DNA of 64,000 nucleotides from positions 305,851 through 369,850 of the forward strand of contig JBAZXD010000001.1 of assembly GCA_041660025.1 (NCBI GenBank). The letters run 5' to 3'. The position numbers were made by a program, and so were the translations under genes. Under the pieces are notes generated by a model. The model worked only from the letters and a program-made list of their open reading frames with translations. It was not told where the DNA came from and did not search any database. Shown here in pieces: positions 1 through 64,000 of this stretch. Source of the DNA: Minisyncoccota bacterium (lineage in GTDB: Bacteria > Patescibacteriota > Minisyncoccia > Phycocordibacterales > Phycocordibacteraceae). How positions within the stretch are numbered: position 1 is the stretch's first letter; each line of letters starts with the position of its first letter.

Positions 1-1
1 C

Positions 2-1069
2 GTGTTCCTCATCGGCGGCGGCACCGGGATGATCGGCGACCCGAAGGAGAAAGGGGAGCGCTCGATGCTCGATGAAAAGACCGTAGCGGCTAACACGCGC
101 GCACTACAGAAACAATTGAAGAGCCTGCTCGGCCGAATCTCGTTCCGCATGGTTGATAACGCCGAGTGGCTCGCGAAAGAACGTTTGCTGCCGTTCTTAC
201 GCGACGTCGGTAAATATTTCACCGTCAATGACCTTATCAAGCGCGAGATAATCAAGAAGCGCATCGACACGCCCGACGAGAGCATCTCCTATGCCGAATT
301 TTCATATTCGCTCCTCCAGGGATTCGACTACCTCACGCTCCACGAGAAATACGGATGCGACCTCCAGATAGGCGGCTCCGACCAGTGGACGAACGTGCTC
401 TCCGGCGTCGACCTCATCCACAAGCGCCTCGGGAAAGAGGTGTATGCATTCGCTTTCCCGCTCACTACCGACGCTTCGGGCAAGAAGTTCGGCAAGAGCG
501 AGGGGAACGCGATCTGGCTCGACGCGAAGAAGACCTCGCCCTTCCGCTTCTACCAGTTCTGGATTAACCTCCCCGACGAGAACATCGAACACTACCTGAA
601 GGTCTACACCTTCCTCCCTCCCGCCGAGATTAACGCGCTCTTAGAGCTCCACCGCAGGACCCCCGGCGAGCGCCAGGCGCAGGAGACGCTCGCGCGGCTC
701 GTGACCGAGATAGTCCACGGCCCTGCCGCCACCGCACAGGCGGCCGCTACCTCCGACGCGCTTTTCGGCGATACTCCCTTCAACGAACTCTCGCGCGAGG
801 CGCTCCAGGTCGCGCTTTCTGAGGCCCCTTCGGTCGCGTTCAAGAAGCGCGACCTCGAGTCCGGTGCTTCGCTCGCCGAGGCGCTCGTTACGGGCGGTCT
901 CGCCTCGTCTAAGTCGGACGCGCGCCGTCTCATTCTCGGGAAGGGCATCACGCTCTCCGGTCAGACCATCGAGAACCCCGACCAAGAAATCCATCCCGGC
1001 GACCTCCCGAACGGCTACGCGCTCGTGCGTAAGGGCAAGCAGGGCGTCCTCATCCTCGTTTTGAAATAA
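2..1069 (+). CDS. tyrS: Tyrosyl-tRNA synthetase, 5'-truncated by window edge
   Basis: Class I aaRS core with KFGKS (KMSKS) motif and GGxTGxIGDP region; C-terminal S4-like tail; the ORF runs off the window start. Confidence 0.9.
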   Translation: MFLIGGGTGMIGDPKEKGERSMLDEKTVAANTRALQKQLKSLLGRISFRMVDNAEWLAKERLLPFLRDVGKYFTVNDLIKREIIKKRIDTPDESISYAEFSYSLLQGFDYLTLHEKYGCDLQIGGSDQWTNVLSGVDLIHKRLGKEVYAFAFPLTTDASGKKFGKSEGNAIWLDAKKTSPFRFYQFWINLPDENIEHYLKVYTFLPPAEINALLELHRRTPGERQAQETLARLVTEIVHGPAATAQAAATSDALFGDTPFNELSREALQVALSEAPSVAFKKRDLESGASLAEALVTGGLASSKSDARRLILGKGITLSGQTIENPDQEIHPGDLPNGYALVRKGKQGVLILVLK

Positions 1070-1079
1070 CCAGTGCGTT

Positions 1080-1607
1080 ATGAAGCAATTTTTACTCCTT
1101 GTAGACGGCATGTCTGGTGGGGGAAAGACTACGGTCACACGATTATTGGCAGATAAATTGCCCCGGACAGCGACTGTCGGTTTCGATAAAATTAAGAAGT
1201 TTGTTTCAGACTTTGAGAGAGGCGCCCGAGACAACCAGATAGCCAGAGAAGTAACTACAGTTATGGTGCAGAAATATTTAGACCTTGGATTGTCAGTGAT
1301 GATCGAGCAACCATTCAGGAACGAAGAAGAGATAGACTTTTATACCAGAGTTGCAGAGGAGCGACACATACCCCTTCATAAGTTTCAATTACACGCCGAC
1401 CCCGCTGTTGCTCTTCAGAGAGTTGTGGCAAGGACAAAAGAAAATAACGGCGACCTTCCTGAAGAACGGGCTCGGCATAACATTTCTTTATTTCAACCAA
1501 GAGGGCACCTGGGCTTCAAAGTTATTGATACGACGAATGCAAAACCCGAAGACATCGCGGAAATTATCTTGAACGAAATCACCAGTGGTGACACTACTTT
1601 GAAATAA
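1080..1607 (+). CDS. P-loop NTPase, predicted small kinase (AAA_33 / zeta-toxin / polynucleotide-kinase-like)
   Basis: Walker A motif GMSGGGKTT near the N-terminus and a ~175-aa size typical of small nucleotide/polynucleotide kinases. GC is visibly lower than in flanking genes. Confidence 0.55.
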   Translation: MKQFLLLVDGMSGGGKTTVTRLLADKLPRTATVGFDKIKKFVSDFERGARDNQIAREVTTVMVQKYLDLGLSVMIEQPFRNEEEIDFYTRVAEERHIPLHKFQLHADPAVALQRVVARTKENNGDLPEERARHNISLFQPRGHLGFKVIDTTNAKPEDIAEIILNEITSGDTTLK

Positions 1608-1636
1608 AGGTCGCAATCGGCTATAGTTATCGCATT

Positions 1637-1720
1637 GCGTCGGTGGCGGAGTGGTCAATCGCAACAGGCTGTAAACCTGTCGGGCATAGCCCTACGAAGG
1701 TTCGAATCCTTCCCGGCGCA
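1637..1720 (+). tRNA. tRNA-Tyr (anticodon GTA), type II with long variable arm, no encoded CCA
   Basis: Manually folded: acceptor GCGTCGG/CCGGCGC (one G-U pair), D arm GCGGAGTGGTCAATCGC, anticodon stem ACAGG/CCTGT with loop CTGTAAA (GTA), long variable arm CGGGCATAGCCCTAC, T arm GAAGG-TTCGAAT-CCTTC, discriminator A. Confidence 0.85.
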
Positions 1721-1861
1721 CAGATTGAGCAAAGCGAAATATGTGCGCCGGAGCACGCCTGGGAGGCGTGTGTGAAGGATTCGAAGACCTTGCGAGCATC
1801 CGCGCTTTGGCGGATCCGCAAGGTGTACTGAAACTGTAAGTTTCGAAAAGCGTACTCGCGG

Positions 1862-1878
1862 TCCTTCCCGGCGCACCA
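1862..1878 (+). repeat. Direct repeat of tRNA-Tyr 3' end (TCCTTCCCGGCGCA + CCA); possible att-site scar or tRNA pseudogene fragment
   Basis: 14-nt exact copy of tRNA positions 1707-1720, here followed by CCA, lies 155 nt downstream. Upstream of it are degenerate T-arm-like segments (gaaggattcgaagacctt, gtttcgaa). Confidence 0.45.
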
Positions 1879-1896
1879 TGCATATTTAAATTAAAT

Positions 1897-1925
1897 AAGG
1901 CCAGCGATTCTGCTGGCCTTATAAA
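1897..1925 (+). terminator. Stem-loop GGCCAGC-gattct-GCTGGCC followed by TTATAAAT
   Basis: Perfect 7-bp GC-rich inverted repeat followed by a T/A-rich run; sits at the 3' end of the minus-strand Cys-rich ORF. Confidence 0.4.
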
Positions 1926-1955
1926 TAATCAATAAATCACGAGAATTTATTTGGT

Positions 1956-2300
1956 CTACAATCTTCCGCAACCACCACCAGTATTACCGATTTTTCTTGA
2001 TGTTTTTTTGACCCATAAATATCTTCTATTGTCCGGAACCACGAAGGAAACGTGCTTTCCTTCACTATACTCGACTTCAGTAACACAATGTCTCGCACTG
2101 CCTTCAACTTGTTCAACACTCCATCCTGAAAACCAGGGTGGTTTTGAGTCCTCCCAACGTTCCTCAGAGTCTGTGACCGTCTCTCTGGTGTCCCATTCCT
2201 TCCATGCCGCACAGTCTGAGGTACAGCACTTGCCGGAATCATCACCTACCCCAAAGGGGCATTTCTTCTGAGACCAATGGCGGCGGGCTTGTTCGGACAT
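1956..2300 (-). CDS. Hypothetical small cysteine-rich protein (orphan, low-GC)
   Basis: 114-aa ORF preceded by a good SD (aaggagtaaaatcATG). Cys-rich (CPFG...CCTSDC...HC). No family recognised. AT-rich relative to neighbours. Confidence 0.45.
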   Translation of the reverse strand: MSEQARRHWSQKKCPFGVGDDSGKCCTSDCAAWKEWDTRETVTDSEERWEDSKPPWFSGWSVEQVEGSARHCVTEVEYSEGKHVSFVVPDNRRYLWVKKTSRKIGNTGGGCGRL

Positions 2301-2586
2301 GATTTTACTCCTTCGAAAGAACGGCGGACCTGTTTAGGAATTGAGTCGGTCAAATGCTTGGCAGTGGGATAGAAAATTCTCTTTCCACCTCCGCTCAAAC
2401 AATAACACCGTAGATTTATTTGTCAAAACCTTTGTTATCCACAATCAGTTCCCGAGACAGATTTTTGGTAAGGAATAAGATACGCTTGTGTAATTCGTAA
2501 ACGTGTGGTATTACAGTCGGTGGATGCGGCTTTACCGTGACTCTGTTTCCTTGTAAAACTCACACAAACGAAAAAGGAGAATACCG

Positions 2587-3621
2587 ATGAAAGCACTTCG
2601 TACAAGCGCGGTTCTCACTGCGTGCATTATTACGATTATGTTCAGCGGACGCATCGCGTTCGGCCAAGATGAGTCGCTGAGCAGTCGGATAGACTCTGCC
2701 TCGACTTCAGCCGAGGAGCAACGGCAAAAGAAAGAAGCGGCGATACCTCGCTGTGATGCTCCGGTCGGCTCGGTAACCATCGCCATGCCGGAACGCAACT
2801 GGTGGCAGCAATATCAGCTGCAATCGCCGGACGCGCTTATCAAGATGTACGTCGCCAAGTCCGGATGCTTTACGCTCGTTGACCGCGGCCGCGGTTTCGC
2901 CATCGCTGAACGCGAACGCGCGCTCGCAAGCGGCGGCAATCTACGGCAAGGATCGAATATCGGCGGCGGACAAATGAAGGCTGCTGATTTCGTCATTACC
3001 CCCGACATCGTAGTGAATAACAACAACTCCGGCGGCAGTGCGATCGGTGCGATCCTTGGGGCCTTTCTACCCGGACCTATCGGGATGATCGCAGGCCAAG
3101 TAAGGATCTCCGACAAGTCGGCTGACGTCACCCTCGCGGTAACGGATGTCCGCAGTTCGGAACAAGTCGTCCTCGCAGAAGGGCAAGCCACGAAGACTGA
3201 TGTCGGGTTCGGCGTTGCCGGTGGCGCGTTCATGGGCGGCGGTTTCGGCGCTGCAGGTGTAGGAAGCTACGCAAACACAGCACTCGGACAAGTGGTTGCG
3301 CTGGCCTACCTCGACGCCTACACGAAGATGGTCGCGAAGATACAAGTTCTCCGGCCGGCCGATGTGGTCGCCGTCGAACCTCCGTCTGCGGTCCAGGCTC
3401 CTCCGCCGCCTCTGGTTACGGCGGAACCGCGAGGAAAGCCTGTCGCAGTGGCGAAGGCAGGTTATCTCTACGATGGCCCTTCGGCAGAGAACCCCTCCAT
3501 CCGCAGTCTGTCTCCCGGTACCATCCTGTACTCGACATCCAAGAAATCGGGTGCGTGGGTGGAAGTAACGGACGACACCGGCAGGAAAGGATGGGTTTTC
3601 GGGAAGCTGCTCTTTCAGTGA
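2587..3621 (+). CDS. CsgG/HfaB-family (curli-secretion-channel-like) protein with N-terminal signal peptide and C-terminal SH3b domain
   Basis: Strong SD (aaaaggagaataccgATG). Hydrophobic signal peptide. The central region aligns block-wise to CsgG (LVDRGRGFAIAERERAL; ADFVITPDIVVNNNNSGGSAIGA; VGFGVAGGAF...GAAGVGSYANT; ALAYLDAYTKMV). C-terminal YLYDGPS...GAWVEVTDDTGRKGWVFGKLL resembles bacterial SH3. Confidence 0.55.
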   Translation: MKALRTSAVLTACIITIMFSGRIAFGQDESLSSRIDSASTSAEEQRQKKEAAIPRCDAPVGSVTIAMPERNWWQQYQLQSPDALIKMYVAKSGCFTLVDRGRGFAIAERERALASGGNLRQGSNIGGGQMKAADFVITPDIVVNNNNSGGSAIGAILGAFLPGPIGMIAGQVRISDKSADVTLAVTDVRSSEQVVLAEGQATKTDVGFGVAGGAFMGGGFGAAGVGSYANTALGQVVALAYLDAYTKMVAKIQVLRPADVVAVEPPSAVQAPPPPLVTAEPRGKPVAVAKAGYLYDGPSAENPSIRSLSPGTILYSTSKKSGAWVEVTDDTGRKGWVFGKLLFQ

Positions 3622-3634
3622 TCGCCCCCTCTAC

Positions 3635-3680
3635 AGGCCTCGGACAACAGTGTTGTTCCGAGGCTGTTTTTTATTCGATA
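3635..3680 (+). terminator. Rho-independent terminator
   Basis: gcctcggacaacag-tg-ttgttccgaggc hairpin followed by TGTTTTTTATT. Confidence 0.55.
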
Positions 3681-3696
3681 TGCTATCGTATTCGGT

Positions 3697-4656
3697 ATGG
3701 CAGACAATAAACCCGTTCTTGTCTCCGGCGTGAAGCCGACCGGCGACCTGCATATCGGCAACTATTTCGGCGCGATGCGCCAGTTCGTCGAGCTGGCAAA
3801 AGGCGGGAAGTATCGCCCCTTCATCTTCGTCGCCGACTACCACGCGCTGAACTCGATGCAGGATGCCGAGGAGATGAAACGGCGCACTCGCGAGATAGTG
3901 ATGGCGTATCTCGCTGTCGGCCTCGACCCAAAGGAGATCACCTTTTTCAAACAATCAGACGTACCTGCGCACACCGAGCTTTGTTGGATTTTCGATACTA
4001 TCACCACGATGCCGTACTTGATGCGCGCCCACGCCTTCAAAGACGCGGAGGCGAAGAATAAAGAAATCAACGTCGGGACCTTCAACTACCCGATGCTGAT
4101 GGCGGCCGACATACTCCTCTACGACGCCGCGGTCGTGCCGGTCGGTGCCGACCAGAAACAGCATATCGAGATAGCGCGCGACACGGCAGAGAAATTCAAC
4201 CGTACGTTCAAGACGAGCGTCTTCACGCTCCCCGAGCCATACATTCTGCCAGACGTCGCGGTCGTTCCTGGCACCGACGGACAGAAGATGAGCAAGAGCT
4301 ATGGGAATGTCATCCCGCTCTTCGGTACGCGCGACGAGCTCGCAAAAGCCGTGATGGGCATCGTCACCGATTCAAGCGGAGAGCGTCCCGAAAACGTGTA
4401 CCGGATACACCGACTCTTCAGAAGCGAGGTGAATCTCAATGCGCTCTACGACGAGCATCGCGGCAATTATAAAGCGCTGAAAGAAACGCTCATCGAAGAC
4501 CTGGACCGCTACCTCGCGCCGATGCGCGCGAAGTATGAAGAGCTCAAAGAAGATTCCGGCATCGTGGACGAAGTTTTGGAGAACGGGAAGCGCGAAGCGC
4601 GTTTCGTCAGCGAGGGCAAGATGGAACAGGTCCGCAAGGCTATTGGTGTAGCATAA
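3697..4656 (+). CDS. trpS: Tryptophanyl-tRNA synthetase
   Basis: HIGH-type motif (GDLHIGNYFG) and KMSKS; the ~320-aa length is typical of bacterial TrpRS. Confidence 0.92.
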   Translation: MADNKPVLVSGVKPTGDLHIGNYFGAMRQFVELAKGGKYRPFIFVADYHALNSMQDAEEMKRRTREIVMAYLAVGLDPKEITFFKQSDVPAHTELCWIFDTITTMPYLMRAHAFKDAEAKNKEINVGTFNYPMLMAADILLYDAAVVPVGADQKQHIEIARDTAEKFNRTFKTSVFTLPEPYILPDVAVVPGTDGQKMSKSYGNVIPLFGTRDELAKAVMGIVTDSSGERPENVYRIHRLFRSEVNLNALYDEHRGNYKALKETLIEDLDRYLAPMRAKYEELKEDSGIVDEVLENGKREARFVSEGKMEQVRKAIGVA

Positions 4657-4660
4657 AGGT

Positions 4661-6013
4661 ATGGAACGAACACTTATCGGAGAGCTGGGGAATCATATCG
4701 GAAAAACGGTCCTGATTTCAGGCTGGGTGGATGTTCGACGGGACCACGGCAAGCTCGTCTTCCTCGATATTCGCGACCGCTCAGGGAAGGTGCAGAGCGT
4801 CTGTCTGCCGAATCATCCCGAGGTCGTCGCTACTGCACAAACCTTGCGCCCCGAATGGGTCGTGCAGGTCGGAGGCGTCGTGAACGAGCGCCCCGAGAAG
4901 ATGCGTACTGAGGGAGTGAACGGGAACGTTGAGCTCGAAGCGACCGCTATCACTGTCCTTGCCGAGGCGCAGGAACTGCCGTTTCCGAAGGATACCGAGG
5001 TCAATTTGGACACCTATCTTGATAACCTCCCGCTCACGCTCAGAAGCGAGCGTGCTCGCGCGATATTCAAAGTGCAGGCCGAGATCGCGCGCGCCTACCG
5101 CGCCTTCCTCGATGCGGAGGGCTTCACCGAGTTCCAGGCGCCGAAGCTCATCGGCGACGACGCCGAGGGCGGAGCAAATGTCTTCTCCGTGCCGTATTTT
5201 AATGACAAGGTCGCTCACCTCGGCACCTCGCCGCAGTTCTATAAGCAGATTATGGTGGGCGTTCTCGAGCGCGTCTACGCTATTGGGAACGTCTATCGCG
5301 CCGAGAAGCACTCCACCACTCGGCACCTGAACGAGTACACCTCGATGGATATGGAGATGGGCTTCATCAGCGACCATCGCGACATTATGGCCATCGAGAC
5401 ACGGCTTATGCATGCACTTATCACGCATCTGCAGAAGACCTGCGCGCAAGAATTTAAGACGCTCGGCGCAACACTGCCGAAGGCACCGGAGGAATTCCCG
5501 ACGATGAAACTTCGCGATGCACTCGAACTCATTTTCAAAGAGACCGGGCGCGATAACCGCAACGAACCCGACCTCGAGCCCGAGGATGAGCGTTGGCTCT
5601 CGGAATGGGCGCTCAAGGAGCATCAAAGTGATTTCCTATTCGTCACGCACTACCCGGTAGCGAAACGGCCGATGTATACCTTTGAAGACCCTGACGATGT
5701 CGGGTACACGCGGAGCTTCGACCTCCTTTTCCGCGGGGTCGAGATAACCACCGGCGGTCAGCGTCGCCACGACTACAACAATCTCGTCGAGGGCATCAAG
5801 GCGAAGGGGCTCGACCCGGAAAAATTCTCGTACTACCTCCAAGCGTTCAAATATGGTATGCCGCCGCACGGCGGATGGGGGATGGGACTCGAGCGCCTCA
5901 CCCAGAAGATGCTCGGGCTCGCGAATGTGAAGGAGGCAACTCTCTTCCCGCGCGATATCAACCGCATCGACCAGCTCCTTTCGGCGCATACCGCCGACAT
6001 TGTCGAGGATTAA
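4661..6013 (+). CDS. aspS: Aspartyl-tRNA synthetase, short archaeal/non-discriminating type (AsnRS not excluded)
   Basis: Class II aaRS: N-terminal OB anticodon-binding fold and a catalytic core with the FYKQ...YRAE...HxxEYT motif series. 450 aa, with no GAD insertion. Confidence 0.85.
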   Translation: MERTLIGELGNHIGKTVLISGWVDVRRDHGKLVFLDIRDRSGKVQSVCLPNHPEVVATAQTLRPEWVVQVGGVVNERPEKMRTEGVNGNVELEATAITVLAEAQELPFPKDTEVNLDTYLDNLPLTLRSERARAIFKVQAEIARAYRAFLDAEGFTEFQAPKLIGDDAEGGANVFSVPYFNDKVAHLGTSPQFYKQIMVGVLERVYAIGNVYRAEKHSTTRHLNEYTSMDMEMGFISDHRDIMAIETRLMHALITHLQKTCAQEFKTLGATLPKAPEEFPTMKLRDALELIFKETGRDNRNEPDLEPEDERWLSEWALKEHQSDFLFVTHYPVAKRPMYTFEDPDDVGYTRSFDLLFRGVEITTGGQRRHDYNNLVEGIKAKGLDPEKFSYYLQAFKYGMPPHGGWGMGLERLTQKMLGLANVKEATLFPRDINRIDQLLSAHTADIVED

Positions 6014-6016
6014 CCA

Positions 6017-7444
6017 ATGAACATCGTTTCGAAAAAAGGGAATATCGAGAGCGCGCCGAAGGGGTACGTGCGCGTCAGCATCACCGAAAAATCGAAAGGT
6101 ACGAAACGTCTCGTGAAGGAAGGTGGGGTAGAGACGCTCGAGATCGGCGTGGGGAAATTCGAAGAATTGAACCGTCGGAAGTTCATTCTCCTCTGCCGCG
6201 CGATCATTCGAGCGGCACACGCAAATAAATCCAGAAAAATCGCACTGCAATTTGACCGTACGCCGAAACTATTCAAGAACCTGAAAGAGTATTCACGCGA
6301 GGAACTCGCCCAGCTTACCGCAGAAAATTTTGAAATGGCGAATTTCGAGTTCACTCATTTCAAGACGAAGCCGAAAGAGGGTTTTGATGCCGTCGAAGAG
6401 GTTTGCGTGTATGAGAAGTCCTCGGTGGGAGTTGAAAAGACGGTACAGAAAGGCCAGGAGATAGGTAAGGCCGTGAATGCCTGCCGAGTGCTCGCGAACA
6501 CCCCCGGAGGCGATATGACGCCGACCGTGCTCGCCCAAGCGGCGCGCGCTGCAGCAAAAGGCCTTCCCATAAAAGTGACGGTGCTCGGCAAAAAAGAAAT
6601 GAAGAAGCTTGGTATGGGCGCCGTACTCGGCGTTGCAAAAGGTTCGACCGAAGCGCCGACTTTTACTATCCTCGAATACAAGGGTGGAAAGGGAAGTCCC
6701 ATTGTGCTCGCGGGTAAGGGCGTCACCTTCGACAGCGGCGGACTCAACCTGAAGCCCTCGAGCAGTATTTACGAAATGCATATGGATATGTCGGGCGCCG
6801 CGTCCGTCATCCACGCGGTAGCGCTTGCTGCGCGCCTGAAGCTTAAGAAACACGTCATCGGACTTTTGCCGGCGGTAGAAAATATGCCTGGCAATAACGC
6901 GCTCCGTCCTGGCGACATCTTGAAATCCCTCTCCGGAAAGACCATCGAGGTGCTCGATACCGACGCGGAAGGCCGGCTCATCCTCGCTGACGCACTCACG
7001 TATGCGAAACGTTTTAAGCCCTCGGTCGTAATCGACGTCGCGACCTTGACCGGGGCCGCGATTTCCGCGCTTGGCCTCTACGCGAGCGCCGTCCTCACCC
7101 GCGACGATAGTCTCGCGGAACGACTCTCACGCGATGGGGAAACGTCCGGCGATTACGTCTGGAGGCTTCCGCTCTGGGACGAATATGAGACCCGAGTAAA
7201 AGGGGAATTCGCCGATATGAAAAATGTCCCGGGCGGTTCGACAAGCCGCTACGGCGGCGCGATCGACGGCGGTATGTTCCTCTGGCAATTTGCCAAGGAG
7301 CTCGACTGCCCGTGGGCGCACCTCGATATCGCGCCTCGGATGACCTCGGCGCCGGGCGACGAGCTCGCGAAGGGCGCCGCCGGTGCGCCGGTACGGCTCC
7401 TCATTCGCTTCATCGAACAATGGCCCCATACCGCAAAACGATGA
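6017..7444 (+). CDS. pepA: Leucyl aminopeptidase (M17)
   Basis: NTDAEGRL signature (LDTDAEGRLILADAL) and a C-terminal catalytic domain typical of the M17 family. Confidence 0.9.
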   Translation: MNIVSKKGNIESAPKGYVRVSITEKSKGTKRLVKEGGVETLEIGVGKFEELNRRKFILLCRAIIRAAHANKSRKIALQFDRTPKLFKNLKEYSREELAQLTAENFEMANFEFTHFKTKPKEGFDAVEEVCVYEKSSVGVEKTVQKGQEIGKAVNACRVLANTPGGDMTPTVLAQAARAAAKGLPIKVTVLGKKEMKKLGMGAVLGVAKGSTEAPTFTILEYKGGKGSPIVLAGKGVTFDSGGLNLKPSSSIYEMHMDMSGAASVIHAVALAARLKLKKHVIGLLPAVENMPGNNALRPGDILKSLSGKTIEVLDTDAEGRLILADALTYAKRFKPSVVIDVATLTGAAISALGLYASAVLTRDDSLAERLSRDGETSGDYVWRLPLWDEYETRVKGEFADMKNVPGGSTSRYGGAIDGGMFLWQFAKELDCPWAHLDIAPRMTSAPGDELAKGAAGAPVRLLIRFIEQWPHTAKR

Positions 7445-7469
7445 CGTTTTGGCTACGGGGTAAAAAACC

Positions 7470-8192
7470 ATGCCGTTTTCTATAAAAACAGATTCATATG
7501 AGGGGCCGTTCGAGGTACTTCTCGACCTCATCGAGGCGAGGAAGCTCCTGGTCAACGATCTCGCGCTCGCGAACATCACGGAGGATTTCATCCAGCACGT
7601 GCGCGCGCAGGAGGCGTTCCCCGTCGAAGAGACCGCGAATTTCATTCAGATCGCCGCGACGCTTCTCCTCATCAAATCCAAGTCGCTCATCCCGGACCTC
7701 GCACTCTCCGAAGAAGAGAATGCGGACGTCGAGGACCTGAAGCGGCGGCTCGCCGCCTATGAGAAAGTGCGGGAGGCCGCACGCGAACTCTCGCGCATCT
7801 ACGGACGGACGGTTATGGCGAGAGAGGGAGAGCGGCCTCCCGAGGTCGTCTTCGCGCCGGCTCGCGACCTTTCGACCAGCGCGCTCGCCGAGGCGATGGC
7901 GCGCGTGCTCGCCGCGCGTGCGGCGGTCGAAGAATTGCCCGAGGCCCGTGTGAAGCCACTCATCACCATCGAAGAGATGATGGATCGGCTCGCGAAGCGT
8001 GTGCAGAGCGCGATGACGCTCTCGTTCAAGGATTTCGCCGGAGGCCAGAAGGAAAAGGTGGAGGTTATCGTCTCATTCCTCGCCTTACTCGAACTCGTAA
8101 AGCAGGGCGCCGTCGCGGCAGAGCAGTACGGCGCCTACGGCGATATCCGCATCAGCCACACCGCCGTCGCTACCGTCCCTCGGTATGGCTAG
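7470..8192 (+). CDS. scpA: Segregation and condensation protein A
   Basis: N-terminal YEGPFEVLLDLIEARKLLVNDLALANITEDF matches ScpA; it is adjacent to scpB. Confidence 0.85.
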   Translation: MPFSIKTDSYEGPFEVLLDLIEARKLLVNDLALANITEDFIQHVRAQEAFPVEETANFIQIAATLLLIKSKSLIPDLALSEEENADVEDLKRRLAAYEKVREAARELSRIYGRTVMAREGERPPEVVFAPARDLSTSALAEAMARVLAARAAVEELPEARVKPLITIEEMMDRLAKRVQSAMTLSFKDFAGGQKEKVEVIVSFLALLELVKQGAVAAEQYGAYGDIRISHTAVATVPRYG

Positions 8193-8565
8193 GGACTGGT
8201 GGCAGAAGGGGAGGGCGTTCGACCTCTGGTCCATCCCGCACTTCCTCTTCGGCGTCCTCACGGCGTTCTTGCCCCCGCTCACGGGCATATCGTTCCTTAC
8301 CGCGCTCGTACTGACCGTCATCTTCGCGATGCTCTGGGAGATTTACGAGAAGTTCGTTGATATTAAAGAGAAGATTCAGAACATTCTGCTCGATATCATC
8401 CTGCCGGTCGTCGCCTTCACCCTTACCTCTCTCATACTCCGCATCTATTCATTCCACTACGATAACCTCCTGGTAGTCGCGGTCGCCGTACTACTCCTCT
8501 ATACGTTCACCAACGTTTCCGGCTGGCTTGCGTACCGCCGTCGCAACCGCGACTTTATGTATTAA
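8185..8565 (+). CDS. Hypothetical integral membrane protein
   Basis: 126 aa with 3-4 predicted TM helices, lying between scpA and scpB. Confidence 0.5.
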   Translation: MARDWWQKGRAFDLWSIPHFLFGVLTAFLPPLTGISFLTALVLTVIFAMLWEIYEKFVDIKEKIQNILLDIILPVVAFTLTSLILRIYSFHYDNLLVVAVAVLLLYTFTNVSGWLAYRRRNRDFMY

Positions 8566-8588
8566 CGGGGCATCCCCAAGCAGAGGCG

Positions 8589-9188
8589 TTGCGAGGGAGG
8601 AGCGCCGCGACTATACTACAGAGAATGCTTACGCCGCCAGCCGCCCTGCACGCCCTCCTTTTCGCCTCCGGAGAACCAGTGGAGAAAAAACAGCTCGCGA
8701 AGCTTCTGGATATCAAGGAAACCGAGCTTGTTGTGGTACTCAAGGCGCTTACCGATTCGCTGAGAGGCAGCGGCGTCGTGCTGGTCGAGACCGATACCGA
8801 GGCGGAGCTGCGTACCGCCTCCGAAGCCTCCGTCATCGTGAAGAAACTCCGCGAGAGCGAGCTCGCGCGCGACCTCGGGAAGGCGAGCCTCGAGACTCTC
8901 GCCGTCATCGCCTACGGCGCCGGCACAACGCGCGGCGAAGTTGATTGGGTGCGCGGCGTCAATTCCTCGACCTCACTCCGCACCCTGCTTATGCGGGGAC
9001 TTATCGAGGGAAGGGAAGACGAGCGCGACAAGCGCCGCATCCGCTACAGCCTCACGACAGAGGCGCTTGCGCATCTCGGCATCGTCCGCACCGGCGATTT
9101 GCCGCGTGTCGAGGAACTCGGCGCCGCCGCGCGCGCGGTCATCGCCGAAGAAGCCGCGCACGCATCTGCGGAGGATACGTCGGCATAG
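8589..9188 (+). CDS. scpB: Segregation and condensation protein B
   Basis: LLFASGEPV...LETLAVIAYGAGTTRGEVDWVRGV pattern of the ScpB winged helix. Confidence 0.85.
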   Translation: MRGRSAATILQRMLTPPAALHALLFASGEPVEKKQLAKLLDIKETELVVVLKALTDSLRGSGVVLVETDTEAELRTASEASVIVKKLRESELARDLGKASLETLAVIAYGAGTTRGEVDWVRGVNSSTSLRTLLMRGLIEGREDERDKRRIRYSLTTEALAHLGIVRTGDLPRVEELGAAARAVIAEEAAHASAEDTSA

Positions 9189-9192
9189 CTAT

Positions 9193-10140
9193 ATGGATTC
9201 ATCCGAACTTCAGAAGCTTGCGCAGCACTCGCGTTCCACGCGCGAGGCGGGCATCGCACTCCTGTTCGCCTCGGGACTGCTCGCACTCTTCCTTTTCGTA
9301 CCGCTCTCGCCGAACGTCGCGGCGCCCGCACCGGTCGCCACCGAACCGTCTACCGTACCGGACGCGTTCGCACAGACCTCTATCGAGGCGGAAGCGGCAA
9401 TCGTCTACGATCTAACGACCGGGGAGACGCTCTATGCGAAGAGCGCCGACGCCCAACTCCCGCTCGCTTCGCTCACGAAGCTCCTGACCGTCTATGCCGC
9501 GCTCGCCGAACTCTCGCCGGATACGCCGATACTCATTTCCGCCGACGCCGCGCGCGTTGAAGCACCGCGCGCGTTCAATCAAGGACAGACTTTCTCGCTC
9601 GCCGACCTCGCGCGACTTACCCTGACCGCCTCGCTGAATGACGGCGCCGCGGCTATCGCCGAAGCCGCCGCCGCGCGCCAGAACCGCTCGCAGAGCGCCC
9701 TGCTCGCCGGCGCCGCGGGCGCGCTCGGCCTCTCCCAAACATATGCGGTGAACGGGAGCGGCCTCGACGTGAACACGGCGATCTCCGGCGGATACGGTTC
9801 GGCACGCGACCTCGCCCGCCTCGCCGGCGCGCTCGTCGAACAAGCTCCGGGAATCGCCGCGGCGACGACACGGAGTTCGGCACAGGCCGTGTCAGAGGGC
9901 GGCACGCGCTTTTCCGTGAAGAATACGGACCCTATGGTCGACACGATGCCGCGACTACTCCTCTCGAAAACCGGATACACCGATCTTGCAGGCGGCAATC
10001 TCGTACTCGTCTTCGACGCCGGCATCCGGCATCCGATCGCCGTCGTCGTGCTCGGCTCCTCGCTTACAGAGCGTTTTACCGATGGCGCGGCGCTCGTATC
10101 CGCCACCCTCGCGCACTTCGCCGGCGTCGCCTCTCTATGA
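9193..10140 (+). CDS. D-alanyl-D-alanine carboxypeptidase (peptidase S11, PBP5-like)
   Basis: SLTKL (SxxK) active-site motif after an N-terminal TM/signal segment. Internal ATG chosen, since the Arg-rich upstream extension of ORF 8941 overlaps scpB. Confidence 0.8.
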   Translation: MDSSELQKLAQHSRSTREAGIALLFASGLLALFLFVPLSPNVAAPAPVATEPSTVPDAFAQTSIEAEAAIVYDLTTGETLYAKSADAQLPLASLTKLLTVYAALAELSPDTPILISADAARVEAPRAFNQGQTFSLADLARLTLTASLNDGAAAIAEAAAARQNRSQSALLAGAAGALGLSQTYAVNGSGLDVNTAISGGYGSARDLARLAGALVEQAPGIAAATTRSSAQAVSEGGTRFSVKNTDPMVDTMPRLLLSKTGYTDLAGGNLVLVFDAGIRHPIAVVVLGSSLTERFTDGAALVSATLAHFAGVASL

Positions 10141-11213
10141 TCGCCTCCGACATCATCAAGGTATTCATCCCCGCGACCACCGCGTTCGTCGTGGGCATCC
10201 TCCTCGCACCGCTTCTGACGCACTATCTCTTTAAGCATCGCGTGTGGAAGAAGGCAGTGAGCAAGACCGCGCTCGACGGCACCCCGGCGGTAGAGTTCGA
10301 GAAACTTCGTATGACGGTCCACACCGGCACCGAGACGTCGACGCCGCGTATGGGCGGGGTCCTCATCTGGGCGAGCGTCGCGCTCGTAACCATCGGCACC
10401 TGGTCGCTCGGACAATTCGTCCCCACACCACTCACCGAGAAACTCGACTTCCTCAGTCGCAGTCAGACCTGGATACCGTTCTTCGCACTCCTCGCCGGCG
10501 CGGCGATGGGCTTTCTGAACGACCTCCTCGATATCCACCCATCGGGCGAGCGGGGCGTACGCCTGCGCACCCGACTTCTCTTCGTCACGCTCGTGTCGCT
10601 CTTCATCGGCTGGTGGTTCTACGCGAAGCTCGGCGTCACGGCGATCGGCATCCCCGCAGACGGCACGTTCACGCTCGGCGTGTTCATCATCCCGCTCTTC
10701 GTCATCATCACGCTCGGGCTCTATGCGGGTGGCGTCATCGACGGCATCGACGGGCTCGCAGGGGGCGTTTTCAGTACCGCGTTTATGGCCTATGCCGGCA
10801 TTGCTTATTTTCAGAATCAGATCGACCTTGCGGCTTTCTCCGCGACGGTGACCGGTGCTATCCTCGCCTTCCTCTGGTTCAATATTCCGCCCGCGCGCTT
10901 CTGGATGACCGAGACCGGCACGATGGGTCTCACGATGACACTCGCCGTCATCGCCTTTATGACCGACACGCCGGGGAACGGCTACGGCGTCGCCGCGCTC
11001 CCCATCATCGCGTTCCCGCTCGTCATCACCGTTCTCTCGAACATCATCCAGGTGGCCTCAAAGCGGTTCCGCGGAAAAAAGGTGTTTCGCATCGCGCCTC
11101 TGCACCACCACTTCGAGGCCATCGGCTGGCCCTCGTATAAGGTGACGATGCGGTATTGGATCATCTCGATTGTCTGCGCCATCGTCGGCATGACCGTAGC
11201 CCTGCTCAAGTGA
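10137..11213 (+). CDS. mraY: Phospho-N-acetylmuramoyl-pentapeptide transferase
   Basis: Polytopic membrane protein with the DGIDGLAGG motif; ATGA overlap with the upstream gene. Confidence 0.92.
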   Translation: MIASDIIKVFIPATTAFVVGILLAPLLTHYLFKHRVWKKAVSKTALDGTPAVEFEKLRMTVHTGTETSTPRMGGVLIWASVALVTIGTWSLGQFVPTPLTEKLDFLSRSQTWIPFFALLAGAAMGFLNDLLDIHPSGERGVRLRTRLLFVTLVSLFIGWWFYAKLGVTAIGIPADGTFTLGVFIIPLFVIITLGLYAGGVIDGIDGLAGGVFSTAFMAYAGIAYFQNQIDLAAFSATVTGAILAFLWFNIPPARFWMTETGTMGLTMTLAVIAFMTDTPGNGYGVAALPIIAFPLVITVLSNIIQVASKRFRGKKVFRIAPLHHHFEAIGWPSYKVTMRYWIISIVCAIVGMTVALLK

Positions 11214-11217
11214 CCCT

Positions 11218-12315
11218 ATGAAGTTCGTCTCCGGCGACCGAATGTTCTTTCTGCTGGTGCTCGGGATCGTACTCACCGGTCTCGCTATATTTTCTTCCGC
11301 AGCGCTCGGCCTCCTGGCCCGGGAGAGCAGTACCGTGTCGCAGGATATCCTGCTTCAAGCCGGACTCGGCATCGGGCTCGGATTCTTGGCGCTTATGCTC
11401 GCCCGCGCGCTCCCGTTCGCGTACCTGAAGCCTCTCGCTCCGTATCTCTACGCGGCATCCATCCTCTTCACGGCGCTCGTCTTCGTTCCCGGTGTCGGAC
11501 TGACCGCGAACGGGGCAACGCGCTGGATCGACCTCGGCTGGACGACCGTCCAGCCGGCGGAGTTCCTGAAGATCGGCTTCGTGCTCGCGCTTGCGTGGTG
11601 GCTCGCGCCGCGCGCGCGCGAGCTCGCGAACGTGAAAAAAGGATTGCTCCCGTTCATTTTCATCCTCGCGTTCCCGACCGTCCTCCTGCTCGCTCAGCCG
11701 AATACCTCGACGACCCTGCTCATCATCGCGACGGGTATCGTTATGTATTTTGCGGCAGGAGCGCCGTGGCGCGACTTCGGCATCCTGGCGGTGGTCCTCA
11801 TCATCGCGCTCACCACCGTCGTCCTCGCACGACCCTATGTGCTCGAGCGCGTGAAGACATTCCTGGACCCTTCCGCCAACTCGCTCAGTAGCGGCTACCA
11901 GATACAGCAATCGCTTATCGCCGTCGGGAGCGGCGGTCTCCTCGGCAGAGGGTTCGGGCAGAGCGTCGAGAAGTTCAATTATCTGCCAGAGCCTTCCGGC
12001 GATTCGGTGTTCGCCGTGTTCGCGGAGGAGACCGGATTCGTCGGCGCGCTCTTCCTCCTCCTCCTCTTCGTCGCGCTCGCGGCGCGCGGCATCGTGATAG
12101 CAGGGAATTCACGCGACCTCTTCGGCGGTCTGCTCGCGCTCGGACTCTCTTTCATTATCATCCTGCAGGCGTTCATCAATATGTCCGCGATGCTCGGCAT
12201 CATCCCGCTCACCGGACTGCCGCTCCCGTTCGTCTCGCACGGCGGTACCGCGCTTATGGCCGCTCTCATTATGTGTGGCCTCATCCTCAACGTCGCGGCT
12301 CATCGCAGGTCATAA
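11218..12315 (+). CDS. ftsW: SEDS-family peptidoglycan polymerase FtsW/RodA
   Basis: 10-TM SEDS architecture located between mraY and murG. Confidence 0.88.
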   Translation: MKFVSGDRMFFLLVLGIVLTGLAIFSSAALGLLARESSTVSQDILLQAGLGIGLGFLALMLARALPFAYLKPLAPYLYAASILFTALVFVPGVGLTANGATRWIDLGWTTVQPAEFLKIGFVLALAWWLAPRARELANVKKGLLPFIFILAFPTVLLLAQPNTSTTLLIIATGIVMYFAAGAPWRDFGILAVVLIIALTTVVLARPYVLERVKTFLDPSANSLSSGYQIQQSLIAVGSGGLLGRGFGQSVEKFNYLPEPSGDSVFAVFAEETGFVGALFLLLLFVALAARGIVIAGNSRDLFGGLLALGLSFIIILQAFINMSAMLGIIPLTGLPLPFVSHGGTALMAALIMCGLILNVAAHRRS

Positions 12316-12321
12316 TCCCGA

Positions 12322-12394
12322 GCCGACATACCGAAAAGAGGTAGTAAGACTTGGCCTAGCGGCCCGGAGCGCGACCTCTTTTCGGTATGTCGGC
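12322..12394 (+). repeat. Structured element copy A: 19-bp perfect stem enclosing a conserved 35-nt core (GTAGTAAGACTTGGCCTAGCGGCCCGGAGCGCGAC)
   Basis: Left arm gccgacataccgaaaagag and right arm ctcttttcggtatgtcggc are perfectly complementary. The identical core recurs at 58471..58505 inside a different stem. Confidence 0.6.
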
Positions 12395-12418
12395 GAAGGT
12401 ACGCTATACTACACACAT

Positions 12419-13558
12419 ATGACTATCGTGTTTACCGGAGGGGGGAGCGGCGGGCATTTCTATCCGATTATCGCCATCGCCGAGGCGCTCCAGGACCTCG
12501 TGCGCGAAGAGCGGCTCGTCGCGCCGAAGCTCTACTACCTCGCGCCGACGTCCTTCGACGAAAAGGCGCTCTTCGAGAACGGTATCACGCACATCCGCAC
12601 ACCGGCGGGGAAGGTGCGGCGCTACGCTTCGATTCGTAATTACACCGATTCTTTCATTACGCTCATCGGAACAATTTCTGCGCTTTTTACGCTCTTCCGT
12701 TTGTATCCGGATGTCGTGATGAGCAAGGGCGGTTACGGAAGCGTGCCGACCGTGCTCGCCGCCCGCCTCCTGCGCATTCCCATCATCATCCACGAGTCGG
12801 ACGCGAAGCCTGGCCGCGCGAATCTGCTCGCCGCCCCGTGGGCGACGAAGATCGCTATCTCCTTCGAGGGCGCCGCATCCTTTTTCCCCGAGAAGACGCG
12901 CAGTCGCATCGCTCGCACCGGCATTCCTATCCGTAAGGCGCTGATGCGCGTGGAGTCTGAGGGCGCGCGGCAATATCTCGGGCTCGAGAACGGCGTGCCG
13001 ACCGTCCTTATCCTCGGCGGTTCCCAGGGCGCGCTGAAGATAAATGAGGCCGTGCTCTCGTCGCTCCCCGACCTCGTGTCCTTCGCCAATATCATCCACC
13101 AGACCGGACAGGTGCATTTCAAGAATATCGCGGCGGTCTCGCAGGTCGCACTCGCGAAGTCCCCGAACGCCTCCCGGTATCACCCCGTAAATTATCTCGA
13201 CGAGACCTCGCTCCAGAGAGCCGCCGCCGTCGCGGACATCGTCGTCTCACGCGCGGGCGCGGGTTCCATCGCCGAGATAGGCCTCTGGAAGAAGCCGGCT
13301 ATCATCATCCCGATACCCGAGTCCGTGAGCCACGACCAGCGCACGAACGCGTACAGCTACGCCCGGACGGGAGCGGCGGTCGTGCTCGAAGAAGAGAATC
13401 TCACGCCGCACCTGCTTGTGTCCGAGGTGCGGCGCATCGTGGGCGACCCGGAGCTCGCGAAGCGTATGGGCGCCTCTGCGGCCGGCTTCACCGACCCGGA
13501 CGCCGCGCGCATCCTCGCGCGCGAACTGCTCGCCGTCGCGCTCACGCACGAATCATGA
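12419..13558 (+). CDS. murG: UDP-GlcNAc:undecaprenyl-PP-MurNAc-pentapeptide GlcNAc transferase
   Basis: N-terminal FTGGGSGGHFYP glycine loop (GT28). Start taken at the internal ATG (MTIVFTGGG); the 5' extension of ORF 12275 would read through the hairpin element. Confidence 0.9.
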   Translation: MTIVFTGGGSGGHFYPIIAIAEALQDLVREERLVAPKLYYLAPTSFDEKALFENGITHIRTPAGKVRRYASIRNYTDSFITLIGTISALFTLFRLYPDVVMSKGGYGSVPTVLAARLLRIPIIIHESDAKPGRANLLAAPWATKIAISFEGAASFFPEKTRSRIARTGIPIRKALMRVESEGARQYLGLENGVPTVLILGGSQGALKINEAVLSSLPDLVSFANIIHQTGQVHFKNIAAVSQVALAKSPNASRYHPVNYLDETSLQRAAAVADIVVSRAGAGSIAEIGLWKKPAIIIPIPESVSHDQRTNAYSYARTGAAVVLEEENLTPHLLVSEVRRIVGDPELAKRMGASAAGFTDPDAARILARELLAVALTHES

Positions 13559-14886
13559 GTACCGTCGTCACTCGTTTTGCTCCTTCTCCGACCGGTCTTC
13601 TTCATGCCGGCAATTACCGCACTGCTGTATTCGCCTATCTTTTTGCAAAACATTCCGGCGGGAAATTCATCGTACGGATAGAGGACACCGACGTAGCGCG
13701 CTCCAAACCGGAATACGAAGAGAATATCCACGAGGCGCTCGCGTGGCTCCGGCTTCCCGCCGACGAGACGTATCGCCAGAGTGAACATCGCGCGCGGCAT
13801 CGCGCACTGCTCGAGAAACTCATAGCCGATGACACCGCATACGTCTCAAAAGAAACGCCGCAAGCTCCGGGCGACCGGGAGGAGGTCATTCGTTTCAGAA
13901 ATCCCGGCGGCACGGTTTCTTTTACCGACGTCATCCGCGGAGAGATAACGACCGATGTAGGCGATCTCGGCGACTTCATCATCGCCCGTTCGCTTGATGA
14001 GCCGGTCTTCCATTTCGCCGTCGTCGTCGATGATGCGGATGAAGGCGTAACGCACGTCATCCGTGGCGGCGATCATATATCGAACACTGCGCGGCAGATA
14101 CTCATCCAGCGCGCGCTCGGTCTCGCCGAACCGCTTTACGCGCACCTGCCGCTTATCCTTGATAGCAGCCACAAGAAGCTCTCTAAGCGCGCCGGGGCGA
14201 AGGCGCTGACCGAGTATCGCGACCTCGGTATACTGCCCGAGGCTCTCTTAAATTATCTCGCATTCCTCGGTTGGAATCCGGGCGACGACCGCGAATACCT
14301 ATCACGAGAAGAGCTGGTCAAAGATTTTGATATTTCTCGCGTACAGAAGGGGAGCGCCATATTCGACGAAGTGAAGCTTCTTTCGGTCAATCAGCATTGG
14401 ATGCGGGCGCTTTCCGTCGAAGATTTCATCGCACACGGCGATTTCGTTGTTCCTGATGTAGAGAAACTCCGAAAAATCGTCCCACTCCTCAAGGAACGTG
14501 CTCATACCTTCGGCGAGGCGCGCGAGATGCTCTCGGGCGAGCTTTCCTGCCTCTTCGAAATCCCGACTCTCGATCGCGAAAAGCTCCTCGCTAAGGAGCC
14601 CTCCGACCGTCCGGAAACGGCGAAAAACGGCCTGGAAGGCCTGTTAAAGCTCATAGAAGCCCTTCCGGACAACGTTTCTGCCGAGGCGGTTAAAGAGGTC
14701 ATTATGCCGCTCGCCGACGCCGAGGAGGCGAAAGGGAAGGGAGGTCGGGGCGCGGTTCTCTGGCCGCTCCGCTACGCGCTCTCCGGGGCTGAGCGTTCGC
14801 CCGACCCGTTCACCCTTCTCTCGATCCTGGGCAGAGACGAGGGGATTTCGCGCATACGGAAGGCTATTGCTATACTCGGAGGATGA
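13555..14886 (+). CDS. gltX: Glutamyl-tRNA synthetase
   Basis: FAPSPTGLLHAGN (HIGH region) and KLSKR (KMSKS variant); 443 aa. Confidence 0.9.
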   Translation: MSTVVTRFAPSPTGLLHAGNYRTAVFAYLFAKHSGGKFIVRIEDTDVARSKPEYEENIHEALAWLRLPADETYRQSEHRARHRALLEKLIADDTAYVSKETPQAPGDREEVIRFRNPGGTVSFTDVIRGEITTDVGDLGDFIIARSLDEPVFHFAVVVDDADEGVTHVIRGGDHISNTARQILIQRALGLAEPLYAHLPLILDSSHKKLSKRAGAKALTEYRDLGILPEALLNYLAFLGWNPGDDREYLSREELVKDFDISRVQKGSAIFDEVKLLSVNQHWMRALSVEDFIAHGDFVVPDVEKLRKIVPLLKERAHTFGEAREMLSGELSCLFEIPTLDREKLLAKEPSDRPETAKNGLEGLLKLIEALPDNVSAEAVKEVIMPLADAEEAKGKGGRGAVLWPLRYALSGAERSPDPFTLLSILGRDEGISRIRKAIAILGG

Positions 14887-16145
14887 AGCGCGTCGGATCC
14901 CTGTTCTTTTTTTTCATATTCGGCGCGGGCCTTGTTCTTAGCGCTCCGGCATCCGTACACGCCGATGCCGCGTCGGATATCCGGTCCCAGATAGATACGA
15001 ACAATCAACAGCTCGAGGCGCTGAAGGCCGAGATTGCCGCCTTTCAACAACAGCTCGATGCGCTCGGCTCGAAGAAGGATACGCTCCAGTCGACTATCAG
15101 TTCGCTCGCCCTCTCGCAGAAACAGCTCGCGACGCAGATCAAGGCGACGCAGAATAAAATCGCCTCGGCGAACCTGAAGATACGAGAACTCACGCTCTCT
15201 ATCGGGGATAAGGAGGCGACCATCGCCGCCGACCAAGACGCGATCGCCAAAGCGCTCCGGAGCATCGCCGAAGGCGAGCGCGCGTCGCTCATCACGACCC
15301 TCATCTCTGCGCATTCCTTCGGCAGTGCCTGGCAGGCCGTCGACGAGAGTGCGCAGTTCAATCGGGCCCTTACCGGCGATATACAAGAGTTGCGCACCGT
15401 CCGCACGGCGCTCGCGACGAACCGGGACGCGGTGACCAAGGCAAAAGCAACTCTCGTGTCGCTCCAGAACGACCTTTCTCTGCAGAAAAAATCTATCGAC
15501 CTCCAGAAGACGGCGCAACAGAAACTCCTAGCCGATACGAAGAACCAGGAGAGCGCGTACCAGAAGATCGTAGCGAGCAAGAAGGCGGAGGAGGCCGCGT
15601 TCGAGTCGGCACTGTTCGAACTCGAATCGCAACTCCAGTACGTCCTCGATCCGAGTAGCGTCCCTCCTGCGGGCAAGGGGGTGTTGCGGTGGCCCTTGAC
15701 CGACGTCTTCATCACCCAGCAATTCGGCAAGACTTCGTCCTCACAGCGCCTCTACACCTCTGGGACGCACAACGGCGTAGACTTCCGCGCACGGATCGGC
15801 ACTCCCATTCGCGCGGCGCTCTCAGGCACCGTGCTCGCAATAAACTACGGCTCTGTCCGGAATTGTCAGTATGGCAAGTGGATACTCATCCAACACCCAA
15901 ACGGCCTCGCAACGCTCTACGCGCATCTCTCCGATATCAGTGTATCGAAAGGGGCTACGGTCTATACCGGACAGGTCATCGGCTTCGCCGGCGATACCGG
16001 CTACGCGATAGGGCCGCACCTGCACTTCACCGTATATATCGCCGAGGCGATCTCCTTTAAGCAGTACACCTGCTGGAATAAATCCGTCGTGACAATACCG
16101 GTCGCGCCCCCAAATGCGTACCTCAACCCGCTTTCGTATCTCTAG
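14883..16145 (+). CDS. M23-family peptidoglycan endopeptidase with N-terminal coiled coil (EnvC-like)
   Basis: Signal peptide, a long Q/A/L-rich coiled coil, and a C-terminal GTHNGVDF...HLHF zinc-peptidase M23 core. Confidence 0.85.
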   Translation: MKRVGSLFFFFIFGAGLVLSAPASVHADAASDIRSQIDTNNQQLEALKAEIAAFQQQLDALGSKKDTLQSTISSLALSQKQLATQIKATQNKIASANLKIRELTLSIGDKEATIAADQDAIAKALRSIAEGERASLITTLISAHSFGSAWQAVDESAQFNRALTGDIQELRTVRTALATNRDAVTKAKATLVSLQNDLSLQKKSIDLQKTAQQKLLADTKNQESAYQKIVASKKAEEAAFESALFELESQLQYVLDPSSVPPAGKGVLRWPLTDVFITQQFGKTSSSQRLYTSGTHNGVDFRARIGTPIRAALSGTVLAINYGSVRNCQYGKWILIQHPNGLATLYAHLSDISVSKGATVYTGQVIGFAGDTGYAIGPHLHFTVYIAEAISFKQYTCWNKSVVTIPVAPPNAYLNPLSYL

Positions 16146-16268
16146 TCGATTCGGAGCAGGGGATTGTGCGAGTTCTGGAAAGAAAATAAAAACCGCCTTC
16201 CATTCCGTTGCACATACTACGTGCGTAGGAATGAAAGGCGATTCGGAACGGCCTGGTGGCCGCGCTCA

Positions 16269-16967
16269 TCAGGTCATAAGCGGAATGTGCTGGCAGGTCG
16301 TCGCCGTAAGGCGGACGCAATCGCACGGCGCGAGCTCGATGGTATCGAGCGCGGTTACGTGTTGCGGGAACAACGCCTGAGCAACAGCGTTGCCCATGAC
16401 CGCGTGGTTGAAGATGGCGATCCGGCGCGCCTCGCTGATCCCCGGAATCGAACCGAACACTTGCCGAGTTTCATCCATAAAGCGGATGAGAACCCCTGTC
16501 ATGTCGAGCCACTTGAATTCCCTGTACGAAATTTCCGACGCAATCGTCTTTTCATTGAACAACTGCTCCATCTTGGCCGACAATGCAAACGTGGCGGCGA
16601 AGTCTGCGTCGCTCGCGGGACAGTACAGCTCGCGACCCTTACCGTCGTACCAGTTCCCCTTAAGGAGGATGAACTGCTCGACGGCCTTCTTGGCCGTCTG
16701 TTGGGCGCGCGGAGCCGCCGAGCAGATGACATGGTCGAAGACGACGCCCAGCGTGGACATAATCTTCCCGAGCTGCTTGGCTTGCGCGATGCCTTTTTCG
16801 GAGAGAACGCGGCCGAAGTCGTCTTCGATTCCGTCCTCAACCTGTTCAGCGTGCCCGTGGCGGAAGATATAGACGACCGCCTCGGGATGCAAGAGTTGCT
16901 GCTTGACCTTTACATCACCGCGAACGTCTCGATCGATAAGGTGTTCGATCTGGGAAGCATTGAACAT
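16269..16967 (-). CDS. Histidine phosphatase superfamily (phosphoglycerate-mutase-like) protein
   Basis: Catalytic RHG motif (IFRHGHAE) near the N-terminus; ~230 aa. Confidence 0.75.
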   Translation of the reverse strand: MFNASQIEHLIDRDVRGDVKVKQQLLHPEAVVYIFRHGHAEQVEDGIEDDFGRVLSEKGIAQAKQLGKIMSTLGVVFDHVICSAAPRAQQTAKKAVEQFILLKGNWYDGKGRELYCPASDADFAATFALSAKMEQLFNEKTIASEISYREFKWLDMTGVLIRFMDETRQVFGSIPGISEARRIAIFNHAVMGNAVAQALFPQHVTALDTIELAPCDCVRLTATTCQHIPLMT

Positions 16968-17112
16968 GGTAGACCTCCACTATTTGACCTACGTTTATGA
17001 ACCCAGTTTTGGCTGGGAGATAGCAAGACCTTCTTACTCTGCTGAAAAGTCTAGCATATAGCTAGTATAATGTCAATATTCTCGAAAACATAGCGCCCTG
17101 GGACGTAAAACC

Positions 17113-17793
17113 TTAATTTTTTGACGAGTCGCGGGTGGCCCAGAGGAGAAGGGAAGCGTAGGTGCGGTACGGGGACCACTTTTCGGCGATGGCGAGGAGG
17201 GAAGAACGCGGAGTGTTTTTCGGCAGGCCATACAGAACCTCCATCGCGCGGACAAGACCGAGATCGCCCGGCGAGAAAACGTCGGCGCGCCCGAGCGCGA
17301 ACATCAGGAACATCTCGACCGACCACGGCCCGAGCCCCCATATCTGCATCAGTTGTCCCGCCGCTTCTGTTTCTGGAATTTTTTTCAGTGCAAGAAGATC
17401 GAGCGATTTATTTTTCACTGCCTTTGCAATTTCCTTCAGCGTCCTGCTCTTCGCACCCGAGAGGCCGGCTTTTTTGAAAGCCGGTAGGGAAGTCCTGATG
17501 ACCGATTCGGGGGTCAATTGACCCTTGCAAGCCTTCTTCACGCGCGCGAAGATAGTGTCGGCGACTGTCGTGCCGAGTTGTTGTGAGATGACGATGGATA
17601 CTAATGACTCAAACAGTTGTGCGCGCGTCTTTTTATCGGAAAGTTGTTCCGGCAGGGAGGCATGGTGCACGCGCGTCGCCTTATGGAAATGCGGATCAAC
17701 CCGCTTAAAATGCTTCAGCGCATCCTGCTTTCTCGTCATGCCGAGATAGTACCACTGGCTTTTCTTCGTTGTATACTGTCCGTAATGATCCAT
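17113..17793 (-). CDS. HhH-GPD DNA glycosylase (AlkA-like 3-methyladenine glycosylase II)
   Basis: HhH-GPD signature LGPWSVEMFLMFALGRADVFSPGDLGL, with conserved Asp after the hairpin. Start set at the internal Met; the ORF as listed extends to 17976. Confidence 0.7.
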   Translation of the reverse strand: MDHYGQYTTKKSQWYYLGMTRKQDALKHFKRVDPHFHKATRVHHASLPEQLSDKKTRAQLFESLVSIVISQQLGTTVADTIFARVKKACKGQLTPESVIRTSLPAFKKAGLSGAKSRTLKEIAKAVKNKSLDLLALKKIPETEAAGQLMQIWGLGPWSVEMFLMFALGRADVFSPGDLGLVRAMEVLYGLPKNTPRSSLLAIAEKWSPYRTYASLLLWATRDSSKN

Positions 17794-18080
17794 GAGATGA
17801 TCCGTCTGGTGTTCTGGACGTTCGTCCTCCTCCTTGCACTGTCGTTCTTCGGTATCTCGATACAGGCCATCATTAACTCTCCCGCTGGCCAGGCGAATGT
17901 CTCTTACCTCCTCGACCTCCTCTCCCAGGCTTGGCTCTGGGCTACGCAGTGGATCCGTCCGTAAGGGGGCATCCATCCATCGTCCGTAGGGGACTCTGTA
18001 CCGTATGTGCGCACAATATATCTTTTGCGCACAGTCCTAGGGAGCATCCGCTCACACCACTTCCCCAAACAGAAATTAAT

Positions 18081-18191
18081 TATTTGAACGCGATGATGAT
18101 GACCTGTAAAAGACTGATGAGCGTACTGGTAAATCCCGTCCAAAAGGCGTAGGTCTGAAGTTGGTCAACGGAACGTCGTTTTTGTGTCATA
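18081..18191 (-). CDS. Putative tail-anchored micro-protein (36 aa), paralog 1
   Basis: MTQKRRSVDQLQTYAFWTGFTSTLISLLQVIIIAFK: basic N-terminus plus a single C-terminal TM helix. Not in the ORF track (<60 aa). Paralogous to the peptide at 18252..18413. Confidence 0.35.
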
Positions 18192-18251
18192 GGGAAGAGG
18201 ATACCACGAGTGTCAGGGGTGCAAGGGACTTACCCACTTCCCTATTCCCCA

Positions 18252-18413
18252 CTATTTCAACAGGAGGACAATCGTCGTCGCGAGCGAGATGAGCGTGGAG
18301 AGAAAGCCGGTCATAACCGCATAGAGCTGGAGCCGACGTGTGCGCGCGCTACGCCCGCCTCTTTTTTGAAGCGGCGCGCTCAAGAGTTGCTTCTGGCTAT
18401 AATCGAGACCCAT
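18252..18413 (-). CDS. Putative tail-anchored micro-protein (53 aa), paralog 2
   Basis: MGLDYSQKQLLSAPLQKRGGRSARTRRLQLYAVMTGFLSTLISLATTIVLLLK shares the RR..LQ.Y...TGF.STLISL core with its neighbour; antisense to listed ORF 18210..18428. Confidence 0.35.
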   Translation of the reverse strand: MGLDYSQKQLLSAPLQKRGGRSARTRRLQLYAVMTGFLSTLISLATTIVLLLK

Positions 18414-18419
18414 ACGGAG

Positions 18420-19190
18420 TTAGCATGAGACGTTCGCGATGATGTAATCGAACGCCTCATCGACCGAATTGACGAGCGTGTAGAGCTCCATATCGGACTT
18501 ATCGATGGCCGCGTGCTTCTCATAAATGGTCTTTTCGATGAACTCAAGAAGCGGAGACCAATACTCCTTGCCGTAGAGAATGATGGGCACTTTGCGGATC
18601 TTCTGCGTCTGCACGAGCGTCACGATCTCGAAGAACTCATCGAGCGTGCCGAAGCCGCCCGGGAAATATATATATACTTCCGACGCATAGGTCAGCATCA
18701 CCTTGCGCACGAAGAAATGGTCGAAGCCGAATCTCTCGTTGAGATAGGGATTGTAGTTCTGGGCATCCTGGAGATTGATGTTGAGCCCTACCGAGGCTCC
18801 TCCGACTTCGAACGCGCCTTTGTTCGCGGCCTGCATAACGCCGGAACTGCCGCCTGTGATGACGGCGAACCCTTTCTTCGAGAGCCGGCCCGCTAATTCT
18901 TCGGCGTCTTTGTACGAATTGTCCCCGAGCGTGGCGCGCGAACTGCCGAAGAATGACGCCGCGAGGCCGTACCGACGAATGATGTCGAATCCTTCGATGA
19001 ATTCCGACATTATCTTGAACACGCGCCAGGATTCTATCTTTCTCGGCTTGCAGACGAGAAGCGGCAGGCCGTCGTCGGGCATCGTGCGCTGTCCTTCGTG
19101 CACTACCTGCGCGAGCCGCTCGGCGGCCTCACGGGTCGGCAGTCCCTTCGATGAATCCACGGTCGGCATCCGGGTCAGATCGTCATTCAT
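18420..19190 (-). CDS. LOG-family protein (TIGR00730; cytokinin riboside 5'-monophosphate phosphoribohydrolase-like)
   Basis: GGSSGVM nucleotide-binding loop and PGGFGTLDEFFE motif. Confidence 0.85.
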   Translation of the reverse strand: MNDDLTRMPTVDSSKGLPTREAAERLAQVVHEGQRTMPDDGLPLLVCKPRKIESWRVFKIMSEFIEGFDIIRRYGLAASFFGSSRATLGDNSYKDAEELAGRLSKKGFAVITGGSSGVMQAANKGAFEVGGASVGLNINLQDAQNYNPYLNERFGFDHFFVRKVMLTYASEVYIYFPGGFGTLDEFFEIVTLVQTQKIRKVPIILYGKEYWSPLLEFIEKTIYEKHAAIDKSDMELYTLVNSVDEAFDYIIANVSC

Positions 19191-19215
19191 AGGAATATGC
19201 CGTAATGATAGCAGA

Positions 19216-19563
19216 TTAGAAACCCTTGCAGTTCACTGCCGGCGCATAGCCCGCGGCCGCGGCGGCCGCGGCAGAGGCGAACCACACCTTATTCGCCTCC
19301 GAGATGCGCTCTGCACCGGCGCACCCCGGCAAGTAATATTTCGTACCGGACTTCGAGGCGACGATCGGTCCCGCCGCCGATTCGGCGGCGGGGAGCGCCG
19401 TTTCGAGGGTCATTCCACCCACTTTCCCGACATCCAGACCCGCGAGATACCCCAAATAGAAGCTGAGCGAGGAAGCAAACACGAGGACCATGAGAACGAG
19501 CATATCCCGCGGCGCCTGGGCAACGAGACTTTTGCATTTTTCTCGCGCTTCTGCTATAGTCAT
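19216..19563 (-). CDS. Membrane-anchored protein with a C-terminal Y-x-P-x-C...N..F.S...A..AGY.P...C motif
   Basis: N-terminal TM helix; the C-terminus KYYLPGCAG..I.EANKVWFAS..AAAAAGYAPAVNC matches a conserved Cys-motif pattern (family name not recalled). Confidence 0.55.
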   Translation of the reverse strand: MTIAEAREKCKSLVAQAPRDMLVLMVLVFASSLSFYLGYLAGLDVGKVGGMTLETALPAAESAAGPIVASKSGTKYYLPGCAGAERISEANKVWFASAAAAAAAGYAPAVNCKGF

Positions 19564-19582
19564 CAGGTAAAACTATACCACT

Positions 19583-19855
19583 ATGGCATCAACGAAAGCA
19601 GGCGGCTCAGCGAAAAACCTTAATACTTCAAACCCGAAATACCTCGGCGTGAAGCTCGCCGACGGTGCATCGGCCCGCCCGGGAATGGTCATCGTCCGCC
19701 AGCGCGGCACGAAAATTGAGGCCGGCAAGAATGTGCGCGTCGGTCGCGACCACACGCTCTTCTCAATCGCGAACGGCACCGTCGCCTTCCGCACTCGCCG
19801 CAAGACGAACTTCACCGGCCGCATCATCTCCAAGACCGTCGCCGACGTCGTCTAA
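19583..19855 (+). CDS. rpmA: 50S ribosomal protein L27
   Basis: GGSAKN...LGVK..DG......IIVRQRGTK..AG.NVG.GRDHTLF pattern of L27. Confidence 0.92.
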   Translation: MASTKAGGSAKNLNTSNPKYLGVKLADGASARPGMVIVRQRGTKIEAGKNVRVGRDHTLFSIANGTVAFRTRRKTNFTGRIISKTVADVV

Positions 19856-19861
19856 CTTCAA

Positions 19862-19903
19862 ATAAAAAACACGGCGCCGGGAGGCGCCGTGTTTTTTATT
19901 TGA
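19862..19903. terminator. Bidirectional rho-independent terminator between rpmA and rplI
   Basis: ataaaaaacacggcgcc-ggga-ggcgccgtgttttttatt: a GC stem flanked by an A-run on one side and a T-run on the other. Confidence 0.6.
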
Positions 19904-19905
19904 AG

Positions 19906-20349
19906 TTACTCTGCTTCGATGGTTATAGAAAACTTCCCGAACGTATCCGCGGCCGCGACCGGGATATCGAACGTGCCGAGCTCCTTGATCGGCTTCTCGA
20001 GCTTGATGGCGTCTTCGGGGAGGTCGATATGCGCCTGCTCCTTCGCCGCCGAACGTATCTCGGGCTCCCCTACCGCGTCGTAGAGATGTCCCTTCTCGTT
20101 CGCTTTCACCTTAATCACGATACGCGTCTCTGCGAGCGTACTGATGTTCTGCGCGAGGAGTGCGGTATCGAGCGCCGAGCGGTCGGTCCTCTGCTTGCGG
20201 CGCGTCTCGGCCTCCTGGCTCGCTCCGGAGGTCGCGGGGATCGCGAATTTACCCGGAATGAGGTAATTAAGCGCGTAGCCGTCCGCCGCCTCCACTGCGT
20301 CATGAGCGCGCCCCATACCCTTCACGTCTTTGATCAAAATAACTTTCAT
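19906..20349 (-). CDS. rplI: 50S ribosomal protein L9
   Basis: MKVILIKDVKGMGRAHDAVEAADGYALNYLIP matches the L9 N-domain; start placed at the MKVIL Met. Confidence 0.88.
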   Translation of the reverse strand: MKVILIKDVKGMGRAHDAVEAADGYALNYLIPGKFAIPATSGASQEAETRRKQRTDRSALDTALLAQNISTLAETRIVIKVKANEKGHLYDAVGEPEIRSAAKEQAHIDLPEDAIKLEKPIKELGTFDIPVAAADTFGKFSITIEAE

Positions 20350-20444
20350 ATCAGCCACCTTACTGCAAAGTGAGCCGAATTGCAAGACATTTCCTAATGT
20401 TTTGCGTGAGGCGAACGCATGCAGAAAGCCCTTCCGAGGGCTTA

Positions 20445-21722
20445 CTATTTGCCCGTAGTCAAAAATTGTATCGCGCGGGCCATTTGCGGGTCTACCTTCG
20501 GGATGGTGGTGGCGCCGGGGGCGTTATACGCGACGGTGATGTCCGGCGTGATGCCGTTGCCCATAATCCAGTGGCCAGCGGGAGTGATCCAGCGCGCGAC
20601 CGTCACCTTGAGCGAGCCGCCCGCGAGGTCGATGAGCGTCTGCACCGAGCCCTTCCCGAACGATTTTGTGCCGATAACCGTTCCCGCATCATTATCCTGG
20701 AGCGCGCCCGCGACTATCTCAGAGGCAGAGGCGGAACCGCCGTCGATAAGCACGACGATCTTCGTCCCCGCCGATACATCGGCGTACCCGTAGCTCGTGT
20801 GCACATTGTTCGGCTCCTTCCCGCCGAAATCTTCGGTCACTATCTTCGCGCCCTTGGGCAAGAAGTGGCTCACGATATCAACCGCCGCGTCGAGGTAGCC
20901 GCCCGGGTTGCCGCGCAGGTCGATGACCAGCTTCTTCGAGCCGGAGGAGTAGAAGCGCGCGAGCGCCTTGGCGAAGAGGGTCGGCGAACTGGAGGTGAAT
21001 TGATAGAGCGCGATGTGATACACACCGCTCGCCTCGTCGATGCCGTCGTCCGTCTCCGGGATCTGAATTGTCTGACGGATGATCTTGATGTCGAGGAGCT
21101 TGCCGTCGCGGATGATAGTGAGCTCGACCGTCGTGCCGACCGGACCGCGGATCTGGCTCACCGCTTTCTCGGTCGAGACGCCGTCGGTCGACTTCCCGTC
21201 GATAGCGGCGATCTGGTCGCCTGACTTAATTCCCGCCGCTTCCGCGGGGGTGCCCTTCAAGGGAGCGACGACGGTCAGGATGCCGTTCTTCACATCAATC
21301 TCCATACCGACGCCGGCGAAGCTTCCCGAGATGGTCTCGGCGAACGCCTGAGCCTCCTTCGGCGGAAGGAAGACGGTGTAGGGGTCTCCGTACGAGGAAG
21401 CGAGACCCTGAATAGCGCCGAAGAGGCGCTCCTTGCCTGTGGGGAGAGTCGAAGAGGCTTGCGTGATGACGTAATTCGCCTCAAGCGCGTTCCACGCCTT
21501 CCAGAAGTTGGCGAGATCGACGTTTGCATCCGGCGTCGCGTCGAGGCCGTCGCCGATGAGCGGAATGCGCGCGACGACTGCGGCGGCAGAGTTGTTGCCG
21601 CTTACGGCGAATCCGGCGCTAAAGGCAAGAGCGGCGACGAGCGCGAAGGAGATGCCGCGCGTCGCGATAGAACGCCCGCGCTTGAATACTTCCTGCGGTT
21701 CCATATCCCGGGAGTATACCAT
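20445..21722 (-). CDS. Carboxyl-terminal processing protease (S41, Ctp/Prc) with PDZ domain
   Basis: PDZ segment (GSFAGVGMEIDV...GDQIAAIDGKST) followed by the S41 core (GNPGGYLDAAVDIVSHF...GSASASEIVAGALQD...KSFGKGSVQ). Confidence 0.85.
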   Translation of the reverse strand: MVYSRDMEPQEVFKRGRSIATRGISFALVAALAFSAGFAVSGNNSAAAVVARIPLIGDGLDATPDANVDLANFWKAWNALEANYVITQASSTLPTGKERLFGAIQGLASSYGDPYTVFLPPKEAQAFAETISGSFAGVGMEIDVKNGILTVVAPLKGTPAEAAGIKSGDQIAAIDGKSTDGVSTEKAVSQIRGPVGTTVELTIIRDGKLLDIKIIRQTIQIPETDDGIDEASGVYHIALYQFTSSSPTLFAKALARFYSSGSKKLVIDLRGNPGGYLDAAVDIVSHFLPKGAKIVTEDFGGKEPNNVHTSYGYADVSAGTKIVVLIDGGSASASEIVAGALQDNDAGTVIGTKSFGKGSVQTLIDLAGGSLKVTVARWITPAGHWIMGNGITPDITVAYNAPGATTIPKVDPQMARAIQFLTTGK

Positions 21723-21774
21723 CGCGCGGTGGAACGAGACAGTACGGTGAGGCGACGCATGGTATTCTAGACGT

Positions 21775-22695
21775 ATGATATTCCGGTATGCGTACCCGGG
21801 CGGCGTATGGGTAGACCTCGAACGTCCAAGCGTCGATGAGATCCAGCAAATCGCGGAAGAATTTTCGATCAACGAACGCATCAAAGACGAGCTCGTCTTC
21901 CCTACCCCCTCGCCGCTCGTCGCCCAGGACGAGCGAATGGCGCTCCTGGTGCTTCACTTCCCCACTCACGAGACGGACGGCGGCGAGACGAAGAGTCAGG
22001 AGATCGACTTCGTCGTCGGAAGCAATTTCATCGTGACCGTGCGCTACGACGTTGTCGTACCGCTCCACCATCTGAAAAAAGTGTTGGAGACGCAGGAGCT
22101 CGTCGGCGAGCATGAGGGGATCGCCACCGATGTCCTGCTCGAGATACTCTTCGCACATCTCTACACCTCCGCGCGCGACCAGACCAATCATCTCGCGAGC
22201 AATCTCTCGCACGTCGAGCGCGAGATGTTCGACGGCCACGAGCGCGCGACGGTGCGGCGTATATCGGATATCGGCCGCGAATTCCTGCATTTGGATGCGG
22301 CGCTCGCGGACCAAGAGGAGACGCTGGTCTGCTTCCTGAAGATGCTCGCCGGCCGCGGCTTCTTCGGCGCTTCATTCGCCGAACGCTCGGAGCGCATCCT
22401 GACCGAGCGCACGCAGGTAATGCGGCTTGTCGGGACGCATCGCACCATCGCGAGCGAGCTGCGCCAGACCAACACCGCCCTGCTTGAAGCACGTCAGAAC
22501 GAAATTATGAAGACGCTCACGACGATCACCGTGCTCGTCCTTCCGCTCGAACTCATCGCCTCCGTTCTCGTCTTGCATCTGCCCGGAACGCCCCTTTTGG
22601 ATAATCCGAACGCCTTCTATATCGTTCTGGCGATCATGTTCGGCGCCGTCGGGCTCACGACGATATTCTTCATCCGCAAGCGCTGGATATTCTGA
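21775..22695 (+). CDS. CorA-like divalent cation transporter, divergent (no canonical GMN motif)
   Basis: Cytoplasmic alpha/beta domain plus two C-terminal TM helices in a CorA arrangement. At the position of YGMNF the sequence reads VLHLPG. Confidence 0.65.
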   Translation: MIFRYAYPGGVWVDLERPSVDEIQQIAEEFSINERIKDELVFPTPSPLVAQDERMALLVLHFPTHETDGGETKSQEIDFVVGSNFIVTVRYDVVVPLHHLKKVLETQELVGEHEGIATDVLLEILFAHLYTSARDQTNHLASNLSHVEREMFDGHERATVRRISDIGREFLHLDAALADQEETLVCFLKMLAGRGFFGASFAERSERILTERTQVMRLVGTHRTIASELRQTNTALLEARQNEIMKTLTTITVLVLPLELIASVLVLHLPGTPLLDNPNAFYIVLAIMFGAVGLTTIFFIRKRWIF

Positions 22696-22698
22696 CGT

Positions 22699-24159
22699 AT
22701 GGAGTGGCTTGATCGCATACTGAAGAAACGAACCCCCGCCCCGCGCCTCCGCCCCGCGCAAGTATTTTTCACCAACACGCTCTCGAGCTCGAAAGAGCTT
22801 TTCATATCCCAGCGGCCCGGAGTCGTCTTGATGTATACCTGCGGACCAACGGTCTATAGCCGGGCGCATATCGGCAATCTGCGAGCGCAAGTCTTCTCGG
22901 ACACGGTCGCCCGCGTGCTTGGCTCTGCGGGCTACCACGTGCGGCGCGTCATCAACATCACCGATGTCGGCCACCTCGTCGGCGATGGCGACCGCGGCGA
23001 GGACAAGATGAATGTGGGGGCGGCGCGCGAACACACGACACCCGCGGCGATCGCAGAACGCTACACGAAGCTCTTTATCGAAGACCTCGCCGAGCTCAAC
23101 ATCAATACTGATGATATCCGGTTCCCGCGCGCGACCGACTACATTAAAGAACAGATTGCGCTCGCGAAGACGCTTGAGGAAAAAGGGTTCGCTTACCGCA
23201 TCGCGGACGGCCTCTACTTCGACACCGGGCGATTCCCGAATTACGGCAGGCTCGGCAACCGCCAGAACGCCGAGCTGAAGAGAGAGGCGCGCGTCCCGCT
23301 CGTCAAAGGCAAACGGCACCCGAACGATTTCGCGCTCTGGCGCACAGCGAAGCCGCACGACCTCCAGCAGTGGGACAGTCCGTGGGGCCGCGGCAATCCG
23401 GGCTGGCACATCGAATGCTCGGCGATGATCCGCGCACTCTTGGGCCAGGAAATCGATATCCATACCGGCGGCGAAGATCTCGCACAGATACATCACAATA
23501 ATGAGATCGCGCAATCTGAAGCAGCGAGCGGCCGCCCGTTCGTCCATTACTGGATGCACAATGCTTTCCTGAATATGGGAGGCGAGAGGGTTTCGAAGTC
23601 GATCGGAAACGTCGTGTATCTCTCGGACATTATTGAAAAAGGATTCTCTTCTCTCTCGATGCGCTATTTCTTCTTCCAGGCGCACTACCGCACTCCCCTC
23701 TCCTTCTCCTGGGACGCGCTTGCGGGAGCCGCCGGCGCGCTCGACCGGCTCTGGAGACTCGCGCGCGATGTCGCAGATGAATCCAAACGCAAGAGTGCTC
23801 CTTCCGAAGCGCGCGAGCACTTCTTGGTGGCGATGCGCGACGACCTCGCGACACCGCAAGCGCTCGGCATCCTCTGGGACGCACTCAGGAGCGAAGACTA
23901 TGCCCCCGAGGAGAAATGGGGTCTCCTCGAGGACGCCGAGACGCACCTCGGGCTCTCACTCACGCACCCGCCCGCCATAGGCATCCTTACCGAAGCCGAG
24001 ATACCCAAGGAGGTGCGCGAATTGCTTGCTCGCAGGGAGGCAGCGCGCAATTCCAAGGATTTCAGGGAGGCTGACCTCCTCCGGGTCGAGATCGAGAACA
24101 GTGGATATCGTGTGGATGACGGGCCCTCCGGAGCAGTGTTGATTCGGAAGACTTTTTGA
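22699..24159 (+). CDS. cysS: Cysteinyl-tRNA synthetase
   Basis: CGPTVYSRAHIGN (HIGH), the Zn-binding Cys, and a KMSKS-like RVSKSIGN motif. Confidence 0.92.
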   Translation: MEWLDRILKKRTPAPRLRPAQVFFTNTLSSSKELFISQRPGVVLMYTCGPTVYSRAHIGNLRAQVFSDTVARVLGSAGYHVRRVINITDVGHLVGDGDRGEDKMNVGAAREHTTPAAIAERYTKLFIEDLAELNINTDDIRFPRATDYIKEQIALAKTLEEKGFAYRIADGLYFDTGRFPNYGRLGNRQNAELKREARVPLVKGKRHPNDFALWRTAKPHDLQQWDSPWGRGNPGWHIECSAMIRALLGQEIDIHTGGEDLAQIHHNNEIAQSEAASGRPFVHYWMHNAFLNMGGERVSKSIGNVVYLSDIIEKGFSSLSMRYFFFQAHYRTPLSFSWDALAGAAGALDRLWRLARDVADESKRKSAPSEAREHFLVAMRDDLATPQALGILWDALRSEDYAPEEKWGLLEDAETHLGLSLTHPPAIGILTEAEIPKEVRELLARREAARNSKDFREADLLRVEIENSGYRVDDGPSGAVLIRKTF

Positions 24160-25532
24160 TACAATTGGCGGCAATGGCTTCTGCCGATCGCGTCCCGCCC
24201 CAGTCGCTCGAATCCGAGCGCGCACTTCTCGGCGCCCTCCTCTTGAAGCCCGATGCGGTGCACGATGTCTCGGACCTCATCCACAGCGACTCCTTCTACG
24301 CGGAGAAACACCGACTCATCTTCGGTGCGATGCGCGAGCTCGCCGACCGCGGCGAACCGATCGACCAGCTCTCCCTCTCCGCGCGCCTCCAAGACCAGGG
24401 ACTGCTCGAGCGCGCCGGCGGCAGGAGCTACCTCGCCGAACTTGCCGGCTCGGCACCGACGCCCGGCAACTTCTCCCACTACGCCGAACTCGTCTCGCGC
24501 AAATACTTGATGCGTTCTCTCATCGATGCCGCGTACGGCATTACCGAATCCGCCTTCGACGACGCACGCGAAACGATGGAGGTGCTCGACGAAGCCGAGA
24601 AGAGTATCTACGCCATCGGCAATGCCTCCGCCGCGCATAAGTTCACCGCGATCGGCGACAAGATACACGAAGCGTGGGAGCGCATCGAGGCACTCTCCCA
24701 TAAGGAGGACGGCATCCGCGGCGTCCCGTCGGGCTTCCCCGCTCTCGACAATCTCCTCTCGGGCTTCCATCCCTCCGACCTCGTCATCATCGCCGCGCGC
24801 CCCTCGGTCGGTAAAACTTCGCTCGCGCTCGACATCGCGCGCAACGCCGCCGTGCGCCACAACGTCCCGGTCGGCATATTCTCCCTCGAGATGAGCTCTG
24901 AGCAGATCATCGACCGTATGCTCTCCGCGGAATCGTTCGTCAACTCGTGGAAACTGCGCACCGGGCAGGTACGGGACGAAGAGGACTTCAGTCGCATCCG
25001 CGATGCGCTCGAGATCCTTTCGAAGGCGCCCATTTACATCGACGACAAGCCGGGCAATAACATCCTCGCGATGCGTGCCGTAGCACGGCGGCTGAAGCGC
25101 GAGCGCGGCATCGGTCTCATCATCGTCGACTACCTCCAGCTTATGGCGCCGACCACGACGAAAGCCTCTGACTCGATGGTCCAGCAGATAACGGAGATTT
25201 CCCGCTCGTTGAAAGGACTTGCGCGCGAGCTCGAAGTGCCGGTCATCGCGCTCTCCCAGCTCTCGCGCGCGGTGGAACAAAGAGGCGGCAAACCGCGCCT
25301 CTCCGACCTCCGCGACTCGGGCTCAATCGAGCAGGACGCTGACGTGGTGATGTTCATTCATCGCGACGATAAGAGTAATAAGGAGAGCGACCGCCCGAAC
25401 ATCGCCGAAATCCTCATCGAGAAGCACCGCAACGGCCCGACGGGTAAGACCGAGCTTTACTTCGACGAGAAGCGCGCCACCTTCCAGCCGGTCGACACCG
25501 CGGGCTACGGCGAACTCGCCGCGGAATTTTAA
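24156..25532 (+). CDS. dnaB: Replicative DNA helicase
   Basis: N-terminal ESERALLGALLL primase-binding domain and a C-terminal RecA-like domain with Walker A RPSVGKTS. Confidence 0.92.
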   Translation: MIQLAAMASADRVPPQSLESERALLGALLLKPDAVHDVSDLIHSDSFYAEKHRLIFGAMRELADRGEPIDQLSLSARLQDQGLLERAGGRSYLAELAGSAPTPGNFSHYAELVSRKYLMRSLIDAAYGITESAFDDARETMEVLDEAEKSIYAIGNASAAHKFTAIGDKIHEAWERIEALSHKEDGIRGVPSGFPALDNLLSGFHPSDLVIIAARPSVGKTSLALDIARNAAVRHNVPVGIFSLEMSSEQIIDRMLSAESFVNSWKLRTGQVRDEEDFSRIRDALEILSKAPIYIDDKPGNNILAMRAVARRLKRERGIGLIIVDYLQLMAPTTTKASDSMVQQITEISRSLKGLARELEVPVIALSQLSRAVEQRGGKPRLSDLRDSGSIEQDADVVMFIHRDDKSNKESDRPNIAEILIEKHRNGPTGKTELYFDEKRATFQPVDTAGYGELAAEF

Positions 25533-26137
25533 TGATGGATAAGATAGACGAACTCGCGTCCGCGCTCGCCCGCCTCCCCGGCATCGGGCCGCGTCAGGGC
25601 AAGCGATTCGTTTTTTACTTGCTTTCCGCACCGGCTACCGAACGTACGAAGCTCGCGGAGCTCATCGCCTCGCTCGGCAAAGATGTCCGCCAGTGCCCCG
25701 ACTGTCTGCGTTTCTATAACGGCACTACGGCGAATCTCTGCGGCTACTGCTCCGACACGAGGCGCGATGATGCTCAACTGATGCTCGTCGAGAAGGACCA
25801 GGATCTCGCGGCAGTCGAGCGCGCCGGCACGTACAAAGGCCGCTATTTCGTCCTTGGCGGTGTGCTCACCCTCTCGGGCAAGGGCGCCATCCGCGAAAAA
25901 GAATTATTGAAAATAGTGGAGAAACGCCTGAAAAATAATTTAAAAGAAGTCGTGCTCGCACTCTCGGCGACCTCTGAGGGCGAGCACACGGCCGACCGTG
26001 TGCGCGAGCTCCTTGCTCCCTACCGCGACTCGGTGGTGACCTCGATACTCGGTCGCGGACTCTCTACCGGCAGTGAGCTCGAATATTCCGACGCCGAGAC
26101 GCTCCGCGCCGCCCTCACGAACCGCAAAGAAACCTGA
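25532..26137 (+). CDS. recR: Recombination protein RecR
   Basis: LPGIGPRQGKRF HhH, C4 zinc finger (CPDC...CGYC), Toprim. Confidence 0.92.
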   Translation: MMDKIDELASALARLPGIGPRQGKRFVFYLLSAPATERTKLAELIASLGKDVRQCPDCLRFYNGTTANLCGYCSDTRRDDAQLMLVEKDQDLAAVERAGTYKGRYFVLGGVLTLSGKGAIREKELLKIVEKRLKNNLKEVVLALSATSEGEHTADRVRELLAPYRDSVVTSILGRGLSTGSELEYSDAETLRAALTNRKET

Positions 26138-26145
26138 CCGCACGC

Positions 26146-29100
26146 TTACGGCGTCGTTGTCGTCGCGCTCGCCGTAGTATCGGTCGTAGCGGTTGTGTCC
26201 GTTGTGGCGGCGGTAGTATCAGTCGTTGTCGTAGTTGTGTCGGCTGTAATGGTTGTATCCGTTGTCGTGGTGGCTGTGTCGGTCGTTACGATAGTCGTAT
26301 CGGTCGTCGTTGTAGTCGTGTCTGTCGGCGGAGTGGTAGTAGCTGTGTCGGTCGTAGTGGTCGCGGTAGTTGAGTCGGTCGTCAATGAGACGTCCGTAAT
26401 GGTAATGGTCGCGTCCACCAAGGTCGTCGACGTGGCTATCGGGGTGATTGATATATCCGTGGTGGATGCCGTTCCCGAAGTGCCCGTCGCCTGAGTGTTC
26501 ACGAATGCCAAGAGCGCCTTCACATCGTCCTTGGTGAGACACTGGTCATCCACACAGATCTTCTCGCTTGCGCGGAATGTCTTTGCAAAGAGGTCTCCGA
26601 TGCCGTTGCTCGCATTCGCGAACCAGCTCGTTATCTGCTCGGTGGAAGAGGCGATTGATATCATCGGCGACCCGCTTGCGCTGCTCACTGCCCCGCTCTC
26701 AAGGGCGGCTACACGGTCCTCAAGCGAGGTCATACGGGTGGTAAGAGCCTCTACCTTGGCGACCAGGGCCTGGGTGGCGGCGAGGTTGAAGGTGGCGAGC
26801 TTGTAGAGGTCCACGCCCAGCCCATCCGGGGAGAGGATTTCGGGGGCGATGGTAGCCGCATCTTCTGCGATGAAGCCCAGGCGGAGTGGGTCCTGCTGGT
26901 CCTCTATTGTATAGCGATAGGTGGCGACCTTGAGATTCACGAGTTGGTCGAGCATATCGTCGGTGGAGGAAGCGTTGAGATAATTGATGTCGGTCTTGGC
27001 CGAGCGGGTGGAAGTGTTGATGAAGCCGGTGGCGCCGATGTCCCCTGCGACCGTGAGGGTGTGGTTCGGGGTGGAAGTGCCGATGCCGATGTTTCCGGAA
27101 GCATCAATCGTGAGTACGGTCGTGGTGCCGAAATTGTTTTGGATAAATGCGGTCGTGAAAGCAATTTCCTGGATGGCCGAAGTCAAAACGGGGACAAATT
27201 TCTCATAATTAAGAGTGTAGTACCCGTCCGGTCCCATCGTCACTGTTTCCGGAAACAGCGGCAATACTTGTTGTGCGATAAAACCGAGTTGGGTTGACGT
27301 TGAAATTGCGAACGTCGGATGCTGGTCATAATAGAGCTGGTTCCATGTGTGGGTTATCGGCTGTATCTGCATAATGCGTGCAAGAGTGGAGCCTAACGGC
27401 TGTATATTCGTCTTTAATCTCTCATCAGATGCCTGGCTCATACACCAAGAATACTGGGTGCTGCAAATGTTTCCGGCCATCGTTAGAAGGCCGCCCATAG
27501 TCATATCAAAGAGATCCGCCGGAGCCGACCAGCCACCGATGCGGAAGACGTTGTCGGAATCAAGCCCCATATTGACGGCGTAGGCTCCAGCGCGATGGAA
27601 GCTCATCGTCGCGCCACTTCCATTATTGGAATATGCCACAAGGGTCTGACATCCTGCACAAGCAGTATCGTTATTAGAAATAAAATTGTTTCCAGCACTC
27701 CATGTTCCCGTCAAGGCGCTGACATTTGTCGCAGTTCCCCCGTTTGCCGGCGCGCTTCCGGCAGTATTGGCATAGCTCACGCTGAAGTTGGATGGGTTCC
27801 ATACATAGTAATTTGAGCCGTCGTTTGAGCCCCAGAGCCACGACGGCTGGCCTCCCTGCCCGCTCCAGTTAAACGGTTTACTTGAAACATTGCCCCACGC
27901 AACGCTATTCGCCGCCCCAGCAGTTAAGCTCGCCGCCGTTCCCGAGAGACCCGCGCCAGAACCATTGAATTGAGAAGCGGAGACAGCACCTGTTGCGGAG
28001 ATAGTGCCTGCCGATGAGACAGTATTAAAATGGCTGTCATTGTTTAGGTCAATATAGTAAGTGGTACTGCTATCAAGGTCATACATATACCGAGAACGAA
28101 GGCTTCCATCCGTCTGCGTGATAAACCCGCCTTGGGCGCTTAGAGTACCGGCAGCCGCGACGGTGCCAGTGAAACTCGCAGCACTTGAAATCGTCTGGCC
28201 GTTGATAGTGCTTGCCGCATTTATAGTACCGGCGCTGTTTATGACGATGTTGCCGTTCGCCGATGAGATGCCGGTGTCGCTCATATACATCGAGCCCGTG
28301 CCGGTGCGGAGCGTCCCCTTCACCCACAGGTTGCTCGCGAAGGTAGAGGTGGCGTTTGTGCCCGTGCCGTTCACATCGATGAAGCCCGCGAAAGTTGAAG
28401 TCGCGCTTTCCGAGGTAGCGGTGAAGTACGGGGCTGAGATTGAAGAAGTGGCAGTGAACCCACTCGCGGTGATGGTGCCGTCGAAGACTGCGTCCCCTGC
28501 GACGGAGAGTTTCGCATACGGACTCGTCGTCCCGATACCGACGTTGCCATTTGATAAAATTTTAACCTGGCTAGTAGAGTTATTAGCCGACAAATCAATA
28601 CCGCCTACTGCGTTTGTGGCAATAGCATAAGAACCGTTTGTGTCAAAATAACGGTCAAGCCCTGTGTAACCAACTTTATTAATGCCATTAATTTGGCCAT
28701 CTGAACGGAAAACCGCCACATAATTTGCTGAATTATTATTCGCTACAGCAAAAACCCTGGCCACTGCGGGCGCGTTTGTAGAGTTAGTTTCTATGTCAAG
28801 TTGATACTGCGGACTCGTCGTCCCGATGCCGACGTTGCCGGTTGTTGTGATGTTCCCTGCGTTGTCTAGTCTCAGTCTCTCTGCTGTTGATGATGCGTCG
28901 TAGAACCTTAATCCGCCGGCAGAATCGGCTCCGGCAATATTTGAAATTTGCCAGAAATGCGCATTGGCTCCTGAATTGTTTAATGACACGGAAAAATCAC
29001 CTGTGTCCGCGAAGGTTGCCGTTCTGGCGCTTAAAAGTCCACCTGAATCAATTGACGCAACAACTGAATCGTTACTGTTTTTCCATTGGGTCAAGTTTGC

Positions 29101-32100
29101 TGTCTGTCCGGCAAAGCCTCTCACTATTAGACCAATATCGGAAACCGCGCCGGAGTTTATTTGTAATTTTGCCCCCGGATTCGCCGTCCCAATCCCCACA
29201 TTCCCGCCGTTCGTGACGATGAAGTTTGTGGCGGTGGAACTCCCGACGACGAATGCGGGGCCCGTGATGCCATTCGGATTCACGCTCAACTGCCCCCACG
29301 GGCTCGTCGTCCCGATGCCGACGTTGCCTTGAGCATCAACAACAGACAAAGCCACATTGCTGCTATTTTGCCATTCAGTCAAATTGGCTGTTTGGGATGC
29401 CGCTGCCCGAACAACAAATGTTTTTACGCCCGTACCACCACTTGTTATAAGAACCCCCGGATTAGTGCCGATGTCACCACGGGGTTCAAAACGAATAGAA
29501 GTTCCATATTCTGTAATAGGAACACTGAGTTTTATATTGCTTGTATGTACACCAAACTGAGGAGAAGAGGCAAGTGACGCATTCGGTGCCCAAAGGCCTA
29601 GAACATTCCATGTCGATCCCTGAATACCTACATAAGCAGTCGTGCCGTCTGTCGTCTTTATGGCCAACTGCCCCGCACTAGTACCCGCGACTGTCCCTGA
29701 CGACAGGGTAAGCAAATTGGTCGGCGCTGCCGTCCCAATCCCCACATTCCCCCCGTTCGTCACAATGAAGTTGGTGGCGGTAGAGGAACCGACGACGAAT
29801 GCGGGGCCCGTGATGCCGTTCGGGTTCACGCTCAACTGTCCCCACGGACTCGTCGTCCCGATGCCGACGTTGCCTTGAATTATCATTCCGTCTGTCGGCG
29901 CGGCAATAGCAGCATATGTGCTACCGATGCTCACGTTACCAGTCACGCCAAAACGACTTCCAAAAGTAGTACCATTGCCAACAATTACCTTTTGGTTGGC
30001 AGTATCATAGCTCATAAAGTAATCAGCACCGTTCCCCAACACTCCTATCTTCCCTACATCTCTTTGTGTGTAATTAAAGTAGGTACTGGCGTCAATATAT
30101 AATAGCTGACCGGTAGATTTTACCCAGCCAGCGATATTCAATTTGTAACCCGCGGGGTCTATCGTCCCAATCCCCACATTCCCCCCGTTTGTCACGATGA
30201 AGTTCGTGGCGGTGGACGAGCCAACAACGAAGGCTGGGCCCGTGATGCCGTTCGGATTCACGCTCAACTGCCCCCACGGGCTCGTCGTCCCGATGCCGAC
30301 GTTGCCGTTATTTAGAATCCTCATCGCTTCCGTCGCGCCGTTGTTCCCCGTCTGGAATATTATATCTGCACCAGTTGTTCCTACTCCACTGGTAGAACGC
30401 AAGGTTAATGGAGTAGCTACTCCATTCCCACCGTAGTAAATACTTCCACCAGTACTTAAAGTAGCTAATACTCCAGAACCCACTTGTAAGGTGATGGGAT
30501 TGTTCACACTATAAAGTTGCATTCCACTTGATGCTCCACCACTAATTGCACTATAAGAACCAAAATAGCCAATGGTAGTTCCAGCTCTTGAAAAGGTCAT
30601 ACTAGGCCCTGTACTACTATTACTCCCGCCATCTATGGTGATGGTTGGAGAACTGGCTATTGCTCCATTCCCAACAGTAAGCAATGTTCCCGGACTCGCC
30701 GTCCCAATCCCCACATTCCCCCCGTTTGTCACGATGAAGTTCGTGGCGGTGGAACTTCCGACGACGAAGGCGGGGCCGGTGATGCCGTTTGGATTCACGC
30801 TCAACTGCCCCCACGGGCTCGTCGTCCCGATGCCGACGTTCGCCCCGTTCCCAAGTATCAAGCTGTTTGATGCGGTAACCTGGGCATTATAGCCAATTGC
30901 GGTGGCGTTGGTCAGATTATTGGTTGAGCCGTTGCCGGCATCGTAACCGATGAAAGTATTATTACTTCCCGTCGTGTTGGAAATTCCGGCTCTCATGCCA
31001 AGAGCAGTATTACCTGTGCCGGTTGTATTACCTCCTAATGCGTTCCAACCAAGCCCCGAGTTCCGTTCTCCGACTCCGGTCGTTAGACTAAGCGCGCTTG
31101 CGCCGACGGCAGTATTATAATTAGCGGTCGTATTCGCCTGCAATGCCGAATTGCCAATTGCAGTATTCTCGCCTCCGCTTGTATTGTATCTTAAGGAACT
31201 AACACCTACTGCCGTATTTGTGGATCCTCCTGCATTACTTTGAAGAGCAACATATCCTATGGCTATATTGGAGTAACCGGTTGTAACGCCAGGTAGAGCA
31301 TAATTACCCAAAGCAATATTTTGTCCTATGCCGGAAGTTGTTAAATTACCGCTAGGAGAACCGATAAAAATATTTTCCGTTCCGGTCTTGTGAATGAAAG
31401 TTGCACCGTTAAATTGGTATGTTGAAGTCGCGTTTACATTAGAAGCAACAATATCCCCGACAACCGAGAGTTTCGCGTACGGACTCGTCGTCCCGATGCC
31501 GACGTTGCCGGAAGCTGAAATACGCATTTTTTCGGAGAGGGACTGAAGTGTAGTCCCTGACGAGCCTGCGTCTGACGTTGAGAATGTAAGAGCTCCTCCC
31601 TCTGCGTTGCCGGTAGCTTTTCCTCCAGCCAAGGTAACACTTGCGCCGGCAATATTTGTACCTGACCCACCTGTCCCGTTAAGAACAAATCCCGAAGGGG
31701 TCGCGCTAATAATCCCTTTCCCAAAATAAGCCGTCGTAATGGCTTGAGTTGAGTCGTCGGCGCCAACGACAAGGGTATTCGCAACATTTGATAATGAACC
31801 CTGCCCGATAGCTATAGCTCCGAGGGCGGTTGCGCTCGCGCTCTGACCTAAAGCAAGAGCCCTTTCGGCAGACGCGACCGAACTTCCTCCAACGGCCGTT
31901 GACAAAGCACCGCTGGCGGATGTGTTGTGGCCAATTGCTGTAGAAATACTGTTAGCGGCTGATGCGTTGTAACCAAATGCAACACTGCTCCCCCCACTGG
32001 CGCTGGCCCCTCTGCCTATAGCAGTACTTAAGCTGGCCGATACTGATGCTCCGTGCCCAACAGCCAAGCTGTCTGCGGAAGTGCCTGTTGTTGATAAGTA

Positions 32101-34137
32101 ACCAACAGCCATTGACCTGTCTCCATTTGCAATGGAACCAAAACCAAACTTTTCACTTTGAGAACCGGAGCCCGGACTCGTGATGTTGCCCGTCACAATC
32201 GCGGCTCCAGCCACAGACAGCAAGTTGTATGGCGAGGTCGTCCCCACCCCCACATTCCCGCTGCCGGTCACCGTGAAGAATGTCGTGGCCGACGAAGAGG
32301 AAGAAATGCGGAATACGTCGCCGGTCTGTCCGGCGACGCTCTGGAGGGTGAGGGTGGTGTTGGTGGTGGAAGCAGAGGCGTCCTGGATGAAGAGCGGGTG
32401 ATTGAATTCGAAGCGCTTGGCGGATTCAGCCGAGTTCCAGGTGAGGAGGGCGTTCGGGGATATGGTGCCTCGCTCAAAGGAGAGATACGCGTTCTCGGTG
32501 TCGGCAGTGGCGTTGTCGGAGTTGATGTTGAAGGTCTCGGCGGTGAGGTTGCCTCCCGTGAGGGTGCCGACGATGGTGGAGGCGTTCACTTCGTTCGCGT
32601 AGATCTTGTCGAAGCGGACGGCGGGGGTGCCGATGTCCACCGTGTCGTCGAGGGCCTGGATGTTGCCGATGATGGTGTTAGAGCCGATGCGGAGGGTGCC
32701 GGCTGATGCGGTGATGTCGTGGTTGCCGGAGCCTGTGAAGGTGATACCGGAGCCTGTGCCGGTGAGGTACGCTCCAGTGCTTCCTCCCACCGAGAAGTTC
32801 CCGGAGAAGGAAGAAGTGGCTGAGGAGTCGGTCGCCATGAAGTTCTGCCCCACGACCTGTCCAGCAATGGAGAGGAGCGAGTACGGACTTGTGGTGCCGA
32901 TGCCGATGTACCCGGTTGTGGAGTCGACGACGAGCTTGTCGGTGCCGACCGTGAGCCCGCCGGCGAAGGTACTCGTGGCGGTGGTGGAGGTGGCAACGAA
33001 GTGTGGTGCGGTGGCGCTCTGGTATGAGGTGAGGGCGCCGGTGGCGATGAGAGAGCCGGAGGTGAAATCGTCGGCGGTGAGGGTATCGAAGGCGCCGCTC
33101 GTGGCAGAGACGCTGGTGCCGTTCGTGAGCGCGCCACCGTCGAAGGTGCCGCCCCTGAAGTCGCCGTTTCGTACGATGAGGTCAGAGAGGTCTTCGATCA
33201 TATTGACCTGCTGGATGGTGGTGACGTTGGTGGCCACCTGGCTCGCAACGGGCTGGATGAGGCTCGAGACCCGCGTGAGGAGCTCGGTGCGGAGCGAGGT
33301 GAGGGACTGGTTGACGAAGTCTTCGGAGACGCCACGGACGATGGTGGAGTAGTAGTTGGTGGGGTTGAGGGTGGTAACGACACGGGTGACGGCAGGAGGA
33401 GTGATGCTTGCCCTGTTGGGTGCGGAACTATCTGATGGGGGGGCGACGGGGAATGCTGGCTCGCTGGTCACAAGCTGAGATTCATCGAACGGCATCGTGG
33501 CCGGTAGTGGATTAGAGACAACGGCGAGGGGCGATGGCTCGTTAAAGATCCCTGCGAGCACATCTTGGGTACGAGAGAAAAGGCCGTTGATAGTTTCGTA
33601 CGTAGCAAGCGCCACCTGTTCCCCGAATGAAAGCGTGGGCTGAGCGGCGGCAACTGCCGCGATTTGTTTCTCGTTATTCGTGAGATGTGGAACGATTGTA
33701 GATTGCGCCGCGACTATTCCCAGCACGACGATGAATGTTGCGACAGAGAATGCGAATACATTGGTGCGCAATGATGCGCTCCAAATATCGAACCGCGACG
33801 CCGAGTGGTGTGAGAGCGAACGGGACAGTTCCGACGGGAGTTGCTGTTGAAGTGGTTTTGTCAGAGCCTTTACCGTGCGACGTACTGGAGGACGGTGCGA
33901 ATGGTATTCAGCCGCGTGGACGCGGGAACGGATCTGCGAAAGTTCTTCCTTGCGTTCCGCCTGCAGGTCAAGGAAGCGGATGAGCGAGTTGCGTTTGATC
34001 ATCCACACCTTGCCAACCTGAACTCCTTCGACTTCGCCGGACCGCGCAAGACGTCGGAGATAGCTCGAAGTATATCCGGAAAGTTTTCCAGCGTACCGAG
34101 TCGTTATCAGATCTTTTTTATATAAATTCGATTTCAT
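26146..34137 (-). CDS. Giant (2663 aa) membrane-anchored surface protein of phage-tail-fibre type. N-terminal HTH, one TM helix, long GNVGIGTTSP-type repeat region, two tandem S74-like intramolecular chaperone/autoprotease modules, coiled coil, Thr-rich tail
   Basis: Single uninterrupted ORF. The N-terminus carries an excisionase/MerR-like HTH (LSGYTSSYLRRLARSGEVEGVQVGKVWMI). A TM helix (FAFSVATFIVVLGIVAA) follows. More than 10 copies of the GxVGIGTTSP(W/Y)xxLxV tail-fibre motif are present. The SDERLKTNI and SAKTDINYL segments, each followed by a GFIAQQ/GFIAED block, resemble peptidase S74. The C-terminus is a TDTT low-complexity tail. Confidence 0.85.
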   Translation of the reverse strand: MKSNLYKKDLITTRYAGKLSGYTSSYLRRLARSGEVEGVQVGKVWMIKRNSLIRFLDLQAERKEELSQIRSRVHAAEYHSHRPPVRRTVKALTKPLQQQLPSELSRSLSHHSASRFDIWSASLRTNVFAFSVATFIVVLGIVAAQSTIVPHLTNNEKQIAAVAAAQPTLSFGEQVALATYETINGLFSRTQDVLAGIFNEPSPLAVVSNPLPATMPFDESQLVTSEPAFPVAPPSDSSAPNRASITPPAVTRVVTTLNPTNYYSTIVRGVSEDFVNQSLTSLRTELLTRVSSLIQPVASQVATNVTTIQQVNMIEDLSDLIVRNGDFRGGTFDGGALTNGTSVSATSGAFDTLTADDFTSGSLIATGALTSYQSATAPHFVATSTTATSTFAGGLTVGTDKLVVDSTTGYIGIGTTSPYSLLSIAGQVVGQNFMATDSSATSSFSGNFSVGGSTGAYLTGTGSGITFTGSGNHDITASAGTLRIGSNTIIGNIQALDDTVDIGTPAVRFDKIYANEVNASTIVGTLTGGNLTAETFNINSDNATADTENAYLSFERGTISPNALLTWNSAESAKRFEFNHPLFIQDASASTTNTTLTLQSVAGQTGDVFRISSSSSATTFFTVTGSGNVGVGTTSPYNLLSVAGAAIVTGNITSPGSGSQSEKFGFGSIANGDRSMAVGYLSTTGTSADSLAVGHGASVSASLSTAIGRGASASGGSSVAFGYNASAANSISTAIGHNTSASGALSTAVGGSSVASAERALALGQSASATALGAIAIGQGSLSNVANTLVVGADDSTQAITTAYFGKGIISATPSGFVLNGTGGSGTNIAGASVTLAGGKATGNAEGGALTFSTSDAGSSGTTLQSLSEKMRISASGNVGIGTTSPYAKLSVVGDIVASNVNATSTYQFNGATFIHKTGTENIFIGSPSGNLTTSGIGQNIALGNYALPGVTTGYSNIAIGYVALQSNAGGSTNTAVGVSSLRYNTSGGENTAIGNSALQANTTANYNTAVGASALSLTTGVGERNSGLGWNALGGNTTGTGNTALGMRAGISNTTGSNNTFIGYDAGNGSTNNLTNATAIGYNAQVTASNSLILGNGANVGIGTTSPWGQLSVNPNGITGPAFVVGSSTATNFIVTNGGNVGIGTASPGTLLTVGNGAIASSPTITIDGGSNSSTGPSMTFSRAGTTIGYFGSYSAISGGASSGMQLYSVNNPITLQVGSGVLATLSTGGSIYYGGNGVATPLTLRSTSGVGTTGADIIFQTGNNGATEAMRILNNGNVGIGTTSPWGQLSVNPNGITGPAFVVGSSTATNFIVTNGGNVGIGTIDPAGYKLNIAGWVKSTGQLLYIDASTYFNYTQRDVGKIGVLGNGADYFMSYDTANQKVIVGNGTTFGSRFGVTGNVSIGSTYAAIAAPTDGMIIQGNVGIGTTSPWGQLSVNPNGITGPAFVVGSSTATNFIVTNGGNVGIGTAAPTNLLTLSSGTVAGTSAGQLAIKTTDGTTAYVGIQGSTWNVLGLWAPNASLASSPQFGVHTSNIKLSVPITEYGTSIRFEPRGDIGTNPGVLITSGGTGVKTFVVRAAASQTANLTEWQNSSNVALSVVDAQGNVGIGTTSPWGQLSVNPNGITGPAFVVGSSTATNFIVTNGGNVGIGTANPGAKLQINSGAVSDIGLIVRGFAGQTANLTQWKNSNDSVVASIDSGGLLSARTATFADTGDFSVSLNNSGANAHFWQISNIAGADSAGGLRFYDASSTAERLRLDNAGNITTTGNVGIGTTSPQYQLDIETNSTNAPAVARVFAVANNNSANYVAVFRSDGQINGINKVGYTGLDRYFDTNGSYAIATNAVGGIDLSANNSTSQVKILSNGNVGIGTTSPYAKLSVAGDAVFDGTITASGFTATSSISAPYFTATSESATSTFAGFIDVNGTGTNATSTFASNLWVKGTLRTGTGSMYMSDTGISSANGNIVINSAGTINAASTINGQTISSAASFTGTVAAAGTLSAQGGFITQTDGSLRSRYMYDLDSSTTYYIDLNNDSHFNTVSSAGTISATGAVSASQFNGSGAGLSGTAASLTAGAANSVAWGNVSSKPFNWSGQGGQPSWLWGSNDGSNYYVWNPSNFSVSYANTAGSAPANGGTATNVSALTGTWSAGNNFISNNDTACAGCQTLVAYSNNGSGATMSFHRAGAYAVNMGLDSDNVFRIGGWSAPADLFDMTMGGLLTMAGNICSTQYSWCMSQASDERLKTNIQPLGSTLARIMQIQPITHTWNQLYYDQHPTFAISTSTQLGFIAQQVLPLFPETVTMGPDGYYTLNYEKFVPVLTSAIQEIAFTTAFIQNNFGTTTVLTIDASGNIGIGTSTPNHTLTVAGDIGATGFINTSTRSAKTDINYLNASSTDDMLDQLVNLKVATYRYTIEDQQDPLRLGFIAEDAATIAPEILSPDGLGVDLYKLATFNLAATQALVAKVEALTTRMTSLEDRVAALESGAVSSASGSPMISIASSTEQITSWFANASNGIGDLFAKTFRASEKICVDDQCLTKDDVKALLAFVNTQATGTSGTASTTDISITPIATSTTLVDATITITDVSLTTDSTTATTTTDTATTTPPTDTTTTTTDTTIVTTDTATTTTDTTITADTTTTTTDTTAATTDTTATTDTTASATTTTP
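26149..26465 (-). repeat. Degenerate tandem repeat encoding a Thr/Asp-rich C-terminal tail
   Basis: DNA shows reiterated gtcgt(a/t)g.. units; protein reads TDTTATTDTT.. for ~105 aa. Confidence 0.6.
29190..30850 (-). repeat. Four near-identical ~140-bp intragenic DNA repeats at ~540-bp spacing, encoding identical 46-aa cassettes
   Basis: Repeated DNA blocks recur at about 29.2-29.33, 29.74-29.88, 30.17-30.30 and 30.70-30.85 kb, e.g. ggactcgtcgtcccgatgccgacgttgcc and attccccccgttcgtcacgatgaagtt.gtggcggtgga. Each encodes GNVGIGTTSPWGQLSVNPNGITGPAFVVGSSTATNFIVTNGGNVGIGT. Confidence 0.8.
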
Positions 34138-34559
34138 TCTTAAAGCCGAAACTAATCAGATAATAACTGATTATTTCCACTTTCTATAAATCCTATAAGT
34201 GGATAACTTCTTGGCCACGCGAGGAGATACTTTTTGCTCTGGCACCGAGGCTTCTCAGAGGGTCAAAACAACTAGTACGAAACGCTATCCGCATACCCCT
34301 TTTGACCTCGAAATGGAGTGTCTCGGCAGAACCTTTCGTAATTGCCTTTATATACGCTGTTTAAATGCTCTATACGCCCCCTAAAGAGGCTTTTCTGGTA
34401 AATATCCGAGAGAACATCTTGCGGTATAGTGTTGTATTGCTGATATTGGATCTTGCCGAAAAAAGTAGTCCGGAGAAATTATGTCTATCTGGTGCTTAAA
34501 TGCCTATCACGTCTAGCCGAGACAAGAAAGCCAATGTTTTGGCGTATGGAATAGCAAAA

Positions 34560-34592
34560 TAAAAACACCCTCGCGGGTGTCTTTATTTTCAA
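34560..34592 (-). terminator. Rho-independent terminator downstream of the DEAD-box helicase gene
   Basis: On the minus strand: acacccgcgagggtgt hairpin followed by TTTTATTTT. Confidence 0.5.
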
Positions 34593-34602
34593 AGAGGGTT
34601 GA

Positions 34603-35961
34603 TTATCGCTCCGAGACGAAGGTCAGCGCCTTACCCTTCATTGCGGCGCGGCCGGTGCGGCCGATGCGATGGACGTAATCCTCGTAGGTCGAGGGGAGGT
34701 CGTAGTTGATGACGTGCGAGACGGCGGGGATGTCGATGCCGCGCGCCGCGACATCGGTCGCCACGAGCACACTCACCTTCCCCGCTTTGAAGGCCTCTAG
34801 CGCGCGCTGGCGCGCGCCTTGGGTCTTATTGCCATGGATGCTTTCGGCGTGGATGTGCAGCCGGGAGAGCGCCTTGGCGAGCTTCTCGACGCCGAACTTC
34901 GTGCGCCCGAAGACAAGCACTTTGCTAAAATCGCGATCCTTCAGCATCTCAGAGAGCACGTCGAACTTATCCTTTCCGCGTGGAATGCGGACGACATCTT
35001 GATCAACGCTCGACGGCGTGTCGCGCGTCTTGACCGAGATGATGACCGGACTCGAGAGAAAGTCACCAATGAGCTTCTCAATATCCCTTCCCATCGTCGC
35101 TGAGAAGAAGAGCGTGTGGCGCTCCTTACGCATCTTGGAGAGAATCATCCGCATATCGTCGATGAATCCCATATCGAGCATACGGTCCGCCTCGTCGAGA
35201 ACGACCGTGCCGAACTCAGTGAGCACAAGCGCCTTGCGCTCCATCAGATCCTTGAGGCGCCCGGGAGTGCCGATGACGAATGCCGGATCGTGCCGGAGCT
35301 GGGAGATCTGCGGGCCGATGTTCGCCCCGCCGACCGCGACCATACCGCGGAAGCCAAGCCCCTTGGCAAAGCCTGCGAGTTCCTTCTCGATCTGCACTGC
35401 GAGTTCACGCGTGGGCGCCATGATAAGGATGCGCTCGCCCTTCTGCTTCATCACCTTGTCGATGAGCGGAATGAGGAATGCCGCCGTTTTCCCGGTCCCC
35501 GTCTCGGCGAGCCCGACGACGTCCTGTCCGAGAAGTGCGTGCGGGATAGCCTTGTCCTGAATAGGCGTCGGCGACTCATACTTACGCGCGATGATATTCG
35601 CCTTCAGATGCGCATTGATATCGAAGTCTGAGAACTTGTGCTCCGGAACGAATACCGGCTCCTCAGTCGTGACGACTGTCTTGTTCATAAACTTCGAGAT
35701 CTCGGCCTCCGTCTCGCCGAAAGAGCCGAAGCCTCCGCGACGCGCCGGGGCGCGACCGCGACTGCCGCCGCTAAACCCGCCGCGTGCGCCATAACCACCC
35801 TTAGACGGGAAACGGGAACTGCCGCCGCTACGGCCGCCAAAACGGCTCGGACCCGTGCTCCCGTGCCCGGACGGGCGCGGCGAATACGGGCGATTACTAT
35901 CGCTTCGAGAACCTCCTGAAGAACTTCCTGCTGATTGATGATTCCAACGCCCTACTTGCAT
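34603..35961 (-). CDS. DEAD-box ATP-dependent RNA helicase with N-terminal RG/SG-rich extension
   Basis: Q-motif (F.D..L......Y..PTPIQ), AETGTGKT, VLDEAD, SAT and HRIGRTGR motifs. ~90-aa Gly/Arg/Ser-rich N-terminus; an alternative start at MNKTVV (35688) is possible. Confidence 0.85.
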   Translation of the reverse strand: MQVGRWNHQSAGSSSGGSRSDSNRPYSPRPSGHGSTGPSRFGGRSGGSSRFPSKGGYGARGGFSGGSRGRAPARRGGFGSFGETEAEISKFMNKTVVTTEEPVFVPEHKFSDFDINAHLKANIIARKYESPTPIQDKAIPHALLGQDVVGLAETGTGKTAAFLIPLIDKVMKQKGERILIMAPTRELAVQIEKELAGFAKGLGFRGMVAVGGANIGPQISQLRHDPAFVIGTPGRLKDLMERKALVLTEFGTVVLDEADRMLDMGFIDDMRMILSKMRKERHTLFFSATMGRDIEKLIGDFLSSPVIISVKTRDTPSSVDQDVVRIPRGKDKFDVLSEMLKDRDFSKVLVFGRTKFGVEKLAKALSRLHIHAESIHGNKTQGARQRALEAFKAGKVSVLVATDVAARGIDIPAVSHVINYDLPSTYEDYVHRIGRTGRAAMKGKALTFVSER

Positions 35962-36017
35962 AATGAATATAGCTAGCTAAATAAAAGCCTTTGAAGTCTG
36001 CTCTCGAATGTAAAAGT

Positions 36018-36335
36018 CTAAGAAATCGAATCGATCTTAACCTTGAGAATTGGCTGGCGATGCCCTTTGCGCTTGTAGTAGCGGCTCTTCGGCTTATACT
36101 TCACCACCTCGACTTTCTTATCCAATCCGGCGAGAACAACGGTGCCCTTGACCTCTGCACCCTTGATAACGGGCGCACCGATGGTCGTGTCCGAGCCGTT
36201 GTCGACGAGGAGCACCTCGCCAAAGACAACTGTGTCACCTTTTTTCAAATCCCCCGGGAGCTTCTCTATAGCAATAGTGTCGCCTTTAGAGACGACATAC
36301 TGCTTCCCGCCGGTCTTGATTACGGCCACTTCCAT
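36018..36335 (-). CDS. rplU: 50S ribosomal protein L21
   Basis: MEVAVIKTGGKQYVVSKGDTI...KYKPKSRYYKRKGHRQ matches L21; start placed at the MEVAV Met. Confidence 0.9.
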   Translation of the reverse strand: MEVAVIKTGGKQYVVSKGDTIAIEKLPGDLKKGDTVVFGEVLLVDNGSDTTIGAPVIKGAEVKGTVVLAGLDKKVEVVKYKPKSRYYKRKGHRQPILKVKIDSIS

Positions 36336-36377
36336 AGTCCCCATAATCTAGCATTTCCGGCCCCAATAGGCAAGCTT

Positions 36378-37466
36378 TTACTCTTCTGAGGTTACAGGCT
36401 TATCTAGCAGTTCGGGTTCGATGCCGATTTTACTTTCAGCGATGCGGTAGACATCCTTGTCTATCTTGCCGAGCTCTTTGTAGCCTGCGTTATAGTGCGA
36501 AACAGTCGTCCCGAGCGAGACGCCGAGCTTTTTATAGAACTGCTCGTAGGAGGCGACATGCTTCCCGAGCTCCCCTACCCTCTGCTGTATCTCAACTGCC
36601 TTCTTCTCTATCTGGAGCGCTTTTAATCCCTGCATCACGGTTTGTAAATAAGCTAAGAAGGAGGTCGGCGAGACTATAATGACTTTATATTTGCTTGATG
36701 CTCGTTGAATGAGGTTCTCGTCTTCCCCGGCGCCGACTTGGTTCGTGAGGAGGTCGTAATAGATGCCCTCGGAGGGGATGAACATAAAGGCGAAGTCCAT
36801 CGTGTTCTCTTCAGGGCGGATATACTTCGCCGTCTCCTGAATGCGCATCTTGAGGTCGTTCACGAACGCCTTCTCGGCATTGGCGCGTTCGGGACTGCCT
36901 ATCTGGGTGCTCACGAAGCGGTTGTAATTGTCGAGCGAGAACTTAGAGTCTATCGGGACGATTTTGTCGTTCACGAAAACGGCGGCGTCTACTATCTCGC
37001 CGTTCTTGAACGGATACTGGATCTGGTACATACCCGGCGGCAAAACGTTCTTAAGCACGGTCTCCAAGTAATACTCGCCGAGAATGCCGCGTTGCTTCGG
37101 ATTCTTAAGCAAATCCTGGAGCGATTGCAGTTGTTCGGCGAAGCCTTGCGTCTGGCGACCGATCTCTTTCACCGAGGTGACTTCCTGCGTGATCTCTTTG
37201 ATAAGTCGCGAGGACTCGGTAAATTGGCGATGAGCATTCTCCTGCATCGACTTCGAGGATTCGGCGACGCGCGCGTCGAGCGTCCGCTCGAGATTCTGTA
37301 GCTGTTGTTGGAGAAGGACCATACCGCTTCCCTCCTCGGGGATGGTTTCGCGCCGGCGGAATATGAGATACAGGCCGATGCCCTGTACGAAAAGGAGGGC
37401 GAGCACGATAAGAGCAACCGTGAACAAATCCATATCTGATATACTACCTCGCATATGGCTATCCAC
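36378..37466 (-). CDS. rmuC: DNA recombination protein RmuC
   Basis: N-terminal TM, a long coiled coil, and a C-terminal RmuC nuclease-like domain (FMFIPSEGIYYDLL...VIIVSPTSFLAYLQTV). The start may be the internal Met at 37433. Confidence 0.78.
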   Translation of the reverse strand: MDSHMRGSISDMDLFTVALIVLALLFVQGIGLYLIFRRRETIPEEGSGMVLLQQQLQNLERTLDARVAESSKSMQENAHRQFTESSRLIKEITQEVTSVKEIGRQTQGFAEQLQSLQDLLKNPKQRGILGEYYLETVLKNVLPPGMYQIQYPFKNGEIVDAAVFVNDKIVPIDSKFSLDNYNRFVSTQIGSPERANAEKAFVNDLKMRIQETAKYIRPEENTMDFAFMFIPSEGIYYDLLTNQVGAGEDENLIQRASSKYKVIIVSPTSFLAYLQTVMQGLKALQIEKKAVEIQQRVGELGKHVASYEQFYKKLGVSLGTTVSHYNAGYKELGKIDKDVYRIAESKIGIEPELLDKPVTSEE

Positions 37467-37913
37467 GAAACCCTGAAGAAATCAATTCCCGACGCGCTCC
37501 GCGCGCATGATGAAGTGCGGCTCCGGACGCTCCGCTCGCTCGTGACCGCGATGACGAACGAAGTTGTCGCCAAGAAGCGCAAGCCGGATGAATATCTCAC
37601 CGACGATGAGGCATTCGCGGTTGTGAAGCGCGCCGCCAATCAGCGCAAGGATTCCATCGAGCAGTTCGAGAAGGCGTCCCGTAACGACCTCGCCGAACCC
37701 GAGAAGCTCGAACTCGCCATCCTCGAGTCCTATCTCCCCGCTCTGATGAGCCGTGAAGAGATTCTTCCCATCGCAAAAGCGAAAATGGCGGAACTCGGCA
37801 TCTCCAGTAAAGCCGACGCCGGCAAATTTACTGGTGCATTGATGAAGGAATTGAAAGGCAAGGCTGACGGCGGCGACGTGAAGGCGGTTGTGGACTCCCT
37901 TCTCGCGCAATAA
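37455..37913 (+). CDS. GatB/YqeY domain protein
   Basis: Sequence (LRTLRSLVTAMTNEVVAKKRK...DDEAFAVVKRAANQRKDSIEQF) matches the YqeY family. Confidence 0.8.
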   Translation: MAIHETLKKSIPDALRAHDEVRLRTLRSLVTAMTNEVVAKKRKPDEYLTDDEAFAVVKRAANQRKDSIEQFEKASRNDLAEPEKLELAILESYLPALMSREEILPIAKAKMAELGISSKADAGKFTGALMKELKGKADGGDVKAVVDSLLAQ

Positions 37914-37953
37914 CAGCTATTGACAGTCACCCTCCTTTTGTCATACTTCGGCT

Positions 37954-38232
37954 ATGTCCACCAACATGGAGGGACGTATGAAAGCCACTGCGAGTCAGGA
38001 GGAGTTTAATCCTGTGACCGCTGACTATGGTCCGTCGAGGGAACAACTTGCAAAACTTTTTGCGCCTCACATAGGTAAGCCGTTGTCTCATCAGCAGAAG
38101 CTGGAAAGAATAGCGCGAGAGCTTTATAACGGCGACATGAAAAAGGCTGAGGCGTTCGAACGCGACGCGGCTGCTCACGAACGCGAAATCCAAAGAACCA
38201 TTCCTACGGGCGAAAAAGAGGAGAGTATTTGA
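37954..38232 (+). CDS. Hypothetical protein (low-GC orphan)
   Basis: 92-aa ORF in an AT-rich segment with a terminator immediately downstream; no recognisable family. Confidence 0.4.
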   Translation: MSTNMEGRMKATASQEEFNPVTADYGPSREQLAKLFAPHIGKPLSHQQKLERIARELYNGDMKKAEAFERDAAAHEREIQRTIPTGEKEESI

Positions 38233-38257
38233 TCACTCCTTCCTTTTTGCCGATTTC

Positions 38258-38290
38258 TGACCGGCTGAAACAGGCCGGTTTTTTATTTTC
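38258..38290 (+). terminator. Rho-independent terminator
   Basis: accggc-tgaaacag-gccggt followed by TTTTTTATTTT. Confidence 0.55.
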
Positions 38291-38319
38291 CGTAAGTTGA
38301 GGTTGTTGGGAGAAAAATG

Positions 38320-38352
38320 TAACCCCCGCGCGGCGTACCGCGCGGGGGTTGA
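38320..38352 (-). terminator. GC-rich hairpin downstream of minus-strand gene 38360..38632
   Basis: CCCCCGCGCG-gcgtac-CGCGCGGGGG 10-bp perfect stem. On the minus strand it is followed by ttacatttttctc. Confidence 0.4.
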
Positions 38353-38359
38353 TTGTCGT

Positions 38360-38632
38360 TCATCGCTTCGGCCATACATATGCGGCGGCTTTTTTGAACA
38401 AGCTCCCCAGACCGAAAACGATGAGCGCACCGGCAAAGAAGAGTCCATCCAGCCAGTCTTCAACCTTTGAATCCTTCATTACGAGTTCTTTTTCTTTCGG
38501 CGGCAAGCTGGCGAGAGGACCTTCTTGATAAAGACCGAGATCCTCCATCACAAGCAGCACATATGCCATGATATTCTGCCGAAAAAGGTACAGGACCAAA
38601 ACAACGAGCAGAAAAATCGTCACAACAATCAT
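38360..38632 (-). CDS. Hypothetical small membrane protein
   Basis: 90 aa, two predicted TM helices. Confidence 0.45.
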   Translation of the reverse strand: MIVVTIFLLVVLVLYLFRQNIMAYVLLVMEDLGLYQEGPLASLPPKEKELVMKDSKVEDWLDGLFFAGALIVFGLGSLFKKAAAYVWPKR

Positions 38633-38715
38633 GTCGTCCCCCAGGTTGGTGGATGAAGCGAATTTGCCCGTGTTTAGGATACTACTAGTATCGAAATAAT
38701 CAACACATTTTTAAT

Positions 38716-38790
38716 TGGTGACCCTACTGGGAATCGAACCCAGCTTCCAAGCTTGAGAAGCTTGTGTCCTAACCGATAGACGATAGGGCC
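38716..38790 (-). tRNA. tRNA-Glu (anticodon CTC) with encoded CCA
   Basis: Reverse complement folds as GGCCCTA acceptor, anticodon stem CAAGC/GCTTG with loop TTCTCAA (CTC), T arm CTGGG-TTCGATT-CCCAG, and 3' end TAGGGTCACCA. Confidence 0.8.
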
Positions 38791-38824
38791 TCAGATTTTT
38801 TATACCAAATTTTTGCATGGCGCG

Positions 38825-40099
38825 CTATGCGCGCCGTTTCCAGGCTTTTTCTTGACGGACGAGTTTCGAAACATCAGCAGGGTCGGCGAGCAGGGCCTCG
38901 ACGATGCGTTCGGTACGGATGGACTGCGAACCTTTCACCAAGATAACGTCGCCTGCTCGCACGAGCGCGGGGAGCTCGAGTGCCACCGCGCGAGCGTTAT
39001 CAAACGAAGCGACTTCGGTATTCCCGCGCGCGCCCGCGAAGGCGCGGGCGCGAATACCGACCGTGATGATGAGGTCGGCCGATTCTCCCGCGAGCGTACT
39101 GATGCGTTCGTGCTCCATAACCGAATAGCGGCCGAGCTCAAGCATATCGCCGAGCACAGCAACGCGACGTTTCGCGTTCGGGAACGCTTTGAGTGTCGCG
39201 AGCGCCTCCTCGACCGCCGCGGGCGACGCGTTGTACGAATCATCAATGATGATCGAACCGCTCTTCCCGGCGAGGAGACGCCCGCGCCCGGCCGGCGGCT
39301 CATACCTCTTCAGCGCGGTAAGCGCCTCGGAAACCGGTATCTCGAACGCGAGGGCGGCCGCGAGGGCGGCCGCGACCGGAAGAAGCTGTGTCGCCCCGAC
39401 CGAGCCGCTCACGACAAGCTCTTCTTGGACATCTTTCATATGCATCTGCGCCCGCATACCGACAACCTTTCCGTCTTCCGTATAAAAACCGGTATCGCTC
39501 AAGCGCACCGAGGCGGATGCCGCACTACCATAGGAGATAACGCGGGAGGGTGTGCGTAGGGCATTCTCGAGCGCATACGGGTCGTCGGCGGGGACGATAA
39601 GCGGCGCTCCGGCGGAGAGCGCGTAGGCGGGAGAGAATTCCTCTTCACGCACCGCCTCAGGAGAGGCGTATGCCTCGACGTGCACCGATATCTCGGGCAA
39701 TCGCGTTACGACGACGGCGTCCGGCGTCGCGATGCGCAGTATCCGCGCGAGGTCGCCCGGCTTGTCCGCGCCCGTCTCGAGTACGAGCAGGGTCGGATAA
39801 TGATTCGGCAATACGAGGAGCGCGACAGCGCTCCTCACGATAGCGAGCCAAGCGAGAGGGTCCTGCCACGGATTCCCCACGCCGAGGATAGTGAAGGGAA
39901 CGCCGAATTCACTGTTGAAGCTCTTCTCGCTCTTACGCACATAGAAGCGCGATGCGAGTACCGCCGCCACTGCATCCTTTGTCGACGTCTTCCCTACCGA
40001 CCCTGTCACCATCACGATCCTTGGAGCGTAGCGGCGCACGACCGCGCGCGCGAGGAGCGCGAGCGCGAATGCGACGATTGATTTGAATAGGTTTTTCAT
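38825..40099 (-). CDS. murF: UDP-MurNAc-tripeptide--D-Ala-D-Ala ligase
   Basis: Mur ligase P-loop VTGSVGKTSTKD, central and C-terminal Mur ligase domains (DDSYNASP). Sits in dcw cluster context after ftsI. Confidence 0.9.
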   Translation of the reverse strand: MKNLFKSIVAFALALLARAVVRRYAPRIVMVTGSVGKTSTKDAVAAVLASRFYVRKSEKSFNSEFGVPFTILGVGNPWQDPLAWLAIVRSAVALLVLPNHYPTLLVLETGADKPGDLARILRIATPDAVVVTRLPEISVHVEAYASPEAVREEEFSPAYALSAGAPLIVPADDPYALENALRTPSRVISYGSAASASVRLSDTGFYTEDGKVVGMRAQMHMKDVQEELVVSGSVGATQLLPVAAALAAALAFEIPVSEALTALKRYEPPAGRGRLLAGKSGSIIIDDSYNASPAAVEEALATLKAFPNAKRRVAVLGDMLELGRYSVMEHERISTLAGESADLIITVGIRARAFAGARGNTEVASFDNARAVALELPALVRAGDVILVKGSQSIRTERIVEALLADPADVSKLVRQEKAWKRRA

Positions 40100-41844
40100 G
40101 GTGTGGTAGCGGCACCTACCTGCGCTGGCAGGCCGCGATCGGGCGGTACTTCGTAATAGTCGATGAGAAAGTGCACGAGGTCAAGGAACGTCGCATCGAG
40201 CGTCTCTGACGCATAGGTAACTCCTTGTGGGTCGTTCGTGTAGAGCAGGATGATGAATCGCGGACTGTAGGAGGGGAAGAAGCCGACAAAGGAGTGGAAA
40301 AAACGGTCTGTGTAATAGCTCCCGCCCGGTGTGGTGAGCTGGGCGGTGCCGGTCTTCGCCGCCACCGACATCGTCGGGATGATGGCTTTGCCGTTCTCGA
40401 GTTTCTCGTCGACGAGCGCCGTCATCATCTCTGTTGTCTCGCGCGCCGCGGCGGCCGAGAAGACCGGTACGGTCTCGCTCCAGTCGAGCTCCCGTTCTAT
40501 ACCGGAGTTCAGGCGGACCGCGCGCACCAGATGCGGCTTCACCATCACGCCGCCGTTGGCGATAGCGCCGAGCGCGCGCATCATCTGTACCGGCGTCACC
40601 GCGATGCCCTGGCCGAAGGCGGCCGTGTCGTAGCCGATCTGCTGCGGCTTCGAGAGATTCCCCAGGAGTGCGCCGCTCTCGTTCGGCAGATCGATGCCGG
40701 TCTTCTGCCCGAACAGCTTCGTGAAGTAGGTGCGGAACTTGTCCTGTCCGAGCTCTGTCGCGAGCCATGCCGCGCCGACATTCAGGGATTGCATGATAAT
40801 CTGTTTTATCGGTATGACCCCGCGCGCTTTCGAATCCCAGTTGCAGATGCGCGCGGTGTTCACGGTGATACAGCCCGTGTCGTTGTAGGTCGTGTTCGGC
40901 ATAACGACGCCCGCATCAAGCGCCGCGGTCATCGTGAGCGGCTTCATAATGGAGCCGAATTCGTGCACGTGCTCCACGAGCGGGTTCCCGAGCAGTGCCC
41001 CGGTAATATCCTGCAGGTCGTTCGCGTCGTAGGCGGGATACTTCGCGAGTGCAAGGATCGCCCCCGTTGAGGGGTCCATAATGATGCCGCCCGATTCTCT
41101 GCTTGAGTAGCGCCGATTCAATTTCACCAAGTCGTCCTGGAGCCGCGTCTGGACCTCAGGCTCGATGGTCGTCACGATGTCGCCCTCGCGCGCGTCCCGC
41201 GCAGTAACGAGCAGATTGCCCACGTTCGAGAAAAGTTCTGCGAAGAAATTCTTATAGAGCGAGTCGCCCGAGCGGCCGAGCGTGCCGTCGTACGTCGCTT
41301 CAAGACCGGTCCGGCCCGCGAGTGTATCGCCCGAGCCGTAAGACACGATACCGATGGACTGCGCCGCGAGCGTATCGCCCGGGTACTGGCGCCAGCGCTC
41401 GCGCAGGACCTGGACGCCGGGGATGTCTTGCGCGGCGAGCGTCTTCCCCTTGTCGTCGGAAAGGCGGTGCGAAACTTCGATGTAGACCTGATTCTTCTTC
41501 AGGGTGGCGGCGAGGAATGCTTCGTGCGAGAGCATAGTGTCAGAGGAGGCGGCAATAGCAGCATATGCGGCCTCGGGGTCTTGGATCGTCTGCGGATTTA
41601 TCGCAACAAGAAAGCCGGTCGCAAGCGTCGCGGCGGAGATAAGGGTGCCGTCCTTGCGGGTAAAATAGACCGAGCCGCGGTCAAAGAGCCCGCTCCCCCC
41701 AGAAGCGAACTGCCGATCGGCCTTCAGGGTGTACTCCTCTCCGTGCACGATCTGTATGAAATAGAGGCGGATACTGATCAGGAGTGCGGCAAGAATGATG
41801 CACACGAGGATAATGCGTATGCGGGAAAGGAACTGTGCGCGCAT
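40096..41844 (-). CDS. ftsI: Penicillin-binding protein 3 / peptidoglycan D,D-transpeptidase
   Basis: N-terminal TM anchor, PBP dimerisation domain, transpeptidase motifs (SxxK: GSIMKP; SxN; KTGT). Confidence 0.9.
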   Translation of the reverse strand: MRAQFLSRIRIILVCIILAALLISIRLYFIQIVHGEEYTLKADRQFASGGSGLFDRGSVYFTRKDGTLISAATLATGFLVAINPQTIQDPEAAYAAIAASSDTMLSHEAFLAATLKKNQVYIEVSHRLSDDKGKTLAAQDIPGVQVLRERWRQYPGDTLAAQSIGIVSYGSGDTLAGRTGLEATYDGTLGRSGDSLYKNFFAELFSNVGNLLVTARDAREGDIVTTIEPEVQTRLQDDLVKLNRRYSSRESGGIIMDPSTGAILALAKYPAYDANDLQDITGALLGNPLVEHVHEFGSIMKPLTMTAALDAGVVMPNTTYNDTGCITVNTARICNWDSKARGVIPIKQIIMQSLNVGAAWLATELGQDKFRTYFTKLFGQKTGIDLPNESGALLGNLSKPQQIGYDTAAFGQGIAVTPVQMMRALGAIANGGVMVKPHLVRAVRLNSGIERELDWSETVPVFSAAAARETTEMMTALVDEKLENGKAIIPTMSVAAKTGTAQLTTPGGSYYTDRFFHSFVGFFPSYSPRFIILLYTNDPQGVTYASETLDATFLDLVHFLIDYYEVPPDRGLPAQVGAATTP

Positions 41845-41853
41845 AGTCTCGAC

Positions 41854-42147
41854 TTACCGCAGAGCGGTTGCACTCTCCGCCCGAACGAACTCCTTCGCGA
41901 CCGGCTTCGCGTAGCCCTCTGCGCTGTAGTCGATGTTGGTAATATGCAAAACGCCCGCGAGATACCGGCCTTCGAGGACCGCAACGGCTGATTCATCATT
42001 CCTCACCGATTGCGAGAATTCGACTGTGAGCGTGGCGTAGCTCATAACAACGGCGATAAGGCCGATGTAGGCGACGAGGAGAACCGCGACCGCGCCGAAA
42101 CAAAGTGAGACGACCGAGTATGGGAGATGGAAGCGTAAATTATGCAT
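41854..42147 (-). CDS. ftsL: FtsL-like cell-division membrane protein
   Basis: 97-aa bitopic protein located between rsmH and ftsI, as in canonical dcw clusters; sequence itself is not diagnostic. Confidence 0.5.
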   Translation of the reverse strand: MHNLRFHLPYSVVSLCFGAVAVLLVAYIGLIAVVMSYATLTVEFSQSVRNDESAVAVLEGRYLAGVLHITNIDYSAEGYAKPVAKEFVRAESATALR

Positions 42148-43090
42148 AGGTATGGTGCGACACTACCGCGTCGACCGGTTCCCGGACGCCGAGGTTCGTT
42201 CGTTCGAAGATGCGCAGCTTCGCACTTCGCGCGCGACGGTTCGCGATGACCTCTGCGCGCGCGGGGACGATCGGCTTCTTCGGCGAGAGCATCCCGAGCC
42301 CCGCGAGCGCGGCATCGCGCAAAAGATTTTTCACGATGCGGTCCTCGATACTGTGGAACGAGATGACCGCGAGACGCCCTTCCGGCGCGAGCGCCGAGAG
42401 CGCGGCCGCGAGCCCCTCGCGTAGACTCCCGATCTCGTCGTTTACCGCTATGCGAAGTGCCTGGAAGGTCTTGGTCGCGGGATGCGTCTTGCCCTTGTGG
42501 TACCAGGCAGGCGTCCCCGCCTTGATCGCGATGACGAGGGCGCCGGTTGTGAGGATGCGCCCCTTCGCACGCGCGGCGACGATCGCGCGGGCGATAGGCC
42601 GCGCGAAGCGCTCTTCGCCGTAGGTAAAGAGAATATCAGCAAGCTCGTCTTCCGAAGAGCTGTTGACGATATCGGCGGCCGTCTCGCCACTCTCCGAATA
42701 ATTCATAAGAAGCGGCTCGTCATCCTGAAATGAAAAGCCACGCGGCGCGGCTATCTGATAGCCGCTCCACCCGAGATCAAAAAGGATCTTCGTGATCGGC
42801 GCGATCCCGAGCCGCTCAAGAATGCGCGTAAGATTGCGAAAATTATCGTTCACGATATGAGCGACCGGTCGCTCGGGTCGACGGTCCTGCGCGTACGCCT
42901 CGCGTGCCCGCTCGACGGCCGCCGGGTCGGCGTCGATGCCGACGAGGATGCCCCCCTCGCCGAGCGCGGCAAGGAGCAGGGCGAAATGCCCTGCACCGCC
43001 GATGGTCGCGTCAACGACCGTATCGCTCGGCTGTACGTCGAGCGCCTCCAGCACCTCGCTCATCAGCACACTGTCGTGGCGGGCTTCCAT
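42140..43090 (-). CDS. rsmH: 16S rRNA (cytosine1402-N4)-methyltransferase
   Basis: HDSVLMSEVLEAL start region, SAM-binding DATIGGAGH, and conserved FHSIEDRIVK. Start taken at MEARHDSV rather than the Arg-rich upstream extension. Confidence 0.88.
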   Translation of the reverse strand: MEARHDSVLMSEVLEALDVQPSDTVVDATIGGAGHFALLLAALGEGGILVGIDADPAAVERAREAYAQDRRPERPVAHIVNDNFRNLTRILERLGIAPITKILFDLGWSGYQIAAPRGFSFQDDEPLLMNYSESGETAADIVNSSSEDELADILFTYGEERFARPIARAIVAARAKGRILTTGALVIAIKAGTPAWYHKGKTHPATKTFQALRIAVNDEIGSLREGLAAALSALAPEGRLAVISFHSIEDRIVKNLLRDAALAGLGMLSPKKPIVPARAEVIANRRARSAKLRIFERTNLGVREPVDAVVSHHTYA

Positions 43091-43091
43091 A

Positions 43092-43520
43092 TCAATTCGG
43101 GCCGCCGACTTTCTCGGCGAAGGCGTCCGCATCGCGTTCAATCGCCGTCGTATACATCTTCCACGCCGCCTCGTCCCAAATTTCGATACGATTCGCGACG
43201 CCGGCGATGACCGTCTTATTCTTGAGTCCGGCAAAACTCTTCAAATGGTCGGGGACAAGCACGCGCCCAACCGCATCAACCTCCGCCTCCATCGCGCCGG
43301 CGAGGAAGAGACGCGCCAGCCCGCGCGCCGCCGCCGTCCCGCTCGCGTGTACCGCGCGGCTCCCGGCCTCTCGCTCCCACGTCTTCTTCGGATAAACGAA
43401 GAGACAATGGTCGAGGCCGCGCGTCAGAACGACGGCGCGGCCGAGACCCTTCCGGAACTTGGCCGGAAGCGAAATGCGATTCTTGGGGTCGAGCGTGTGC
43501 AGGTATTCGCCGATGAACAT
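43092..43520 (-). CDS. mraZ: Transcriptional regulator MraZ
   Basis: Two DxxxR-containing MraZ repeats (LDPKNRISLPAKFR ... GRVLVPDHLK), at the head of the dcw operon. Confidence 0.85.
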   Translation of the reverse strand: MFIGEYLHTLDPKNRISLPAKFRKGLGRAVVLTRGLDHCLFVYPKKTWEREAGSRAVHASGTAAARGLARLFLAGAMEAEVDAVGRVLVPDHLKSFAGLKNKTVIAGVANRIEIWDEAAWKMYTTAIERDADAFAEKVGGPN

Positions 43521-43651
43521 GTTGAAATCAGCGGGTCAGATGAGGAAACAGGCCACCACTCCCATTTTCCACTTCTTCCCACTAATAGGCTAGTCTACAC
43601 CACTCTCCCCCACTCTCCCTACCGAAGTTATCCCCACCTCCCTTCCCAAAC

Positions 43652-43690
43652 AAAAACCGGCGCGGCAAAAGCCGCGCCGGAGTGAGAAAT
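43652..43690 (-). terminator. Rho-independent terminator downstream of class-I lysS
   Basis: On the minus strand: ccggcgcggcttttgccgcgccgg followed by TTTTTGTTT. Confidence 0.5.
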
Positions 43691-43695
43691 CATGC

Positions 43696-45264
43696 CTATA
43701 CTACAGCTTCGTTCAAACGAGCGATGACAAAATCACGCGGGAGGCCAGCGAGGAACCATCCGGCTTTCGGTCCCGAATCGCGATTGAGGAATATGCGATA
43801 GATCGCCTGGAAAAGCTCCTTGGGCGATATGGGAATTTCGGTTTTGAGCTCATGCAGGCGCAGGTGGAGCTCCTCGCCCGTGCGTTCCCCTCCCTGCAGG
43901 TATCCGGCGAGCGCGCCGAGCGCCTTTTTCTGCGTATCGCTAAGCTCGACGTCCGGCATCTCCTCTTGCAGTTCATATTTAAATTCTTCAGGCGCGTAGG
44001 TGGCGAGCCAGAACTTCGCGTACCGGGCGCGCTCGTCGAGCGCGAGTCTTTCATCTTCGGCCAGGACGCTCCCCTTCGCACGCGTCGCCTCCTCGACAAG
44101 CGAGAGATGCGCCATCTGCACGATGAACGCCACTTCGCGAAACCGCATCTGCCACGGGGCCGAGAGCCCCGCGCGCTCCTCTGGCAATTCGCAGAGAGCG
44201 AAGAGACGTGAATAATCGTCGGCCTTTCCTTCACGCACGCCCTCCGCGAGCTCGTCATACCAGTCGTAGAGGCGCGGCACCGATTCGCCTGCCGGGTCGA
44301 CATCGATCTGTTCGCGGATATCCTTCCCGATGAGCGCGAGACGGAACACCTGTGGCGGGAAGAGGTCGCTCATATCCTTGGCCGAACTGCCTCGGCCTTT
44401 GGATGACGACATTTTCTTCCCACCGATAAGGAAGAATTCGTACGGCATATCAAAGGGCGGTTCGAAGTCGAATATCTCGCGCGCGATATGATTCGCGACG
44501 TCGCGCGAGCCGCCCCGCGTCGAGTGGTCTTTGCCGCCGCCCTCAATGTCGATGCCTTGCGCGGCCCACTTCGCCGCCCATTCGACTTTCCAGAAGAGTT
44601 TCGCCGCGCCTTTCCACGGGGCAATGCGGCCTGTGTGCCCGCAGGGCGCGCATTCGTCCGGCGAACGGTCGCAGGCGTACGCAACGGTCTCGCCGTCGAA
44701 GTCGTGCGCGCGCGTCGTCATCATTTTCCCGCACTTCTCGCACACGACCGAAACCGGCAACCACGATTCGTCTTTCCCAGATCCGGAAACTTCTTTCAGA
44801 ATTCTGCGGATGTCGTCCGCGCGTTCAAGCGCTGTCTTCATAAGCGCATCCATCTTCCCCGACCGATATAGTTCCGTCGCGCGATAGTAGCTCGGCGTGA
44901 AGCCGGCTTTCTTGTGCACAGCGATGAACTCGTCGCCGAAATATTCCGCGTAATTCTCAAATCCCGGTTCCGGGCTCGGGACCGCATACAGCGGCTTTCC
45001 TAAATGTTCCCGAAACTTTTCTACATCAAGATATCCGGGAATGGAGTCGAACGGGTCGAAGTCGTTCAGTTCAAACCGAAATTCGTTCGCAACGCCGTAC
45101 TCTGCGAGAACTTCCGAAATGAGCCCGTGGACCGCGACGCCGCGCATCGAGCCCACGTGTACGCGACCGGAGAGCGTCTTCTCGTCGCGAATGAGGAACG
45201 TCTTTCCGTCCCGCGGCGCGCGCGTATCCCGTATCTCACCCGCTATCCGGTCGGCCCACAGCAT
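43696..45264 (-). CDS. lysS: Lysyl-tRNA synthetase, class I (archaeal-type)
   Basis: HVGSMRG HIGH-type motif, KMSSSKG (KMSKS), Zn-binding CxxC...CxxC segment; ~520 aa, as for LysRS-I. Confidence 0.85.
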   Translation of the reverse strand: MLWADRIAGEIRDTRAPRDGKTFLIRDEKTLSGRVHVGSMRGVAVHGLISEVLAEYGVANEFRFELNDFDPFDSIPGYLDVEKFREHLGKPLYAVPSPEPGFENYAEYFGDEFIAVHKKAGFTPSYYRATELYRSGKMDALMKTALERADDIRRILKEVSGSGKDESWLPVSVVCEKCGKMMTTRAHDFDGETVAYACDRSPDECAPCGHTGRIAPWKGAAKLFWKVEWAAKWAAQGIDIEGGGKDHSTRGGSRDVANHIAREIFDFEPPFDMPYEFFLIGGKKMSSSKGRGSSAKDMSDLFPPQVFRLALIGKDIREQIDVDPAGESVPRLYDWYDELAEGVREGKADDYSRLFALCELPEERAGLSAPWQMRFREVAFIVQMAHLSLVEEATRAKGSVLAEDERLALDERARYAKFWLATYAPEEFKYELQEEMPDVELSDTQKKALGALAGYLQGGERTGEELHLRLHELKTEIPISPKELFQAIYRIFLNRDSGPKAGWFLAGLPRDFVIARLNEAVV

Positions 45265-45289
45265 GGGCTTATCGTACCATTAAATCACT

Positions 45290-45763
45290 CTAGGCCACCT
45301 TCTCGATGGTGTAGGTCTGTTTGCCGGAGGGGGTGTCGAAGGTGAAAGAATCGCCCTTCTTCTTGCCCATCAGGGCGGCACCGAGCGGCGAGACGTGGGA
45401 GAGCTTCTTCACGCGCATATCCGCCTCCTCGCTCCCGACGATGGTGTATTCGTGCACGTCGTCGTTCCCCTCCTTCTTTATCGACACTTTAGAATTGAAG
45501 CTCACTTCGCTCTTCTTCTTGCCGTCGGTGTGTATCTTCGTATTTTTAACTAGATCTTCGAGTTTCTTGATACGTTCCTCCGTCGCGGCCTGCAGGTCGC
45601 GCGCTTCCTGGTACTCAGCATTCTCCGAGAGGTCGCCGAGCGACCGCGCGTATTCGAGGTTCTTGGCGATCTCGGTGCGGCGCACCGTCTTCAGGTGCTC
45701 CAACTCCTTAATCATCTCGTCAAATTTTTCTTGCGAGACAACGCTCTCTTGCATATCGCTCAT
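45290..45763 (-). CDS. greA: Transcription elongation factor GreA
   Basis: N-terminal coiled coil (KELEHLKTVRRTEI...GDLSENAEY) and C-terminal FKBP-like domain. Confidence 0.88.
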   Translation of the reverse strand: MSDMQESVVSQEKFDEMIKELEHLKTVRRTEIAKNLEYARSLGDLSENAEYQEARDLQAATEERIKKLEDLVKNTKIHTDGKKKSEVSFNSKVSIKKEGNDDVHEYTIVGSEEADMRVKKLSHVSPLGAALMGKKKGDSFTFDTPSGKQTYTIEKVA

Positions 45764-45791
45764 ATAGTGAGGGCATTGTACGCGAGTGTTG

Positions 45792-47507
45792 TCATTGCGC
45801 AAGCACTGCGGTCGCCGCCGAGCCTCCGACGTAGGGAGAATTTTCGAGAGAGAGCGCCTCGAGGAAGTCGCGCATCGCGTTCACCGCCTGACTGCCGGAG
45901 CCTTCCGGTCCGCGCTCGAGCACGACGGCGAACGCGTACTGCGGATTCTCGTACGGAAAAAACCCTACCACCCAGGAGTTGTCATATTGATTGCGCGTGC
46001 CCGTCTGCGCGGTGCCGGTCTTCGCCGCGACGGAGACGTACGGGAAGTTGAGCGCGCTCGCGAGCGCGCTCGTCACCGTCTGGCGCATACCCTCCTGCAC
46101 GACCGTGAGTGCGGCGGAGTCGACCGGTACGGTCGTATAGGTCGGCGCCTGTTCCGCAAGCAAGGTCGGCGTGAAGAGCTTCCCCCCGTTCGCCACCGCC
46201 GCGATCGCGCGCGCCATCTGGAGCGGCGTCACCTGCACCGAATACTGCCCTATCGCGGTGAAGTACGTGTCGCCGAGATACCACGGCTCGTTAAATACTT
46301 CTTTCTTCCACGCGGGCGTCGGGATGAGCCCTGCGGCTTCCCCGGAGAGGTCGATGCCCGTCGGGTTCCCGAGACCGAACTGCGCATACCAGTACGCGAG
46401 CCGGTCGATGCCGAGCCCCTTCTGGTTCCCGAATCCGCCGCCGACCGTATAGAAAAAGATATCCGAGGACCAGGCAATCGCCTTCCGCACGTCCATCGGG
46501 CCGAGCGCCCGCCACCCTTTATAGATGAATTCCTTCCCGGGATGATACGGGTCCGGTATCGAGATGAATCCGGGGTCGTCGATGACCGTATTCGGTGTAA
46601 TGATGCCGTCGGTCAAGGCGCCGGAGGCGACGAGCGGCTTCACGATAGAGCCGGGGGCGTAGACGCCCTGCACCGCGTGATCGAGGAAGGGACGGCCGGG
46701 GTCGCGGTTGTAGAGGTCGATCGTACTCGACGGGCCGCCGCTGCTCATCACGTTCGGGTCGTAGCTCGGGTACGAGACGAGCGCGCGCACCGCGCCGCTG
46801 TGCGTGTCGAGGATGACGCCGGCACCGGCGATGAAGCGCTTACTGCTTGCCGTCTGTGCGATCGCGCGTGCAAAAAGTTTCTGGAGATCCGCGTCGATCG
46901 AGAGCTGGAGCGTCTTCCCCGCCTCCGCCCTGACGATCATGCCTTCGGAGCGGACTCTGCCGAGCGCGTCCGTCTCGGTGAGTAATTGCCCGTTCTTGCC
47001 GGCGAGGAGCGCATCATACTCAGACTCAAGACCGGCGATACCGGTCTGACTCGTATCGTAATACTTCCCGCTTGCATCCTTCTTCGGATATGAGACGTAA
47101 CCGATGACCTGGCTCAGCGACGGGTACGGATATCTGCGGACGGTGCTTCCCTGCCCGCCGCTGGATGAGTCGTCCTCCCGCGCGACGTTCTCGGCGACTA
47201 CGACGCCGTTCACGTCGGTGATGACGCCGCGCGGCGCGAAAAGAATTCTCGCTTCGAGGCTGTTGTGCGCGCTCTCAGCGGCGAGCGCCGCGCCGCGCGT
47301 GATCTGAAGGTCCCACGCGCGCACGATGAGGATAACGAAAAGGATCGAGAGTGTCGTCGCGAGTGAGAAAAATATGCTGGGCGAGAGCGGTTTCTCGAGC
47401 CTGCCTTCGAAACGTGTCCGATCGAAGGCGGACACGTTCGACGCGTCGAGGAATATCTCATCGGGCGCGATCTCCGGATCTTGCCGCTGTCTCCGTCGCC
47501 ACATCAT
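45792..47507 (-). CDS. mrdA: Penicillin-binding protein 2 (elongasome transpeptidase)
   Basis: TM anchor, PBP dimerisation domain, SxxK (GSIVKP), SxN and KTGTA motifs; directly downstream of mreBCD. Confidence 0.85.
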   Translation of the reverse strand: MMWRRRQRQDPEIAPDEIFLDASNVSAFDRTRFEGRLEKPLSPSIFFSLATTLSILFVILIVRAWDLQITRGAALAAESAHNSLEARILFAPRGVITDVNGVVVAENVAREDDSSSGGQGSTVRRYPYPSLSQVIGYVSYPKKDASGKYYDTSQTGIAGLESEYDALLAGKNGQLLTETDALGRVRSEGMIVRAEAGKTLQLSIDADLQKLFARAIAQTASSKRFIAGAGVILDTHSGAVRALVSYPSYDPNVMSSGGPSSTIDLYNRDPGRPFLDHAVQGVYAPGSIVKPLVASGALTDGIITPNTVIDDPGFISIPDPYHPGKEFIYKGWRALGPMDVRKAIAWSSDIFFYTVGGGFGNQKGLGIDRLAYWYAQFGLGNPTGIDLSGEAAGLIPTPAWKKEVFNEPWYLGDTYFTAIGQYSVQVTPLQMARAIAAVANGGKLFTPTLLAEQAPTYTTVPVDSAALTVVQEGMRQTVTSALASALNFPYVSVAAKTGTAQTGTRNQYDNSWVVGFFPYENPQYAFAVVLERGPEGSGSQAVNAMRDFLEALSLENSPYVGGSAATAVLAQ

Positions 47508-47761
47508 CCCCTGATACTACTCGCCCTCAGCCGACTGCGCACGAGGGCGGCGATGATTGACACGACGAGGCCATAGAGCGTAAAGACCGGCAGAGTACCC
47601 GCCGACGGCGCATAGTAGAGAGTGTCGGCGAAAAGGCCGACGGCGACGGGGACCAGCGGTTCGAAAAGTGAAGCGATGAGCGCAAGCAGGACCGAGAGCG
47701 GCCACGGGAAGAACAGCACGGAAACGAAGGTAGCTATCGTGAGTATGCCGTTGCGGATCAT
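47504..47761 (-). CDS. mreD: Rod shape-determining protein MreD (start uncertain)
   Basis: Hydrophobic 3-TM segment after mreC. The listed ORF extends to 48052, but that part is Arg-rich and overlaps mreC; the real start is probably near 47761-47850 (GTG/TTG possible). Confidence 0.5.
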   Translation of the reverse strand: MIRNGILTIATFVSVLFFPWPLSVLLALIASLFEPLVPVAVGLFADTLYYAPSAGTLPVFTLYGLVVSIIAALVRSRLRASSIRG

Positions 47762-48600
47762 AACGGTGTTGAGGTGGCAGAGAAGAACGAGTCCTGCAGA
47801 GCCGTACCGGTATCGCGGAGCGAAACCCACGTTGTCGAGAAGAGATTGAACATCGGCGTGATGCGGAGCGTCACTCCAGGCGCCGATGGGTCGCTGTCGA
47901 CGCGCGCGACGATCCCGATCGGGAGCTGTCCCGGACCGGGAACGAACACTCGGTCGCCGACCGTGATGTTCGCGGAGCGCGCAAGCGATGCGCTCATCGC
48001 GCCGGCGCCGGCGCCGAAGATGTCTATCGGCACGCTCGCCTCTCCCACCCACCCGCGTGTTACCTTCCCCGGCGCCGAGAAAAGCGTTACGCGGGAGAAG
48101 TCCCTCGCGACCGCTGAAACGACACCGAGCGGCACACCTCCGGCGCCGAAAGCCTCCATACCGAGCGCAACACCGCTCTCGGAACCCGCGGCGAGCACGA
48201 GCGTGTCGTAAGGGCTCTGGGGCGGGCGCGCGACGACGCCGGCGATGAGCTCGGCGGTTCTCTGCGCGCTTGCTGTGCCGCCGAGCCCTGCGAGCGCGGA
48301 GACCTTCTGGAGCAGTGCCTGATTCTCACTCGCGAGCGCCGCGTTCTGGCTCATCAACTGTTCATTCTTTGCGGAGAGCGCGGCGGCGTCGCCGAAACTG
48401 CTGAGGAACGCGTGGTTCTTCGCGGCGATGTTCTCCGCGATGCGGAATACCGGCGCGAACGTATGCAAAAAGAGGTCCGGCGCGAGGAGTCGCACGAGGA
48501 GCGCGAGAACGGCGCAGGCGAGCGCAAGCGTGCCCCACGAGACGCTCGCGGACGAGAGGAGCGCGTTACGCTTCGCTAAGAATGTCCTCTTCATCGACAA
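47758..48600 (-). CDS. mreC: Rod shape-determining protein MreC
   Basis: N-terminal TM, coiled coil (NEQLMSQNAALASENQALLQKV), C-terminal beta domain. Confidence 0.8.
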   Translation of the reverse strand: MSMKRTFLAKRNALLSSASVSWGTLALACAVLALLVRLLAPDLFLHTFAPVFRIAENIAAKNHAFLSSFGDAAALSAKNEQLMSQNAALASENQALLQKVSALAGLGGTASAQRTAELIAGVVARPPQSPYDTLVLAAGSESGVALGMEAFGAGGVPLGVVSAVARDFSRVTLFSAPGKVTRGWVGEASVPIDIFGAGAGAMSASLARSANITVGDRVFVPGPGQLPIGIVARVDSDPSAPGVTLRITPMFNLFSTTWVSLRDTGTALQDSFFSATSTPL

Positions 48601-49618
48601 AAAAATCTGAAAACGGTTCGGGATCTTCGGTCACGATGCCCGCACCGCGCACGACCGCCGTGAGCGGGTCGGGCGTGACCCGCACCGGCACGCCGAGCAT
48701 CTTCGCCAATATCTGCGGCAGACCGCGGAGAAGGGCTCCGCCGCCGAAGACCGTCACGCCGTGCTGGAGCACGTCCGAGAGGAGCTCGGGCGGCGTGTTC
48801 TCGATAACCTCCTTCATCGTTTCCATCAGGGCGTCGAGCGACGGTGCGATCGCCTCGCGCACGTGCGCGTCGGTCAGCGTTATTTCGCGCGGCAGACCGG
48901 TCGCGAAATCGCGCCCGCGCACGCTCCGCGAGAGCGTCTCAGCGAGCGGCATAACCGCACCGATGGCTATCTTCACATCCTCGGCGGTGCGTTCGCCGAT
49001 GCCGAGCTTGAATTCGCTCCGCACGAATTCGATGATGTTGTCGTTGAAACGATCCCCCGCAACGTGCGAACTCTTCGCCGAGACGACGCCTCGCAGAGAA
49101 ATGACGGCGATGTCGGTCGTACCGCCGCCGATATCGAGCACCATCGTGCCGACCGCTTCATGGACCGGCAGTTTCGCGCCGATGGCGCCGGCGACCGGCT
49201 CTTCGAGGATGATCGCCTCGCGCGCGCCCGCATTCTTCGCCGCGTCCCGGACCGCGCGGCTCTGCACGTTGGTTACGCCGGTGGGCACGCCGATCACGAC
49301 GCGCGGACCGAAGAGCCGTACCCGGCCGTTCTGTGCCTTGTTGATGAGGTAGGTAAGCAGTTCCTCGGTCACCTCGAAGTCGGAGATGACGCCGTGGGAA
49401 AGCGGGCGCACGACGCGGATGTGCGCAGGTGTCTTGCCGAGCATCATCTTCGCTTCCCTCCCGACGGCGACGACCTGGTGCGTCTTGTCGTTGACCGCCA
49501 CCACCGACGGCTCGTTGATGACCACGCCCTTCCCGCGCACGTACACGAGCGTGTTCGCGGTCCCAAGGTCGATCGCGATGTCGCTACTGAAGAGGGCGTT
49601 CTTTGAGAATTTCGGCAT
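48566..49618 (-). CDS. mreB: Rod shape-determining protein MreB (actin homolog)
   Basis: DLGTANTLVYV phosphate-1 motif and GGGTTD phosphate-2. Start at MPKFSKN; the ORF's upstream extension is Arg-rich junk overlapping proS. Confidence 0.9.
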   Translation of the reverse strand: MPKFSKNALFSSDIAIDLGTANTLVYVRGKGVVINEPSVVAVNDKTHQVVAVGREAKMMLGKTPAHIRVVRPLSHGVISDFEVTEELLTYLINKAQNGRVRLFGPRVVIGVPTGVTNVQSRAVRDAAKNAGAREAIILEEPVAGAIGAKLPVHEAVGTMVLDIGGGTTDIAVISLRGVVSAKSSHVAGDRFNDNIIEFVRSEFKLGIGERTAEDVKIAIGAVMPLAETLSRSVRGRDFATGLPREITLTDAHVREAIAPSLDALMETMKEVIENTPPELLSDVLQHGVTVFGGGALLRGLPQILAKMLGVPVRVTPDPLTAVVRGAGIVTEDPEPFSDFFVDEEDILSEA

Positions 49619-49622
49619 ACCC

Positions 49623-50864
49623 TTAGGCGAAGAGTTCTGCGCGCGCCTTCTTCTCGACCGCGCCGGTCGCGCGGTTAACCACTTCGAATGTTCCCGTGGC
49701 GACCGCGTCCTTACCGACCACGATGCGCGTCGGGATGCCGAGCAGGTCGCTATCCGCGAACTTCTCGCCGGCGCGTACATCGCGGTCGTCGTAGAGCACT
49801 TCCACCCCTGCTTCGACAAGCTCAGTATAAAGGCCTTCTGCACACTTTGTTATTTCATTACCCTCTTTTCCGAGCGATACCAGGTGCACGGCAAACGGCG
49901 CGACGGCCTCGGGCCAGACGAGCCCCTTCTCATCAGCGAGCGTCTCGACGATGATGCCCATAAGGCGCGTCGGGCCGATACCGTAGCTCCCCATAACGAC
50001 CGGCACCGACTTCCCCTCCGCATCCTTATACGAGAGGCCGAGCGATTCGGAAAAACGCGTGCCGAGGTTGAAGATATTGCCCGCCTCGATGGCGCGCTTC
50101 TCGACCAACGTATCGCGTTTGAGCTCGAGTGTAGCGAGGGTCTTGTCGGTACAGACCTCCTTGTTGACCGCAATGCGCTTCTCTTCGTCTATATAAATAG
50201 TATCCTCGCCGGCCTCCGATACGGTCTGGAACTCCTCGGAGAATTCGCTGAATATCCCGCCGGAGGCGAAGGTAACGTAGGTCCGTTCACCGATACCCAT
50301 GCGCTCGAACACTTTGATATATGCCGCGCGAGCTTTGTCATAAAATACTTTGTGCTCCGCCTCGTCTTTTGAGAACGAGTACAGGTCTTTCATCAGGAAC
50401 TCCTTGCCGCGCATAATGCCCGACTTCGCGCGAAGCTCATTGCGGAACTTGTTCTGGAATTGATATGCGTAGACCGGCAGGTCGCGGTACGAGGAGATAT
50501 GCTCCGTCATAATGCGCGTGAGCGGCTCCTCATGCGTTATCGCGAGCCCGGTCTCGCCGCCGCTCTTAAAGGAGGTCTTGAACCAGTTGTCGACCTTATC
50601 GTCGTCCCATCTATCGGTGCGGCTCCAGAGCTCCTTATCTTGAAGCGCGGTCATCACGAGCTCCTGCCCGCCGATAGCGTTCATCTCTTCGCGGATGATC
50701 TGGACGATTCTGTTGAGCGTACGCAGACCGAGCGGGAGATACGAATACACGCCCGCCATCTCCTTGTGGATGTAGCCCGCGCGCACCAAGAGTTGTGCGT
50801 TCTTCGCGACCTCATCGCTCGGCGCGAACTTCCGCGTTTTGGTAAAAAGCTTCGACTGCCTCAT
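49623..50864 (-). CDS. proS: Prolyl-tRNA synthetase, short form without editing insertion
   Basis: Class II aaRS with N-terminal QLLVRAGYI...SYLPLGLR ProRS pattern and a C-terminal anticodon-binding domain; 413 aa. Confidence 0.8.
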   Translation of the reverse strand: MRQSKLFTKTRKFAPSDEVAKNAQLLVRAGYIHKEMAGVYSYLPLGLRTLNRIVQIIREEMNAIGGQELVMTALQDKELWSRTDRWDDDKVDNWFKTSFKSGGETGLAITHEEPLTRIMTEHISSYRDLPVYAYQFQNKFRNELRAKSGIMRGKEFLMKDLYSFSKDEAEHKVFYDKARAAYIKVFERMGIGERTYVTFASGGIFSEFSEEFQTVSEAGEDTIYIDEEKRIAVNKEVCTDKTLATLELKRDTLVEKRAIEAGNIFNLGTRFSESLGLSYKDAEGKSVPVVMGSYGIGPTRLMGIIVETLADEKGLVWPEAVAPFAVHLVSLGKEGNEITKCAEGLYTELVEAGVEVLYDDRDVRAGEKFADSDLLGIPTRIVVGKDAVATGTFEVVNRATGAVEKKARAELFA

Positions 50865-50981
50865 GCGCCACAGTATACCCCCAAGCGAAGCGAAGCTCTA
50901 GTATCGCTTTTGTGGGGATGGTTGCTAAAAACGAGGTTGTATTGTAGTTTTTGCTTGTCGCTCATTGTTAAGGAGGCACAC

Positions 50982-51164
50982 ATGATCTGCCGAGATTTCA
51001 TGGGGAAAGATCCGAATGTTCTCTACTGTTCCGAATGCCGGGACATAGGGAGAGAACATCGGATCGAGAACAGGCCGACAGGCTCTATGGAAGGATATTG
51101 TACCGGCTGCAAAAAGGTACAACCCTTCATCTGCGCCAAGCTCGCCGAGAGCGTCAGTGCCTAA
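50982..51164 (+). CDS. Small zinc-ribbon protein (CxxC...CxxC)
   Basis: 60 aa, preceded by a strong SD (ttaaggaggcacacATG); CSEC...CTGC spacing typical of a Zn ribbon. The long upstream part of listed ORF 50460 is antisense to proS and is rejected. Confidence 0.55.
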   Translation: MICRDFMGKDPNVLYCSECRDIGREHRIENRPTGSMEGYCTGCKKVQPFICAKLAESVSA

Positions 51165-51221
51165 CACATTATTGTCCGCGGAGAGCGCTCGTCTGCTCCC
51201 GCGGACTTTTGTTTTATATAC

Positions 51222-52328
51222 TTACCCGACGATCTTGAAGATGTCGTGCGCGGTGACGACGAGCATCAGGAGGATGAGGAAGAGGAAGCCGATGCCATTC
51301 AGGGCTTGCGCGACACTCGCCTTGATAGGCCGACGGATGATGCTCTCGATGATGACGAAGAGGAGGCGGCCGCCGTCGAGCGCGGGGATGGGGATGAGAT
51401 TGATAAGCGCGAGGTTGATGGAAATGATGGCCATAATGGAGAAGAGATAGCCGAACCCCTGCATCGAGGCGGTGCCGACGACGCCCGCGATGCCGACAGG
51501 TCCCGCGACCTGCGAGAGGTCGGCGGAGAGGGTGAATATGCCGTAAAAGAAATGCCAGAGCCCGACGGCGGTCAGCTGTATCGCGCCCCAGGTGAGCGTC
51601 GCGCCCTCAATGATCGCCGCGCCGAGCGAGAGCGGCACGACGCCAACGGCGGCGACCTCGACCCCGAGCGCGGCGCGCGAGGGATCAGTGGAGATGATGC
51701 CGGCTTCAGGCCGCGCGAATATCGTCTCCTCTTCCCCGCTTGCGTGCCGGACGGAAAGTGCGATGGTCGTGTTCCCTCCCCCGTCCGAAACGAACTTCGT
51801 GAACGCGGCCGGATCCGCCCCCGAGAAAGCGTAATGCCCGTCTTCAGCGGAGAGGATGGTGTCGCCCGGAAGGAGTCCCGCGCGCGCGGCAGGCGAGGCG
51901 GGGAGCACCTGGGCTACCGCGAGCTCCACGTTTTGAGCTATTGCAATCTCCTCATCCCCGAGCGCGCGCGGTGTGCCGGTGATAAGCGCGCCGGTAATGA
52001 GCACGTAGGCGAAGAGGAGGTTCATCGCGATACCAGCGACGAGCACGAGCGCCTGTGCGAGACGCGGTTTCGAAGAGAATGCGCGAGCATCCCGGGCTTG
52101 TTCGGGAGACAAGCCATCCTCGCCATAAATCTTCACGAAGCCGCCGAAGGGCAGCCAATTGAGCGTGTAGGAGGTCTCGTTTATCTTCCCGATAACGAGG
52201 GCGCGCGGCGGATATCCGAGCCCGAATTCGTCCACGCGCATCCCCGAAAGTTTTGCCGCGATGAAATGCCCGAATTCGTGCACCACGATGAGCGCGACGA
52301 TGACGACGATGAATATCAGGATGCTCAT
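51222..52328 (-). CDS. rseP: Site-2 protease RseP (M50) with PDZ domain
   Basis: HEFGH zinc motif in TM1, central PDZ, and the C-terminal LDGG motif. Confidence 0.88.
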   Translation of the reverse strand: MSILIFIVVIVALIVVHEFGHFIAAKLSGMRVDEFGLGYPPRALVIGKINETSYTLNWLPFGGFVKIYGEDGLSPEQARDARAFSSKPRLAQALVLVAGIAMNLLFAYVLITGALITGTPRALGDEEIAIAQNVELAVAQVLPASPAARAGLLPGDTILSAEDGHYAFSGADPAAFTKFVSDGGGNTTIALSVRHASGEEETIFARPEAGIISTDPSRAALGVEVAAVGVVPLSLGAAIIEGATLTWGAIQLTAVGLWHFFYGIFTLSADLSQVAGPVGIAGVVGTASMQGFGYLFSIMAIISINLALINLIPIPALDGGRLLFVIIESIIRRPIKASVAQALNGIGFLFLILLMLVVTAHDIFKIVG

Positions 52329-52382
52329 GATTGCTTGAGTGTACTACATTTCCCGCTCTCTATTGTGCTCCGACAAAATGAT

Positions 52383-52410
52383 TTGACATTCTTCTGAAAA
52401 ACATATAGAG
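52383..52410 (+). promoter_or_regulatory. Candidate sigma70-like promoter (TTGACA ... TATAGA)
   Basis: ttgacattcttctgaaaaacatatagagt lies upstream of gene 52458; spacing of 15-16 nt is slightly short. Confidence 0.3.
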
Positions 52411-52457
52411 TGCACTTAGGAGCAGTCCCCCCCCTGTAACCAACCAAGGAGCGGTCC

Positions 52458-52736
52458 ATGAAAGGAAAACAGATTGGGGACACGTATGTCCTCATGGCAA
52501 AAGCAGAACAAGAAACGGGATATGAACACCCGAGTGGGAAAAGGGATATTTCGGAAACGAAAACGTATGACATATTCAGGCGCTTCAAGGCCGCGACGTT
52601 GCCGGAAGCTCAACGGAAAGCCAAGGCGATACTCGTAAAGTTCAAAAAGGACCGTCCTAAGCGCCTCGGAGGTATCAGTTGGGAATATCAAGCGCACATC
52701 GTTTCAAAATCACTCATGAAAGTAGTGCCGCTTTAG
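52458..52736 (+). CDS. Hypothetical small basic protein (low-GC orphan)
   Basis: 92 aa with a good SD (aaggagcggtccATG) and a downstream terminator. Confidence 0.45.
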   Translation: MKGKQIGDTYVLMAKAEQETGYEHPSGKRDISETKTYDIFRRFKAATLPEAQRKAKAILVKFKKDRPKRLGGISWEYQAHIVSKSLMKVVPL

Positions 52737-52751
52737 TCCTCAACGGATATG

Positions 52752-52790
52752 GAAAGCCCCGCTTGCACGGGGCTTTTTTATCACTGTGCT
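52752..52790. terminator. Bidirectional terminator between 52458..52736 and frr
   Basis: aaagccccg-cttgcac-ggggcttttttat. Confidence 0.55.
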
Positions 52791-53332
52791 ATCTCGGTTT
52801 CTTTGCGTTCCAGAATTTTCGCAAGGGCGTCGTTGCCGGCGTCGATGAGTTTTTGTATCTCTCCTTTGAGGCGCTTCACCTCATCTTCTCCCATACCGCC
52901 CGCCGCCTCCGCCGCTTCGAGCGCCTTCAAGGCGTCGGTGCGGTGCGAGCGGAGGGTCACCTTCGCTTGTTCGGTCTTGTCTCCCGCGATCTTCGAGAGC
53001 TGTGCGCGCCGCTCGCTCGTGAGCTCGGGAAATGACACCCGCAACCCTTGATCGTCGGTCGCGACGCCGACGCCGAGATCGGCGTCGACAATCCCCTTCT
53101 CTACCGCTTTCAGAATGCTCATATCCCAGGGGATGACGCGGAGCGTGCGCGCGTCCTCGACCGAGACACTCGCGAGTTCTCGAAGCGCAGTGCGCGTGCC
53201 ATAGGCCTCGGGCTTCACCGCGTCGAGAAGGCTCGGCGTTGCGCGGCCAGTGCGTACACCGGAGAGTTCGCGCGCGAGCCACTCCTCGGTCTCCTTGATG
53301 TTCACCTTCAGTTTTGAAAAGTCGTATGCCAT
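52781..53332 (-). CDS. frr: Ribosome recycling factor
   Basis: Full-length RRF pattern (VRTGRATPSLLD...RELASVSVED...LRVSFPELTSERR). Confidence 0.92.
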   Translation of the reverse strand: MAYDFSKLKVNIKETEEWLARELSGVRTGRATPSLLDAVKPEAYGTRTALRELASVSVEDARTLRVIPWDMSILKAVEKGIVDADLGVGVATDDQGLRVSFPELTSERRAQLSKIAGDKTEQAKVTLRSHRTDALKALEAAEAAGGMGEDEVKRLKGEIQKLIDAGNDALAKILERKETEIAQ

Positions 53333-53341
53333 ATAGTTACA

Positions 53342-54019
53342 TCATACCAAACCTTTCGGGATGACGAGCGAGAGATGTTCGAGAATCATACGCACCGGAG
53401 CGCTCCGGTCGTAGAGATGTCCGCGCAGGGTCGCGATATCGGATAAGAGCGCAGCGACTCCGTCGCCGCGCTTGAGCTTTTCATACGCCACCGCTTCCAC
53501 TCCATTCAGTATCGCAATCGCCTCTTCGCGATTCTCGCGCCGCTCCTCCTCATCCTTCCCGCTCGTAAGATTCTTGATAAGCGCACTGCGCTTCTCCTTG
53601 CTCGCCTTCATAAACTCCGCCGCCGCCGCCGGAATAAAGGACTTACGAAGTCCTTTATGAGTGTCGAGTACTTGGACGCGGGAACGGAGGGTTGGAAGGA
53701 GACCACCAAGGGACGGCAGTATGAAAAAAAGATATGTTCCAGAAGGCGGCTCTTCGAAGAGCTTCAGGAGCGCGTTCTGGGCTTCGTGGTAGGCGCGGTT
53801 CGCGGCGATGATGACGACCTTTGTGTCGCCCGCAAACGGCGCCCCCGCGGCGAGTTCAGACACTCGCCGCGCATCCTCGACCGAGAGCAGTCCGTACTTC
53901 AAAACGATGATGTCAGGATTCCCCTGCACCTTCATCCCGAGCTCCCGCTCCGCCCACGCCTGCGCCGCTTCAATCCCCTCCTCCGCTCCCGCCTCGATAA
54001 CAAACGCATGGTGCCGCAT
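53342..54019 (-). CDS. holB: DNA polymerase III delta'-like subunit (HolB-like, no Walker A)
   Basis: Conserved ALLKLFEEPP, LPTLRSRVQ sensor-2 region and C-terminal helical domain; N-terminus lacks a P-loop. Confidence 0.6.
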   Translation of the reverse strand: MRHHAFVIEAGAEEGIEAAQAWAERELGMKVQGNPDIIVLKYGLLSVEDARRVSELAAGAPFAGDTKVVIIAANRAYHEAQNALLKLFEEPPSGTYLFFILPSLGGLLPTLRSRVQVLDTHKGLRKSFIPAAAAEFMKASKEKRSALIKNLTSGKDEEERRENREEAIAILNGVEAVAYEKLKRGDGVAALLSDIATLRGHLYDRSAPVRMILEHLSLVIPKGLV

Positions 54020-54149
54020 GAGGTGATTATACTCGATATGATTGTTCTTCTTGAATCATTTGACAATATATGAGATATATGCAAAAATATTCTTGGTTTT
54101 TGATTGGCACGCTGTATAGGTGTCTTGTACAAACCGTGGAGAAACGATT

Positions 54150-54290
54150 GTGAAAAAATCCCTGTTCTTCCTGGGCCTTGCGGCCTTTGGTAGTTATCCT
54201 TTCCTCGGATTGGTTGTGCCTGCGACCCTCGGTTTTTTCTTGATGATCGGGGCAATCCTCCCTGAGAAGGCCTCTCACTACCACTGGTAG
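54150..54290 (+). CDS. Putative 46-aa hydrophobic micro-protein (GTG start)
   Basis: ggagaaacgattGTG start context; VKKSLFFLGLAAFGSYPFLGLVVPATLGFFLMIGAILPEKASHYHW. Not in the ORF track (<60 aa). Confidence 0.3.
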   Translation: MKKSLFFLGLAAFGSYPFLGLVVPATLGFFLMIGAILPEKASHYHW

Positions 54291-54391
54291 TGGACCTCGC
54301 TCATCGCCCGCAGAAGCTGTCGCTTCTCGGGCGGTTTCTGTTTTTATATCAAGAATTTAATATTCCAACATTCTTGAGAATGTGAGAATGT

Positions 54392-55417
54392 TCATTGCTT
54401 CGCGAGGATGCTTTTTTGGTACGTATCGAGATGCTTCAGCGCGATGCCGGTGCCGCGCGCGACGCAGTAGTAGGGGTCGTTGGCGAGCTTCGCGACCACG
54501 CCCGTGCGGCGGAAGACGAGCTCCGGCATCTGGCGAAGTTGAGAGGAGCCGCCGGTGAGGATGATGCCGTTGTCGATGATGTCGGCGGCGAGCTCGGGCG
54601 GCGTGTCCTGGAGCACCTTGCGTATCGCCTGCGTCATCTCGCGCAGTTCCCGCGACATCGCCTGCACGATATCGTTCGTCGAGATGTCGACCGTGCGCGG
54701 GAGCCCGCTCATCAGGTCGCGCCCCTTGACCGGCAGAGAGAGCTCTTCGTTCATCGGTACGGCCGCGCCGATCTTTATCTTAATTTCTTCCGCAGTCTTA
54801 TCGCCGATGGCGAGGTTGTGTTGCTTCTTCACGTGGTCAATGACCGCGCGGTCGAGCCGGTCGCCCGCGCACTTCACGCTCGTCGAGGCGACGATGCCGC
54901 CGAGAGAGATCACCGCGACGTCGATGGTGCCGCCGCCGATGTCCGCGACCATCCGCCCCATCGGCTCGTGGATAGGGATGCCCGCGCCGATAGCCGCGAG
55001 GATGGGCTCCTTCACCACGTATGCGTTCTTGGCCCCGGCCTTGAGCGCGGCCTCGATGACCGCGCGCTTCTCGGTCGAGGTGACCCCCGCGGGGACCGAG
55101 ACGAGCACCGTCGGCCTGAACGGATTGTGTCCGAGCGCCTTTTTCATAAAATATCTGAGCATCGCTTCGGTCACGCGGTAATCCGCGATAACCCCGTCCT
55201 TCATCGGGCGGTACGCGATAATGTCGCCCGGCGTGCGGCCAATCATCTTCTTCGCCTCCGCGCCGATGGCGAGTATCTTGTTACCGCCCTGCTTGCCGTG
55301 CGCCTTGCCCACCGCGACGACCGAGGGTTCGTTGATGATGACGCCCTTGCCGGGCACGAAGACGAGCACGTTGGTCGTCCCGAGGTCGATACCGAGCTTT
55401 GGAGAGAAGAAAGACAT
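54392..55417 (-). CDS. MreB/Mbl-like actin homolog (second paralog)
   Basis: LGIDLGTTNVLVFV, DIGGGT and other actin-fold phosphate motifs; ~45% similar to the mreB at 48.5 kb. Confidence 0.85.
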   Translation of the reverse strand: MSFFSPKLGIDLGTTNVLVFVPGKGVIINEPSVVAVGKAHGKQGGNKILAIGAEAKKMIGRTPGDIIAYRPMKDGVIADYRVTEAMLRYFMKKALGHNPFRPTVLVSVPAGVTSTEKRAVIEAALKAGAKNAYVVKEPILAAIGAGIPIHEPMGRMVADIGGGTIDVAVISLGGIVASTSVKCAGDRLDRAVIDHVKKQHNLAIGDKTAEEIKIKIGAAVPMNEELSLPVKGRDLMSGLPRTVDISTNDIVQAMSRELREMTQAIRKVLQDTPPELAADIIDNGIILTGGSSQLRQMPELVFRRTGVVAKLANDPYYCVARGTGIALKHLDTYQKSILAKQ

Positions 55418-55463
55418 TGTTTACATACTACCAAATGGTAGGATAGTTCGCATGCAAGGAGAA

Positions 55464-56762
55464 ATGAATTTCGTCATCGAGGGCGGGAAATCGCTCTCGG
55501 GCTCGGTCGAGGTAAGTCGGTCTAAGAACGGCGCCGTCGCCCTCCTCGCCGCCTCCCTCCTCAACCGCGGCAGGACGACGCTTCACCAGATGCCGAAGAT
55601 CGAAGAGGTAAACCGGCTCATCGAAGTACTTAAATCGATCGGCGTCCAGGTTGAGTGGCGGGGCTCGAGTCTCGTGATATCGCCACCTGAGAAGATTGAT
55701 CTCGGGCTCATCGACACCGAAGCCGCGACCAAGACCCGCAGCATTCTCATGTTCATCGGTCCCCTGATCCACCTCTTCAACGATTTTGAATTACCGCAAT
55801 CGGGCGGCTGTACGCTCGGGCTCCGTTCTATCCGCCAACACTTATGGGTGCTCGAGAAATTCGGCGTCACGATCGAGACGCTCACCGACCGCTATCAGAT
55901 AACGCGGAGCGAACTGACTCCCGCGACCATCATTCTCTACGAGGCGAGCGATACCGCGACCATCAACGCCCTCTTGGCCGCCGCGCGACTCTCCGACACA
56001 TCGGTCATTAAATACGCATCCGCGAATTATCAGGTGCAGGAGGTGTGCGGATTCCTCCGGGCGCTCGGCGTCGCTATCGAAGGCGTCGGCACGAGCACGC
56101 TTACCGTCACCGGCATCGCGGAGATACGGCGCGATATCGAGTACACCGTGGCCGAGGACCCGACCGACGCGATGTTCTTCATCACCGCCGCCGTCGCAAC
56201 CAAGAGCGCGCTCACGATTCGAAAAGCGCCTATCGAATTCCTCGAGGTAGAGCTGTTCGTGCTGGAGAAAATGGGACTGCGGTTTACCGTCGCCCCTGCC
56301 AGCGTGTCGGAAAACGGCATCACCAAGCTTGCTAATATCTCCATCGAGCCGTCAGAGCTCGTTGCATTCCCAGAAAAAATTCATGCACGTCCCTACCCCG
56401 CCCTCAACATCGACAATTTGCCGTTCTTCGCCGTTATCGCGACGCAGGCGAGGGGTACGACCCTCATCCACGATTGGTCCTACGAGAAGCGCGCCATCTA
56501 CTACACCGAGCTCGACCGTCTTGGCGCGCGTACCAATCTCCACGACCCGCACCGCATCTCGATCGAGGGCCCGACCACGCTCAAGGCCGCAGAGGTTATC
56601 TGCCCACCCGCGCTCCGACCCGCGACCATCATCCTCGTCGCAATGCTCGGGGCGAAAGGCCATTCGACACTCCGCAATGTCTACAGCATCAATCGCGGCT
56701 ACGAGAATATCGTCCGCCGCCTCCAGGAGCTCGGCGCCTCTATCGAATCCCACACCGGATAG
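55464..56762 (+). CDS. murA: UDP-N-acetylglucosamine 1-carboxyvinyltransferase
   Basis: MNFVIEGGKSLSGSVEVSRSKNGAVALLAASLL N-terminus (EPSP-synthase fold), preceded by SD caaggagaaATG. The 5' extension of ORF 55221 is antisense to mreB2. Confidence 0.9.
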   Translation: MNFVIEGGKSLSGSVEVSRSKNGAVALLAASLLNRGRTTLHQMPKIEEVNRLIEVLKSIGVQVEWRGSSLVISPPEKIDLGLIDTEAATKTRSILMFIGPLIHLFNDFELPQSGGCTLGLRSIRQHLWVLEKFGVTIETLTDRYQITRSELTPATIILYEASDTATINALLAAARLSDTSVIKYASANYQVQEVCGFLRALGVAIEGVGTSTLTVTGIAEIRRDIEYTVAEDPTDAMFFITAAVATKSALTIRKAPIEFLEVELFVLEKMGLRFTVAPASVSENGITKLANISIEPSELVAFPEKIHARPYPALNIDNLPFFAVIATQARGTTLIHDWSYEKRAIYYTELDRLGARTNLHDPHRISIEGPTTLKAAEVICPPALRPATIILVAMLGAKGHSTLRNVYSINRGYENIVRRLQELGASIESHTG

Positions 56763-56764
56763 GT

Positions 56765-57058
56765 ATGAAATCCATCGGCGAGATGCTCCCCGAGTTCGAG
56801 AAGAAAAGGGCGGAGGCGCCCAAAGGGAGAAAGCGCCAGACCGAGCGCGGCGAAATGATGCGCTTCTTCCTCCGTCATTTGAATTATTCCCGCAAGCAGG
56901 ACGGTCTCGCGCCGATGACGATGGCGCATCTCGGTACCGTCCTTGAGCAGATACCGACACAAGATTTGTATTATTTAAAAAGTGTCTGCAGTCAGGCCAA
57001 AAATTTCGGCAAGAAATTCTGGTGGGAACTCGACCCGACCAAGCACCCTCCCCGCTGA
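56765..57058 (+). CDS. Hypothetical protein
   Basis: 97 aa, start 3 nt after the murA stop; basic; no recognised family. Confidence 0.45.
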   Translation: MKSIGEMLPEFEKKRAEAPKGRKRQTERGEMMRFFLRHLNYSRKQDGLAPMTMAHLGTVLEQIPTQDLYYLKSVCSQAKNFGKKFWWELDPTKHPPR

Positions 57059-57079
57059 TTTTTTGATATAGTTCGCCCT

Positions 57080-58426
57080 ATGAAAGAGATTGTGCAAGAT
57101 GGTGCACCGGTGCTCCGCGAGGTCGCAAGCCCCGTGCCGGAAGAGCTCTTCGGGACGCCGGAACTCGCTCAGATTATCGCCGATATGACCGAGGCGCTCG
57201 ACCGCGAGCTCGAGGGCGTGGCGCTCGCCGCGCCGCAGATCGGCGTTTCCTATCGCATCTTCATCGTGCGGAAGGACCGCACGATAGACGTACATCGTGA
57301 TGAGTCGCATAAACTTTCTTCGCCGAAAGAGTTGGCACCCGAGGTTGAGGTATATATCAATCCTGAAATATTGAAGACCTCGCGGAGGCGTGCGGTGGTG
57401 GACGAGGGCTGTCTCTCAGTCCGCGGCATCTACGGCTCAACCAAGCGGCACGAGCGCGTCACGCTCCGCGCGCGGCGGGTCGACGGTTCCCGCTTCGAGC
57501 GCGGCGGCGGCGGCATAATGGCGCAGATATTCGAGCACGAAACTGACCACCTCAACGGCATCCTCTTCATCGATCATGCTGAACAGCTCATCAGTATCCC
57601 GCGCGGGTCGGCGCATCCGTTCATCTATTTCGGTACGCCACAGGTCGCGAGCGACACACTTGAGATCCTTATCGAACGCGGTTTTCTCCCCTCGCTCGTG
57701 GTCACCTCGCCGGACGCCCCGAAGGGTCGCGGTCTCGCGCTCGCTTCATCAGAGACAAAGGTGTGTGCACTCGCACACGGCATCCCCGTCCTCACCCCCG
57801 AGAAGCTCGATGCCGAAATAATCGCTACTCTCGCCGCACTCGGGGCTGAGTACGCTATCGTCGTCGCCTACGGCAAGATATTCCCCGACGAGCTTATTAA
57901 GGCCTTCCCGCTCGGGGTACTGAACGTCCACTACTCGCTCCTACCGAAGTATCGCGGCGCGACGCCGCTTGAGGCCGCATTGCGCGCGGGCGAGACCGAG
58001 ACCGGAGTCTCGGTCCAGAAGATGGTGCGAGAGCTCGACGCCGGCGACATCATTGCTCAGGAGGCTGTGCCAATCGCTCCCGGCGAGACTGCACGCGAGC
58101 TGCGCCCGCGGCTCATCAAGCTCGGCGCGACGCTCCTCGCCGATACGCTCCCCGCCTATCTTGAAGGCAGTGTCGTCTCCGTTCCCCAGGATGCAGCGCT
58201 CGCTTCGCGCTCAGGGAAGTTGAAGAAGGAGGACGGTCTTCTCGCGCTCGACGCGCCCGCTGAGGAGAATTGGAACAAGTACCGCGCATATGCGGATAGC
58301 ATCGGCACGTATTTCTTTGAAAACGGCAAACGGATGAAGATAACGAGCGCAACATTTAAAAACGGGAAATTCCTCATCGAACGCGTCATCCCCGAAGGCA
58401 AGCGCGAAATTGAGTACAGAAGTTAG
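57080..58426 (+). CDS. def-fmt: Peptide deformylase / methionyl-tRNA formyltransferase fusion protein
   Basis: One 448-aa ORF. Residues 1-~180 carry Def motifs (GVALAAPQIG, EGCLS, QIFEHETDHLNG). Residues ~181-448 carry Fmt motifs (FIYFGTPQVA N-terminus, HYSLLPKYRG, C-terminal beta domain). No stop or start at the junction. Confidence 0.8.
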   Translation: MKEIVQDGAPVLREVASPVPEELFGTPELAQIIADMTEALDRELEGVALAAPQIGVSYRIFIVRKDRTIDVHRDESHKLSSPKELAPEVEVYINPEILKTSRRRAVVDEGCLSVRGIYGSTKRHERVTLRARRVDGSRFERGGGGIMAQIFEHETDHLNGILFIDHAEQLISIPRGSAHPFIYFGTPQVASDTLEILIERGFLPSLVVTSPDAPKGRGLALASSETKVCALAHGIPVLTPEKLDAEIIATLAALGAEYAIVVAYGKIFPDELIKAFPLGVLNVHYSLLPKYRGATPLEAALRAGETETGVSVQKMVRELDAGDIIAQEAVPIAPGETARELRPRLIKLGATLLADTLPAYLEGSVVSVPQDAALASRSGKLKKEDGLLALDAPAEENWNKYRAYADSIGTYFFENGKRMKITSATFKNGKFLIERVIPEGKREIEYRS

Positions 58427-58451
58427 AAGTCAATTTCAAAACGTCCACGAG

Positions 58452-58524
58452 AGCCGGTGCGAAGAAAAACGGTAGTAAGACTTGGCCTAGCGGCCCGGAG
58501 CGCGACCGTTTTTCTTCGTACCGG
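58452..58524 (+). repeat. Structured element copy B: 19-bp stem (one G-U) enclosing the same 35-nt core as at 12341..12375
   Basis: Left arm gccggtgcgaagaaaaacg and right arm cgtttttcttcgtaccggc. The arms differ from copy A but remain complementary; the core is identical. Confidence 0.6.
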
Positions 58525-58546
58525 CGAACGAGTTTTGAAATGATTT

Positions 58547-58909
58547 CTAGCGGCCGAAGCGCAGGATGCGCTTGATCGCCGCGCCGCCGCGCTTCATCAG
58601 CCGTTGCGTGCGGCCGCGCGAGCGCCGTATCTCGGCTTCGAGCTCGCTCCGCACCCTGTCCGCCGCGCTCTCGGGATTCGGCTTTACCGCTTCCGCGTGG
58701 AAGACTTGGTCGTTGATGATGAGCCGCGCGACGAGGCGGCAGGGCTCCGACGAGCGCCCCTCGGGCGGCGCCTCCTCGACCTCTATCTCGAGCAGAGCGC
58801 GGTCGCCCTCCTCTCCGAGCAGGCGGAGCGGTGCCGCGAGCTTCTTCTCGATAAGCGCTTCGGTCTCGGGACTCAGCGTAAACTTTGTCGCCTTGATCGT
58901 AATGTTCAT
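58547..58909 (-). CDS. hpf: Ribosome hibernation promoting factor (HPF/RaiA family)
   Basis: MNITIKATKFTLSPETEALIEKKL matches the S30AE family; start placed at the MNITIK Met. Confidence 0.85.
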   Translation of the reverse strand: MNITIKATKFTLSPETEALIEKKLAAPLRLLGEEGDRALLEIEVEEAPPEGRSSEPCRLVARLIINDQVFHAEAVKPNPESAADRVRSELEAEIRRSRGRTQRLMKRGGAAIKRILRFGR

Positions 58910-58937
58910 AGGAGCGGTATCAGCTGGTAAGCAAAGC

Positions 58938-59159
58938 TTATTCGATACTAACACTTATCATTTTAGCGCGTGAACGGTGTCCTGTCAGGATGCGCACACT
59001 GCCTAATGGCTTTCCGAGGCGCAGGGCAACGAGCTCGCGCACACGCAGATTGGCGCGATTCCCGCTCGCCGGCTCCCGCACCGAGATGAGGAGCGTCTCT
59101 CCCTTCTCTTCGACCTTCTCCTTCTTCGCATCCGGCGTGACGAATATTTTGATATACAC
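58938..59159 (-). CDS. DUF167/YggU-family protein
   Basis: IKIFVTPDAKKEKVEE..LLISVREPASGNRANLRVRELVALRLGKP matches UPF0235. Confidence 0.7.
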   Translation of the reverse strand: MYIKIFVTPDAKKEKVEEKGETLLISVREPASGNRANLRVRELVALRLGKPLGSVRILTGHRSRAKMISVSIE

Positions 59160-59203
59160 ACTCCTATACTACCGTCCGCGCGGGTATACAATCAACAGCA
59201 GCT

Positions 59204-59824
59204 ATGTTCAAGGATCGCAAAGATGCAGGGAAACAGCTCGCACGAAAACTCGCGGTCTATGCGGGGAAGTCTACCGTCGTTCTCGCGCTCCCGCGCGGCG
59301 GAGTCGTCACCGGATACGAGATTTCCCGGGCGCTAAAAGCACCCTTCGATATCATCGCGGTGCGCAAGGTCGGCCATCCGTCCAACCCGGAATATGCGGT
59401 CGGCGCGGTCGATGAGAACGGCGCTTCCCTCTTCAATAAAGAAGAGGCCGCGACGATAGACGCGAAACTGCTCCGTCAGGAAACCGCCAAGGAGCTCACA
59501 GAGGCTCGGCGACGGAGCGTCGTCTATCGCGGCGGGAGAGCGTCGCTGGATCTTGTCGGGAAAATTGTCCTCCTCGTAGATGACGGCATCGCGACCGGCC
59601 TTACCATGCGGCTTGCAGTGCGCTCTGTGAAGGCTCAAGAGCCGGAAAAAGTGATCGTCGCGGCACCCGTTGCGCCGCTTGAAGCTATTCAGTATCTCAA
59701 GAAAGAAGGAGCTGATGACGTTATCACGCTCGAGCCGCCCGAAGCCTTTAACGGCGCCGTCGGCGCCCACTACGAACAGTTCGAGCAGGTGGAGGATGCG
59801 GAGGTTGTAAGATTGTTGCGCTAG
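59204..59824 (+). CDS. Phosphoribosyltransferase-domain protein
   Basis: PRPP-binding motif VLLVDDGIATGLTM. Confidence 0.8.
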   Translation: MFKDRKDAGKQLARKLAVYAGKSTVVLALPRGGVVTGYEISRALKAPFDIIAVRKVGHPSNPEYAVGAVDENGASLFNKEEAATIDAKLLRQETAKELTEARRRSVVYRGGRASLDLVGKIVLLVDDGIATGLTMRLAVRSVKAQEPEKVIVAAPVAPLEAIQYLKKEGADDVITLEPPEAFNGAVGAHYEQFEQVEDAEVVRLLR

Positions 59825-60060
59825 GGCTTCGGATACTGCGCGCGCAGATAGGCAACGATATCGTCCGATTCGTACATCTCGATTCCCTTCTCGCTGTCGA
59901 CGAGGTACGGCACCTGCCGCTTCCCGCCGCGCGCGACGAGCTCAGCGGCGACCGCGTCGTCCGCGATATTCTTCTCGTCAAACGCGATACCGAGCTCCGC
60001 CCCCGCATCGAGCACCTTGTGGCAGAACGGGCATCCGGTCTTCACGTAGAGCGTGAGCAT
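59821..60060 (-). CDS. Glutaredoxin-like protein
   Basis: CPFC active site and thioredoxin-fold length (79 aa). Confidence 0.8.
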   Translation of the reverse strand: MLTLYVKTGCPFCHKVLDAGAELGIAFDEKNIADDAVAAELVARGGKRQVPYLVDSEKGIEMYESDDIVAYLRAQYPKP

Positions 60061-60064
60061 ATCT

Positions 60065-60283
60065 TTATAACTTCCCGATTTCCTTTAAGTCTTTGTCTGG
60101 AATATATAGGATAAACAATCCGATAATGATGCCCCCGAGCGCAGTCCAGACAGGACTACTGCCAAAGAGCCACTTGTCGAATCCGTCCAGCACATACCAG
60201 ATGCCGCGCCAGATCAGGACCAGACCGATAACTATAGAAATGTTTCGAGCGAAATATTGCAATGTGATTTTATTTTTCAACAT
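60065..60283 (-). CDS. Hypothetical small membrane protein
   Basis: 72 aa, two TM helices. Confidence 0.45.
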   Translation of the reverse strand: MLKNKITLQYFARNISIVIGLVLIWRGIWYVLDGFDKWLFGSSPVWTALGGIIIGLFILYIPDKDLKEIGKL

Positions 60284-60376
60284 AAGTAAGTGGGTCCCTC
60301 CATTCTACCGCACAAATGGGCCGAAGTGAACGGCTCAGACGGGGTCTGAGCCGTTCACCGCGCTATACTGGGAGAT

Positions 60377-60700
60377 ATGGAACACCTACATACAGAGGGA
60401 GGGGACAGAGCCAGGGTAACCCCAGAATCTATACAATCGGCGGCAATTAGGTTTAACGGCGGTACGTACACCGGAATAAACCATGCCTATGCTATTCGCC
60501 AGCTTGAAAAAGAGCATCCCGATTGGCAGAGCGTAAATAAGGAACCTGTTCAAGAAGGATTTCTCACGAGTGCCGGAAGATTTGTTGATAGGGACGAGGC
60601 GGGAGAAATCGCAGAGAGAGCGAGCCAGCTCGACCACTTGGACGGAGAAGAGAGAGCGGGCGCGACCTCAAATCTGGACTCCTATCACCTGCCCCATTAA
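60377..60700 (+). CDS. Hypothetical protein (low-GC)
   Basis: 107-aa ORF with no recognised domain. Confidence 0.4.
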   Translation: MEHLHTEGGDRARVTPESIQSAAIRFNGGTYTGINHAYAIRQLEKEHPDWQSVNKEPVQEGFLTSAGRFVDRDEAGEIAERASQLDHLDGEERAGATSNLDSYHLPH

Positions 60701-60710
60701 AAAGATTCCG

Positions 60711-60911
60711 CTAGATACTTGTGCCTGCCCCTCCTTTCTTCCTGTTCTTTACCGCTCCCACTATGCCGGCAATCACTGCGAGGAGTCCGAGCAGTTGCCC
60801 TCCGGGGCTATCGTCCATTTCGCCATAGACAATCATAAATGCCCCGAATGCTATCGCGAGGATGGAGTACGCTACCCTGCGCATATTCATTTGCTTCATA
60901 TCTCTTTGCAA
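60711..60911 (-). CDS. Hypothetical small membrane protein (TTG start in track)
   Basis: 66 aa, two TM helices and a basic C-terminus. Confidence 0.4.
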   Translation of the reverse strand: MQRDMKQMNMRRVAYSILAIAFGAFMIVYGEMDDSPGGQLLGLLAVIAGIVGAVKNRKKGGAGTSI

Positions 60912-61009
60912 CCCTCACAACGACCCTCTGGTTTCTGTACAGAACATTGCGACATATGGTTTTTCGGTTAGAATGCAGACACGCCTTCCGCAAGGAGGGC
61001 GCACCACAT

Positions 61010-61081
61010 TCCGCGGTAGCTCAGTGGTAGAGCGGCTCGCTGTTAACGAGTTGGTCGTAGGTTCGAATCCTACCCGCGGAG
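61010..61081 (+). tRNA. tRNA-Asn (anticodon GTT), no encoded CCA
   Basis: Acceptor TCCGCGG/CCGCGGA, D arm GCTCAGTGGTAGAGC, anticodon loop CTGTTAA (GTT), T arm GTAGG-TTCGAAT-CCTAC, discriminator G. Confidence 0.85.
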
Positions 61082-61097
61082 CTTAGTTTTCAAAATT

Positions 61098-61580
61098 ATG
61101 GATACCCTCACTTTGACGAGTCCTGCATTCGAAAATAACGGGATGATTCCCGCGAAGTACACCTGCGACGGGGATCGCGAACTCTCGCCGCCGCTCGCTA
61201 TCGACGGCGTGCCAGAGGCGGCGAAGTCGCTCGTGCTTGTTATGGACGACCCGGACATTCCAGAAGTGAAGAAGCGGGAGTTCGGGCTCGAGGCCTTTGA
61301 CCACTGGGTGCTCTTCAATATCCCGCCAAAGACGCGTGAGATACCCGAGGGTACCGCGGCGGGCACGCCAGGCGCCACCACCCGGGGCGAGCCGCACTAC
61401 GTCGGCCCCTGCCCGCCGCCCGAGTACGAGCCGCGCGAGCACCGCTACTTCTTCCGGCTCTACGCGCTCGACGCTCCCCTCCCGCTCCCCGCCGGTGCGA
61501 CGAAAGACGAGGTGCTCTCGGCGCTCGCGCCGCACCTCCTCGCCGAAGCAGAGCTCGTCGGCCGTTACTCCAGGAAATAA
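61098..61580 (+). CDS. YbhB/YbcL-family PEBP (Raf-kinase-inhibitor-like) protein
   Basis: PEBP signature (DPDIP...FDHWVLFNIP...PPxxxHRYFFRLYALD). Confidence 0.85.
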   Translation: MDTLTLTSPAFENNGMIPAKYTCDGDRELSPPLAIDGVPEAAKSLVLVMDDPDIPEVKKREFGLEAFDHWVLFNIPPKTREIPEGTAAGTPGATTRGEPHYVGPCPPPEYEPREHRYFFRLYALDAPLPLPAGATKDEVLSALAPHLLAEAELVGRYSRK

Positions 61581-61669
61581 TCCTCCGACGAATCTGGTTG
61601 CGTGGACACAAAATCGGGCGTATAAGACAAAAGGAACGATTAGATAAACCACTACAAAGGAGCAATACG

Positions 61670-62359
61670 ATGTTGCCCACACGGGAAATGATTGAAATGT
61701 TGCAGGCTGCGCTTATGCAGGGGGATTGGAAAATCCTGATGGTACCCGCCCCCGGCAGTAGTCTGCTGAATACGGTTCCCATCATCGACTTCCGATTTCA
61801 GGATATTCTGGTCCTGGTCCTCGACCTTCAGCACGAGACCGGGGAGAAGGAGACGCTGAGAGCTCAAGTGAAGAGCGTCGATATCCAAGGACAGTTCGGC
61901 ACCGGCGGTACCGAACCGCGGAGGTTCACGGTCTCTTTCCGCGATACTTCTGGGACCCTGCATCAGCAAGCGCTGGAGGGCATCGGAGGCTGGGGCATAC
62001 TCGGGTCCGGGGACGTCGGTCTGGCATTCATCCGCGACAAGGATGCTCCGCCGGGCTGGCCACTCCATCGGAATGGTTCCCGTGTATACGGGTTCGAGGA
62101 ACACTTAAGCCGTCTCGGAAGCGGCGAGAATCTCCTCAGAACTTCACGTATTGCCCAGCCCAAAGCCCTCCTGGTCGATGATGTGCTCGCGACGGGCGAC
62201 CGCGTGTTGTCCACTCCGCGACAAGGATGCAACGGCTCCATCCTCGTCCACTTGACCGGCGGATTCGATGGTCACTGGATCGAGATGGCGCCACGGCTCC
62301 CGATTGCCCTGCTCACGAAGGAGGATAATGCTCCGCAGGGGCTCTGGAACCTTCAATAG
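61670..62359 (+). CDS. Hypothetical protein
   Basis: 229 aa from the ATG with a strong SD (caaaggagcaatacgATG); no recognised domain. Confidence 0.5.
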   Translation: MLPTREMIEMLQAALMQGDWKILMVPAPGSSLLNTVPIIDFRFQDILVLVLDLQHETGEKETLRAQVKSVDIQGQFGTGGTEPRRFTVSFRDTSGTLHQQALEGIGGWGILGSGDVGLAFIRDKDAPPGWPLHRNGSRVYGFEEHLSRLGSGENLLRTSRIAQPKALLVDDVLATGDRVLSTPRQGCNGSILVHLTGGFDGHWIEMAPRLPIALLTKEDNAPQGLWNLQ

Positions 62360-62375
62360 GCAAGACGCTCGACAC

Positions 62376-62418
62376 CGGCCGCACTTTCTCGCGAGAGAAA
62401 TGTGCGGCTATTTTTTTA
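62376..62418 (+). terminator. Rho-independent terminator
   Basis: ccgcactttctcgcgagagaaatgtgcgg hairpin followed by CTATTTTTTTATT. Confidence 0.45.
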
Positions 62419-62441
62419 TTATCTGGGAATGAGAATATCTC

Positions 62442-63482
62442 CTATTCTCTCGGCAGGTGCGGATAGATCGAGAGAAGCGCGAAGAGGAGGCTGGCGCAGA
62501 GCGGCCCGAGGAAGAGGCCTGCGGCGCCGAAGAACGCAAGACCGCCAAAGACGGAGAGGAGAACGATGAGCGGGTGGAGTTGGGTTCCCTTCCCCATCAG
62601 ACGTGGACCGAGGAAGTTGTCGATAAGCCCGACCGCGAGCACGCTCCAGATCAGGAGCCCCACCGCCGGCGTTATCGCGCCCATAAGGAACAGGTAAGCG
62701 ACGCCGGGGATGAGAACGAGCGAGGTGCCGATGCCGGGGATGAGCGCAGAGAGTGCGGCCACCACACCCCAGAGAACGCTGTTTGGCACGCCGAAGAATG
62801 TGAACCCAATCCCCGTCAGGATGCCCTGTATGACGGCGATGGTGAGGCTCCCTCGAATGACCGAATTTATGGCGCGCTCGAGGCGCGAGAACACGATGTC
62901 GTCGTCGGTGTCCCGCAGAGGGCTCACACTGATCACTTCCCGCTTCAGTCGTGCGCCGTCGCGGAGGAAATAATAGAGCGCGACGAGAAATATGAAGAAG
63001 TCGAGGAGTACCCGGGCGGTGCTCCCGAATGCGCCGCCCAAGTTCTGTATCAGCCAGGCGAGACCGTCTTTCATATGCTGGTCGATGGAGGCCGAGAGGT
63101 CCGCGCTCGAGAGCGCGAGGCTCGGCGCGTACTGCGCGGTGAGGTCGTTTGTATATCGGAACACGGTGCCGAGGTATGTCTCGCCGCCGCCGCTTGCGAG
63201 AGAGCCGTACAGACTCCGTGCCTCGCCGGCAATCTGCACGGTAACGAAGGTAAGCGGCACCACGATACAGACCACCGTAAGCGCCATCGTCGCGAACGCC
63301 GCGAGCCCCGGCGAGCCGCTCATACGGCTCAGTATCGCCCGATAGAGCGGCTGGAGCACCACCGCGAACACGACCGCGAGCACCACGGCGATAAGGAACG
63401 GACGGAAAATGAAGAAGGCAAGGACTGAGGAAACAGCGACGAGCGCGATGAGGAAATAGTGTTGCGGTGTCTTCGTATTCAT
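62442..63482 (-). CDS. AI-2E family transporter (PerM/UPF0118)
   Basis: 8-TM topology with the family's conserved central loop (RLKREVISVSPLRDTDDDIVFSRLERAINSVIRG). Confidence 0.85.
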   Translation of the reverse strand: MNTKTPQHYFLIALVAVSSVLAFFIFRPFLIAVVLAVVFAVVLQPLYRAILSRMSGSPGLAAFATMALTVVCIVVPLTFVTVQIAGEARSLYGSLASGGGETYLGTVFRYTNDLTAQYAPSLALSSADLSASIDQHMKDGLAWLIQNLGGAFGSTARVLLDFFIFLVALYYFLRDGARLKREVISVSPLRDTDDDIVFSRLERAINSVIRGSLTIAVIQGILTGIGFTFFGVPNSVLWGVVAALSALIPGIGTSLVLIPGVAYLFLMGAITPAVGLLIWSVLAVGLIDNFLGPRLMGKGTQLHPLIVLLSVFGGLAFFGAAGLFLGPLCASLLFALLSIYPHLPRE

Positions 63483-63657
63483 ATCGGATAGTATATACAG
63501 TTTGCTCCTCGTTGGATACTCGCGAACGCAACCCTTTGTCGATTCGAGGAGTTATAGGAGATGGAAGCACCTTGTCAGGATGAGGATAGCCGAGGAGATG
63601 CACCCTGTGTCTCGCTGCTTCGATATTCGAAACGGCTTATCCATCATAAAAACTCCT

Positions 63658-63840
63658 ATGGGAATATTGCACGCCCTAGGGTTCGGCCTCTTCCTCATCA
63701 TCCTTCTATTCCTCTTGCCCGATGTCTTCTCCGAACTCGCGAAAACAATCATTGTGTTCCTGCAGAGTTCTCAAGAAGCGTTTGCGGCCGCCGGAATACT
63801 CGCCTCGTACGCCGGACATATTCCGCCCGTCGTACCCTAA
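63658..63840 (+). CDS. Hypothetical small membrane protein
   Basis: 60 aa from an internal Met of ORF 63502; hydrophobic; terminator follows. Confidence 0.35.
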   Translation: MGILHALGFGLFLIILLFLLPDVFSELAKTIIVFLQSSQEAFAAAGILASYAGHIPPVVP

Positions 63841-63845
63841 CAGCG

Positions 63846-63885
63846 AAAAACCATCCTTCTCCTCCGAGGATGGTTTTTTATTTCT
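63846..63885 (+). terminator. Rho-independent terminator
   Basis: aaaaccatcc-ttctcctccga-ggatggttttttatttc. Confidence 0.55.
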
Positions 63886-64000
63886 CTGAATGAATTGTGG
63901 GAAACAAGGCAGCTACCGTTGGGTGCGGTAGCTGTGAGAGACGACGATTCATAGGATGACATAGCCCTGAACGATGAGTGGCAGGCAATATTCTCTGATT

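What the first reader, a model, noticed from the sequence alone, without database searches (positions are those of the whole stretch)
57080..58426. Apparent in-frame fusion of peptide deformylase and methionyl-tRNA formyltransferase
def and fmt are classically adjacent, separate genes. Here one 448-aa ORF carries a complete Def (GxGxAAxQ, EGCLS, HExxH = QIFEHETDHLNG) joined without a stop codon, start codon or frame change to a complete Fmt. The junction reads ...ISIPRGSAHP|FIYFGTPQVASDTLEILIE... and sits at about nt 57620. The Fmt part continues through the HYSLLPKYRG motif and the C-terminal tRNA-binding domain. A single polypeptide that both formylates Met-tRNAfMet and later removes the formyl group from nascent chains is mechanistically curious, because the activities are opposed and spatially separate. 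It may reflect genome streamlining.
Basis: seen in the sequence. Interest (0 to 1): 0.7.

Follow-up and report, generated by a model that had tools for sequence, protein, structure and literature searches.

The report
Fused deformylase–formyltransferase gene, real but known
This uncultivated ultra-small bacterium really does make peptide deformylase and methionyl-tRNA formyltransferase as one protein, because a one-base deletion merged two overlapping genes, but the same kind of fusion is already known and shown to work in another bacterium, so it is a modest curiosity.

Summary
Window 57080-58426 (+) is one 448-aa ORF with a full peptide deformylase (Def, residues 1-170), a 10-residue tether, and a methionyl-tRNA formyltransferase (Fmt, 181-448). 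All catalytic residues are present.

It is not an assembly artefact. The same junction recurs, with sequence drift, in independent assemblies (P0002 at 85% identity, P0003 at 78%), and more than 100 protein clusters from Kaiserbacteria/Paceibacterota (Patescibacteria) are fused.

It is not lineage-wide either. Of 78 informative species-level relatives, 18 are fused. The other 60 keep separate def and fmt genes that usually overlap by 17 nt in different frames. In every fused gene examined the junction has shifted from 1 to 0 (mod 3), by one lost base in the window. In the window this erased the fmt start codon and bypassed the def stop codon. The fused state is scattered on trees, which suggests repeated fusion or exchange of fused alleles.

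Both halves are under purifying selection. The predicted structure shows two independent modules on a flexible tether.

A Def-Fmt fusion is already published for Exiguobacterium and complements an E. coli def-fmt deletion. Dozens of other unrelated fused clusters exist. The two activities act on different substrates, so there is no paradox.

Verdict: new member of a known kind, low-to-moderate interest.

The parts
57080..58426 (+). Single CDS encoding the 448-aa Def-Fmt fusion protein (stop codon TAG at 58424-58426)
   Evidence: ORF listing. Pfam and NCBIfam find both families in one polypeptide. Identical protein P0001 is on a 387-kb contig named Candidatus Paceibacterota bacterium.
57080..57589 (+). 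Peptide deformylase module (residues 1-170). Motif I is G46-VALAAP-Q53, motif II is E109-GCLS-113, motif III is H153-ETD-H157. There is a low-confidence insertion at residues 71-83.
   Evidence: Pfam PF01327 scores 136 bits. It aligns with E. coli Def at 37% identity. Q53, C111, H153, E154 and H157 are invariant in 85 fused homologs. The fold matches human mitochondrial PDF 3g5k, TM 0.81. The model ends in a short beta-strand at 168-172, with no long C-terminal helix.
57590..57619 (+). Tether and junction (residues 171-180, ISIPRGSAHP). It corresponds to the former def/fmt overlap. Relative to split relatives one nucleotide is missing, the fmt ATG is GCG and the def TAA is TCC.
   Evidence: DNA junction alignment: 105 nt from HExxH to GTP in the window and L002, against 106 nt in split relatives. 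Every split junction examined is 1 mod 3 and every fused one 0 mod 3. Linker pLDDT is about 62. Linker columns vary between homologs.
57620..58165 (+). Fmt N-terminal catalytic (formyltransferase) domain, residues 181-362. It contains FGTP at 184-187, the tRNA-recognition loop SPDAPKGRG at 210-218, N282-V-H284-YSLLPKYRG and D320.
   Evidence: Pfam PF00551 scores 129 bits. It is 35% identical to E. coli Fmt, with Asn/His/Asp aligned. N282, H284 and D320 are invariant.
58166..58423 (+). Fmt inter-domain linker (KLKKED, residues 380-385) and shortened C-terminal beta-domain (residues 363-448)
   Evidence: Pfam PF02911 scores 24.8 bits against a cutoff of 21.1, covering profile positions 1-51 of 100. 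The model superposes on whole Fmt structures 4iqf, 5uai, 2fmt and 1fmt with TM 0.77-0.80 normalised to target. Stand-alone Fmt of split relatives has the same short length.
58424..58550 (.). Long, nearly perfect hairpin between the fusion gene and the convergent hpf-like gene. It is probably a bidirectional terminator (inferred).
   Evidence: MFE -65.9 kcal/mol, z = -8.98 against shuffles. The arms occur only here in the window. Strongly folding downstream regions are common in relatives.

Best explanation
The ORF encodes a genuine bifunctional protein. An N-terminal metal-dependent peptide deformylase is joined by a flexible tether of about 10 residues to a C-terminal 10-formyl-tetrahydrofolate-dependent methionyl-tRNA formyltransferase.

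Origin. In the Kaiserbacteria/Paceibacterota lineage, def and fmt are ancestrally separate genes. The fmt ATG usually lies 17 nt before the end of the def stop codon, in the +1 frame. A one-nucleotide deletion inside this overlap put Def into the fmt frame. The def stop was bypassed and the fmt start codon became dispensable, and both have since mutated away. Nothing was lost from either enzyme: 178 aa plus 278 aa, minus about 6 overlap codons, gives about 448 aa.

How it works (inferred). The two modules fold and act independently on their own substrates. The Fmt module formylates Met-tRNAfMet before initiation. The Def module removes the formyl group from nascent chains at the ribosome exit. 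The fusion enforces 1:1 co-expression, which the overlapping (presumably translationally coupled) genes already approximated. It also makes any truncating mutation in def abolish Fmt as well. That combination is tolerated, whereas loss of Def alone is lethal.

Because any frame-restoring indel in the short overlap produces an intact fusion, the event is mutationally easy. It has probably happened more than once in this lineage, and many times across bacteria.
For: Shown:
- One uninterrupted ORF carries both families.
- All catalytic residues are present and invariant in 85 fused homologs.
- All 119 other listed homologs (67-85% identity) are full-length fusions from NCBI, JGI, ENA and Logan assemblies.
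- The nearest relatives, P0002 (SRR22388049) and P0003 (identical in JGI 3300037424 and SRR12684511), share the junction with substitutions.
- Sixty species-level relatives have split genes, most with the fmt ATG at the -17 position, and most def stops are TAA.
- Junction length is 105 nt fused against 106 nt split, with ATG changed to GCG and TAA changed to TCC.
- There is no internal start codon for Fmt.
- dN/dS is 0.07-0.18 in both halves between fused pairs.
- The AF2 model has pLDDT 87, pTM 0.59 and a low-confidence linker, indicating two independent modules.
- Each half matches its solved fold.
- The more divergent relatives (L071-L076) are all split, so split is the ancestral state.
- The Exiguobacterium Def-Fmt fusion complements E. 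coli delta def-fmt (PMC12690207).

Inferred: independent action of the two modules, the stoichiometry and mutational-safeguard benefit, and translational coupling in split relatives.
Against: - No enzymatic or expression data exist for this protein.
- Motif I has Gly changed to Ala. TIGR00460 (198.5 against 201.5) and TIGR00079 (103.4 against 103.95) fall just under their equivalog cut-offs.
- The Fmt C-domain is about 40 aa shorter than characterised Fmt enzymes.
- Only 64 kb of the genome was searched for a second def or fmt. Whether the fusion is the sole source of either activity is unknown.
- dS values are near saturation, so dN/dS is approximate.
- Read-level data could not be inspected.
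Confidence: 0.85

Rival explanations
1. The fusion is a sequencing or assembly frameshift error in this contig. The organism really has separate, overlapping def and fmt genes like most of its relatives.
For: Sixty of 78 informative related species have split genes that differ from the fused form by a single base in junction length. By flanking MurA, the window's nearest genomes (L043 88%, L027 87%) are split. Read data could not be inspected.
Against: The same fused junction is present in diverged proteins from independent samples and assemblers (P0002 at 85%, P0003 at 78%, P0008, P0012). In the window the fmt ATG is GCG and the def TAA is TCC. There is no in-frame start codon for Fmt. Adding one base back would leave fmt without a start codon.
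Confidence: 0.02
2. The fused ORF is real, but only one half is enzymatically active. For example, the Def half could be a degenerate or structural module, with a second stand-alone Def elsewhere in the genome, as in Exiguobacterium, which keeps a second PDF.
For: Motif I deviates (Gly to Ala) and motif III has Glu instead of Gln. Exiguobacterium genomes with the fusion all carry a second PDF. Only 64 kb of this genome could be searched.
Against: The same motif variants occur in the stand-alone Def of 59 split relatives. Metal ligands, the catalytic Glu and Gln53 are invariant. dN/dS of the Def half is 0.08-0.18, similar to the Fmt half. No second def or fmt lies within the window.
Confidence: 0.07
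3. The fusion is made as one chain but is processed into separate Def and Fmt proteins, so the cell functionally still has two enzymes.
For: The tether is flexible and low-confidence and its sequence is variable. It could therefore be accessible to proteases.
Against: The linker has no conserved cleavage motif. Its length ranges widely among fusions, from a few residues to more than 40 in other lineages. The Exiguobacterium fusion works in E. coli, where no dedicated processing system would be expected (the absence of processing there is my inference).
Confidence: 0.05

Closest known systems
Def-Fmt fusion of Exiguobacterium (Bacillales), e.g. WP_021067074.1, 461 aa, UniRef 'Multifunctional fusion protein'; described in Mol Biol Evol 2025, PMC12690207
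   Same: Same architecture and order (N-terminal Pep_deformylase, C-terminal Formyl_trans_N plus Formyl_trans_C) in one ORF with a short linker. The catalytic motifs of both halves are intact. The published fusion complements E. coli delta def-fmt, so the architecture is compatible with both activities.
   Different: Only 39% identical to the window protein, with an unrelated linker (...DKLAVPDKGTDQRIVFMGTP...). It lies in a different phylum. Split relatives at 55-78% identity sit between the two, so the fusions arose independently. Exiguobacterium keeps a second PDF; whether this organism does is unknown. The window's Fmt C-domain is shorter.
Canonical def-fmt operon (E. coli and many bacteria) and the overlapping def/fmt gene pair of split Kaiserbacteria relatives
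   Same: Same two enzymes, same gene order, and the same conserved neighbourhood (murA-like, small ORF, def, fmt, then convergent hpf-like, DUF167, glutaredoxin). Protein identity to split relatives is up to 78%.
   Different: Two polypeptides, each with its own start and stop. In the split relatives fmt usually starts 17 nt before the end of the def stop codon, in another frame. The window lacks one base, the fmt ATG and the def stop.
Other, unnamed Def-Fmt fusion clusters in public (meta)genomes, including a Firmicutes/Candidatus Fermentithermobacillaceae cluster (P0169/P0281, 482-485 aa)
   Same: Same two-family architecture. Thirty-seven of the 149 other 50%-identity representatives listed (P0121-P0269) are such fusions.
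   Different: Only 32-42% identical to the window protein. Linkers range from about 5 residues to long low-complexity spacers, which indicates separate fusion events. Their taxonomy is mostly unknown.

Membership tests
Peptide deformylase (PF01327; NCBIfam NF001159 / TIGR00079) | Profile score above the curated cut-off | tested here: met
   Pfam 136.1 bits against 22.8. NF001159 131.1 against 125. TIGR00079 is marginally below, 103.4 against 103.95.
Peptide deformylase (PF01327; NCBIfam NF001159 / TIGR00079) | Metal ligands Cys (EGCLS) and two His (HExxH), plus the catalytic Glu | tested here: met
   C111, H153, E154 and H157 are present and invariant in 85 homologs.
Peptide deformylase (PF01327; NCBIfam NF001159 / TIGR00079) | Motif I G-phi-G-phi-A-A-x-Q (updated form phi-G-phi-A-A-x-Q) | tested here: inconclusive
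   The window has G46-V-A48-L-A-A-P-Q53. Gln is present but the conserved Gly is Ala. The same variant occurs in all 59 split and 18 fused relatives examined. PMC12690207 notes that exact motif conservation is not required for activity.
Peptide deformylase (PF01327; NCBIfam NF001159 / TIGR00079) | PDF fold | tested here: met
   The model's Def half matches human mitochondrial PDF 3g5k_A with TM 0.81 normalised to target. Sequence hits to many PDF structures.
Peptide deformylase (PF01327; NCBIfam NF001159 / TIGR00079) | Deformylase activity on N-formyl-Met peptides | not testable with these tools
   Requires an enzyme assay or complementation.
Methionyl-tRNA formyltransferase (TIGR00460; PF00551 + PF02911) | Profile scores above the curated cut-offs | tested here: inconclusive
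   Pfam N-domain 129.3 against 26.1 and C-domain 24.8 against 21.1 are both met. The equivalog model TIGR00460 scores 198.5 against 201.5, just below, covering profile positions 4-250 of 315.
Methionyl-tRNA formyltransferase (TIGR00460; PF00551 + PF02911) | Catalytic Asn-His-Asp triad and the SLLP..RG motif | tested here: met
   N282, H284 and D320 align with the E. coli INVHGSLLPRWRG and LDTGD segments. They are invariant in 85 homologs.
Methionyl-tRNA formyltransferase (TIGR00460; PF00551 + PF02911) | Insertion loop in the N-domain that recognises initiator tRNA (E. coli QPDRPAGRG) | tested here: met
   The window's SPDAPKGRG (210-218) aligns with it. D212 and G218 are invariant; P211, G216 and R217 are at least 90% conserved. 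Its role in tRNA recognition is from established knowledge of E. coli Fmt.
Methionyl-tRNA formyltransferase (TIGR00460; PF00551 + PF02911) | C-terminal beta-barrel tRNA-binding domain | tested here: inconclusive
   Present but about 40 residues shorter than E. coli. The model still superposes on whole Fmt structures, including the tRNA complex 2fmt (TM 0.77-0.80). Stand-alone Fmt of relatives has the same short form.
Methionyl-tRNA formyltransferase (TIGR00460; PF00551 + PF02911) | Formylation of Met-tRNAfMet | not testable with these tools
   Requires an assay or complementation.
Def-Fmt 'multifunctional fusion protein' (Exiguobacterium type) | Def and Fmt domains in one uninterrupted ORF, Def N-terminal | tested here: met
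Def-Fmt 'multifunctional fusion protein' (Exiguobacterium type) | Common descent with the Exiguobacterium fusion (same fusion event) | tested here: not met
   39% identity and an unrelated linker. Relatives at 55-78% identity have unfused genes. The fusion is therefore analogous, not orthologous.
Def-Fmt 'multifunctional fusion protein' (Exiguobacterium type) | [quoted passage not shown] | not testable with these tools
   Done for Exiguobacterium alkaliphilum only (PMC12690207).

The most novel reading that the evidence does not exclude
In these ultra-small Patescibacteria the fusion may be the only Def and the only Fmt in the cell, and it may be positively selected rather than neutral. Two forms of advantage are possible. 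It could act as a genetic safeguard, because any truncating mutation in def automatically removes Fmt and so converts a lethal lesion into a viable one. Or it could physically bring the formyltransferase to translating ribosomes through the Def module, localising the whole formylation cycle. Repeated independent fusion from a 17-nt overlapping gene pair would then be a natural replicated experiment in how overlapping genes become multidomain proteins.
Probability: 0.15. Interest if true: 0.5.

Novelty: new member of a known kind. Interest (0 to 1): 0.3.

Why it matters
This documents that Def-Fmt fusions are much more common than the single published case suggests. That case was four Exiguobacterium reference genomes out of 5,042. 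Here there are more than 100 fused protein clusters in Kaiserbacteria/Paceibacterota and dozens of unrelated fused clusters elsewhere.

It also gives a clean, base-level account of how such a fusion arises: a frame-restoring indel in a 17-nt overlap between two co-translated genes, one lost base in the window.

Practically, annotation pipelines name these proteins inconsistently as either 'peptide deformylase' or 'methionyl-tRNA formyltransferase'. Gene-presence surveys of CPR genomes could therefore wrongly score one of the two as missing.

It does not change our understanding of translation initiation.

Tried and rejected
- Single-gene (Def+Fmt) NJ tree with 186 taxa. The backbone support was about 0-0.04, so it could not be used to count origins.
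- L079, a 39%-identity 'Nomurabacteria' locus that looked like a distant fusion. It contains a masked N-run and a frame break inside def, so it is uninformative.
- Literature searches for the fusion in CPR/Patescibacteria found nothing specific. PMC7264889 mentions only the operon.
- Naming the distant fused clusters. Most have no source names; only Exiguobacterium and one Firmicutes cluster were identified.
- The promoter and terminator consensus scan around the gene was no better than shuffles.
- Rfam found only three tRNAs in the window.
- A second def or fmt copy was looked for in the window and none was found.
- Programmed frameshifting and internal initiation were considered and rejected. 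The ORF is already in frame and has no internal start codon.
- A single origin of all fused alleles followed by reversion was considered unlikely. Most split genomes, including all four nested beside the window on the flank tree (L027, L030, L040, L043), retain the same ATG position 17 nt before the end of the def stop.

Full report
**1. What is in the sequence**

Window 57080..58426 (+) is a single 448-aa ORF with an ATG start and no internal stop.
- Pfam places Pep_deformylase on residues 1-169 (E 1e-39), Formyl_trans_N on 185-355 (E 2e-37) and Formyl_trans_C on 380-430 (E 2.5e-5, profile positions 1-51 of 100).
- NCBIfam gives fmt TIGR00460 at 198.5 bits (cut-off 201.5) and peptide deformylase NF001159 at 131.1 bits (cut-off 125).
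- No second def or fmt lies in the 64-kb window.

**2. Functional completeness**

Against E. coli Def (sequence recalled from memory, used only as an alignment guide) the N-terminal half is 37% identical. It carries Q53, C111 (EGCLS) and H153-E154-x-x-H157.

Against E. coli Fmt the C-terminal half is 35% identical over residues 181-425.
- N282 and H284 lie in NVHYSLLPKYRG.
- D320 is present.
- The loop SPDAPKGRG aligns with the E. coli tRNA-recognition loop.

All of these catalytic residues are invariant in an alignment of 85 fused homologs.

Two deviations exist. Motif I reads GVALAAPQ (Gly to Ala) and motif III reads EHExDH (Gln to Glu). Both are lineage traits, found equally in the stand-alone Def of split relatives. 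The 2025 PDF survey notes that exact motif conservation is not required for activity.

The Fmt C-terminal domain is about 40 residues shorter than in E. coli. The stand-alone Fmt of relatives is just as short (median 278 aa; for example P0121 at 288 aa).

**3. Not an artefact**

Searching 5.8 billion proteins returned the window's own protein (P0001, 100%) and 119 other listed hits. All 119 are full-length Def-Fmt fusions of 438-490 aa at 67-85% identity. They come from NCBI, JGI, ENA and Logan assemblies and are named Kaiserbacteria, Paceibacterota or Patescibacteria.

The window's own junction recurs with substitutions:
- P0002 (85% identity): IRIPRGSEHSFVYFGTP
- P0003 (78% identity): IRIPRGSTHPFVFFGTP

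P0002 comes from run SRR22388049. P0003 was recovered identically from JGI metagenome 3300037424 and from SRR12684511, with the same gene neighbourhood.

In the window there is no in-frame ATG/GTG/TTG between M147 (inside Def) and V207 (beyond the essential FGTP strand-loop of Fmt). Even a hypothetical missing base would leave fmt without a start codon.

**4. Not lineage-wide, and how the fusion arose**

I scanned one genome per species in GTDB and kept 80 loci.
- Eighteen are fused in frame (L001-L017, plus L054, which is cut by a contig end).
- Sixty have Def and Fmt in different frames.
- L077 (a contig-end fragment from the same MAG as L054) and L079 (masked) are uninformative.

In the split genomes the fmt ATG typically lies 17 nt before the end of the def stop codon, which is mostly TAA. 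For example, in L020 Def ends ...HIQHAPTA* and Fmt begins MHQPHKFAFFGTP.

From the HExxH codons to the Fmt GTP codons, every split junction examined has a length of 1 mod 3 (106, 112 or 133 nt). Every fused one is 0 mod 3 (105 nt in the window and L002, 129 nt in L013). Compared with its split relative L027, the window has lost one base, ATG has become GCG and TAA has become TCC.

Stand-alone Def (median 178 aa) plus Fmt (median 278 aa), minus the overlap, equals the fused length. The fusion is therefore an end-to-end join with nothing deleted. The more divergent relatives (L071-L076) are all split, so split is the ancestral state.

**5. One origin or several?**

The Def+Fmt gene tree is unresolved. 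The neighbourhood is syntenic in fused and split genomes: murA-like, a small conserved ORF, def/fmt, then convergent hpf-like, DUF167 and glutaredoxin genes.

- A concatenated tree of 1,026 columns needed at least 4 state changes in all 300 bootstraps. A second run that added L082 and L083 needed at least 5.
- A tree built from flanking genes only needed at least 6.
- The flank tree places the window in a 0.99-supported clade with four split genomes (L027, L043, L030, L040) and one fused genome (L002).
- MurA identity to the window is highest for split L043 (88%) and L027 (87%). Def and Fmt identity is highest for fused L081/P0002 (92% and 82%).
- L013 is fused with a distinct, longer linker that still contains the fmt Met (HAMSHTPKHEF), and it nests in a split clade (support 0.86). 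It is a singleton, however.

My reading is that there were several independent frame-restoring indels, or lateral exchange of fused alleles among related genomes. Reversion to the exact ancestral ATG and TAA positions is unlikely. The number of events is not settled. Identities sit in a narrow 70-80% band (a star-like radiation) and only NJ trees were available.

**6. Selection and structure**

Between fused pairs, dN/dS is 0.07-0.18 for the Def half and 0.07-0.13 for the Fmt half, and somewhat higher in the linker. dS is near saturation, so these values are approximate.

AlphaFold2 on the 85-sequence alignment gives mean pLDDT 87.4 but pTM 0.59. The linker block 171-180 has pLDDT about 62, and a disordered insertion lies at residues 71-83. 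This indicates two well-folded modules without a fixed mutual orientation.

Foldseek matches the Fmt half to full-length Fmt structures (4iqf, 5uai, 2fmt, 1fmt; TM 0.77-0.80 normalised to target). It matches the Def half to human mitochondrial PDF 3g5k (TM 0.81). No PDB chain spans both halves.

The Def module ends in a short beta-strand rather than the long C-terminal helix that anchors E. coli Def to the ribosome (the E. coli role is from established knowledge). That may be why a C-terminal appendage is tolerated (inference).

**7. Comparison with what is known**

A def-fmt fusion has been published for the four Exiguobacterium reference genomes. [quoted passage not shown]

That protein is in my result set as P0145 (461 aa, WP_021067074.1; UniRef 'Multifunctional fusion protein'). 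It is 39% identical to the window protein and has an unrelated linker. The exhaustive search of 1.84 billion cluster representatives shows that 37 of the 149 other representatives listed are Def-Fmt fusions. Their linkers are very heterogeneous, and one cluster is from Firmicutes/Fermentithermobacillaceae.

I found no paper describing the fusion in Patescibacteria.

The window protein therefore works like the Exiguobacterium fusion, but it comes from a separate fusion event.

**8. Interpretation**

The two activities are not in conflict. Fmt acts on Met-tRNAfMet and Def acts on nascent peptides. These are consecutive steps of one cycle, and the genes are co-localised in 58% of bacterial species. 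The fusion is a classic merger of operon neighbours, made mutationally easy here by the pre-existing gene overlap. Streamlining explains the overlap, not the fusion, which saves one base.

Possible benefits, both inferred and untested, are fixed 1:1 stoichiometry and automatic loss of Fmt whenever def is truncated.

**Verdict.** The feature is real. It is a new member of a known kind and of low-to-moderate interest.

Noticed in passing
window 58424-58550: The spacer between the fusion gene and the convergent hpf-like gene is a nested, nearly perfect inverted repeat. It folds into one long hairpin (MFE -65.9 kcal/mol, z = -9.0). The arms occur nowhere else in the window. Strongly folding sequences also follow fmt in many relatives: median MFE -43 kcal/mol for 130 nt across 76 loci, with no shuffle control run for those loci. 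It is probably a bidirectional terminator, but it is unusually long.
   Followed up: partly
window about 56765-57058 (+): A small ORF of about 97-100 aa lies between the murA-like gene and def. It is conserved at 80-94% identity in most related loci, fused or split, but has no Pfam match. Its function is unknown, and its position immediately upstream of def/fmt is fixed.
   Followed up: partly
window 26146-34137 (-): A giant 2,663-aa ORF has Peptidase_S74 (endosialidase-chaperone, tail-fibre-like) domains near residue 2237 and a weak YadA-head repeat hit. This looks like the large surface or adhesin-type proteins often seen in ultra-small bacteria. It was not examined further.
   Followed up: no
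window 58547-58954 (-) and loci L017, L018, L025, L028, L029, L035, L039, L047, L048, L059, L060, L065, L070: The hpf-like (Ribosomal_S30AE) gene downstream of fmt comes in two very different versions among otherwise syntenic relatives. One is about 70-88% identical to the window's and the other only 36-42%. This suggests replacement by a divergent allele or paralog at a fixed position.
   Followed up: no
loci L018-L078 and L080 (split relatives); junction equivalent to window 57600-57620: In the split relatives def and fmt overlap by a conserved 17 nt, with the fmt ATG inside the last codons of def in the +1 frame. This is an unusually long and well-conserved overlap. It implies translational coupling and constrains the last five Def residues and the first five Fmt residues at the same time.
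   Followed up: partly
protein database entries P0001, P0018, P0088, P0097 versus P0004, P0009, P0043 and others: Public annotation of these fused proteins is inconsistent. Some are named only 'peptide deformylase' and others only 'methionyl-tRNA formyltransferase'. Presence/absence surveys based on names could score one of the two functions as missing in these genomes.
   Followed up: no
locus L036 (6532-6720) and loci L032, L037, L047, L078, L080: Some split relatives carry extra sequence between the def stop and the conserved start of Fmt. L036 has a gap of about 190 nt, and the others have N-terminal Fmt extensions of 10-25 residues. The junction is therefore a hotspot for indels in general, not only for the fusion-causing one.
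   Followed up: no

What the first reader, a model, noticed from the sequence alone, without database searches (positions are those of the whole stretch)
58452..58524. Second copy of the conserved-core hairpin element (copy B) between convergent def-fmt and hpf
The core is the same 35 nt as at 12341..12375. Arms are gccggtgcgaagaaaaacg and cgtttttcttcgtaccggc, a 19-bp stem with a single G·U on the + strand. The element lies between convergently transcribed genes, which is consistent with a 3'-end element rather than a 5' leader. It is recorded separately so both loci get examined. The single wobble gives a strand-of-transcription prediction (+) that transcriptome data can test.
Basis: seen in the sequence. 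Interest (0 to 1): 0.6.

Follow-up and report, generated by a model that had tools for sequence, protein, structure and literature searches.

The report
Mobile hairpin element of ultra-small bacteria
The hairpin between def-fmt and hpf is one copy of an apparently undescribed family of small mobile hairpin elements found across the ultra-small Patescibacteria (CPR), which sit between genes and even in-frame inside essential proteins, each carrying a nearly invariant cap on a freely varying stem.

Summary
The hairpin is at 58453..58525, one base off, with a 21-bp stem, one G·U and a 35-nt core identical to the one at 12341..12375.

It is not a private 3'-end signal. Scans found about 150 distinct copies in CPR genomes and metagenomes. 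Rfam, phage, plasmid and literature searches found nothing.

- **Structure:** the long stem covaries massively. The apical hairpin and closing pair show compensatory changes. The purine-rich internal loop is nearly invariant.
- **Location:** copies lie in intergenic spacers abutting stop codons. Others sit in-frame in ValRS, ArgRS, PrmC-like, FtsJ-like, RarA, UvrC and an O-antigen-ligase-like protein, in either orientation.
- **Mobility:** the def-fmt/hpf site is empty in the closest relatives and filled in the opposite orientation in others. Near-identical hairpins occur at unrelated loci.
- **Strand:** G·U outnumbers A·C 59:12 (ungapped count) on the element's + strand, whatever the host gene direction.

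Best reading (0.5): a non-autonomous mobile palindromic element, like Rickettsia RPEs or REP/IS200-type hairpins. It is probably recognised as a folded single strand, most likely DNA, through its conserved cap. Copy B (long form, 58427..58546) fills the gap between two stop codons and may incidentally terminate both genes. The partner enzyme and any host function are unknown.

The parts
58427..58546 (+). Copy B, long form: the whole 120-nt insert that fills the space between the TAG of def-fmt and the CTA (TAG on the - strand) of hpf.
   Evidence: The empty site in the closest relative reads TAG|CTA with no spacer. The same long form, with outer arms, occurs in other gene contexts.
58425..58445 (+). 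Outer left arm (AGAAGTCAATTTCAAAAC G TC). It pairs with 58530..58548 and contains the CAAAAC tract.
   Evidence: Fold of 58425..58550. The arm pair (TA)GAA[A/G]TCATTTCAAAAC ... GTTTTGAAATGA.TTC(TA) is conserved in L010, L020, L023, L030, L031, L045, L057, L075, L083 and L199.
58451..58452 (+). 5' GA of the tandem G·A/A·G mismatch at the base of the long stem. Its partner is GA at 58526..58527.
   Evidence: GA...GA is semi-conserved at the stem base in alignment A1. That it forms a tandem sheared G·A is inferred, not shown.
58453..58473 (+). P1, 5' arm (GCCGGTGCGAAGAAAAACGGT), 21 nt. G58459 forms the G·U wobble with T58519.
   Evidence: Covariation over 70 and 108 copies: 25 of 28 and 22 of 23 pairs change on both sides.
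58474..58504 (+). Apical module AGTAAGACTTGGCCTAGCGGCCCGGAGCGCG. It has a closing G-C and U·G, a purine-rich internal loop (AAGA / GAGC or AGC), then C-G and U·G, a U x C mismatch, and the P2 hairpin. It is nearly invariant across the family.
   Evidence: Exact in 85 metagenome stretches. In the genome scan the 5' loop was left free by the pattern and reads G-U-[A/U/G]-[A/G]-G-A-C. The closing pair changes G-C to A-U in L208 and L211.
58484..58495 (+). P2: GGCC-UAGC-GGCC apical hairpin. The tetraloop is NAGC.
   Evidence: Compensatory GGCC/GGCC to GGGC/GCCC change at independent loci (L208, L211, L119:4122, L095:2310) and G·U in L209. Eight sequences depart from C-G at this pair (G-C in 7, G·U in 1).
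58505..58525 (+). P1, 3' arm (ACCGTTTTTCTTCGTACCGGC).
58530..58548 (+). Outer right arm (GA GTTTTGAAATGATTTCT). It supplies a U-tract after the stem on the + strand. Its complement does the same on the - strand.
12322..12394 (+). Copy A, short form: a perfect 21-bp stem with different arms and the same core, lying between the ftsW/rodA-like gene and murG.
57080..58426 (+). def-fmt fusion gene (left neighbour). Its stop codon TAG is at 58424..58426.
58547..58954 (-). hpf / S30AE-family gene (right neighbour). Its stop codon is at 58547..58549.

Best explanation
Copy B is a long-form member of a Patescibacteria-wide family of small (about 75-125 nt) non-autonomous mobile palindromic elements.

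**Anatomy.** Each element has a long stem (17-23 bp) whose sequence is free so long as it pairs. The stem is often closed at its base by a tandem G·A and a few more pairs. It is capped by a nearly invariant asymmetric module of about 30 nt. That module has a G-C and U·G closing pair, a purine-rich internal loop, and a GGCC-NAGC-GGCC hairpin.

**Behaviour.** The whole hairpin is copied to new sites. It lands in the tiny intergenic spacers right at stop codons. It also survives in-frame inside proteins, because two of the three frames are open on each strand. It can flip orientation in place or be lost.

**Form under selection (inferred).** The selected form is the folded + strand, independent of host transcription. 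It is therefore most likely single-stranded DNA, or less likely a transcript of its own. The invariant cap would be the handle for an unidentified trans-acting protein that moves or maintains it. Known analogues are REP/RAYT, hairpin elements derived from IS200/IS605, and integron attC sites.

**Insertion site (inferred from 5 cases).** Insertion is at the dyad of a short palindrome, or it creates a short inverted duplication, so the flanks extend the stem.

**At this locus.** The element went in exactly between the abutting stop codons TAG|CTA. It now lies in the 3' ends of both convergent transcripts. There its stem plus the flanking U-tracts probably also act as a bidirectional terminator or stabiliser, as a by-product.
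For: **Family and spread.**
- 85 metagenome stretches carry the exact core.
Hits are in Kaiserbacteria, Adlerbacteria, Nomurabacteria, Paceibacteria, Minisyncoccia, Saccharibacteria/Nanosyncoccus and Peregrinibacteria/Peribacteria.
- This gives 148 distinct hairpin-bearing copies in 72 locus groups.

**Structure.**
- The covariation score is 0.528 against 0.149 in shuffles, and about 0.1 when partners are slid. On the second alignment it is 0.658 against 0.142.
- An unbiased sample of ValRS orthologues, and extra covariance-model hits, show compensatory changes in P2 and in the closing pair.
- The unpaired G, A and C of the 5' loop are invariant even though the search pattern left them free.

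**Mobility.**
- The def-fmt/hpf site is empty in L001/L002 (TAG|CTA) and in L074.
- It is filled with a short form in the opposite orientation in L178 and L080, and with a short form in + orientation in L064.
- L159 and L205, and L095 and L105, are hairpins identical but for 1 nt. No flank similarity is detectable even by tblastx, and identity ends exactly at the stem base.

**In-frame copies.** Pfam confirms ValRS, a PrmC-like MTase, RarA/MgsA, a Wzy_C protein, an FtsJ-like MTase, ArgRS and UvrC. Both orientations occur at the same site in PrmC, RarA and Wzy_C orthologues.

**Strand.**
- G·U against A·C is 59:12 in an ungapped count.
- It is 47:1 in -|- and 49:2 in +|+ contexts.
- In five validated antisense in-gene copies the + strand still folds 2-13 kcal/mol better.
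- Flanking GC skew is negative in the element's orientation in 48 of 68 locus groups, p = 0.0009.

**Flank palindromes.** CTCC|GGAG, TGTT|AACA, GGGA(G)|(C)TCCC and TAG|CTA.

**Comparison with known elements.** RPEs insert in-frame in Rickettsia genes. Correia elements invert and are cut by RNase III (PMC10969869).
Against: - No transposase, HUH nuclease or recombinase was found next to any copy or between paired copies. Only housekeeping genes lie there.
- There is no conserved terminal inverted repeat in the short form and no clear direct target-site duplication. The TA on both sides of long forms is palindromic, so it is uninformative.
- Decayed copies are rare. Only a handful turned up in about 1.3 Mb. 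Orthologous in-gene copies keep the structure over 65-79% protein identity, with one decayed case, L210. That looks more like purifying selection on each copy than like junk.
- The skew bias puts the + strand on the C-rich strand. From my own knowledge this is the opposite of what IS200/IS605-type transposition on the lagging-strand template predicts.
- Stem complementarity could in part be kept up by template-switch correction of quasi-palindromes, without any function.
- There are no expression data.
Confidence: 0.5

Rival explanations
1. It is a host-functional structured RNA motif. The hairpin would be a cis-acting RNA element, such as a 3'-end stabiliser, processing site, bidirectional terminator or binding site for a global RNA-binding protein. 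It would have been spread and kept because each copy is useful.
For: - Covariation is strong, G·U is tolerated and the internal loop is invariant.
- Decayed copies are few.
- Many copies abut stop codons, and convergent gene pairs are common among contexts (32 of 101 classified intergenic contexts).
- About three quarters of copies have an A-tract before and a U-tract after the cap, which reads as terminator-like on both strands (pair types).
- In copy B, GUUUUG follows the outer stem on both strands.
Against: - In tandem gene contexts the orientation is random: 26 sense against 29 antisense.
- The G·U asymmetry follows the element, not the transcribed strand.
- Copies sit inside essential coding sequences such as ValRS and ArgRS, where a terminator or RNase site would be harmful.
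- The same locus is empty in close relatives.
- The canonical terminator scan does not call copy B.
- There is no Rfam family.
Confidence: 0.2
2. It is a chromosomal single-stranded or cruciform DNA site used by host machinery. Examples would be dispersed oriT-like nick sites for the CPR type IV secretion or conjugation apparatus, sites for recombination or replication restart, or uptake signals. On this view it is not a selfish element.
For: - The strand specificity is independent of transcription.
- Orientation is biased relative to GC skew.
- The cap is conserved across CPR classes.
- Density is about one copy per 30-70 kb.
Against: - Copies are gained, lost and inverted at orthologous sites.
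- Identical hairpins occur at unrelated loci.
- Copies lie inside proteins.
- The orientation bias is only about 70:30.
- No plasmid or phage carries it.
Confidence: 0.12
3. It is a programmed inverton. The 21-bp arms would be recombination substrates that flip the 31-nt cap. Flipping would recode about 10 residues inside proteins, or switch something in spacers, as a form of phase variation.
For: - Both orientations occur at the same site in PrmC, RarA, Wzy_C and the def-fmt/hpf spacer.
- The open frames correspond on inversion: VRLGLAARS with ALRAARPSL, and KTWPSGPER with RSGPLGQVL.
- Correia elements are reported to invert (PMC10969869).
Against: - The arms are variable and the centre is conserved, which is the reverse of known invertase sites.
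- From my own knowledge, a 31-bp invertible segment is very short for a synaptic complex.
- Orientation differences were seen only between species, not within populations.
- The recoded peptides sit in variable surface linkers.
Confidence: 0.07
4. It is an enzyme-free palindrome that spreads and is maintained by replication template switching. Snap-back synthesis would copy a donor hairpin and a few flanking bases. On this view the conserved cap has no recognition role.
For: - The flanks of recently moved copies are short inverted repeats that differ from copy to copy.
- The arms stay perfectly complementary.
- No associated enzyme gene was found.
Against: - It cannot explain the near-invariance of unpaired cap nucleotides across CPR classes.
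- It cannot explain the 5-10:1 G·U over A·C asymmetry.
- At copy B the palindrome TAG|CTA already exists in the empty site.
Confidence: 0.07

Closest known systems
Rickettsia palindromic elements (RPE)
   Same: - They are short palindromic repeats in a reduced genome.
- They are dispersed in spacers and inserted in-frame into unrelated housekeeping genes, which stay intact.
- No transposase is known (PMC10969869; here).
   Different: - The taxon is different and no sequence relationship is known.
- This element is about half the size.
- Here the arms are free to vary and only the cap is conserved.
- Both orientations occur at the same protein site.
- The spread covers a whole superphylum rather than one genus.
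REP/BIME elements with RAYT (Y1 HUH) transposases, and hairpin elements derived from IS200/IS605
   Same: - Both are small imperfect palindromes that act as folded single strands, with strand specificity.
- Both are non-autonomous.
- A GTAG motif is present at the 5' edge of the cap in the Kaiserbacteria-type copies.
   Different: - The REP stem sequence is conserved within a genome and copies run to the hundreds. Here there are about 10-30 copies and the stems differ.
- REPs are extragenic.
- GTAG is not conserved across this family.
- No RAYT or TnpA gene was seen.
- The skew bias is opposite to the lagging-strand-template rule for IS200/IS605 (the rule itself is from my own knowledge).
Correia / NEMIS elements of Neisseria and other bacterial MITEs
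   Same: - The size range is 100-150 bp.
- The long form has conserved terminal inverted arms flanked by TA.
- They insert near gene ends, and inversion is reported.
- Transcribed hairpins would be RNase III substrates.
   Different: - The short form has no conserved terminal repeats.
- The conserved part is the centre.
- No parent insertion sequence is known.
- TA cannot be told apart from part of the palindrome.
Integron attC sites
   Same: - Both are recognised as a folded single strand.
- The sequence is largely free provided the structure is kept.
- One strand is the functional one.
   Different: - In attC the conserved boxes are at the base of the stem and the tip is variable, which is the opposite of this element.
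- attC sites sit in cassette arrays next to an integrase, whereas these copies are dispersed singletons.
Intrinsic bidirectional terminators (for example window 19853..19908)
   Same: - Both lie between convergent genes.
- Both have an A-tract, a stem and a U-tract that read the same on both strands.
   Different: - The apical module is 31 nt and structured, not a 3-8 nt loop.
- Copy B is not called by the terminator scan.
- Family members occur inside coding sequences and between divergent genes.

Membership tests
Any Rfam 15 RNA family | A covariance-model match at or near the family's gathering score. | tested here: not met
   The window at gathering threshold gave only 3 tRNAs. Region 58380..58600 at E up to 10 gave only noise, for example miRNA-precursor models at 18 bits against cut-offs of 96-168.
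Intrinsic (Rho-independent) terminator | A G+C-rich stem with a loop of 3-8 nt, followed directly by a T-run. | tested here: not met
   The consensus scan of 50000..64000 lists no site in 58425..58550. The 'loop' is a 31-nt structured module. GTTTTG follows only the outer stem.
Rickettsia palindromic elements | A palindromic repeat inserted in-frame in unrelated protein genes that stay intact. | tested here: met
   Seven host protein families were verified by Pfam, with open frames through the element.
Rickettsia palindromic elements | Sequence homology to an RPE family consensus, and occurrence in Rickettsia. | not tested
   No RPE consensus was available to compare. All hairpin-bearing copies found here are in Patescibacteria. 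The element is therefore filed as an analogue, not a member.
MITE (for example Correia) | Conserved terminal inverted repeats. | tested here: inconclusive
   The long form has conserved outer arms. The short form, including copy A, has arms that differ between copies.
MITE (for example Correia) | A direct target-site duplication. | tested here: inconclusive
   TA lies on both sides in 5 of 9 long forms, but TA is its own complement. Recently moved short forms have inverted flanks, not direct ones.
MITE (for example Correia) | A parent autonomous insertion sequence with matching ends. | tested here: not met
   No recurrent neighbour family appeared among 148 copies. Genes between paired copies are LigA, ParA/ParB, UvrC and DoxX. 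Whole genomes were not searched.
REP / RAYT | A conserved 5' GTAG followed by a palindrome whose sequence is conserved within a genome, with high copy number and extragenic location. | tested here: not met
   GTAG occurs only in one subfamily. Stems differ within a genome. Density is about one copy per 30-70 kb. About a quarter of copies were classed inside ORFs, some of them ORF-calling artefacts.
REP / RAYT | A RAYT (Y1 transposase) gene in the genome, typically flanked by REPs. | not testable with these tools
   Only 8-kb stretches around hits were available. No whole-genome protein inventory could be made.
Integron attC | Conserved R''/L'' and L'/R' boxes at the base of the stem with a variable tip, located in a cassette array. 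| tested here: not met
   The conservation pattern is the reverse, and the copies are dispersed singletons.
Inverton (including intragenic) | Both orientations coexist within one population. | not testable with these tools
   Both orientations were seen only between different genomes. No read-level data were available.

The most novel reading that the evidence does not exclude
The element could be a new class of mobile or host-exploited hairpin element specific to Patescibacteria. It would be recognised as a folded single DNA strand through an invariant cap of about 30 nt by a still unknown, CPR-wide enzyme. It would insert at the dyad of short palindromes, so that convergent stop codons are natural targets. 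It would flip in place and so recode loops of essential proteins. If so, the cap marks an undiscovered nucleic-acid enzyme system shared by a whole superphylum.
Probability: 0.25. Interest if true: 0.85.

Novelty: new variant of a known kind. Interest (0 to 1): 0.7.

Why it matters
Patescibacteria make up a large share of bacterial diversity, have tiny genomes, and are almost unexplored genetically.

- **An unknown partner.** A repeated element with a cap conserved across the superphylum implies a conserved partner, either an enzyme or a binding protein. Nobody has described one. The cap sequence gives a direct bait for finding it.
- **Parallel with Rickettsia.** The in-frame copies in aminoacyl-tRNA synthetases, UvrC, RarA and methyltransferases show that, as in Rickettsia, palindromic DNA remodels essential proteins in reduced genomes. 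Here this happens in both orientations at the same site.
- **Annotation.** These hairpins extend or truncate predicted C-termini. For example, def-fmt in L178 reads into the element. They also create spurious small ORFs.
- **Possible genetic tool.** If the insertion rule (palindrome dyads) holds, it could become a site-selective tool for organisms that are only now becoming tractable.

Tried and rejected
- **Rfam.** Searches at gathering and at permissive thresholds gave nothing.
- **Exact-protein look-up of the window's def-fmt.** Not on record. Relatives had to be reached through homologues.
- **Other collections.** Viral contigs, plasmids and phages gave no copy.
- **Literature.** Searches on CPR or Patescibacteria with palindromic, MITE or structured-RNA terms, and on the core sequence itself, gave nothing relevant. 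One search was wasted on terms that were too general.
- **Associated 'master' gene.** Clustering the neighbours of 148 copies found only locus-specific housekeeping families. Genes between paired copies are housekeeping.
- **Peptide search.** An HMMER search with the 38-aa translation of copy B, meant to count host proteins, returned only one spurious 40-aa ORF.
- **Ideas considered and dropped on sequence grounds:**
  - Self-cleaving ribozymes: no core motifs, and the copies sit in essential mRNAs.
  - K-turn: no 3-nt bulge next to the tandem G·A.
  - SECIS: the TGA at the stem base is simply the neighbour's stop codon, and in-gene copies have no in-frame TGA.
  - tRNA-Ser D-arm resemblance: 15-16 of 21 nt as recalled from memory, but a different secondary structure.
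  - TIGR arrays: these are tandem arrays next to tas genes, whereas these copies are singletons.
  - Outward promoters in the long arms: TTGAAA has no -10 partner.
- **Other occurrences of TTTCAAAAC in the window.** Those at 1058 and 53311 are coding sequence, not solo arms.
- **Similar stems at non-orthologous loci as proof of mobility.** I rejected this for weak cases such as L030/L052/L066, because only about 6 stem positions are free. I kept only the two near-identical pairs.

Full report
**1. The observation**

The sequence at the given place is as described. Arms gccggtgcgaagaaaaacg and cgtttttcttcgtaccggc enclose the 35-nt core GTAGTAAGACTTGGCCTAGCGGCCCGGAGCGCGAC. The same 35 nt occur at 12341..12375 between quite different but equally complementary arms. 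The core has 2 exact matches in the window, no third within 3 mismatches, and 0 in 100 shuffles.

The hairpin is really 58453..58525, one base to the right of the finding. The outermost two bases on each side of the 'core' pair as well, giving a 21-bp stem with one G·T at 58459/58519. The + strand folds to -43.4 kcal/mol (z = -6.6) and the - strand to -37.3 kcal/mol.

The neighbours are a def-fmt fusion (57080..58426 +) and an S30AE/hpf gene (58547..58954 -), as Pfam confirms.

The finding missed a second, outer pair of arms, 58425..58445 with 58530..58548. With these the whole spacer between the two stop codons is one nested palindrome (-64.5 kcal/mol, z = -8.5).

**2. Organism**

The def-fmt protein is 100% identical to one from a 387-kb contig labelled Candidatus Paceibacterota. 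Its relatives are Kaiserbacteria and other Patescibacteria.

**3. A large family**

A metagenome scan for the core, with the tetraloop left free, returned 85 stretches. All of them have flanking arms that differ in sequence but pair.

The hits are in Kaiserbacteria, Adlerbacteria, Nomurabacteria, Paceibacteria, Minisyncoccia, Saccharibacteria including Nanosyncoccus, and Peregrinibacteria/Peribacteria. The few hits in other phyla have no hairpin and score as noise.

After removing duplicates there are 148 hairpin-bearing copies in 72 locus groups. Density is roughly one copy per 30-70 kb.

Rfam has nothing like it. Viral contigs, plasmids and phages have no copy. Literature searches, including a search for the core sequence itself, found nothing.

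**4. Structure**

- **Long stem (70 copies).** 25 of 28 pairs change on both sides. The covariation score is 0.528 against 0.149 in shuffles and about 0.1 with slid partners.
- **Long stem (108 genome copies).** The score is 0.658 against 0.142.
- **Ascertainment.** The apical module was fixed by my search patterns, so its invariance there proves little. Three things escape that bias:
  - The 5' internal-loop strand was left free in the genome scan and reads G-U-[A/U/G]-[A/G]-G-A-C, with G, A and C essentially invariant.
  - An unbiased sample of ValRS orthologues contains variant copies. Their DNA shows GGCC/GGCC changed to GGGC/GCCC, a G·U at the same pair, and the closing G-C changed to A-U. 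One copy, L210, has a decayed tip but an intact stem and loop strands.
  - Covariance-model hits that my patterns had missed show the same P2 flip at other loci.
- **Resulting model.** The fold is P1 (variable), a closing G-C and U·G, an internal loop AAGA over GAGC/AGC with a possible tandem G·A, then C-G and U·G, a U x C mismatch, and P2 GGCC-NAGC-GGCC.
- **Stem base.** A tandem GA/GA and a few more pairs are common at the base of P1.
- **Minor variant.** A variant cap, GUUGAA-UUGGCC-UAGC-GGCC-CGAGCGC, recurs in several genomes.

**5. Where the copies sit**

- **Intergenic contexts.** There are 32 convergent, 26 tandem-sense, 29 tandem-antisense and 14 divergent contexts. These rest on a crude ORF caller.
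- **Stop codons.** Many copies abut stop codons, often with TGA overlapping the basal GA.
- **In-frame copies.** About a quarter of copies were classed inside open reading frames, some of them ORF-calling artefacts. Pfam confirms the hosts as ValRS, a PrmC-like methyltransferase, RarA/MgsA, a Wzy_C membrane protein, an FtsJ-like methyltransferase, ArgRS and UvrC.
- **Reading frames.** Two of three frames are open on each strand, giving KTWPSGPER or VRLGLAARS in sense and ALRAARPSL or RSGPLGQVL in antisense.
- **Both orientations at one site.** Orthologues of PrmC, RarA and Wzy_C carry the element at the same site in opposite orientations.
- **Orthologues without the insert.** These exist for ValRS (L058 and about 100 database proteins) and for PrmC (L071).

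**6. Mobility**

At the def-fmt/hpf locus itself the states differ between relatives:

| Relative | def-fmt identity to window | State of the site |
|---|---|---|
| L001, L002 | 77.5% | Empty; the two stop codons abut as TAG\|CTA |
| L074 | about 74% | Empty; the two stop codons overlap in TTAA |
| L178 | 71% | Short form, opposite orientation; def-fmt reads into the element |
| L080 | 68% | Short form, opposite orientation |
| L064 | 46% | Short form, + orientation |

The long form of copy B occurs with the same outer arms in unrelated contexts.

Two pairs of hairpins, L159/L205 and L095/L105, are identical but for one base. Their 2-kb flanks share nothing even at the translated level, and identity stops exactly at the base of the stem.

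Just outside, the flanks are complementary to each other but differ between copies: CTCC|GGAG, TGTT|AACA and GGGA(G)|(C)TCCC. L205 has only G|C. For copy B the flanks are TAG|CTA, a palindrome that already exists in the empty site. So the element either targets the dyad of short palindromes or makes a short inverted duplication. Convergent stop codons form such palindromes naturally, which would explain their excess among contexts.

**7. Which strand matters**

- In an ungapped count over the first 17 stem positions, G·T mismatches outnumber A·C 59 to 12 on the element's + strand.
- With folded structures the ratio is 248:24. It is the same for copies antisense to both neighbours (47:1) as for sense copies (49:2). 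This count favours G·U somewhat by construction.
- In five validated antisense in-gene copies the + strand still folds 2-13 kcal/mol better than the strand present in the mRNA.
- Selection on pairing therefore follows the element, not host transcription.
- Flanking GC skew is negative in the element's orientation in 48 of 68 locus groups (p = 0.0009), in every gene-context class. Gene orientation correlates only weakly with skew in these loci. This suggests a link to replication strand, but it is a 70:30 bias measured from 8-kb flanks.

**8. Interpretation**

The combination points to a non-autonomous mobile palindromic element:
- recent identical copies at unrelated sites;
- patchy occupancy and inversion at orthologous sites;
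- in-frame survival in proteins;
- a strand-specific folded form that ignores host transcription.

Its cap is the likely recognition handle for a trans-acting protein. The nearest analogues are Rickettsia RPEs for behaviour and REP/RAYT, IS200/IS605-type hairpins or attC for the folded-single-strand logic. RPE and Correia properties are taken from PMC10969869.

It is not a member of any of these:
- the conserved part is the tip, not the ends;
- stems differ within a genome;
- copy number is low;
- no transposase was seen.

The steps are:
- **Shown:** family, structure, contexts, polymorphism, strand asymmetry.
- **Inferred:** single-stranded DNA as the active form, the existence of a partner protein, dyad targeting.

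The scarcity of decayed copies and the long-term maintenance of structure in orthologous copies leave real room for a host function. That is why confidence is 0.5. The rivals are RNA motif, host DNA site, inverton and enzyme-free template switching.

**9. Copy B in particular**

It is a long-form copy occupying 58427..58546, inserted exactly between TAG and CTA. It will be transcribed into the 3' ends of both def-fmt (as + strand RNA) and hpf (as - strand RNA). GUUUUG follows the outer stem on both strands, so a bidirectional terminator or stabiliser effect is plausible. It is secondary, however, and the standard terminator scan does not call it.

Noticed in passing
window 12322..12394: Copy A of the same family (short form, perfect 21-bp stem) lies between the ftsW/rodA-like gene and murG in the cell-wall gene cluster. 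An ORF reading through it in the VVRLGLAARSAT frame runs into murG, but this is probably an artefact of upstream extension.
   Followed up: partly
window 19853..19908: A perfect 26-nt inverted repeat with a 4-nt loop (TAACTTCAAATAAAAAACACGGCGCC / GGCGCCGTGTTTTTTATTTGAAGTTA) lies between convergent ORFs. It is a textbook bidirectional intrinsic terminator and a useful contrast to the element.
   Followed up: no
window 57080..58426: Peptide deformylase and methionyl-tRNA formyltransferase are fused into one 448-aa protein. The fusion is shared by thousands of Patescibacteria proteins in the database.
   Followed up: no
window 26146..34137 (-): There is a single ORF of 2663 aa. It was not examined.
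   Followed up: no
L128 1778..1918 (-), Candidatus Peribacteria contig: Two cores lie 84 nt apart, each preceded by the same 5' arm. Only the second has a matching 3' arm. It looks like a local tandem duplication of a partial element.
   Followed up: no
L018:2084-2172, L153, L169, L180, L181, L099: A distinct cap variant (GUUGAA-UUGGCC-UAGC-GGCC-CGAGCGC, one base shorter on the 3' side) recurs in several genomes, sometimes alongside the main type.
   Followed up: partly
L178 4795..4910; L080 1180..1298: In these relatives def-fmt has lost its own stop codon. It reads into the inverted element and stops at the TAG formed by the tetraloop, so the element supplies the C-terminus and the stop codon.
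   Followed up: partly
68 locus groups across L004..L207: Flanking GC skew is negative in the element's orientation in 48 of 68 groups (p about 0.001), independent of neighbour gene orientation. This hints at a replication-strand preference.
   Followed up: partly
ValRS orthologues (P0121..P0240): ValRS proteins with the insert are only about 10 residues longer in that linker than most without it (56 against 46 between the KLWN motif and the next helix). The element is about 24 codons long. Either the linker was shorter in the ancestor or part of the stem replaced pre-existing sequence.
   Followed up: no
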